In this document: positions 1 through 18,766 of the stretch, one piece after another
Layout of the letters: every line of letters begins with the position of its first letter
Numbering within the stretch: the stretch's first letter is position 1
DNA from: a virus
DNA length: 18,766 nucleotides
Strand: one strand, 5' to 3'
UHGV virus genome: UHGV-0147920
Notes under the pieces: model-generated
What the model saw: only the letters and a program-made list of their open reading frames with translations
What the model was told of the DNA's origin: nothing
Database searches by the model: none
Program-made: the position numbers and the translations under genes

Positions 1-1
1 T

Positions 2-46
2 GATTTCTCCACACCGGCTAAAGCGACCGCAGAGCCGGGAGCGTAA
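2..46 (+). CDS. 3' end of upstream CDS (partial; position corresponds to major capsid gene N in P2 gene order)
   Basis: Open frame entering from the left edge ends at TAA 44-46 (...DFSTPAKATAEPGA*), just before the M start at 50. Identity is inferred from synteny only. Confidence 0.3.
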   Translation, partial: DFSTPAKATAEPGA

Positions 47-49
47 CCG

Positions 50-787
50 ATGACGAGTCCCGCACAGCGCCACATGATGCGGGTCTCGGCAGCGATAACC
101 GCGCAGCGGGAAGCCGCCCCGCTGCGACATGCAACTGTCTATGAGCAGATGCTGGTTAAGCTCGCCGCAGACCAGCGTACACTGAAAGCGATTTATTCAA
201 AAGAGCTGAAGGCCGCGAAAAAGCGCGAACTGCTGCCGTTCTGGTTGCCGTGGGTGAACGGCGTGCTGGAGCAGGGCAAAGGCGCACAGGATGACATTCT
301 GATGACGGTCATGCTGTGGCGTCTGGATACCGGCGATATTGCCGGTGCGCTGGAGATTGCCCGTTATGCCCTGAAGTACGGTCTGACCATGCCGGGTAAA
401 CACCGCCGTACCCCGCCGTACATGTTCACCGAGGAGGTGGCGCTTGCGGCCATGCGCGCTCACGCTGCCGGTGAATCCGTGGATACCCGCCTGCTGACGG
501 AGACCCTTGAACTGACCGCCACGGCTGACATGCCTGATGAAGTGCGCGCAAAGCTGCACAAAATCACCGGTCTGTTTCTGCGTGACGCTGGTGATGCCGC
601 CAGTGCGCTGGCGCACCTGCAACGTGCGACACAGCTCGACTGTCAGGCAGGCGTCAAAAAAGAGATTGAACGACTGGAGCGGGAGCTGAAACCGAAGCCG
701 GAGCCAAAAGCGGCCACCCGCGCCCCGCGTAAGACCCGGAGCGTGACACCGGCAAAACGTGGACGCCCGAAAAAGAAAGCCAGTTAA
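50..787 (+). CDS. M: terminase small (endonuclease) subunit, P2 gpM-like
   Basis: 245-aa ORF from ATG 50 to TAA 785-787, with a basic Lys/Arg/Pro-rich C-terminal tail (…RAPRKTRSVTPAKRGRPKKKAS). Length and position directly upstream of L-X-Y-K match P2 gpM as I remember it; no search was run. Confidence 0.85.
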   Translation: MTSPAQRHMMRVSAAITAQREAAPLRHATVYEQMLVKLAADQRTLKAIYSKELKAAKKRELLPFWLPWVNGVLEQGKGAQDDILMTVMLWRLDTGDIAGALEIARYALKYGLTMPGKHRRTPPYMFTEEVALAAMRAHAAGESVDTRLLTETLELTATADMPDEVRAKLHKITGLFLRDAGDAASALAHLQRATQLDCQAGVKKEIERLERELKPKPEPKAATRAPRKTRSVTPAKRGRPKKKAS

Positions 788-886
788 CAACCGAATGCGC
801 CCCGCGCCAGGGCGGCACGCCGGTCAGTGAGGGTGAATCACCTGACACTGCACTGGCGTCCACCGCCCGACTTTTCAGAGGTAGTC

Positions 887-1396
887 ATGATGACGCTGAT
901 TATTCCGCGAAAGGAGGCTCCCGTGTCCGGTGAGGGTACGGTGGTCATCCCGCAACCGGCAGGCGACGAGCCGGTGATTAAAAACACGTTCTTTTTTCCC
1001 GATATCGACCCGAAGTGCGTCCGGGAACGTATGCGCCTTGAGCAGACCGTCGCCCCCGCCCGTCTGCGTGAGGCCATCAAGTCAGGCATGGCGGAGACGA
1101 ATGCGGAGCTGTACGAGTACCGCGAACAGAAAATTGCTGCCGGTTTTACGCGTCTGGCGGACGTTCCGGCGGACGACATCGACGGTGAAAGCATCAAGGT
1201 TTTTTACTACGAGCGCGCCGTGTGCGCGATGGCGACCGCGTCGCTTTATGAGCGTTATCGCGGCGTGGATGCCAGTGCGAAAGGCGACAAGAAGGCTGAC
1301 AGCATTGACAGCACCATTGATGAACTGTGGCGGGATATGCGCTGGGCGGTGGCGCGTATCCAGGACAAGCCGCGCTGCATCGTGAGTCAAATCTGA
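887..1396 (+). CDS. L: head completion/stabilisation protein, P2 gpL-like
   Basis: 169 aa from ATG 887 (MMTLIIPRKEAP...), preceded by AGAGG at 876-880. The ORF-track start at 827 would add a 20-aa extension without a ribosome-binding site. Stop TGA 1394-1396 overlaps the X start (ATGA). Confidence 0.85.
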   Translation: MMTLIIPRKEAPVSGEGTVVIPQPAGDEPVIKNTFFFPDIDPKCVRERMRLEQTVAPARLREAIKSGMAETNAELYEYREQKIAAGFTRLADVPADDIDGESIKVFYYERAVCAMATASLYERYRGVDASAKGDKKADSIDSTIDELWRDMRWAVARIQDKPRCIVSQI

Positions 1397-1599
1397 TGAA
1401 GACCTTTGCGCTACAGGGCGACACGCTCGACGCCATTTGTGTCCGGTATTACGGGCGCACTGAGGGCGTGGTCGAAGCCGTGCTCGCCGCAAATCCGGGA
1501 CTGGCTGAACTGGGTGCGGTGCTGCCACACGGCACCGCCGTCGAACTGCCCGACGTTCAGACCGCGCCCGTGGCTGAAACTGTCAATCTGTGGGAGTAA
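1396..1599 (+). CDS. X: tail protein X (LysM-like), P2 gpX-like
   Basis: 67 aa from ATG 1396 (MKTFALQGDTLDAICVRYYGRTEGVVE...) to TAA 1597-1599. The longer ORF-track frame from 1327 overlaps L and has no start signal. Length and position match P2 X. Confidence 0.8.
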   Translation: MKTFALQGDTLDAICVRYYGRTEGVVEAVLAANPGLAELGAVLPHGTAVELPDVQTAPVAETVNLWE

Positions 1600-1602
1600 C
1601 GC

Positions 1603-1884
1603 ATGACAGCAGAAGAAAAAAGTGTCCTGTCGCTTTTCATGATTGGGGTGCTGATTGTTGTCGGCAAGGTGCTTGCCGGTGGTGAGCCCATCACCCCGCG
1701 TCTGTTTATCGGGCGCATGTTGCTCGGTGGTTTTGTCTCGATGGTTGCCGGTGTTGTTCTGGTGCAGTTTCCTGACCTGTCACTGCCTGCGGTGTGCGGC
1801 ATCGGCTCCATGCTGGGTATCGCCGGTTATCAGGTGATTGAGATTGCCATTCAGCGCCGCTTTAAGGGCAGGGGGAAACCGTAA
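1603..1884 (+). CDS. Y: holin, P2 gpY-like
   Basis: 93 aa with hydrophobic segments (LSLFMIGVLIVVGKVLAGG, LLGGFVSMVAGVVLVQF, AVCGIGSMLGIAGYQVI) and a charged C-terminus (RRFKGRGKP). It sits immediately upstream of the endolysin; its stop overlaps the K start (TAATG). Confidence 0.85.
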   Translation: MTAEEKSVLSLFMIGVLIVVGKVLAGGEPITPRLFIGRMLLGGFVSMVAGVVLVQFPDLSLPAVCGIGSMLGIAGYQVIEIAIQRRFKGRGKP

Positions 1885-2381
1885 TGCCTGTAATTAACAC
1901 GCATCAGAATATCGCTGCCTTTCTCGACATGCTGGCGGTGTCCGAAGGGACGGCGAATCATCCGCTGACGAAAAACCGGGGCTATGACGTGATAGTCACC
2001 GGACTGGACGGGAAGCCGGAAATTTTCACCGACTACAGTGACCACCCGTTCGCGCATGGCCGACCGGCGAAGGTGTTTAACCGTCGCGGTGAAAAATCCA
2101 CGGCCTCCGGTCGCTATCAGCAGCTTTACCTGTTCTGGCCGCATTACCGCAAACAGCTTGCCCTGCCGGATTTCAGTCCGTTGTCACAGGACAGACTTGC
2201 CATTCAGTTGATCCGCGAACGCGGTGCACTGGATGACATCCGGGCGGGACGTATTGAGCGCGCCATTTCACGCTGTCGCAATATCTGGGCGTCCCTGCCG
2301 GGTGCCGGTTACGGTCAGCGTGAGCATTCACTGGAAAAACTGGTCACCGTCTGGCGTACCGCCGGCGGCGTACCGGCTTAA
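1884..2381 (+). CDS. K: endolysin (lambda R-like lytic transglycosylase / phage lysozyme family), P2 gpK-like
   Basis: 165 aa with FLDMLAVSEGT, GYDVIVTG, FTDYSDHP and IWASLPGAGYGQREH blocks, which closely parallel lambda R endolysin as I recall it. GGGGGA ribosome-binding site at 1871-1876. Confidence 0.9.
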   Translation: MPVINTHQNIAAFLDMLAVSEGTANHPLTKNRGYDVIVTGLDGKPEIFTDYSDHPFAHGRPAKVFNRRGEKSTASGRYQQLYLFWPHYRKQLALPDFSPLSQDRLAIQLIRERGALDDIRAGRIERAISRCRNIWASLPGAGYGQREHSLEKLVTVWRTAGGVPA

Positions 2382-2395
2382 ACGGAGTAAACACC

Positions 2396-2821
2396 ATGAA
2401 GAAATTATCCCTTTCACTGATGCTGAACGTGTCGCTGGCGCTGATGCTGGCACTGTCCCTGATTTACCCGCAGAGCGTGGCCGTCAGTTTTGTCGCCGCC
2501 TGGGCGATTCTGGCGACGGTTATCTGTGTGGTTGCCGGTGGTGTCGGCGTGTATGCCACGGAGTATGTACTGGAACGCTACGGGCGGGAGCTGCCGCCGG
2601 AATCGCTGGCCGTGAAGATTGTCACGGCGCTGTTTTTGCAGCCGGTGCCGTGGCGCAGGCGGTCAGTGGCTCTGGTGGTGATGGTGGCGACGTTTATCTC
2701 GCTGGTCGCTGCCGGGTGGATTTTTACTGCGCTGATTTATCTCGTGGCGTCACTGTTTTTCCGGCTGATACGTACGGCCTGCCGTCAGCGTTTTGAGGGG
2801 CGGGAACCATGTCAAAACTGA
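2396..2821 (+). CDS. lysA: lysis accessory membrane protein LysA (P2-like)
   Basis: 141-aa multi-pass hydrophobic protein (four predicted TM stretches) with GGAG at 2384-2387. Position between endolysin and spanins matches P2 lysA. Confidence 0.8.
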   Translation: MKKLSLSLMLNVSLALMLALSLIYPQSVAVSFVAAWAILATVICVVAGGVGVYATEYVLERYGRELPPESLAVKIVTALFLQPVPWRRRSVALVVMVATFISLVAAGWIFTALIYLVASLFFRLIRTACRQRFEGREPCQN

Positions 2822-3234
2822 TGATTGTGCTGGTTGTGTTGTTATCACTGGCGGTGGCGGGGCTGTTTCTGGCGAAGCATGAAAACGCCAGACTGCGCGC
2901 CTCACTGGACAGGGCGAACAACGTCGCCAGCGGGCAGCAGACGACCATCACCATGCTGAAAAACCAGCTTCATGTTGCCCTTACCAGGGCAGACAAAAAC
3001 GAGCTGGCGCAGGTGGCACTGCGTCAGGAGCTGGAGAACGCCGCGAAGCGTGAAGCACAGCGCGAGAAAACCATCACGAGGTTACTCAATGAAAACGAAG
3101 ATTTTCGCCGCTGGTACGGTGCTGACCTGCCTGATGCTGTGCGCCGGTTGCACCAGCGCCCGGCCTGCGCCGACGCCAGTGATTGTCCACAACGCCTGCC
3201 CGAAAGTGAGTCTTTGCCCGATGCCGGGCAGTGA
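2809..3234 (+). CDS. lysB: i-spanin (Rz-like), P2 LysB-like
   Basis: 141 aa with an N-terminal TM anchor (LMIVLVVLLSLAVAGLFLA) followed by a charged, coiled-coil-like periplasmic region. Start overlaps the lysA stop. Confidence 0.8.
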   Translation: MSKLMIVLVVLLSLAVAGLFLAKHENARLRASLDRANNVASGQQTTITMLKNQLHVALTRADKNELAQVALRQELENAAKREAQREKTITRLLNENEDFRRWYGADLPDAVRRLHQRPACADASDCPQRLPESESLPDAGQ

Positions 3235-3379
3235 CCCGGAGAAGAACGGCGATTTAAGTGCCGATATCCGGCAGCTTGAGAACGCGCTGGCACACTGTGC
3301 CAGCCAGATAAAAATGATTAAACACTGTCAGGACGAAACCGATGCTCAAACCCGACAGCCTGCGCAGGGCGCTGACTGA
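3089..3379 (+). CDS. lysC: o-spanin lipoprotein (Rz1-like), P2 LysC-like
   Basis: 96 aa from ATG 3089 (MKTKIFAAGTVLTCLMLCAGC...), in the +1 frame relative to lysB. Signal peptide with lipobox L-C-A-G-C and a Pro-rich mature part. It starts inside lysB and overlaps the R start, the classic overlapped spanin arrangement. Confidence 0.75.
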   Translation: MKTKIFAAGTVLTCLMLCAGCTSARPAPTPVIVHNACPKVSLCPMPGSDPEKNGDLSADIRQLENALAHCASQIKMIKHCQDETDAQTRQPAQGAD

Positions 3380-3809
3380 TGCCGTCACGGTGCTGAAAAC
3401 CAGCCCCGAGATGCTGCGGATATTCGTGGATAACGGGAGTATTGCCTCCACACTGGCGACGTCGCTGTCATTCGAAAAGCGTTACACGCTCAACGTGATT
3501 GTGACCGACTTTACCGGTGATTTTGACCTGCTCATCGTGCCGGTGCTGGCGTGGCTGCGGGAAAATCAGCCAGACATCATGACCACCGACGCAGGCCAGA
3601 AAAAGGGCTTCACGTTTTATGCAGACATCAACAATGACAGCAGCTTTGATATCAGCATCAGTCTGATGCTGACCGAGCGCACGCTGGTCAGTGAGGTGGA
3701 CGGTGCGCTGCATGTGAAGAATATCCCGGAACCTCCGCCGCCGGAGCCGGTCACCCGCCCGGTGGAGCTTTATATCAATGGTGAACTGGTGAGCAAGTGG
3801 GATGAATGA
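3342..3809 (+). CDS. R: tail completion protein R (P2 gpR-like)
   Basis: 155 aa; length, position after the lysis cassette and overlap with S (ATGAATGA) match P2 R. Confidence 0.85.
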   Translation: MLKPDSLRRALTDAVTVLKTSPEMLRIFVDNGSIASTLATSLSFEKRYTLNVIVTDFTGDFDLLIVPVLAWLRENQPDIMTTDAGQKKGFTFYADINNDSSFDISISLMLTERTLVSEVDGALHVKNIPEPPPPEPVTRPVELYINGELVSKWDE

Positions 3810-4254
3810 GTTTAAGCGTTTTGAAGACCGGCTGACCGGACTTATTGAATCGCTGTCACCGTCAGGGCGTCGGCGACTGAGTGCCGAACTGGCGAAACGT
3901 CTGCGGCAGAGTCAGCAGCGCCGGGTGATGGCACAGAAAGCCCCGGATGGCACACCCTATGCGCCACGCCAGCAGCAGAGCGCCAGAAAAAAGACTGGCC
4001 GTGTTAAGCGAAAAATGTTTGCGAAACTTATCACCAGTCGTTTTTTGCATATCCGCGCCAGCCCGGAACAGGCATCAATGGAGTTTTACGGCGGGAAGTC
4101 ACCGAAAATCGCCAGTGTGCATCAGTTCGGTCTGTCGGAAGAAAACCGGAAAGACGGTAAGAAAATTGATTATCCGGCGCGTCCTCTGCTCGGCTTTACC
4201 GGTGAGGATGTGCAGATGATTGAAGAGATTATCCTGGCTCACCTTGAGCGTTAG
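3802..4254 (+). CDS. S: tail completion protein S (P2 gpS-like)
   Basis: 150 aa from ATG 3802 to TAG 4252-4254; basic central region; follows R with a 4-nt overlap as in P2. Confidence 0.85.
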   Translation: MNEFKRFEDRLTGLIESLSPSGRRRLSAELAKRLRQSQQRRVMAQKAPDGTPYAPRQQQSARKKTGRVKRKMFAKLITSRFLHIRASPEQASMEFYGGKSPKIASVHQFGLSEENRKDGKKIDYPARPLLGFTGEDVQMIEEIILAHLER

Positions 4255-4283
4255 TTTTATCCAGGCAGAGGCTGATGCGCAAT

Positions 4284-4320
4284 TAAACATTGAGCGGCTG
4301 TGCAGGTCGCTCAATGTTTA
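4284..4320. terminator. putative bidirectional terminator hairpin between convergent S and the minus-strand cargo gene
   Basis: Perfect 12-bp inverted repeat AAACATTGAGCG (4285-4296) / CGCTCAATGTTT (4308-4319), extendable by a T-A pair at 4284/4320, with an 11-nt loop. It lies exactly between the two convergent stop codons (4254 and 4326). The U-tract is short on both strands. Confidence 0.45.
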
Positions 4321-4325
4321 GAGGA

Positions 4326-5111
4326 TTATGAGTGGTTTTTATTTGATGATTTGTATTCTACAACTTTTTTATTGGCGTAAAGGAATTTTGTATATGACAG
4401 AAGTATAACCAGACCTGAAGTGAAATAGACGAGGGATATTATTAATAATGTTTTTCTGTGGCTGTTATTATCTTTAATCTCCTGACTTAACCATTCGGAG
4501 TCCTCCTCGTTTAGCTGTAAGAGCTTATTGCAGGCGATTGCAGGAAGTGTGTCTGTTACAAAAGTGTTCTGCAGTCTCTTGCAATCGGCAATGCTAAAAG
4601 CTTTATAGAACTTATCTGTTTTATTGTCGGAGAACAAAAGAACCTTGTCATTATAAACATGGTACATCATATTTTTATATGGTATGGCTATAGCATCCTC
4701 TACTATGGCAGATTGCTCGTTGTGTATGCAACATGCGAAGGTAATATAAAGAATTCCGGCCAGGACTGCACTCATTGTTTTTGTGATGCATGGCGGTTCT
4801 GTTATGTCTCCCCAGAAGCGAGTAAGGAAAAAATCCGATGTTTTTAGTTTTCCATCAATCAACCCCTGCTGTATCATTTTCACATCTTTGATGCCTGATA
4901 CATTGATTCCGTTAATTATTTTAAATAGTTGAATGTCGCGCCACTCGCGGTCCAGTCTTTTTAATTTTTTATCTGAATATCCAAATTTGAAATAATGTGC
5001 AATAAGCCTCATAAGGTTACTTTTACCAAAGCTAAAAAATGCTAATACTACAAAGACCAAAAGATACAAGACGATTAGCTCCCACACATTAGTCACATTA
5101 TAGCTGACCAT
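4326..5111 (-). CDS. hypothetical low-GC membrane protein (cargo/moron at the S-V junction, P2 orf30 position)
   Basis: 261-aa ORF on the minus strand with a strong AAGGAG ribosome-binding site about 6 nt upstream of ATG (rc of 5118-5123). About 32-35% G+C in sampled lines versus about 58% in flanking tail genes. Predicted TM helices at residues ~10-28, ~113-131 and ~220-240. No family assigned. Confidence 0.75.
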   Translation of the reverse strand: MVSYNVTNVWELIVLYLLVFVVLAFFSFGKSNLMRLIAHYFKFGYSDKKLKRLDREWRDIQLFKIINGINVSGIKDVKMIQQGLIDGKLKTSDFFLTRFWGDITEPPCITKTMSAVLAGILYITFACCIHNEQSAIVEDAIAIPYKNMMYHVYNDKVLLFSDNKTDKFYKAFSIADCKRLQNTFVTDTLPAIACNKLLQLNEEDSEWLSQEIKDNNSHRKTLLIISLVYFTSGLVILLSYTKFLYANKKVVEYKSSNKNHS

Positions 5112-5126
5112 TACGCTCTCCTTGAA

Positions 5127-5146
5127 TGTTGTCTGGTGGTTCTACA
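5127..5146 (+). promoter_or_regulatory. candidate late-promoter activator (Ogr-type) dyad upstream of V
   Basis: TGTTGT-N11-ACA (TGT 5130-5132, ACA 5144-5146) in the 83-bp gap between divergent genes. The same TGTTGT-N11-AC architecture recurs upstream of FI. Spacing is 11, not the 12 I recall for P2 Ogr boxes, and the V ATG is only about 57 bp from the dyad centre. Confidence 0.25.
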
Positions 5147-5194
5147 AATGAATCCAGATAGCATAACTTTTATATATTGTGCAATCTCACATGC

Positions 5195-5830
5195 ATGAAC
5201 ACTCTCGCAAATATTCAGGAACTCGCGCGCGCACTGCGCAACATGATTCGTACTGGCCTTGTCGTCGAAACCGACCTTAACGCCGGTCGCTGCCGTGTGC
5301 AGACCGGCGGCATGTGCACCGACTGGCTTCAGTGGCTGACACATCGTGCCGGGCGTTCGCGCACATGGTGGGCACCTTCCGTGGGGGAACAGGTGCTGAT
5401 TCTGGCCGTGGGCGGTGAACTCGACACGGCGTTCGTTCTGCCGGGGATTTATTCCGGCGATAACCCCGCGCCGTCTGCGTCGGCGGATGCCCTGCACATA
5501 CGTTTCCCTGACGGGGCGGTGATTGAGTATGAACCTGAAACCAGTGCACTGATGGTAAGCGGAATTAAAACGGCCAGCGTGACGGCTTCTGATTCTGTTA
5601 CCGCCACGGTGCCGGTAGTCATGGTGAAAGCGTCAACCCGCATCACCCTGGACACCCCGGAGGTGGTCTGCACCAACAGACTGATTACCGGCACGCTGGA
5701 AGTACAGAAGGGCGGGACGATGCGCGGCAACATTGAACACACCGGCGGTGAACTCTCATCAAACGGTAAGGTACTGCATACCCATAAACACCCCGGCGAC
5801 AGCGGCGGCACAACCGGGGGACCTCTATGA
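5195..5830 (+). CDS. V: baseplate spike/assembly protein V (P2 gpV-like)
   Basis: 211 aa from ATG 5195 (MNTLANIQELARALRNMIRTG...); the ORF-track TTG at 5177 was not used. Gly-rich C-terminus; overlaps the W start (ATGA). Confidence 0.9.
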   Translation: MNTLANIQELARALRNMIRTGLVVETDLNAGRCRVQTGGMCTDWLQWLTHRAGRSRTWWAPSVGEQVLILAVGGELDTAFVLPGIYSGDNPAPSASADALHIRFPDGAVIEYEPETSALMVSGIKTASVTASDSVTATVPVVMVKASTRITLDTPEVVCTNRLITGTLEVQKGGTMRGNIEHTGGELSSNGKVLHTHKHPGDSGGTTGGPL

Positions 5831-6174
5831 CTGCGCGTTATCTCGGAATGAATCGCAGTGATGGCCTGACTGTCACTGACCTTGAGCATATCAGCCAGAG
5901 TATCGGCGATATCCTGCGCACACCGGTCGGCTCGCGGGTGATGCGTCGTGATTACGGCTCGTTGCTGGCGTCAATGATTGACCAGCCGCAGACTCCGGCG
6001 CTTGAGTTGCAGATTAAGGTCGCCTGTTACATGGCGGTGCTGAAATGGGAACCCCGCGTCACCCTGTCATCCGTCACCACTGAGCGCAGTTTTGACGGGC
6101 GAATGACGGTCACGTTAACCGGCCAGCACAACGACACCGGCCAGCCACTTTCGTTAACCATTCCTGTGAGTTGA
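5827..6174 (+). CDS. W: baseplate wedge protein W (gp25-like), P2 gpW-like
   Basis: 115 aa; length and position between V and J match P2 W. Confidence 0.9.
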   Translation: MTARYLGMNRSDGLTVTDLEHISQSIGDILRTPVGSRVMRRDYGSLLASMIDQPQTPALELQIKVACYMAVLKWEPRVTLSSVTTERSFDGRMTVTLTGQHNDTGQPLSLTIPVS

Positions 6175-6178
6175 AACC

Positions 6179-7087
6179 ATGCCGATTATCGACCTGAACC
6201 AGCTACCCGCACCGGATGTGGTCGAGGAGCTGGACTTTGAAACCATTCTTGCCGAACGCAAGGCGACACTGATTTCCCTTTACCCGGAAGACCAGCAGGA
6301 GGCGGTCGCCCGTACCCTGACACTGGAATCTGAGCCTCTCGTCAAACTGCTGGAGGAAAATGCTTATCGTGAGCTTATCTGGCGTCAGCGTGTGAATGAG
6401 GCTGCGCGGGCGGTGATGCTGGCCTGTGCCGCCGGTAATGACCTTGATGTGATTGGTGCCAATTACAACACCACGCGCCTGACTATCACCCCGGCAGATG
6501 ATTCGACCATCCCGCCGACACCGGTAGTGATGGAGTCTGACACCGATTATCGTCTGCGTATTCAGCAGGCGTTTGAAGGTTTAAGCGTCGCCGGGTCGGT
6601 GGGTGCCTATCAGTATCATGGACGCAGTGCTGACGGGCGTGTCGCGGATATCTCTGTCACCAGTCCGTCTCCGGCCTGCGTCACTATCTCCGTGCTGTCA
6701 CGTGAAAATAACGGCGTCGCATCCGAAGACCTGCTGGCCGTGGTGCGTAACGCCCTTAATGGCGAGGACGTCAGACCGGTGGCCGACCGCGTGACCGTGC
6801 AGTCTGCCGCCATTGTTGAATACCAGATAAACGCCACGCTTTACCTTTACCCTGGTCCCGAAAGCGAACCCATCCGCGCGGCCGCCGTGAAAAAACTGGA
6901 AGCGTATATCACGGCACAGCACCGGCTGGGGCGCGACATCCGTCTGTCTGCCATTTATGCCGCTTTGCATGTGGAAGGTGTGCAGCGTGTCGAACTGGCT
7001 GCACCACTGGCCGACATCGTGCTCAACAGTACGCAGGCGTCTTTCTGTACCGAATACCGCGTCGTGACCGGAGGCTCGGATGAGTGA
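6179..7087 (+). CDS. J: baseplate protein J (P2 gpJ-like)
   Basis: 302 aa starting MPIIDLNQLPAPDVVEELDFETILAERKA...; length and position match P2 J; overlaps the I start. Confidence 0.9.
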   Translation: MPIIDLNQLPAPDVVEELDFETILAERKATLISLYPEDQQEAVARTLTLESEPLVKLLEENAYRELIWRQRVNEAARAVMLACAAGNDLDVIGANYNTTRLTITPADDSTIPPTPVVMESDTDYRLRIQQAFEGLSVAGSVGAYQYHGRSADGRVADISVTSPSPACVTISVLSRENNGVASEDLLAVVRNALNGEDVRPVADRVTVQSAAIVEYQINATLYLYPGPESEPIRAAAVKKLEAYITAQHRLGRDIRLSAIYAALHVEGVQRVELAAPLADIVLNSTQASFCTEYRVVTGGSDE

Positions 7088-7610
7088 TTCGCGACTGCTG
7101 CCGACCGGCTCATCACCGCTTGAGGTCGCCGCCGCAAAAGCCTGTGCGGAAATTGAAAAAACGCCGGTCAGTATTCGTGAGCTGTGGAACCCGGACACCT
7201 GTCCGGCAAATCTGCTGCCGTGGCTGGCGTGGGCGTTTTCGGTCGACAGGTGGGATGAAAAGTGGCCGGAAGCGACAAAACGCGCCGTTATCCGCGATGC
7301 GTATTTCATCCACTGTCATAAAGGCACTATAGGTGCAATCCGGCGTGTGGTGGAGCCGCTCGGCTATCTCATCAACGTGACGGAGTGGTGGGAAAACAGT
7401 GACCCGCCCGGCACCTTCCGGCTTGATATTGGTGTACTGGAAAGTGGCATCACAGAGGCAATGTATCAGGAAATGGAACGGCTGATTGCTGATGCCAAAC
7501 CTGCAAGCCGTCATCTTATTGGCCTGAATATTACCCGGGACATTCCCGGCTACCTGTTCGCCGGTGGTGTGGCTTACGACGGCGATGTAATTACGGTTTA
7601 CCCCGGATAA
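7080..7610 (+). CDS. I: baseplate protein I (P2 gpI-like)
   Basis: 176 aa; length and position match P2 I; followed by GAGGA (7612-7616) and the H start. Confidence 0.9.
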   Translation: MSDSRLLPTGSSPLEVAAAKACAEIEKTPVSIRELWNPDTCPANLLPWLAWAFSVDRWDEKWPEATKRAVIRDAYFIHCHKGTIGAIRRVVEPLGYLINVTEWWENSDPPGTFRLDIGVLESGITEAMYQEMERLIADAKPASRHLIGLNITRDIPGYLFAGGVAYDGDVITVYPG

Positions 7611-7620
7611 GTGAGGAATA

Positions 7621-9939
7621 ATGAGCACAAAATTCAAAACCGTTATCACCACTGCCGGTGTAGCAAAGCTGGCAGCGGCAACCGCACCGGGAGGGCGGAA
7701 GGTCAACATTACCACGATGGCCGTCGGGGATGGCGGTGGTAAATTGCCTGTCCCGGATGCCGGACAGACCGGGCTTATCCATGAAGTCTGGCGACATACG
7801 CTGAACAAAATCAGCCAGGACAAACGAAACAGTAATTATATTATCGCAGAGCTGGTTATTCCGCCGGAGGTGGGCGGTTTCTGGATGCGTGAGCTTGGCC
7901 TGTACGATGATGCGGGAACGTTAATTGCCGTGGCGAACATGGCCGAAAGTTATAAGCCAGCTCTTGCCGAAGGCTCAGGGCGTTCGCAGACCTGTCGCAT
8001 GGTCATCATCGTCAGCAGTGTGGCCTCGGTGGAGCTGACCATTGACACCACAACGGTGATGGCGACACAGGATTACGTTGATGACAAAATTGCAGAGCAC
8101 GAACAGTCACGACGTCACCCGGACGCCTCGCTGACCGCAAAAGGTTTTACTCAGTTAAGCAGTGCGACCAACAGCACGTCTGAAACACTGGCCGCAACGC
8201 CGAAAGCGGTAAAGGCCGCCTATGACCTTGCTAACGGGAAATATACCGCACAGGACGCTACCACAGCGCGAAAAGGTCTTGTCCAGCTCAGTAGTGCCAC
8301 CAACAGCACGTCTGAAACGCTTGCGGCAACGCCAAAGGCGGTTAAGACAGCGTATGACCTTGCTAACGGGAAATACACTGCACAGGACGCCACTACAGCG
8401 CGAAAAGGTCTTGTCCAGCTCAGTAGCGCCACCAACAGCGATTCTGAAACGCTTGCGGCAACACCAAAGGCGGTTAAGACAGCGTATGACCTTGCTAACG
8501 GGAAATACACTGCACAGGATGCCACCACGGCGCGAAAAGGTCTTGTCCAGCTCAGTAGCGCCACCAACAGTGATTCTGAAACCCTCGCGGCAACGCCAAA
8601 AGCAGTGAAGTCTGCCTATGACAATGCTGAAAAACGTCTTCAGAAAGATCAGAACGGTGCGGATATTCCGGGAAAGGATACCTTCACGAAAAATATCGGT
8701 GCCTGTCGTGCTTATAGCGGCGCTTTGAGCACTGAAGCCGGAAACTGGACAACCGCTCAGTTTATTGAATGGCTGGATTCCCGTGGTGCATTTAATCATC
8801 CGTACTGGATGTGCAAAGGCTCATGGTCATATGCAAATAACAAAATCATTACGGATACCGGATGTGGTGATATCCACCTGGCTGGTTGTGTCGTCGAGGT
8901 CATGGGAACTAAATCTGCAATCACTATCCGAGTGACCACGCCGACAACATCAAGTGGTGGCGGTACAACCAGCGCGCAATTCACTTACATTAATCATGGG
9001 GACGGCTACTCCCCCGGCTGGCGTCGTGACTGGAATCGTCAGGGCGACTCAATGACCGGAACGATTAATCAGGATGGCGGAAGCCAGAATGCCTATATGT
9101 CTACGGCCTTATGTTCAGGCACCAGAGGCGGCAAAAAATATCTCAGAAAGTTTCGTGGTGGAGAAGGAGACACTATCTGGCATGAAACAGTACAGGGCGG
9201 GGTAATTCGCTGGGCGACAGGAAACTATGACGCTCAGGAAGAATTATCACTCAGCTCCGCTTATGGTCTCCGTTCAAGAGGTGAGATTACATCACTCAGT
9301 GCTAATGGTCTGCGCATTGCTTATGGCAATTATGGATTCTTTATCAGGAATGATGGCGGCAGCACATATTTAATGCTGACGGCCTCTGGCGATAAATTTG
9401 GGACATGGAACGGTTTAAGACCGCTGACTATCAATAACGCCAATGGCGGAGTGTCAATGGGGCATGGCCTGAGTGTTACAGGTGATATTGTCTCAAGTAC
9501 CAAAGTACGTGCCGGTAGCGGGAAAAAGTTCACGGTCAGCAGCAGCAATACATCCACGAAGGAAGCCGCATTCAATTTGTGGGGAAACTCAAGTCGTCCT
9601 GTGGTGGCTGAATTAGGTGATGATGCAGGCTGGCATTTTTACAGTCAGAGAAATACAGATAACAGCATCACTTTTGCTGTTAACGGGCAGGTATCACCAT
9701 CTAACTATAGTAATTTTGATTCACGCTATGTCCGGGATATCCGGCTTGGTGGTGCTGCCACATACAAACCTGCGAACAATGGCATGACATGGACACATCA
9801 GGCACCGTCCGGGTGTGTATATTCCGGCATTATTGTTCAGGATACCGGCTCAAACTCTGCCGATAACATTGGTGGCATATATTACAGACCGGTGCAGAAA
9901 TACATTAACGGGACATGGTATAACGTAGCGCAGGTATAA
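7621..9939 (+). CDS. H: tail fibre protein H (P2 gpH-like, with expanded internal repeats and a divergent distal domain)
   Basis: 772 aa. The N-terminal ~170 aa (MSTKFKTVITTAGVAKLAAATAPGG...) matches the virion-attachment part of P2 H as I recall it. It is followed by 44-aa tandem repeats and a lower-GC distal domain ending ...YINGTWYNVAQV. Confidence 0.9.
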   Translation: MSTKFKTVITTAGVAKLAAATAPGGRKVNITTMAVGDGGGKLPVPDAGQTGLIHEVWRHTLNKISQDKRNSNYIIAELVIPPEVGGFWMRELGLYDDAGTLIAVANMAESYKPALAEGSGRSQTCRMVIIVSSVASVELTIDTTTVMATQDYVDDKIAEHEQSRRHPDASLTAKGFTQLSSATNSTSETLAATPKAVKAAYDLANGKYTAQDATTARKGLVQLSSATNSTSETLAATPKAVKTAYDLANGKYTAQDATTARKGLVQLSSATNSDSETLAATPKAVKTAYDLANGKYTAQDATTARKGLVQLSSATNSDSETLAATPKAVKSAYDNAEKRLQKDQNGADIPGKDTFTKNIGACRAYSGALSTEAGNWTTAQFIEWLDSRGAFNHPYWMCKGSWSYANNKIITDTGCGDIHLAGCVVEVMGTKSAITIRVTTPTTSSGGGTTSAQFTYINHGDGYSPGWRRDWNRQGDSMTGTINQDGGSQNAYMSTALCSGTRGGKKYLRKFRGGEGDTIWHETVQGGVIRWATGNYDAQEELSLSSAYGLRSRGEITSLSANGLRIAYGNYGFFIRNDGGSTYLMLTASGDKFGTWNGLRPLTINNANGGVSMGHGLSVTGDIVSSTKVRAGSGKKFTVSSSNTSTKEAAFNLWGNSSRPVVAELGDDAGWHFYSQRNTDNSITFAVNGQVSPSNYSNFDSRYVRDIRLGGAATYKPANNGMTWTHQAPSGCVYSGIIVQDTGSNSADNIGGIYYRPVQKYINGTWYNVAQV
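8143..8625 (+). repeat. 132-bp in-frame tandem repeat array (about 3.6 copies) inside tail fibre gene H
   Basis: Copies start at 8143, 8275, 8407 and 8539 (exact 132-nt period). Each encodes G(F/L)(T/V)QLSSATNS(T/D)SETLAATPKAVK(A/T)AYDLANGKYTAQDATTARK. Copies 2 and 3 differ at only a handful of positions. Confidence 0.9.
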
Positions 9940-9942
9940 TTT

Positions 9943-10470
9943 ATGCAGCATTTGATAAATATAACGGCGGGTAATCCAAAAACAGTTGAACAATATCAAT
10001 TGACAAAGGACTTTGATGTTGTCTGGTTTTTTACAGAAGATGGTAAGAACTGGTACGAAGAACAAAAGTATTTTGCTGATGACACGATAAAAATAGCGTA
10101 CGACAAAGATAATATCATCCGCTATGTGGAAAAGGATGTGACAGCTATCAGACCGGATGGATTAAGTGTTGTTGAAGTGCCGGATATTACTGCTAACCGA
10201 CGGGCGGACATTTCAGGGAACTGGATGTTTAAGGACGGTACAGTGATTAAACGAATTTATACGGCAGAGGAATTGCAGCAGCAGGCAGAAAATCGGAAAG
10301 CCAGACTTCTTGCAGATGCTGAATCCGTGATTTTGCCGCTGGAGCGCGCTGTCAGGCTGAATATGGCAACAGATGAGGAGCGCAGTCGACTGGAGGCATG
10401 GGAACGCTACAGTGTTCTGGTCAGTCGTGTGGATCCTGCAAATCCTGAATGGCCGGAAATGCCGCAATAA
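9943..10470 (+). CDS. G: tail fibre assembly chaperone G (Tfa family)
   Basis: 175 aa immediately after H. The N-terminal two-thirds are low-GC and the C-terminal ~60 aa are high-GC, the usual Tfa mosaic pattern. Confidence 0.85.
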
Positions 10471-10552
10471 GTTGTATGAGCTCTGGTGTGAGCTTACATA
10501 TCTATGGCACAGAGTAAAGCCTAATCTGAGAGTCCGCTCTGTGCCAGAAGTA

Positions 10553-10580
10553 GACGCACAAGGTGGGCGTGTCTTTTTCT
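10553..10580 (+). terminator. possible intrinsic terminator closing the V-W-J-I-H-G transcription unit
   Basis: Imperfect GC-rich stem (GACGCAC ... GCGTGTC with one wobble and one mismatch) followed by TCTTTTTCT at 10572-10580, about 85 nt after the G stop. The stem is weak. Confidence 0.3.
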
Positions 10581-10584
10581 TAAG

Positions 10585-12003
10585 CTACATCGGGCTCTTA
10601 TATGGGGAATGAGAGTTTTTGAAACGCGGTTCTTCATGCTTCGGACTGTAAGTTCTTGCATGATTATCTATCACAACTTTACTTCCAAGAATATCTCGAG
10701 CTTCTCCTAACGACCACACAGTAGAAAGATCATTAGTCAAATTTCGATAGAGAGCACGAAACCCCTTGGGTTTTTTAAGATCATATAAGAAATCAGGAAC
10801 TTTAACTTTAAAATTAAAGGTCGGTAGTTTCGGAAGGGAATTAATAGCCGCAACAGTATTGTATACATGTACAAGCTTAGTTACAGGTACACCTTGTCTA
10901 GTCTTGAGCCCATACTTAGTTCGAATATAATCTGATTCTTTCGATACTTCAGTAAGCAATGCTCTTACTGACTTATTAGCTTGAGGCAATTCATTTTCAT
11001 CAAACAAGCGCTTTATTTCTCGCATTTTCTCACGGGCCCTTACAAATTCGTTGTTGTCCCTTATGTTATAAGCAGCTTCAACAATACAACTTGGATCACC
11101 AGTTTCTTTTGCGAGCCATGCCGAAAATAAAGGAAGCGAAGTTGCTGTTGCTACAGCTTTACCACCAGAATGAATATCAATGAGATCATGACTTAACGAA
11201 GTGGAAAAGTTTTCTACAATATGTTTAGCATAGTCAAAACCATACTGACAGTTTTGGCTTAAATATGTCTGTTGATACGCCTGACGTAATGGATATAAAA
11301 AAGTATCTGCTTGAAGGTACTTAGCTGTGAGAGAATAAAATACTGCCCGATTAGCCAGCCATACAAGCGAAGCCACGAATGCTTTGATTGCATCTGATGC
11401 TTCACCAGCAGATGTGCCATCCCCCCATTTTGCTCCGGGAACTTTGTACCCCTTGCGAATAGGGTTGCCAAATCGATCGAGGAGTTCAACATCGCCATTT
11501 GTTCTATTACCAGACTCAGCAGCATCACGCAGTTCTGAAAAAATGGCAGCAGCAATGTTACCATATTTTTCAAACTCCTTACCTCCATCAGATAAGTTCT
11601 TCAGTGTTAGATGATAAACACTTGAACTAATGTCCCATGTACATATGATATGTGTCTGAAGAAGTTCAATTAGTTTTTTAAAATCGTCATTAACAAATGT
11701 TCCACCACGAATTTTAGGTTTCAATGCATCAGATATTTTTTTTGCTTCACTTTCAATTTCATCCAACCCATATTGTGCTTTATCAAGAAATAATATCTCT
11801 CTGAAACTTGAAATCCTACTCTCACGGTACTCTGGAATATAATCATCAACCGCGATAACGCGATCATAGAACAAAATAGACTGTATATAGTTCTCAAATG
11901 CTATTATGTCTGTATCTACTGAGTCCTTCGATCTTGTTTTTACTTTCCCCTCGATTCTTTGGACTGCAGTTAGAGTTGAATTATCAATCAGTGCGTATGT
12001 CAT
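10585..12003 (-). CDS. hypothetical low-GC cargo protein at the G-FI (Z/fun) junction; candidate single-gene anti-phage/exclusion function
   Basis: Uninterrupted 472-aa ORF on the minus strand (ATG at rc 12001-12003, stop at rc 10585-10587) with AAGGAA about 6 nt upstream. About 32-37% G+C in sampled lines versus about 58% backbone. No TM segments, no clear Walker A and no R-x(4-6)-H motif. Flanked by 115-bp and 410-bp non-coding spacers. Confidence 0.8.
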   Translation of the reverse strand: MTYALIDNSTLTAVQRIEGKVKTRSKDSVDTDIIAFENYIQSILFYDRVIAVDDYIPEYRESRISSFREILFLDKAQYGLDEIESEAKKISDALKPKIRGGTFVNDDFKKLIELLQTHIICTWDISSSVYHLTLKNLSDGGKEFEKYGNIAAAIFSELRDAAESGNRTNGDVELLDRFGNPIRKGYKVPGAKWGDGTSAGEASDAIKAFVASLVWLANRAVFYSLTAKYLQADTFLYPLRQAYQQTYLSQNCQYGFDYAKHIVENFSTSLSHDLIDIHSGGKAVATATSLPLFSAWLAKETGDPSCIVEAAYNIRDNNEFVRAREKMREIKRLFDENELPQANKSVRALLTEVSKESDYIRTKYGLKTRQGVPVTKLVHVYNTVAAINSLPKLPTFNFKVKVPDFLYDLKKPKGFRALYRNLTNDLSTVWSLGEARDILGSKVVIDNHARTYSPKHEEPRFKNSHSPYKSPM

Positions 12004-12031
12004 TTACATTCCTTAAATAAAAAACATTAAT

Positions 12032-12074
12032 GGTTGCTCCAAAAATACTAGCAACCTTATTTCAGTGAAGTCAA
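12032..12074 (-). promoter_or_regulatory. candidate sigma70-type promoter with overlapping palindromic operator-like element for the 472-aa cargo gene
   Basis: On the minus strand: TTGACT (rc of 12069-12074), 18-nt spacer, TAGTAT (rc of 12045-12050). A 7-bp inverted repeat GGTTGCT (12032-12038) / AGCAACC (12050-12056), spaced 11 nt, overlaps the -10 and the predicted transcript start. Confidence 0.3.
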
Positions 12075-12289
12075 TTTTTTAACATTAATCATTTACACAC
12101 GCTTGAAAAGTGATCGCTGAAAATGGCATTCACTACATTATCAAAGTTCCCATCGAAGATAATCGAAATTTTTCCCGGTAGCAGATATCGTGAGATTTAA
12201 CGCTTTTCGCTCATAGCAGGCTGTCAGATTTGATAGCGTTTGGGCTATGTAAACTGTCAGTCGGAAAATGAGTGTGTACAAATCAGGAC

Positions 12290-12318
12290 ATGCGGGCGAA
12301 TTGCCCGCATTTTCTTTA
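12290..12318 (+). terminator. rho-independent terminator-like hairpin (+ strand) at the right boundary of the cargo island
   Basis: 8-bp GC-rich stem ATGCGGGC (12290-12297) / GCCCGCAT (12303-12310) with a 5-nt loop GAATT, followed directly by TTTCTTTAT (12311-12319). No + strand gene lies upstream of it. Confidence 0.55.
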
Positions 12319-12320
12319 TC

Positions 12321-12340
12321 TGTTGTTTCATCCACTGACC
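12321..12340 (+). promoter_or_regulatory. candidate late-promoter activator (Ogr-type) dyad upstream of FI
   Basis: TGTTGT-N11-ACC (TGT 12324-12326, ACC 12338-12340), centred about 82 bp upstream of the FI ATG and just downstream of the terminator hairpin. Same architecture as the element upstream of V; one mismatch to the TGT...ACA half-sites. Confidence 0.3.
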
Positions 12341-12413
12341 AGCCAGGTCAAATAGCGTCTCATGCACTGCCCAACAGAAAATAGTTGCACCCATTAACCA
12401 CGGAGTTAAACGG

Positions 12414-13604
12414 ATGAGTGACTATCATCATGGCGTGCAGGTGCTGGAGATTAACGACGGCACCCGCGTCATTTCCACCGTATCCACTGCCATTGTCGGC
12501 ATGGTCTGTACGGCCAGCGATGCGGATGCGGAATCCTTCCCCCTCAATAAACCGGTGCTGATTACCAATGTGCAGAGTGCAATTGCAAAGGCCGGTAAAA
12601 AAGGCACGCTGGCGGCATCGTTGCAGGCCATCGCCGACCAGTCAAAACCGGTCACCGTTGTTGTGCGCGTGGAGGACGGCACCGGCGACGACGAAGAAAC
12701 GAAACTTGCGCAGACCGTTTCCAATATCATCGGCACCACCGACGAAAACGGTCAGTACACCGGACTGAAAGCCCTGCTGGCGGCGGAGTCGGTAACCGGT
12801 GTTAAACCGCGTATTCTCGGTGTGCCGGGACTGGATACCAAAGAGGTGGCTGTTGCACTGGCATCCGTCTGTCAGAAGCTGCGCGCTTTCGGATATATCA
12901 GCGCATGGGGCTGTAAGACCATTTCCGAGGTGAAAGCCTACCGCCAGAATTTCAGCCAGCGTGAGCTGATGGTCATCTGGCCGGATTTCCTCGCATGGGA
13001 TACGGTCACCAGTACCACCGCCACCGCGTATGCCACCGCCCGTGCGCTGGGTCTGCGCGCTAAAATCGACCAGGAGCAGGGCTGGCATAAAACGCTGTCC
13101 AACGTCGGGGTAAACGGTGTTACCGGCATCAGCGCATCTGTATTCTGGGATTTGCAGGAGTCCGGCACCGATGCTGACCTGCTTAACGAGTCAGGCGTCA
13201 CTACGCTGATTCGCCGCGACGGTTTCCGATTCTGGGGTAACCGTACCTGCTCTGATGACCCGCTGTTCCTCTTTGAAAACTACACCCGCACCGCGCAGGT
13301 GATGGCCGACACGATGGCTGAGGCGCACATGTGGGCGGTGGACAAGCCCATCACCGCAACGCTGATTCGCGACATCGTTGACGGCATCAATGCCAAATTC
13401 CGTGAGCTGAAAACAAACGGCTATATCGTGGATGCGACCTGCTGGTTCAGCGAAGAATCCAACGATGCGGAAACCCTCAAGGCCGGAAAACTGTATATCG
13501 ACTACGACTATACACCGGTGCCTCCTCTTGAAAACCTGACCCTGCGCCAGCGTATTACCGATAAATACCTGGCAAATCTGGTCACCTTGGTTAACAGCAA
13601 TTAA
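12414..13604 (+). CDS. FI: contractile tail sheath protein FI (P2 gpFI-like)
   Basis: 396 aa with GGAG at 12402-12405; length and position match P2 FI. Confidence 0.9.
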   Translation: MSDYHHGVQVLEINDGTRVISTVSTAIVGMVCTASDADAESFPLNKPVLITNVQSAIAKAGKKGTLAASLQAIADQSKPVTVVVRVEDGTGDDEETKLAQTVSNIIGTTDENGQYTGLKALLAAESVTGVKPRILGVPGLDTKEVAVALASVCQKLRAFGYISAWGCKTISEVKAYRQNFSQRELMVIWPDFLAWDTVTSTTATAYATARALGLRAKIDQEQGWHKTLSNVGVNGVTGISASVFWDLQESGTDADLLNESGVTTLIRRDGFRFWGNRTCSDDPLFLFENYTRTAQVMADTMAEAHMWAVDKPITATLIRDIVDGINAKFRELKTNGYIVDATCWFSEESNDAETLKAGKLYIDYDYTPVPPLENLTLRQRITDKYLANLVTLVNSN

Positions 13605-13616
13605 GGAGCCTGACCG

Positions 13617-14135
13617 ATGGCAATGCCGCGCAAACTCAAGTTAATGAACGTCTTTCTGAACGGCTACAGCTATCAGGGCGTCGCGAAGTCCGTCACGCTA
13701 CCAAAACTGACCCGTAAGCTCGAAAACTATCGCGGTGCGGGGATGAACGGCAGCGCACCGGTAGACCTCGGCCTTGATGACGATGCGCTGTCAATGGAGT
13801 GGTCGCTCGGGGGCTTCCCGGATTCGGTTATCTGGGAGCTTTACGCCGCAACCGGTGTGGATGCCGTGCCGATTCGTTTTGCAGGCTCTTACCAGCGCGA
13901 CGATACCGGCGAAACGGTGGCCGTTGAAGTGGTCATGCGTGGACGTCAGAAAGAAATCGACACCGGCGAGGGGAAACAGGGAGAAGACACCGAGTCGAAA
14001 ATCTCCGTGGTCTGCACCTATTTCCGGCTGACGATGGACGGTAAGGAGCTGGTCGAAATCGACACCATCAACATGATTGAGAAGGTGAACGGCGTCGACC
14101 GGCTGGAGCAACACCGCCGCAATATCGGCCTGTGA
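13617..14135 (+). CDS. FII: tail tube protein FII (P2 gpFII-like)
   Basis: 172 aa with AAGGAG at 13603-13608; follows the sheath gene as in all P2-like tails. Confidence 0.9.
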   Translation: MAMPRKLKLMNVFLNGYSYQGVAKSVTLPKLTRKLENYRGAGMNGSAPVDLGLDDDALSMEWSLGGFPDSVIWELYAATGVDAVPIRFAGSYQRDDTGETVAVEVVMRGRQKEIDTGEGKQGEDTESKISVVCTYFRLTMDGKELVEIDTINMIEKVNGVDRLEQHRRNIGL

Positions 14136-14191
14136 TTCTCATCCGGTCAGCCTGGCTGACCGGTTAACCCCGATTCAGAAGTGAGAAAACC

Positions 14192-14467
14192 ATGAACAAA
14201 GAAAACGTCATTACCCTGGACAATCCGGTCAAACGTGGTGAGCAGGTTATCGAACAGGTCACGCTGATGAAACCTAACGCCGGGACGCTGCGCGGTGTCA
14301 GTCTGGCTGCGGTCGCGAACTCCGAAGTCGATGCACTGATTAAAGTGCTGCCGCGCATGACGGCACCGATGCTGACCGAACAGGAAGTTGCCGCGCTGGA
14401 ACTGCCTGACCTTGTGGCGCTGGCCGGTAAGGTGGTCGGTTTTTTGTCGCCGAACTCGGTGCAGTGA
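14192..14467 (+). CDS. E: tail assembly chaperone E (P2 gpE-like)
   Basis: 91 aa; ends shortly after a T-TTT-TTG slippery heptamer; position between tube and tape-measure genes. Confidence 0.85.
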   Translation: MNKENVITLDNPVKRGEQVIEQVTLMKPNAGTLRGVSLAAVANSEVDALIKVLPRMTAPMLTEQEVAALELPDLVALAGKVVGFLSPNSVQ

Positions 14468-14619
14468 CGTTTCCGAAAAATCTCTCGGTCGATGACCTGA
14501 TGGCGGATGTGGCAGTTGTATTTCACTGGCCGCCATCAGAACTGTATCCCATGAGCCTGACCGAACTCATCACATGGCGCGAAAAGGCGCTCAGGCGAAG
14601 CGGAAACACGAATGAGTAA
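14192..14619 (+). CDS. E': tail assembly chaperone E+E' (product of -1 programmed ribosomal frameshift)
   Basis: After the slippery site TTTTTTG (14440-14446) the -1 frame stays open for 57 codons (VAELGAVTFPKNLSVDDLMADVAVVFHWPP...RRSGNTNE) to TAA 14617-14619, overlapping the T start. The predicted fusion is about 142 aa, as in P2. Confidence 0.75.
14440..14446 (+). other. -1 programmed ribosomal frameshift slippery heptamer (T_TTT_TTG)
   Basis: X_XXY_YYZ-type heptamer in the E zero frame (codons GGT-TTT-TTG at 14438-14446). The -1 frame downstream is open to 14619, whereas the zero frame stops at 14467. Confidence 0.7.
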
Positions 14620-17059
14620 CAATGTAAAATTACAGGTATTGCTCAGGGCTGTTGACCAGGCATCCCGCCCGTTTAAATCCATCCGCACAGCGAGTAAGTC
14701 GCTGTCGGGGAATATCCGGGAAACACAAAAATCACTGCGCGAGCTGAACGGTCAGGCATCCCGTATTGAGGGATTCCGCAAGACCAGTGCGCAGCTTGCC
14801 GTGACTGGTCATGCACTTGAAAAGGCACGGCAGGAGGCCGAAGCCCTTGCCACACAGTTTAAAAACACTGAACGTCCGACCCGTGCTCAGGCGAAAGTGC
14901 TGGAATCCGCAAAGCGTGCGGCGGAGGACTTACAGGCGAAATATAACCGCCTGACGGATTCTGTTAAACGCCAGCAGCGGGAACTGGCCGCTGTGGGAAT
15001 TAATACCCGCAATCTTGCACATGATGAGCAGGGGCTGAAAAACCGTATCAGTGAAACCACCGCACAGCTTAACCGGCAGCGTGACGCGCTGGCGCGTGTC
15101 AGTGCGCAACAGGCAAAACTTAACGCAGTAAAACAGCGTTATCAGGCAGGAAAGGAGCTGGCAGGAAATATGGCCTCGGTGGGCGCTGCCGGTGTGGGGA
15201 TTGCGGCAGCGGGAACGATGGCCGGAGTTAAGCTGCTGATGCCCGGCTATGAGTTTGCGCAGAAAAACTCAGAATTGCAGGCCGTGCTGGGTGTGGCAAA
15301 AGACTCCGCCGAAATGACCGCACTCCGCAAGCAGGCGCGCCAGCTCGGTGACAACACCGCCGCCTCAGCGGATGATGCGGCCGGTGCACAGATTATCATT
15401 GCGAAAGCGGGTGGAGATGCTGCAGCTATTCAGGCGGCAACGCCGGTCACGCTGAATATGGCACTGGCAAACCAGCGGTCGATGGAAGAAAACGCGCAAC
15501 TGTTGCTGGGGACTAAGGCATCCTTTCAACTGTCAAATGATGATGTCAGCCATGTGGGCGACGTGTTGTCGGCAACGATGAATAAGTCGGCGGCTGATTT
15601 TCAGGGACTCAGTGATGCACTGACTTACCTCGGTCCGGTTGCGAGGACGGCAGGTGTAAGTCTTGAGCAGGCAGCGGCCATGACAGGTGTGCTGCATGAC
15701 AATAACATCAGGGGGTCAATGGCGGGGACGGGGGGCAGTGCCGTTGTCACCCGATTACAGGCACCGACAGGAAAAGCATGGGATGCACTCAAAGAGCTTG
15801 GCGTTAAAACCTCGGACAAAAAGGGAAATATGCGTCCGTTGTTCACCATTCTGAAAGAGATTCAGGCCAGCTTTGATAAACACAAGTTGGGAACGTCTCA
15901 GAAGGGGGAATACCTTAAAACCATTTTTGGTGAGGAAGCCCTGAAATCAGCGAACGTTTTACTGGCAGCGGCAGCAAGCGGAAAACTGGATACGCTGACC
16001 GCCACGCTGAAAGCCTCGGACGGTAAAACGGAAGAGCTGGTTAAAATCATGCAGGATAACCTCGGCGGTGACTTTAAGGAGTTTCAGTCCGCTTATGAGG
16101 CGGTGGGGACTGACCTGTTTGACCAGCAGGAAGGCGCACTGCGTAAGCTCACGCAGACGGCCACAAAGTATGTGTTAAAACTCGACGGCTGGATACAGAA
16201 AAACAAATCACTGGCGTCAACCATCGGCATCATTGTCGGTGGTGCACTGGCGCTGACTGGTGTCATCGGTGCCATTGGTCTTGTAGCCTGGCCGGTTATC
16301 ACCGGCATCAATGCCATTATCGCGGCAGCAGGCGCAATGGGGGCAATCTTCACGACGGTTGGCAGTGCTGTTATGACGGCCATCGGGGCGATTAGCTGGC
16401 CGGTTGTGGCCGTGGTGGCCGCCATTGTCGCCGGTGCGTTGCTTATCCGTAAATACTGGGAGCCTGTCAGCGCATTCTTTGGCGGTGTGGTGGAAGGGCT
16501 GAAAGCGGCATTTGCGCCGGTGGGGGAACTGTTCACGCCACTTAAACCGGTTTTTGACTGGCTGGGTGAAAAGTTACAGGCCGCGTGGCAGTGGTTTAAA
16601 AATCTGATTGCCCCGGTCAAAGCCACCCGGGACACCCTGAACCGTTGCCGTGACACGGGCGTCATGTTCGGGCAGGCACTGGCTGACGCGCTGATGATGC
16701 CGCTTAATGCGTTCAACAAACTGCGCAGCGGTATTGACTGGGTACTGGAAAAACTCGGTGTTATCAACAAAGAGTCAGACACACTTGACCAGACCGCCGC
16801 AAGGACTAATGCCGCCACGTATGGCAGCGGTGGTTATATTCCGGCGACCAGCTCTTATGCAGGCTATCAGGCTTATCAGCCGGTAACGGCACCGGCTGGC
16901 CGCTCTTATGTGGACCAGAGTAAAAACGAATATCACATCAGCCTGACGGGTGGTACTGCGCCGGGGACACAGCTTGACCGCCAGTTACAGGATGCGCTCG
17001 AAAAATACGAGCGGGATAAACGTGCGCGCGCCCGTGCCAGCATGATGCATGACGGTTAA
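14612..17059 (+). CDS. T: tail tape measure protein T (P2 gpT-like)
   Basis: 815 aa; alpha-helical, Gln/Ala/Lys/Arg-rich N-terminal region and a long Gly/Ala-rich hydrophobic segment (...IGIIVGGALALTGVIGAIGLVAWPVITGINAIIAAAGAMGAIFTTVGSAVMTAIGAISWPVV...). Same length as P2 T. Confidence 0.9.
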   Translation: MSNNVKLQVLLRAVDQASRPFKSIRTASKSLSGNIRETQKSLRELNGQASRIEGFRKTSAQLAVTGHALEKARQEAEALATQFKNTERPTRAQAKVLESAKRAAEDLQAKYNRLTDSVKRQQRELAAVGINTRNLAHDEQGLKNRISETTAQLNRQRDALARVSAQQAKLNAVKQRYQAGKELAGNMASVGAAGVGIAAAGTMAGVKLLMPGYEFAQKNSELQAVLGVAKDSAEMTALRKQARQLGDNTAASADDAAGAQIIIAKAGGDAAAIQAATPVTLNMALANQRSMEENAQLLLGTKASFQLSNDDVSHVGDVLSATMNKSAADFQGLSDALTYLGPVARTAGVSLEQAAAMTGVLHDNNIRGSMAGTGGSAVVTRLQAPTGKAWDALKELGVKTSDKKGNMRPLFTILKEIQASFDKHKLGTSQKGEYLKTIFGEEALKSANVLLAAAASGKLDTLTATLKASDGKTEELVKIMQDNLGGDFKEFQSAYEAVGTDLFDQQEGALRKLTQTATKYVLKLDGWIQKNKSLASTIGIIVGGALALTGVIGAIGLVAWPVITGINAIIAAAGAMGAIFTTVGSAVMTAIGAISWPVVAVVAAIVAGALLIRKYWEPVSAFFGGVVEGLKAAFAPVGELFTPLKPVFDWLGEKLQAAWQWFKNLIAPVKATRDTLNRCRDTGVMFGQALADALMMPLNAFNKLRSGIDWVLEKLGVINKESDTLDQTAARTNAATYGSGGYIPATSSYAGYQAYQPVTAPAGRSYVDQSKNEYHISLTGGTAPGTQLDRQLQDALEKYERDKRARARASMMHDG

Positions 17060-17073
17060 GGAGGTGACGAAAA

Positions 17074-17553
17074 ATGATGCTCGCGTTAGGTATGTTTGTT
17101 TTTATGCGCCAGACGCTGCCACACCAGACCATGCAGCGTGAATCAGATTATCGCTGGCCGTCAAATTCCCGTATCGGTAAACGGGATGCCTTTCAGTTTC
17201 TCGGTGTGGGTGAGGAAAACATTACGCTTGCCGGCGTGCTTTATCCCGAACTGACCGGCGGGAAGCTGACGATGACCACGCTCAGGCTGATGGCAGAGGA
17301 AGGCCGGGCGTGGCCGTTGCTGGATGGCACCGGCATGATTTACGGCATGTATGTCATCAGCAGGGTGAGTGAAACAGGGAGTATTTTCTTTGCAGACGGC
17401 ACACCCCGGAAAATTGATTTTACGCTGTCGCTCACCCGCGTTGATGAATCACTGGCCGCGCTTTATGGCGATATCGGTAAACAGGCGGAATCGCTCATCG
17501 GTAAGGCTGGTAGTATGGCGACCAGATTCACGGGTATGACGGGGGCGGGATAA
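17074..17553 (+). CDS. U: tail protein U (P2 gpU-like)
   Basis: 159 aa with AAGGAGG at 17058-17064; position after T; stop overlaps the D start (TAATG). Confidence 0.9.
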   Translation: MMLALGMFVFMRQTLPHQTMQRESDYRWPSNSRIGKRDAFQFLGVGEENITLAGVLYPELTGGKLTMTTLRLMAEEGRAWPLLDGTGMIYGMYVISRVSETGSIFFADGTPRKIDFTLSLTRVDESLAALYGDIGKQAESLIGKAGSMATRFTGMTGAG

Positions 17554-18716
17554 TGCTGGATGCGCTGACATTTGATGCAGGCAGTACGCTGACGCCGGAT
17601 TACATGCTGATGCTCGACAGCAGGGATATTACCGGCAATATCAGCGACCGTCTGATGAGCATGACCCTGACGGATAACCGGGGCTTTGAGGCTGACCAGC
17701 TTGATATTGAACTGAACGACGCCGACGGGCAGGTAGGGCTACCGGTTCGTGGCGCTGTCCTGACGGTGTATATCGGCTGGAAAGGTTTTGCCCTGGTATG
17801 CAAAGGGAAATTTACCGTTGATGAGGTTGAACACCGGGGCGCACCGGATGTGGTCTCCATCCGCGCCCGGAGTGCAGATTTTCGCGGGACGCTCAATTCC
17901 CGCCGGGAAGGCTCCTGGCATGACACCACGCTCGGTGCGATTGTTGAGGCGATAGCCACCCGTAACAGGCTGGAAGCCAGTGTCGCTCCGTCACTGGCCG
18001 GAATTAAAATCCCGCACATCGACCAGTCGCAGGAGTCTGATGCGAAATTCCTGACCCGTCTTGCAGAACGCAACGGCGGAGAGGTGTCGGTAAAAATGGG
18101 AAAACTGTTGTTTCTCAAAGCGGGGCAGGGGGTGACGGCCAGCGGTAAAAAAATCCCGCAGATTACCATCACCCGCAGCGATGGCGACCGTCACCATTTT
18201 GCGATTGCTGACCGTGGAGCCTACACCGGCGTAACGGCAAAGTGGCTACACACCAAAGACCCGAAGCCGCAAAAGCAGAAGGTAAAACTGAAACGCAAAA
18301 AGAAAGAGAAACACCTGCGCGCACTGGAGCACCCGAAAGCAAAACCGGTCACGCAGAAGAAAGCGCCAAAAGTACCGGAAGGGCGCGAAGGTGAATACAT
18401 GGCCGGTGAGGCTGACAACGTTTTTGCCCTGACTACGGTATATGCCACGAAAGCGCAGGCTATGCGCGCCGCTCAGGCGAAGTGGGATAAACTGCAACGG
18501 GGCGTTGCGGAGTTCTCCATCAGCCTGGCTACCGGTCGGGCAGATATTTACACGGAAACACCGGTTAAAGTGTCAGGCTTTAAGCGCGTCATAGATGAGC
18601 AGGACTGGACCATCACTAAGGTGACACATTGTCTCAATAATAGCGGCTTCACGACGTCCTTGGAGCTTGAGGTCAGGCTTTCTGATGTGGAGTACGAAAC
18701 AGAAGATGATGAGTGA
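17553..18716 (+). CDS. D: tail protein D (P2 gpD-like)
   Basis: 387 aa with an internal Lys-rich low-complexity stretch (KDPKPQKQKVKLKRKKKEKH...); last gene of the FI-D tail unit; same length as P2 D. Confidence 0.9.
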   Translation: MLDALTFDAGSTLTPDYMLMLDSRDITGNISDRLMSMTLTDNRGFEADQLDIELNDADGQVGLPVRGAVLTVYIGWKGFALVCKGKFTVDEVEHRGAPDVVSIRARSADFRGTLNSRREGSWHDTTLGAIVEAIATRNRLEASVAPSLAGIKIPHIDQSQESDAKFLTRLAERNGGEVSVKMGKLLFLKAGQGVTASGKKIPQITITRSDGDRHHFAIADRGAYTGVTAKWLHTKDPKPQKQKVKLKRKKKEKHLRALEHPKAKPVTQKKAPKVPEGREGEYMAGEADNVFALTTVYATKAQAMRAAQAKWDKLQRGVAEFSISLATGRADIYTETPVKVSGFKRVIDEQDWTITKVTHCLNNSGFTTSLELEVRLSDVEYETEDDE

Positions 18717-18766
18717 TGTCTTTTGTTTATCTGTTTGTTTTATAAGGATAAATTAACTAAAATGGC

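Follow-up and report, generated by a model that had tools for sequence, protein, structure and literature searches.

Orf30 at the S-V junction of P2-like prophages: a predicted three-helix inner-membrane protein carried as accessory cargo, with a possible role in phage exclusion

Superinfection-exclusion membrane proteins are carried by a range of phages, and T4 Imm, P22 SieA and HK97 gp15 are examples. Orf30 of phage P2 resembles them in being a small, predicted inner-membrane protein encoded by a phage-borne single gene that is dispensable and variable among close relatives. It differs in being larger and in having two folded soluble domains, predicted to lie on opposite sides of the membrane. 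No likeness between Orf30 and the characterised exclusion proteins was detected in sequence, family or fold by searches of Pfam, PADLOC and structures. The old, tin and fun(Z) genes of P2 are a second point of comparison because, like orf30, they are AT-rich and nonessential, were acquired horizontally as cargo and occupy fixed positions in P2-like genomes, which for old, tin and fun(Z) are the two classical P2 hotspots. The orf30 locus has been grouped with the regions of these genes as a third variable region, and the orf30 locus, the TO region and the Z region are described as the three P2-like sites of horizontally acquired genes (PMC3091744). However, old, tin and fun(Z) encode soluble proteins with known targets, whereas Orf30 is a predicted membrane protein. 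In addition, a wide diversity of unrelated systems is found in the slots of old, tin and fun(Z) (PMC9122126), whereas the S-V slot is mostly empty or filled by one protein family. The exclusion phenotypes that are classically attributed to P2 lysogens have been traced to old, tin and fun(Z) and not to orf30 (PMC3091744; bioRxiv 10.1101/2024.10.15.618418). Orf30 is entered as 'unknown' in the P2 literature (PMC3091744), and the S-V slot is untreated in recent studies of P2 hotspots (PMC9122126; bioRxiv 10.1101/2024.10.15.618418).

Here, we analysed a window of 18,766 nucleotides, the whole stretch of DNA available to us from the virus genome UHGV-0147920. It is a P2-like lysis, tail and baseplate region, with about 94-96% DNA identity to P2 and its relatives. 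The program-made list of open reading frames places a minus-strand ORF at 4326-5111, with an ATG start and 261 codons plus a stop, and the Shine-Dalgarno sequence AAGGAG can be read directly on the same strand at 5123-5118, 6 nt 5' of the ATG. The first-pass annotation had described this ORF with its ribosome-binding site and had put its G+C content at about 35% between the high-GC genes S and V. Both descriptions are borne out. The ORF has a G+C content of 0.360 and the interval 4255-5194 one of 0.370, against 0.538 for the remaining window; along the sequence, G+C drops abruptly near 4150 and is restored near 5200.

The same annotation had suggested that the gene is possibly the orf30 homologue, and this can now be stated more firmly. 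P2 Orf30 (feature 'orf30' in AF063097/NC_001895; AAD03281.1) is also 261 aa long, has 80.5% amino acid identity to the window protein with all of residues 1-261 covered, and is encoded in the identical S-V slot on the opposite strand, with terminator and V-promoter neighbours that match those of the window copy. The difference between the two is allelic only (dN 0.10, dS 0.24), and the changes are mostly in TM1 and TM2. The window protein also matches phrog_2407 with an E value of 3.8e-136 and 1-261/261 aligned; the function entry for this family in PHROGs is unknown. Identity, position and orientation together identify the window gene as the P2 orf30 orthologue. As an entity orf30 is already known, and its identification here is no discovery. 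In the P2 record AF063097 the gene is labelled 'nonessential', and it is flanked by a 'putative rho-independent terminator for O operon' and an activator-binding site of the V promoter. Among 50,697 phage records searched with tblastn, the protein is present in 21, all of them P2-type phages that are either E. coli phages or were plated on Yersinia pestis. Two of the Yersinia phage records (vB_YpM_46 and VB-YPM-4) have copies in which residues 1-253 are identical to the window protein.

No family was matched in Pfam and NCBIfam scans of the window protein, and the defence-protein models of PADLOC-DB 2.0 gave 0 families at E<=1. Holin, spanin, endolysin and virion families in Pfam, PHROGs and NCBIfam likewise gave no match. 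The P2 genes Y, K, lysA, lysB and lysC are present upstream in their usual places. We rejected a holin or lysis role, since there is no family match and orf30 is antisense to the lysis operon. The first-pass annotation had warned of a structural or lysis match and of a lack of TM helices; no such match was found, and TM helices are present on prediction.

The slot is sharply delimited by its neighbours. The tail completion gene S (3802-4254, plus strand, from the ORF list) is collinear with P2 gpS, and the baseplate spike gene V occupies 5195-5830 on the plus strand, its true ATG at 5195 being given by alignment to V of P2 and of E. coli prophages. The distance from the S stop (4254) to this ATG is exactly the interval 4255-5194, i.e., the AT-rich module fills the whole S-V intergenic region of 940 bp. 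In the empty-slot prophage of E. coli EC26 only 66 bp lie between S and V, and in the alignment with EC26 similarity stops at the S stop codon and restarts at the V ATG. Because similarity breaks at these two points, we conclude that the whole 940 bp is the cargo unit and that a separate version of the V promoter region comes with it. The convergent stop codons of S and orf30 flank a perfect hairpin at 4284-4320, which has a folding energy of -28.1 kcal/mol on the plus strand (z -3.7 against shuffled sequence) and -20.5 kcal/mol on the minus strand (z -3.3). It corresponds to the rho-independent terminator annotated for the O operon in P2, at 9397-9433, and is a probable two-way terminator, predicted to be common to S and orf30.

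At the other end of the module, the 83 nt at 5112-5194 form a divergent control region common to orf30 and the V late operon. The late-activator site is placed at 5126-5153 by collinearity with the annotated P2 site at 10239-10266, and within it TGT-N11-ACA is found at 5130-5146. The orf30 Shine-Dalgarno sequence (5118-5123) is 3 nt from the activator site, and any orf30 promoter must therefore overlap the V promoter. The control region is 95-100% identical among alleles in which the coding DNA is only 86-93% identical, and it includes a V-strand GTTGTGTG-type element that is conserved at distant loci. A sigma-70 scan of the minus strand upstream of orf30 gave no convincing match. When promoters were compared across loci, the best hexamer pairs reached 6/12 and none was conserved among loci. 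The expression of orf30 is thus the weakest point of the argument made here.

We predict with good support that Orf30 is a 30-kDa inner-membrane protein that spans the membrane with three helices and exposes a single domain on either side. The first-pass annotation had counted two to three TM helices; membrane helices are indeed predicted, and both Kyte-Doolittle hydropathy and AlphaFold put their number at three, not two. TM1 (residues 9-29; minus strand, as are all the following, 5025-5087) has a Kyte-Doolittle peak of 2.54 and corresponds to model helix 6-28. It is followed by loop 1 (residues 30-110; 4782-5024), which is predicted to be cytoplasmic and helical, with model helices at 30-40, 48-67, 74-86 and 91-94. 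TM2 (residues 111-131; 4719-4781) has a peak of 1.75 and a model helix at 109-134, and it leads into loop 2 (residues 132-218; 4458-4718), for which a periplasmic location and an alpha/beta fold of two helices and four strands (141-173) are predicted. The protein ends with TM3 (residues 219-242), which has a peak of 2.21, and a basic tail (243-261), together at 4329-4457; a long model helix covers 202-260.

The distribution of charge and the conserved residues are informative about topology. There is no basic residue ahead of TM1, and none within the first 29 positions; for this reason TM1 was rejected as a cleavable signal peptide. The mean net charge among 29 family members is +5.8 for loop 1, about 0 for loop 2 and +2.6 for the tail, and in the window protein the tail (243-261) has 4 K/R against 1 D/E. 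The loop charges and the lack of a basic residue before TM1 point to a topology in which TM1 is an N-out signal anchor, loop 1 is inside, loop 2 is outside and the C-terminus is inside. Loop 2 has exactly two cysteines in 29/29 members (C177 and C194 in the window protein). Since this number is invariant, the pair fits a periplasmic disulfide, and we suggest that it probably forms a single one. C194, I212, G68 and G87 are invariant in 29/29 members, D76 is present in 28/29, K254 in 27/29 and N247 in 22/29. The conserved motif of loop 1 is D59-x-Q-L-F-K/R-x3-G68-I-N-V-x4-D76, then G87.

With the 29-sequence alignment as input, AlphaFold gave a model with a mean pLDDT of 81 and a pTM of 0.70, which shows a cytoplasmic helical domain, two helices and a sheet of four strands on the outer side, and a third helix that is long. 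A model made with five near-identical sequences had a pLDDT of 48 and was set aside. Comparison of the 29-sequence model with solved and viral structures, known exclusion proteins included, revealed no resembling fold.

That 4326-5111 is a real gene, and not a chance reading frame, follows from two lines of evidence. These are the conservation of 29 aligned relatives down to 18% identity, and the dN/dS of the loops, which is 0.23-0.35 when more diverged alleles are compared and indicates purifying selection. For loop 1 the ratio is 0.23-0.28 against two more diverged alleles, those of P2 and of E. coli B/P2_4A7b, and for TM1 and TM2 it is about 1 against the more diverged alleles. Among E. coli alleles, the overall ratio is 0.41-0.53 for orf30 and 0.10-0.21 for V. 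We conclude from these ratios that the Orf30 protein is under selection.

The family is much wider than the P2 alleles. A word-indexed protein search returned only near-identical sequences (four clusters at >=75% identity), and the remote relatives, 42 representatives, were reached by exhaustive HMMER search. About 20 of the 42 are full-length, with 250-270 aa and 18-33% identity, and make up about 20 subfamilies, all of them phrog_2407. Ten subfamilies were examined on their contigs. For six of them (P0006, P0008, P0025, P0022, P0027 and P0033), the gene adjoins V on the opposite strand in a P2-like prophage, and the S-V opposite-strand arrangement is present at loci L017, L018, L020-22, L025, L027 and L028. 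Homologues at 20-33% identity therefore occupy the S-V slot in other P2-like prophages; those next to V are sometimes accompanied by extra small genes, and in one case there are two tandem paralogues. Other locations are also used. One Pantoea genome has its homologue inside a 186/P2-like prophage, with the integrase on one side and the attachment-site repeat on the other, and at the corresponding site of a second Pantoea genome there is an integrase fragment together with an intact homologue. One subfamily is chromosomal, with LysE/LysR genes adjacent (L010), and one is on short contigs with a DsbA-family gene adjacent. No recurring partner gene was found across the orf30-family contexts examined. 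The G+C content of every family member is 0.30-0.35, against backgrounds of 0.43-0.57. Because divergent homologues hold the S-V slot in other P2-like prophages, we conclude that the family has long resided at this junction while diverging fast, and that it is not a random or one-off insertion. Rapid divergence without a change of position is what is typically seen in genes that are in conflict with other phages.

The closest family in Pfam is at some distance. DUF6216 (PF19723) is an uncharacterised family of about 270 residues, similar in length to Orf30, and five distant members of the orf30 family match it collinearly at sub-threshold scores. For example, residues 3-204 of P0006 align to positions 7-218 of the profile, and the best score among the orf30 relatives (P0034) is 24.3 bits, below the gathering threshold of 27.3 bits. 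No match to DUF6216 was obtained, even at E<=1, for P2 Orf30, the E. coli B copy or the window protein. At best, DUF6216 would be a sister group of the orf30 family.

This type of orf30 is carried by about 460 of 5,426 complete E. coli genomes (about one in twelve). The S-V junction is present in 1,588 of the 5,426, and about 460 of these 1,588 have orf30. The junction genomes without it mostly have the short empty form, and a few have unrelated genes. A P2-like phage, R18C, has a different ORF at the orf30 position (PMC6823313). The slot holds a 357-aa protein in strain CD45 and a 246-aa R18C-type protein in ECC-1470, both unrelated to orf30, and there are extra genes unrelated to orf30 in the slot at L025 and L028. 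These alternative occupants neither support nor undermine the reading of the S-V slot as a defence hotspot.

Intact copies of orf30-family genes are found in three decayed prophages. The decayed P2 prophage of an E. coli B strain has S and the portal gene truncated and orf30 intact, and its Orf30, WP_000490543.1, is 1 aa different from the copy in the live phage P2_4A7b. BL21 is an E. coli B strain. The decayed prophage at L027 has the two tandem paralogues, and the decayed Pantoea site retains only the integrase fragment and the intact orf30-family gene. Such retention suggests a benefit to the host. The description of the gene as cargo in the first-pass annotation is supported by this retention, as well as by the foreign composition, the presence/absence polymorphism of the slot and the private terminator hairpin.

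In our view, the best explanation is that orf30 is a self-contained accessory ('moron') gene, which lies on the opposite strand between two late operons, one ending in S and the other beginning with V. Several features of a moron are present, namely clean boundaries, absence in close relatives, foreign composition and a predicted terminator. We infer that orf30 serves the lysogen and not virion production, on four grounds: the P2 record lists it as nonessential, its orientation is opposite to that of both late operons, most relatives lack it, and three decayed prophages have retained it. We consider the most likely role to be envelope-level exclusion of other phages, a reading that we hold tentatively and put a little short of an even chance. 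Here, orf30 would probably be transcribed while the late operons are silent, and Orf30 would act at the envelope of the lysogen in the manner of superinfection exclusion. The periplasmic domain would meet the tail tip or the ejection proteins of an incoming phage, or a host membrane protein that they use, and the entry of the incoming genome would thereby be blocked. H-NS preferentially binds AT-rich acquired DNA. Since orf30 is AT-rich, with 36% G+C, it is a likely H-NS target and its expression may be kept low. Silencing by H-NS is plausible on these grounds, and it would also account for the absence of a recorded orf30 phenotype.

Several observations count against exclusion. Most P2-like prophages are without orf30, the conserved cytoplasmic domain of 80 residues is unneeded for a simple periplasmic gatekeeper, and no database links orf30 to phage exclusion. 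The negative PADLOC, Pfam, NCBIfam and structure comparisons, the failure to find a convincing sigma-70 promoter and the mapping of the classical P2 phenotypes to other genes weigh in the same direction. A bolder reading, which we regard as possible but doubtful, is that phrog_2407 would constitute a single-gene anti-phage system of the inner membrane that has so far gone unrecognised and has its own fold. As such it would be the characteristic occupant of a neglected fourth P2-like cargo slot, S/V, across enterobacteria, normally silenced by H-NS and kept by the host even when the prophage has decayed.

Other roles in the lysogen have to be weighed against exclusion. Orf30 could be an abortive-infection or toxic membrane effector that is silent until infection and then kills the cell, by forming a pore or by depolarisation, before the invader completes its cycle. 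A multi-helix inner-membrane protein carried as single-gene prophage cargo is in keeping with this, the conserved cytoplasmic domain could sense a phage product, and the AT-richness fits the need of a toxic gene to be silenced; a recent preprint states in its abstract that immunity systems can be toxic and are silenced by H-NS (bioRxiv 10.64898/2026.09.05.749240). However, the term 'abortive infection' occurs 0 times in that preprint, simple pore-formers do not typically combine three helices per monomer with a folded periplasmic domain and its conserved disulfide, no likeness to RexB-type or other known effectors is seen in PADLOC, Pfam or fold comparisons, and no sensor partner gene is present. 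We consider such an effector unlikely. A lysogenic-conversion factor of the envelope that has nothing to do with phages would also agree with the predicted membrane location and the periplasmic domain; it could, for example, confer immunity to a tailocin, a secreted effector or a membrane-targeting bacteriocin, or serve in stress or colonisation. Intact copies in decayed prophages and at chromosomal sites without nearby phage genes (L010, L009) argue for it, as does the DsbA-family gene that adjoins one member. There is also a very weak colicin-K-immunity match for one member, but at E 0.11 this is not significant, and none of the contexts examined has an adjacent toxin gene. Moreover, six of the ten sampled subfamilies are tied to one junction in one phage lineage, which argues for a phage-centred role, and a factor of this kind is improbable as well.

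Two further explanations can be considered. The fixed position next to V in very divergent homologues, the control region tightly shared with the V late promoter, and the location between the lysis-tail and baseplate operons could all be explained if Orf30 were an accessory to the phage's own cycle, acting in the tuning of lysis timing, in aiding or limiting entry of its own genome or in interference with the satellite P4. This is rather improbable, since orf30 is recorded as 'nonessential' in P2, most P2-like prophages are complete apart from their empty slot, and the gene survives in remnants that are unable to make phage. It is also antisense to both late operons, and late transcription would therefore oppose it. 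Alternatively, the module might matter mainly as DNA, with little function for the protein, either as an AT-rich, H-NS-bound spacer that provides insulation between the S terminator and the V promoter or as a decaying ORF. The non-coding ends of the module are indeed 94-100% conserved against 86-93% for the coding DNA, and the ratio of about 1 in TM1 and TM2 against more diverged alleles would agree with this. But both loops are under purifying selection, the frame, length, three helices, motifs and cysteine pair persist to 18% identity, the AlphaFold fold is confidently predicted, and empty-slot phages cope with 66 bp. A role at the DNA level is very improbable. We thus favor exclusion at the lysogen envelope, tentatively as stated above.

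The preprint mentioned above, entitled 'H-NS silences antiviral immunity through 3D chromatin compaction' (September 2026; bioRxiv 10.64898/2026.09.05.749240), may bear on orf30. Term counts in this preprint give 1 for 'DUF6216', 4 for 'P2-like prophage', 1 for 'P2-like prophage remnant', 29 for 'BL21' and 1 for 'transmembrane', and 0 for each of 'orf30', 'ABC-three component' and 'abortive infection'. When another DUF6216-like ORF was looked for in the P2 remnant of E. coli B, none was found besides orf30. The DUF6216 gene of the preprint may nevertheless be another gene.

Orf30 has been on the P2 map since the 1990s as 'nonessential, function unknown', and it is an ordinary find, yet a well-defined orphan with an unusually constant position in the genome. 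Relatives of orf30 hold the S-V slot in many P2-like prophages, and the 30-year-old question of its function is now testable. The experimental handles are the predicted topology, the periplasmic cysteine pair, the cytoplasmic motif, a model without counterpart, and the natural alleles and paralogues. If Orf30 is an exclusion protein, it would represent a new membrane-level mechanism; if it is not, there would still be a lysogenic-conversion function worth finding. Since orf30 is present in about one in twelve complete E. coli genomes and in the E. coli B remnant of the BL21 lineage, its activity could have consequences for phage therapy, and for work with phages, in common strains.

The slot between tail genes S and V, which is occupied in the window by orf30, holds other genes in some E. 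coli prophages. In strain CD45 there is a minus-strand gene whose 357-aa product has two hydrophobic segments towards its C-terminus (L003 859-1932), and in strain ECC-1470, which has the R18C type of occupant, there is a plus-strand gene, on the same strand as its surroundings, for a 246-aa protein with a weak HNH-like motif (L004 773-1513). These alternative occupants are AT-rich as well and are uncharacterised. Besides orf30, the window has a second AT-rich ORF on the strand opposite to its neighbours, encoding 472 aa (10585-12003, minus strand, about 38% G+C). This ORF is placed between the tail-fibre assembly gene G and the sheath gene FI, i.e., in the classical Z/fun hotspot. Pfam, PADLOC and NCBIfam gave no matches to it, and a tblastn search against 50,697 phage records also returned none.

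Members of the orf30 family are also found in decayed prophages. In one P2-like prophage where the baseplate gene J is truncated (L027), two tandem paralogues adjoin the spike gene V (6001-6771 and 6900-7658). In the P2 remnant of E. coli B (E. coli B-RalR, NZ_CP117043.1 2,091,000-2,112,000; L005 and L014 in our comparison), orf30 is intact. The old/tin slot of this remnant carries an ABC-three-component system and, in addition, an AAA ATPase, and its Z/fun slot carries a family-2 glycosyltransferase and a small ORF, at the end of which the peptide SQPA is repeated in tandem about 11 times. Separately, defence-type genes are seen in the old/tin slots of two prophages bearing distant orf30 homologues (L018 19687-20789 and L021 19292-20704). 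One of these slots has HEPN together with GmrSD_N, and the other has a gene for a HEPN/RES-domain protein.

Another distant member of the family, found on short metagenomic contigs, is divergent from a DsbA/thioredoxin-family gene (L023 66-752 and 991-1743). Such a neighbour fits with the conserved cysteine pair of the orf30 family, which is predicted to be periplasmic, but contigs of this length do not allow the association to be judged. In Pantoea, an orf30-family gene is flanked by an integrase and an 89-bp repeat (L006 10001-10979), and this repeat is a copy of the 3' end of rplS and the sequence that immediately follows it. We suggest that the repeat is a putative attachment site. In a second Pantoea strain (L009 9364-10777), the same site contains only an integrase fragment and an intact orf30-family gene.

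Follow-up and report, generated by a model that had tools for sequence, protein, structure and literature searches.

What is the function of a single AT-rich gene that lies against the direction of transcription amid the tail genes of a prophage? This question was raised by a 472-aa ORF in an 18,766-nt stretch of DNA from the virus genome UHGV-0147920 (hereafter the window, meaning the whole stretch analyzed). The ORF is the sole long one between the tail fibre assembly and tail sheath genes of a P2-like E. coli prophage, a position that corresponds to the Z/fun slot of P2. Fun is a single-protein exclusion factor, and P2 Fun/Z is the T5 exclusion protein. We analyzed the locus, the protein family, its genomic contexts and the predicted structure, and weighed the roles the gene may have.

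Cargo segment in the Z/fun slot

The ORF starts with ATG, and the preliminary description of the locus had both its position and its orientation opposite to the late operons exactly right (Table 1). The same description placed it in a 1.9-kb island at 10471–12413. The island is real, but this span is the entire G–FI intergenic interval and includes P2 backbone, approximately 85 nt on the left (10471 to ~10556) and approximately 213 nt on the right (12201–12413). Both backbone stretches are kept in prophages with other cargo. The foreign segment proper runs roughly from 10,490/10,570 to 12,215/12,235. The G+C content is 0.381 for the gene (GC3 0.273) and 0.545 for the remainder of the window, and 400-nt windows yielded values of 0.34–0.42 inside the island versus 0.54–0.62 across most late genes. 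The contrast suggested earlier (32–37% versus 58%) is real, with slightly exaggerated figures. The island is foreign in origin and constitutes horizontally acquired cargo.

Table 1. Coordinates of the features in and around the G–FI interval of the window
Feature	Position	Strand	Remarks
Tail fibre assembly protein (P2 gene G), left backbone neighbour	9943..10470	+	phrog_136, E 2.9e-79
3' flank of the cargo gene	10506..10584	.	two hairpins, read from the sequence
Hairpin with 9-bp stem, GGCACAGAG...CTCTGTGCC	10506-10545		in the 3' flank of the cargo gene
Left arm of the 22-nt imperfect inverted repeat bracketing the cargo slot, AATCTGAGAGTCCGCTCTGTGC	10523..10544	+	
Weak hairpin, then TTTTTCTT on the + strand	10553-10573		in the 3' flank of the cargo gene
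Cargo gene, 472-aa ORF	10585..12003	-	RefSeq relative WP_000220361.1 'hypothetical protein'; phrog_13435, unknown function
Mostly helical region, codons 141-472	10588..11583	-	candidate sensor or regulatory domain
N-terminal alpha/beta domain, codons 1-140	11584..12003	-	candidate catalytic or ligand-binding domain
Upstream DNA travelling with the cargo gene	12004..12234	-	83-90% identical in Lonsdalea, Pantoea and Serratia copies
Ribosome-binding site AAGGAA	12009-12014	-	5 nt before ATG
Putative sigma-70-like site, TTGACT, 18 nt, TG-n-TAGTAT	12074..12045	-	
Right arm of the 22-nt imperfect inverted repeat bracketing the cargo slot, AATCTGACAGCCTGCTATGAGC	12209..12230	-	
Intrinsic-terminator-like site in the conserved right flank	12290-12310	+	
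Tail sheath protein (P2 gene FI), right backbone neighbour	12414..13604	+	phrog_23

Among 5426 complete E. coli genomes, the flanks of the slot occurred in 1017, and just seven of these had the 472-aa gene, always in a single copy. Examples of natural lysogens with the gene are E. coli 89-3156 and TOE3. These counts bear out the proposal that the gene was acquired horizontally as cargo in a variable slot. The same pair of 22-nt repeats is found around other cargo in P2, P2-EC58 and three further E. coli prophages, and the annotation of AJ512683 labels these repeats 'left/right inverted repeat'. Published work treats the P2 tail-gene slot as a hotspot of accessory and defence genes (PMC13586616 section 24; bioRxiv 10.1101/2024.10.15.618418), which, together with our flank and cargo counts, agrees with the claim of a variable slot with anti-phage cargo. 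According to the cited literature, non-defence cargo also occurs in the slot, including lysogenic conversion genes and tail-fibre swaps. The question whether the gene alternates with known defence genes in the slot received a qualified answer: three of six other cargo genes matched PADLOC models (PD-T7-4, Argonaute-associated REase and DRT-associated TM protein), and all three matches were partial. The 472-aa gene resembles P2 Z/fun cargo in its G–FI position, in the repeats, and in being AT-rich, single-gene and independently transcribed, whereas its family spans several bacterial phyla. A direct comparison with the SMEK-domain protein, which is also cargo of this slot, revealed no similarity, and kinship was rejected.

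The upstream DNA moves with the gene. Enterobacterales share a discrete unit consisting of the gene, approximately 215 nt upstream and 17–96 nt downstream, and the Lonsdalea, Pantoea and Serratia copies of the gene and its upstream DNA are found in mutually unrelated contexts. The 3' flank is partly common to the Lonsdalea and Pantoea copies. The ribosome-binding site attributed to the gene earlier was located, and a sigma-70-like site may serve as its promoter; the promoter-like hexamers are poorly conserved among the four copies of the upstream DNA compared. Considered as an RNA element, the upstream region had no match in Rfam and folded no better than its shuffles (z = +0.64). The two hairpins of the 3' flank probably terminate transcription in both directions between gene G and the cargo gene, as judged from the sequence; a simple terminator scan made no call at them.

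A conserved family with wide and sporadic distribution

Scans of the 472-aa protein against Pfam, NCBIfam and PADLOC gave zero matches, and none of the 5027 models of PADLOC-DB 2.0.0 was matched even at E ≤ 10. When 64 diverse family members were scanned against the three libraries, noise alone was obtained; for PADLOC-DB 2.0.0, this amounted to scattered single matches, all with E ≥ 0.012. Sequence searches of the PDB with full-length and N-terminal profiles were empty, and Foldseek found nothing for the protein in the PDB. Thus far the protein deserves the label "uncharacterised" given to it in the preliminary description: it lies outside every described family in the libraries searched (Pfam, NCBIfam, PADLOC). 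A tblastn search detected no copy among 50,697 deposited phage genomes. Despite this absence, PHROGs lists the family as phrog_13435, with the annotation 'unknown function'. No paper was found by searching the literature with family accessions and locus tags, and none of the accessions of this protein cluster appears in the DefensePredictor supplements.

The family is compact and uniform in length, at about 460–472 aa. All 324 representatives have approximately 455–485 residues or are fragments, and no fusions occur. Ungapped comparison with four orthologues (78–91% amino acid identity; the pairs L030 and L013 were left out as mis-registered) yielded dN/dS values of 0.05–0.17, and the ORF is therefore a genuine gene under strong purifying selection. 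The E. coli protein has 72–73% identity to the Desulfotalea and Nitrospira copies and 70% to the Vibrio vulnificus orthologue. The gene had a lower G+C content than its flanks at all 24 family loci. Among 23 orthologues, the start codon is TTG in 11 and GTG in one. The family is found in Proteobacteria, Nitrospira, Cyanobacteria, Verrucomicrobia, Leptospirales and Clostridium, a distribution that is wide and sporadic.

All-against-all BLAST of the neighbours in 21 genomes revealed no conserved partner gene, and a test for a type II toxin–antitoxin arrangement found no neighbour family common to different loci. The gene is autonomous as a single-gene unit. Several of its contexts place it in mobile or defence-related company. 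In V. vulnificus the gene forms a single integron cassette with attC-like repeats on either side, the Serratia copy is ICE cargo, and the Pantoea copy lies in an integrative element that also holds an OLD-like AAA_15-TOPRIM gene. In Pectobacterium, the gene is found in an island with HEPN_Toprim_N/RiboL-PSP, CcdAB and CTD1-MComp1-SMC. The Desulfotalea copy adjoins MksBEF, the Cyanobium copy adjoins a 1490-aa TIR-CHAT-STAND-TPR protein, and the Tenderia copy has IS elements on its flanks. The Clostridium kluyveri copy is plasmid-borne, with a recombinase and HTH repressors as neighbours. Housekeeping neighbourhoods were seen in Acinetobacter, Nitrospira, Methylorubrum and several MAG loci (L007, L016, L018, L020). 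The raw counts were approximately nine contexts with defence or mobile-element company and approximately eight with housekeeping genes.

Predicted architecture of the protein

The AlphaFold model (pLDDT 82.9, pTM 0.81) divides the protein into an N-terminal alpha/beta domain and a mostly helical region. In the model, the N-terminal domain begins with b1 (3–6), helices 8–17 and 26–45, strand 48–52 and helix 57–66, followed by strand 71–73, helix 80–92, strand 97–99, helix 106–114 and a b-hairpin at 119–137. This domain holds the majority of the charged residues that are conserved across the family (D7, N8, R16, D32, E37, D47, D53, D54, R63 and D124), and the acidic ones lie at the ends of strands or within helix 2. 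Conserved residues of the helical region include W215, R219, Y223, P238, R240, P291, R324 and G433; no structural or sequence relative of this region was found. Members of the gamma/beta/delta-proteobacterial subfamily invariably end in H-S-x-[FYW]-K-S-P-M-stop. Mean-field DCA, aimed at placing this tail, gave a signal dominated by N-terminal gap artefacts.

A motif scan confirmed the reported lack of Walker A and found no GxGxxG either. The protein can still be called soluble, because its best 19-residue hydropathy window reaches only 1.28. The statement that R-x(4-6)-H is missing proved literally wrong, as the C-terminal tail contains RTYSPKH (450) and RFKNSH (460). Since neither arginine is conserved in the family, the protein has no conserved HEPN motif, and identity as a HEPN ribonuclease was rejected.

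The resemblance of the N-terminal domain to PIN nucleases would be one of fold. At the profile level, there was no PIN match at E ≤ 10 in Pfam among the 64 family members, and hhalign against VapC returned probabilities of 0.05–0.3%. The acidic residues of the 472-aa protein (D7, D32, E37, D47, D53/54, D124) are spaced differently from those of Shigella VapC, which we take to be D7, E42, D98 and E119. Mutant VapC chains at residues 7 and 98 are present in the PDB. Unlike VapC, the protein has no antitoxin partner, and its N-terminal domain continues into a helical region of 330 residues that is unknown in VapC toxins.

Candidate roles of the cargo gene

From the location of the gene, its mobile and defence-island contexts elsewhere and the properties of the family, we infer a role in defence. 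The island would be a self-contained module of one gene that moves horizontally, resides in the Z/fun slot and is expressed from its own upstream region, opposite to the late operons. Its product would shield the lysogen through exclusion of other phages or mobile elements, acting alone as an immune or abortive-infection protein. The effector may be the N-terminal domain, with a PIN-like fold and an acidic/arginine cluster (D7, D32, E37, D47, D53, D54, D124, R16, R63), acting probably as a metal-dependent phosphodiesterase (nuclease). The helical C-terminal part, with the conserved tail, would restrain it until the protein senses a cue of infection. Taken jointly, these steps form our preferred explanation, which we hold tentatively, at somewhat less than an even chance.

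We counted in its favour the Z/fun slot, the autonomy of the gene, its defence and mobile company elsewhere, the dN/dS values with the signs of transfer, and the TTG/GTG starts (12 of 23 orthologues) as a low-expression signature. Counted against it were the housekeeping nature of about half of the contexts, the absence from the DefensePredictor supplements and the non-defence cargo of the slot.

Characterized single-gene defence proteins of P2 and P4 hotspots or from selections, such as the DUF4238 protein of Rousset et al. 2022 and the PD-T4, PD-T7 and PD-lambda systems of Vassallo et al. 2022, likewise consist of one sporadic, partnerless gene carried as prophage hotspot cargo (PMC9122126; PMC9519451). 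They also share the own-promoter layout, the promoter being putative here. In contrast, their PADLOC models matched none of the 64 family members above noise. A second comparison is offered by the chromosomal integrons of Vibrio, where approximately 10% of the V. cholerae N16961 cassettes are anti-phage (bioRxiv 10.1101/2024.07.02.601686). The V. vulnificus orthologue is likewise a single integron cassette; however, the tested set comes from N16961, and no tie leads from the 472-aa family to a tested cassette.

The cargo may instead serve host fitness or lysogenic conversion unrelated to immunity, for example through a Rossmann-like (HUP/USP-like) N-terminal domain handling a nucleotide or small molecule. 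We consider this unlikely. HUP matches left the top of the list with a better model while PIN domains remained, both nucleotide-binding motifs are missing, and the sporadic spread, the low G+C content and the carriage by integron, ICE and prophage suit conflict genes better than metabolism. A selfish stabilization or toxin-like element, or a counter-defence factor, would serve its mobile element rather than the host. Copies on the prophage, ICEs, integron and plasmid and beside TA genes are in line with such a role, as are the TTG starts, which suggest that expression is kept low, as with toxic proteins. Against this, there is no antitoxin-like conserved neighbour and no conserved structured RNA upstream, P2 anti-defence genes are rare with none reported in the G–FI slot (PMC13586616 section 24), and solitary chromosomal copies outside mobile elements are intact and under purifying selection. 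This makes the selfish role quite unlikely.

The solitary gene, its sporadic insertion as a discrete Enterobacterales unit, the acidic alpha/beta domain and the inverted repeats at the island borders would also suit a mobility enzyme, that is, an unrecognised transposase, recombinase or homing nuclease moving its own gene. The repeats, however, belong to the P2 slot and bracket other cargo too, whereas the other insertion sites share no terminal repeats and the unit boundaries vary by locus. Besides, the seven E. coli carriers have one copy each, the Vibrio copy is an ordinary cassette moved by the integron integrase, and the predicted fold is not RNase-H-like; we regard a mobility enzyme as improbable. 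The identical slot had also led to the suggestion that the protein is a diverged homologue of Fun/Z. The P2 slot has one ORF of at least 80 aa, with 299 aa, and the suggestion failed on comparison with it (best BLASTP E = 0.32 over 44 residues). Length and orientation differ as well, and the tblastn search of the phage records was empty. The probability of this homology is close to nil.

Returning to the defence reading, a more far-reaching version of it is possible, though we consider it doubtful. The protein would be the founding member of an undescribed family of single-protein immune effectors of about 472 aa, in which a helical sensor of new fold is paired with a PIN-like nuclease that has diverged strongly. 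Its conserved N- and C-termini would lock the enzyme until infection. As a minimal cassette, it would move among prophage hotspots, integrons, ICEs and chromosomes in six or more bacterial phyla.

New immune systems are known to come from prophage hotspots, and those that consist of a single protein lend themselves most readily to dissection and reuse. The family described here is nameless in Pfam, NCBIfam and PADLOC, has a predicted fold that is largely unmatched, and is unusually conserved in length and in sequence between E. coli and Desulfotalea or Nitrospira. A putative compact native expression unit of approximately 1.7 kb is present in E. coli lysogens. If the defence role is true, the gene would add a new sensor–effector architecture and assign a function to cassettes in integrons and ICEs; if the gene is not defensive, it would be a widespread mobile gene of another role.

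Exchangeable cargo in the G-FI slot

The late genes of a P2-like prophage fill the window, with the baseplate genes between the terminase small subunit and tail fibre H (see table). The preliminary description had placed an AT-rich, opposite-strand 472-aa gene between G and FI. This gene was confirmed as the sole long ORF there, with a G+C content of 0.381 (GC3 0.273) against 0.545 in the remaining window, and its own ribosome-binding site was found as AAGGAA, 5 nt ahead of the ATG start. The hexamers of an upstream sigma-70-like site were not conserved in the Lonsdalea, Pantoea, and Serratia copies; the upstream region matched no Rfam family and folded no better than shuffles. The conserved right flank contains a hairpin and T-run resembling an intrinsic terminator, about 100 nt upstream of the sheath gene, where it would presumably stop H-G operon transcription before the FI late promoter.

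Features of the window and their coordinates
Feature	Position	Strand
Terminase small subunit	50-787	
S, tail completion	3802-4254	
Second AT-rich island	~4100-5200	
261-aa ORF of second island	4326-5111	-
V, baseplate	5177-5830	
H, tail fibre	7621-9939	
G, fibre assembly	9943-10470	
Inverted repeat, left arm (22 nt, imperfect)	10523-10544	+
472-aa cargo ORF	10585-12003	opposite
Last eight codons of cargo ORF	10588-10611	
Sigma-70-like site	12074..12045	
Inverted repeat, right arm (22 nt, imperfect)	12209-12230	-
Terminator-like hairpin	12290-12310	+
FI, sheath	12414-13604	
Tube and tape measure	14612-17059	
gpD	17553-18716	

The slot proved as variable as had been proposed. When 10471-12413 was compared by megablast with 5426 complete E. 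coli genomes, its flanks (about 85 nt left and 213 nt right) were found in 1017 and the entire island in only seven, each at least 99.3% identical, chromosomal, and in one copy. In strain 89-3156, the gene product is WP_000220361.1, annotated 'hypothetical protein'; the P2-like prophage around it adjoins yegQ and is otherwise syntenic. Among deposited phage genomes, 67 matched the flanks alone, and tblastn detected the protein in none of 50,697 phage records. The P2 tail-gene (Z/fun) hotspot has been described as mixed, with both accessory and defence content (PMC13586616 section 24; bioRxiv 10.1101/2024.10.15.618418); the tests of Rousset et al. covered the old/tin hotspot only (PMC9122126). 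Of six alternative cargo genes from the slot, three gave partial PADLOC matches (PD-T7-4, an Argonaute-associated REase N-domain, and a DRT-associated TM protein), and the other three, the P2 ORF among them, gave none. An uncharacterised gene in this hotspot is expected in itself.

The inverted repeat brackets all G-FI cargo examined (the window and five further loci, L027, L034, L040, L041, and L042). The pair surrounds differing cargo in P2, P2-EC58, and three further prophages of E. coli, and is annotated as 'left/right inverted repeat' in GenBank AJ512683. The DNA that the window shares with the non-P2 copies (at 90% identity in Lonsdalea, 86% in Pantoea, and 83% in Serratia) extends from about 12214-12234 to 10568-10489; it comprises the gene with ~215 nt of upstream and 17-96 nt of downstream sequence. 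The non-P2 Pantoea element keeps degenerate forms of both arms alongside the gene, and was therefore probably exchanged with a P2-type slot. These sequences hint at cargo swapping by recombination at the repeats. In the Lonsdalea copy, homology apparently stops within each arm.

The window holds a second foreign island (G+C 0.36-0.45) in the position of the P2 orf30 slot. Its 261-aa ORF had no Pfam, NCBIfam, or PADLOC match and belongs to phrog_2407, of unknown function. This island occurs in 460 of the 5426 E. coli genomes and is missing from the otherwise syntenic 89-3156 prophage.

A single-gene family across several phyla

The initial search yielded 282 relatives, nearly all of 472-474 aa with 50-99% identity, and every one 'hypothetical', from Escherichia/Shigella, Pantoea, Serratia, Pectobacterium, Acinetobacter, Halomonas, Vibrio, Psychrobacter, Desulfotalea, Citrifermentans, and Tenderia. 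When 1.84 billion representatives were searched exhaustively with a profile, 324 members emerged, each ~455-485 aa or a fragment, with no fusion to other domains. The family also has a second subfamily (~459 aa) in Alphaproteobacteria, members from Nitrospira, Cyanobium, Verrucomicrobia, and Leptospirales MAGs, and a Clostridium kluyveri plasmid protein, also of 472 aa, at 38.5% identity. The protein had been called uncharacterised, and profile searches bore this out: neither it nor 64 diverse members, scanned singly, matched Pfam, NCBIfam (June 2026), or PADLOC 2.0.0, and its PHROGs entry, phrog_13435, is of unknown function. The suggested homology to Fun was rejected. Family accessions and locus tags were not found in searchable papers, nor the accessions in the DefensePredictor supplements.

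All-against-all BLAST of the neighbouring genes predicted up to 6 kb away in 21 genomes revealed no family shared between loci besides the gene, which is a single-gene unit. Outside the P2 slot, mobile or defence contexts were a Pantoea integrative element (integrase, OLD-like AAA_15-TOPRIM protein, relaxase), a Pectobacterium island (HEPN_Toprim_N/RiboL-PSP, CcdAB, TacA), a Serratia ICE (between TraC and TraU), and a Vibrio vulnificus integron cassette flanked by 65-nt attC-like repeats. The gene adjoins MksBEF in Desulfotalea, a TIR-CHAT-STAND-TPR giant in Cyanobium, a TrwC remnant in Citrifermentans, and a recombinase with HTH repressors on the C. kluyveri plasmid; IS elements lie on either side in Tenderia. 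Acinetobacter, Nitrospira, Methylorubrum, and several MAG loci showed housekeeping neighbours only. Between two Pectobacterium brasiliense assemblies (L024 and L025), the adjacent island varies (12022-16536 of L024): beyond the 3' end of the orthologue, a CTD1-MComp1-SMC_N three-gene module and CcdAB in one strain stand where the other has lysine/ornithine decarboxylase genes. The Pantoea element (L023) also has adjoining QueC and Nuc_deoxyrib_tr-domain proteins (13958-15901), possibly a 7-deazaguanine DNA modification module.

The gene is under purifying constraint by dN/dS (0.05-0.17), and its G+C content was below that of its flanks in 24/24 loci, by up to 23 points. TTG starts 11 of 23 orthologues and GTG one (L003-L007, L009-L013, L024, L026), which hints at deliberately weak translation. 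The N-terminal extensions annotated in entries P0035 and P0063 were unsupported by alignment. Disruption in most relatives would have spoken against a defence role; we found few damaged copies (frameshifts in L017, L020, and L021, a fragment in L022, truncations in Shigella and a Pseudomonas megaplasmid), and most were intact. The P. aeruginosa megaplasmid remnant (NZ_CP095921.1, 5007-6008, 333 aa) matches residues 132-472 only, at 32.5% identity; its neighbours are IS elements and the resistance genes mph(E)/msr(E). The same record contains a second matching site.

Conserved residues and predicted fold

Across 132 sequences (filtered to below 70% identity with one another; 20-69% identical to the query), R16, G19, D32, E37, R63, W123, L132, Y223, P238, R240, P291, R324, and G433 were at least 97% conserved; D7, N8, T10, L44, F45, D47, D53, D54, Y55, F67, L115, S128, L137, W215, R219, L236, F293, and P471 reached 90-97%. 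Residues 1-63 therefore contain 11 conserved polar residues. D124 was invariant in an N-terminal alignment of 19 sequences, alpha subfamily included. Conservation extends to both ends of the protein. The N-terminus reads M-[TS]-Y-A-L-I-D-N. The main-subfamily C-terminus, H-S-x-[FYW]-K-S-P-M-stop, was invariant across 40 sequences with identity down to 51%; the alphaproteobacterial subfamily has P-A-x-L instead.

AlphaFold gave a pLDDT of 62 with a shallow alignment, and 82.9 (pTM 0.81) with 64 diverse sequences. In the model, a beta-alpha-beta domain at the N-terminus (~1-140) precedes ~330 mostly helical residues, which end in a confidently placed tail with short strands at 455-457 and 469-471. 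Foldseek found no match in the PDB (best E 0.1, TM up to 0.33).

Candidate function and significance

The gene's location and autonomy, its pattern of transfer, and the selection on it are all consistent with prophage cargo that encodes a one-protein immune or exclusion factor, and we judge a defence role somewhat better than an even prospect. The conserved acidic and Arg residues concentrated at the strand ends of the modelled, possibly PIN-like domain suggest a metal-dependent phosphodiesterase. The N-terminal alpha/beta domain would then be the effector, and the helical region and conserved tail would be candidate sensing and autoinhibition parts, because a solitary toxic enzyme needs inbuilt control. 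Sequence-level tests of the PIN link were all negative (hhalign against Shigella VapC, probability ~0; Pfam and PDB profile searches, empty), and the joint claim of defence with a nuclease-type effector falls slightly short of even. Cargo with a nucleotide-binding domain and no immune role is unlikely, and a selfish stabilisation or counter-defence factor somewhat more so; that the gene encodes a self-mobilising enzyme seems very improbable.

As a candidate single-gene defence in a prophage hotspot, the gene is of a kind already known. Three features lift it above routine: the compact, highly conserved family spans several phyla with no entry in the domain and defence libraries searched, its predicted fold is largely unmatched, and its native expression unit is ready-made.

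Follow-up and report, generated by a model that had tools for sequence, protein, structure and literature searches.

In the late tail region of a P2-like (Peduovirus) prophage, recognized as such by its ORFs and homology, a strong hairpin with the layout of a + strand terminator lies in a 410-bp non-coding spacer, next to a gene that is read from the opposite strand. The locus raises the question of which transcript this hairpin ends, and of where the DNA around it comes from. The DNA analyzed here, called the window throughout, is a stretch of 18,766 nt from the virus genome UHGV-0147920, and its features are collected in Table 1. An earlier note on this stretch had described a palindrome over the promoter of the cargo gene and an "orphan" terminator, and had suggested that the cargo gene is regulated and that the terminator either insulates the late promoter of FI or ends an unannotated small RNA. 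The palindrome, the promoter match and the terminator are all found, at 12032-12056, 12045-12074 and 12290-12318, respectively; the earlier observation is real, but its interpretation is mostly wrong. The reading that we favor, with a probability of roughly 80%, is that the spacer represents the right-hand junction of a 1,811-bp cassette (10471-12281) placed in the short native intergenic region between G and FI, and that the 12290-12318 hairpin would be the terminator of the V...H-G late operon, shifted 1.8 kb from G.

Table 1. Features of the window in and around the spacer between the cargo gene and FI.
Feature	Coordinates	Strand	Basis
Spike gene V	5177-5830		Pfam Phage_base_V and Phage_spike
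Tail fiber gene H	7621-9939
Tail-fiber assembly gene G	9943-10470
TAA stop codon of G, left flank, at the position of the target triplet	10468-10470	+	Empty-site relatives and plasmid copy
Left terminal inverted repeat (putative)	10471-10555		'left inverted repeat' in P2-EC58 and P2-EC30 records
Cassette-borne hairpin and T-run facing incoming V-operon transcription	10553-10580	+	Fold
Cargo gene, 472 aa, phrog_13435 (uncharacterized)	10585-12003	-	ORF
Shine-Dalgarno AAGGAA, 5 nt before cargo ATG	12009-12014	-	Sequence
7-bp palindrome GGTTGCT-N11-AGCAACC	12032-12056		Inverted-repeat scan
Best sigma-70-like site, TTGACT-18-TGcTAGTAT (candidate)	12045-12074	-	Promoter scan
AT-rich cassette DNA upstream of the cargo promoter	12075-12197		Alignment with eight relatives outside P2 tail context
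Right terminal inverted repeat (putative); start of sequence common to P2-like phages	12198-12281		'right inverted repeat' annotation and arm alignment
Predicted intrinsic terminator of the V-W-J-I-H-G late operon	12285-12318	+	Fold; adjoins G stop in ten cassette-free relatives
Predicted pF activator (Ogr/Delta) binding region	12319-12346	+	Alignment transfer of NC_001895 misc_feature 17555-17583
Predicted pF -10 region and start (about 12388-12390)	12377-12390	+	Alignment transfer of NC_001895 start-site feature 17626-17628
FI ribosome-binding site GGAG and spacer	12402-12413	+	Read from sequence; invariant in 73/73 relatives
Sheath gene FI (tube gene FII also among the window ORFs)	12414-13604

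Modular composition of the G-FI interval

The stretch between G and FI is low in G+C (0.34-0.42 versus 0.55-0.60) and carries a single - strand ORF, the 472-aa cargo gene. In a search of phage records, Wphi, L-413C and further P2-like phages matched 12201-12413 at 93-96% identity, and these matches cover only the right half of the spacer, starting at 12201-12207. Because the right part thus matches phages while the left part follows the cargo gene elsewhere, module boundaries were drawn at about 12197 and 12281, which divides the spacer into the 5' region of the cassette (12004-12197), the right repeat (12198-12281) and the native G-FI region (12285-12413). Comparison with cassette-free relatives delimits the inserted DNA as 10471 to about 12281-12284.

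According to Juhala and Hendrix, a moron is reportedly an extra, non-essential gene between conserved phage genes that is absent in some relatives, deviates in composition and has its own signals. Empty sites, deviant G+C, a promoter-like site of its own and an inward-facing terminator were all found for the G-FI insert. The literature lists the interval as 'moron position 2' of P2-like phages, where the gene is often oppositely oriented and which is occupied by neaT in CFT073 (PMC3573123); in the P2 RefSeq record it is occupied by fun(Z). Among P2-like relatives the cargo at this place is variable and present on both strands, with intervals of 1.1-2.9 kb. The cassette of the window is the same as the Z/fun locus in position, in low G+C, in its single, opposite, non-essential gene, as with fun(Z) and neaT, and in its flanking repeats, whereas it differs by its uncharacterized phrog_13435 cargo and by its rarity, the exact cassette being present in 7 of 5,426 E. 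coli genomes, strains 89-3156, PEC1011 and TOE3 among them, and the flanks in 1,017.

The terminator and its native position after G

The hairpin shows the standard anatomy of the intrinsic terminators of P2 late operons. Its core stem of 8 bp, six of them G-C pairs, joins 12290-12297 with 12303-12310 around a 5-nt loop (9 pairs and a 3-nt loop in the version returned by the scan), outer pairs connect 12285-12288 with 12312-12315, and the T-run TTTTCTTT occupies 12311-12318 on the + strand. The region folds at -17.9 kcal/mol (z = -6.2), none of 200 shuffles was equally good, and the 12290-12318 hairpin ranks first among the terminator-like sites of the 18.8-kb window, which confirms its earlier description as a strong intrinsic terminator. 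No T tract for the - strand was found at the hairpin, hence the terminator is unidirectional. Termination would be expected at 12318.

For comparison, 80 FI-homologue loci were taken from viral contigs, and the 230 nt upstream of FI, once compared, yielded 73 distinct sequences. The hairpin was present in 52 of them, preceded by the right repeat in 40 and without the repeat in 12; a further 16 sequences, in which a Hin-type invertase gene occupies the interval and contributes its 3' end, lack the hairpin. Ten of the 12 sequences without the repeat are cassette-free, and there the hairpin lies a few nucleotides after the stop codon of G (7-8 in close relatives). The G-FI interval measures 128-132 nt in L028, L044, L060, L082 and L084 and 129-164 nt in L090 and L092, and the same order, G stop and then hairpin, is seen in L055, L088 and L089. 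The empty-site sequence reads ...ccgcaaTAAacacaGGCGGGC...GCCCGCCttttcttt and is followed by the pF site. Since the cassette-free intervals match it in length and content, 12285-12413 (129 nt) is the complete native intergenic region, and the location of the hairpin directly after the G stop in cassette-free relatives argues for its assignment as the terminator of the tail-fiber operon. The statement that no + strand ORF precedes the terminator holds locally, but it overlooks the + strand tail-fiber operon, which ends at 10470; the hairpin is no orphan and is native to the V...H-G operon.

Variation among the relatives was also apparent in the stem itself. At one position the window has a U-A pair where the consensus is G-C, which constitutes one compensatory pair, and single-step intermediates were observed in L020 and L050 (G/A) and in L056 (G-U). 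Distant relatives, e.g., L089, carry a hairpin of other sequence at the same position.

Some observations in the reference phage count against the favored reading. In the P2 RefSeq record the hairpin beside pF is unannotated, and another one, inside the moron and next to fun(Z), is marked 'putative terminator for V operon'; furthermore, the homologous hairpin of reference P2 is weaker (-11.3 kcal/mol, z -1.3). Contrary to that placement of the V-operon terminator inside the moron, the cassette-free relatives analyzed here point to the pF-side hairpin as the native one. The assignment would correct a small annotation gap, in that the strong hairpin beside pF would be the native end of the P2-type tail-fiber operon, and for annotation pipelines it illustrates that a moron insertion can give an ordinary terminator the look of an orphan. 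A false lead, namely a small RNA or a regulated operator, is taken away; otherwise very little changes.

DNA inherited together with the cargo gene

Relatives of the cargo protein with 80-91% amino-acid identity were found in Lonsdalea, Pantoea and Serratia, in IMG/VR contigs and in Logan assemblies. Neither G nor FI was found near these relatives, and their neighbors were an OLD-like nuclease, conjugation genes or HEPN-type genes. About 215 nt of upstream DNA, from the cargo ATG to about 12220 at the inner end of the repeat, are common to all of them, and its co-inheritance with the cargo gene in unrelated contexts identifies 12004-12197 as cassette DNA. The region is absent from a Pectobacterium relative (78%) and from more distant ones (71-74%). 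Pairwise identity of the upstream 215 nt to the window amounts to 0.67-0.84, and that of the four-fold degenerate sites of the cargo gene to 0.65-0.80, which indicates DNA that was inherited with the gene and is not visibly more conserved than silent sites. The expectation that the spacer is conserved along with the cargo gene was therefore borne out in one respect, as the cassette half travels with the gene, but not in the other, as this half diverges at about the rate of synonymous sites. The Shine-Dalgarno motif of the cargo gene is kept as AAGGA or GAGG in all relatives.

The upstream DNA offered little sign of coding. No credible ORF was detected in the spacer, where the - strand ORFs 12141-12335 and 12257-12394 span module boundaries; all three sense frames of the upstream region are full of stops, with no conserved ORF, and L010 and L311 have an indel that disrupts its sole + strand mini-ORF. 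The listed matches of the invariant 16-mer ACRATATCTGCTACCG to metagenome contigs were all of the chance kind, and in a blastn re-check none of these listed loci resembled the 222-nt upstream region. In the viral scan with the same 16-mer, the matches listed comprised only loci that were already known.

The late promoter pF and a possible transcription scheme

The annotated pF region of P2, including its Ogr/Delta site, has its homologue in the segment 12319-12413, and the predicted activator site starts at about 12319, where the T-run of the terminator has ended at 12318. The suggestion that the terminator insulates the late promoter of FI is a reasonable one, as the hairpin appears to be placed to stop + strand transcription just before the predicted pF site. 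At the other end of the cassette, the hairpin at 10553-10580 is weak in the window (-6.4 kcal/mol, z -0.56), and the homologous stem is a perfect 8 bp in most relatives from other contexts (L006, L098, L099, L310). This hairpin is analogous to the feature annotated as the V-operon terminator in P2.

A scheme of transcription that accommodates these elements can be proposed. RNA polymerase of the V operon would read past the weak cassette hairpin, cross the cargo gene in antisense and halt at 12318. The promoter pF would thereby still depend on its activator (Ogr) and be silent in the lysogen, in which the cargo gene may be transcribed from its own constitutive-type sigma-70 promoter, with 12074-12045 as the best candidate.

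Terminal inverted repeats and a putative family of mobile cassettes

The two arms that flank the cassette align in inverted orientation and correspond to repeats annotated in the Z-region records of P2-EC58 (AJ512683) and P2-EC30 (AJ512676), with the left repeat just after G. Fifteen arms from phages, a Pantoea contig and four plasmids could be aligned over about 85 nt; they come from the window, P2, P2-EC30, P2-EC58, Pantoea L310, plasmids of Klebsiella and Yersinia, and a Salmonella plasmid that contributed its right arm only. At the outer ends the arms read T(A/T)A followed by GYTGTAT.AGCTC, and at the inner ends AATCTGACAG...AGCGGAC; the inner ends of about 22 nt are what the cargo cassette keeps in other contexts. 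The Pantoea contig L310 matches the window over 10489-12234 with 86% identity, i.e., over most of both arms and the cargo, outside P2 tail genes, and its visual alignment suggests that both arms are complete. The cargos found between such arms comprise fun(Z), the EC30 and EC58 ORFs, a HEPN/RES-NTD protein and a DUF1311 protein. The 471-aa ORF1 of P2-EC30 was considered as the same cargo inverted between the repeats and proved to be unrelated (BLASTP E = 2.1).

Copies on plasmids provided information on the ends of the element. The Klebsiella plasmid pKSB2_6C_1 harbors a 1,662-bp copy between the TAA stop of a gene and the terminator of that gene, with TAA on both sides, and the exact empty site with a single TAA was found in 12 related plasmids of about 40 kb as a contiguous 603-nt match (89.7-99.7% identity). 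The copy on Yersinia pYR7, which carries the HEPN/RES-NTD protein, has TTA at both flanks. No transposase was detected in or beside the seven inspected copies, and the cargo cassette itself was not found on plasmids. The copy in the window is flanked by TAA at its left end and by ATC at its right end (ATC AGG in P2-like phages) and does not exactly reproduce the empty-site sequence, in which the TAA of G is followed directly by the terminator. The right flank of ATC instead of TAA implies that the insertion in the P2 lineage would be old and that its ends are not provable from that lineage alone.

Taken as a family, these copies leave the odds evenly balanced for the view that the G-FI 'moron site' is one resident member of a family of cargo transposons that are non-autonomous and have terminal inverted repeats of about 85 bp and a 3-bp TAA/TTA duplication. 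Such elements would shuttle interchangeable defence-like genes between P2-like phages, phage-plasmids, conjugative plasmids and ICEs in the Enterobacterales, and they may favor the gap from a stop codon to its terminator. Duplications of 3 bp with the sequence TWA are characteristic of Tourist/PIF-Harbinger elements and of certain subgroups of the IS5 family. The family shares with MITE-like transposons its ~85-bp terminal inverted repeats, the lack of an internal transposase, one exact empty site with TAA duplication and, in another copy, TTA at both ends; unlike them, its members are not miniature and enclose 1-2 kb of variable defence-like cargo, and the right triplet in the window is ATC. 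The repeats themselves were already annotated in GenBank records of 2002-2004, and the novelty of the family reading is uncertain. The paper behind these annotations is said to be that of Nilsson et al. 2004 (Mol Biol Evol 21:1), the title of which fits the cassette-family reading. If the repeats are the ends of transposable cassettes, they would offer a sequence handle for accessory and anti-phage genes in phages and plasmids as well as a concrete mechanism for the gain of cargo at the G-FI site of P2, and the cassette family could then matter more than the terminator finding itself.

The preference for the gap between stop codon and terminator deserves separate consideration, since it would complement the favored reading by making the juxtaposition of cassette and hairpin a matter of target choice as well as of history. 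P2-like phages have the TAA stop of G, the element and the hairpin in this order, and pKSB2_6C_1, a second independent insertion, has the TAA stop of its gene, the element, and TAA followed by the hairpin GCCCCATAATCGGGGC-TTTTT. The pYR7 copy, however, has no hairpin at either junction, the pattern is drawn from three sites, and within the 128-nt region of terminator and promoter only the few nucleotides after the stop (7-8 in close relatives) tolerate insertion, so that selection alone suffices. Targeting of this gap is therefore doubtful, and the displacement of a native G-operon terminator by an inserted cassette does not depend on it.

The cargo promoter candidate and the palindrome

The best sigma-70-like site upstream of the cargo gene matches the consensus at 9 of 12 positions and possesses an upstream TG. 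Two such matches were counted locally against 2.8 expected from shuffles, and 15 against 15.6 expected in the whole window. Among eight relatives the -35 is kept as TTGAYT in seven; the -10 is degenerate (TGGTTT, TGATTT, TGAAAT), and outside the window only L100 retains the A at position 2. A looser promoter scan of nine orthologous upstream regions revealed no strong promoter at a consistent place. With TAGTAT as the -10, the cargo transcript would start near 12038. The cargo promoter is thus a chance-level consensus match with an unconserved -10, which counts against the favored reading.

The palindrome consists of two perfect arms, 12032-12038 and 12050-12056, separated by an 11-nt loop. 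Perfect 7-bp repeats with loops of 3-20 nt occur 0.71 times per dinucleotide-shuffled 410-nt spacer, where the probability of at least one is 0.41, and 1.05 times per 410 nt across the whole window. The palindrome is not above chance and has no demonstrable role.

A hairpin in the 5' leader of the cargo transcript had been offered as one function of this palindrome. Formed from the predicted promoter, such a hairpin fails on geometry: a start near 12038 leaves the arm 12050-12056 outside the transcript, which makes the leader hairpin and the promoter at 12074-12045 mutually exclusive. A longer leader, transcribed from a promoter further upstream (about -85 to -95), could contain the whole hairpin and modulate translation or stability. 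Across nine sequences, 84% of cells on the cargo-sense strand are pairable with G-U allowed, and register 0 exceeds slid registers; the helix is part of the RNAalifold consensus of the sense strand, and several relatives possess a TAAAAT block resembling a -10 that ends at about -82 to -94 and would bring the region inside the transcript. Column shuffles, however, expect 81.8%, with 106 of 500 as high, two-sided changes occur only between the window and all other sequences, the single-sequence folds of the relatives lack the helix, and the total consensus energy is just -4.5 kcal/mol. In the window, moreover, the upstream TATAAAAT block has decayed to TGTAAAT, and transcription from the better promoter would begin within the hairpin. 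Altogether, a functional leader hairpin appears improbable.

Still less probable, and quite unlikely in our opinion, is the proposal that the palindrome serves as a protein operator that represses the cargo promoter. Its geometry invites the idea: the 7-bp dyad is perfect, one arm abuts the predicted -10 and the other lies at the predicted start, as in operators of the lac or LexA type, in which the dyad covers the -10 and the start of transcription. Unlike those operators, the half-site is short, with no second copy elsewhere in the window (2 matches against 2.7 expected), the palindrome is of chance frequency, and the dyad is not conserved. In the eight relatives with the same gene the arms read, e.g., GATTATT and GGTGATC, and about 4 of 7 positions fit a DNA dyad by eye; the dyad is perfect only in the E. 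coli cassette. The cassette consists of a single gene, with no regulator gene and no repeated site, and the element functions in phages, plasmids and ICEs alike, so that no repressor common to its host elements is expected.

The small-RNA interpretation and the cargo protein

The least probable reading, which we consider highly unlikely, lets the hairpin end an unannotated + strand small RNA within 12075-12318, as a strong + strand terminator with no adjacent + strand ORF might suggest, but no + strand promoter-like site was found in 12075-12290 (a looser scan gave 8/12 matches, unconserved in relatives), no Rfam family reached the gathering score in the spacer (chance-level matches with E > 2), and the + strand RNAalifold consensus of the upstream region is weak (-5.3 kcal/mol, 0 compensatory pairs). 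A promoter of its own, and either a conserved sequence or structure or membership in a known family, would be expected of such a gene, which would furthermore have to fuse cassette DNA (to 12197), a transposon end (12198-12281) and phage backbone, found together only in this prophage lineage. The hairpin, for its part, is fully explained as the terminator of the G operon.

The cargo gene was also examined for traces of a partner. In a comparison of the upstream 215 nt as a possible decayed partner gene, tblastn of GGDEF-like partners against enterobacterial upstream regions gave nothing below E = 0.7. These partners come from homologues of the cargo in Bacteroidetes, which have an overlapping short GGDEF-like ORF upstream; the enterobacterial upstream DNA is no remnant of that ORF. 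The structure predicted for the cargo protein is of mediocre confidence (pLDDT 61), and its weak matches are to PIN-like proteins.

Terminal inverted repeats and cargo of the cassette family

The terminal inverted repeats (TIRs) of about 85 bp that flank the G-FI moron site, the accessory-gene position between tail-fibre gene G and sheath gene FI, were found to be common to cassettes carried on Klebsiella, Yersinia, Salmonella and Serratia plasmids and on a Pantoea contig. For one plasmid copy, the exact empty site was recovered in 12 related plasmids, revealing a TAA duplication at the insertion; this copy separates a stop codon from its terminator, just as the cassette in the window does. 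The cassette of Klebsiella plasmid pKSB2_6C_1 carries as cargo a 143-aa ORF, for which a Pfam search returned no match, and behind it a perfect tandem array made up of 21.3 copies of a 35-nt unit. The array is reminiscent of type III toxin-antitoxin repeat arrays.

Coordinates of the features described
Feature	Sequence	Position	Strand	Remark
TIRs	window	10471-10555; 12198-12281		flank G-FI moron site
Cassette copy	L317 (pKSB2_6C_1)	1069-2730		1,662 bp
Cassette copy	L318	2308-3585
Cassette copy	L310 (Pantoea contig)	about 2700-4560
143-aa ORF and tandem array	L317	1875-2618		inside cassette
Hairpin and T-run	window	10553-10580		just past cargo stop codon
64-aa ORF	window	12141-12335	-
45-aa ORF	window	12257-12394	-
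Short upstream ORF	L011	3588-4004		equivalent positions in L012-L014
Low-G+C island	window	about 4260-5170		between tail gene ending at 4254 and spike gene V (5177)
261-aa ORF	window	4326-5111	-	in island

At the 3' end of the cargo gene, the cassette-borne hairpin and T-run are oriented against the gene and therefore face incoming transcription. Most relatives (L006, L098, L099 and L310) have a perfect 8-bp stem here, but the E. coli copy in the window has a disrupted one.

Two small ORFs extend over the repeat, the terminator and the late promoter pF preceding FI, and the homologous stretch is annotated as "hypothetical protein" in several phage records. Both ORFs run through functional non-coding elements; they are probably annotation artefacts.

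Of the 73 distinct P2-like loci compared, 16 (L016, L017, L022, L038, L039, L041, L043, L045, L048, L049, L052, L053, L067, L073, L079 and L085) have DNA just 5' of FI that matches a sequence signature whose translation resembles the C-terminal end of a Hin-type DNA invertase; comparison of the FI-upstream sequence showed that these loci have neither the repeat nor the terminator ahead of pF. A VWKLDRLG-like motif was seen by eye in L087 and L091.

Bacteroidetes homologues and a second island

Homologues of the 472-aa cargo protein in Bacteroidetes share about 35% identity with it, and a short ORF of 118-138 aa ahead of them overlaps or abuts their start codon (L011-L014). The short ORF of L011 scores as a GGDEF domain, and this suggests that the Bacteroidetes pair is a two-gene, nucleotide-signalling version of the system. 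The L011 pair has a copy of a DDE transposase gene on each side.

A second low-G+C island of the window (G+C 0.36-0.45), in which promoter-like sites are clustered, contains a 261-aa ORF that gave no match in a Pfam search. This island is probably another moron site.
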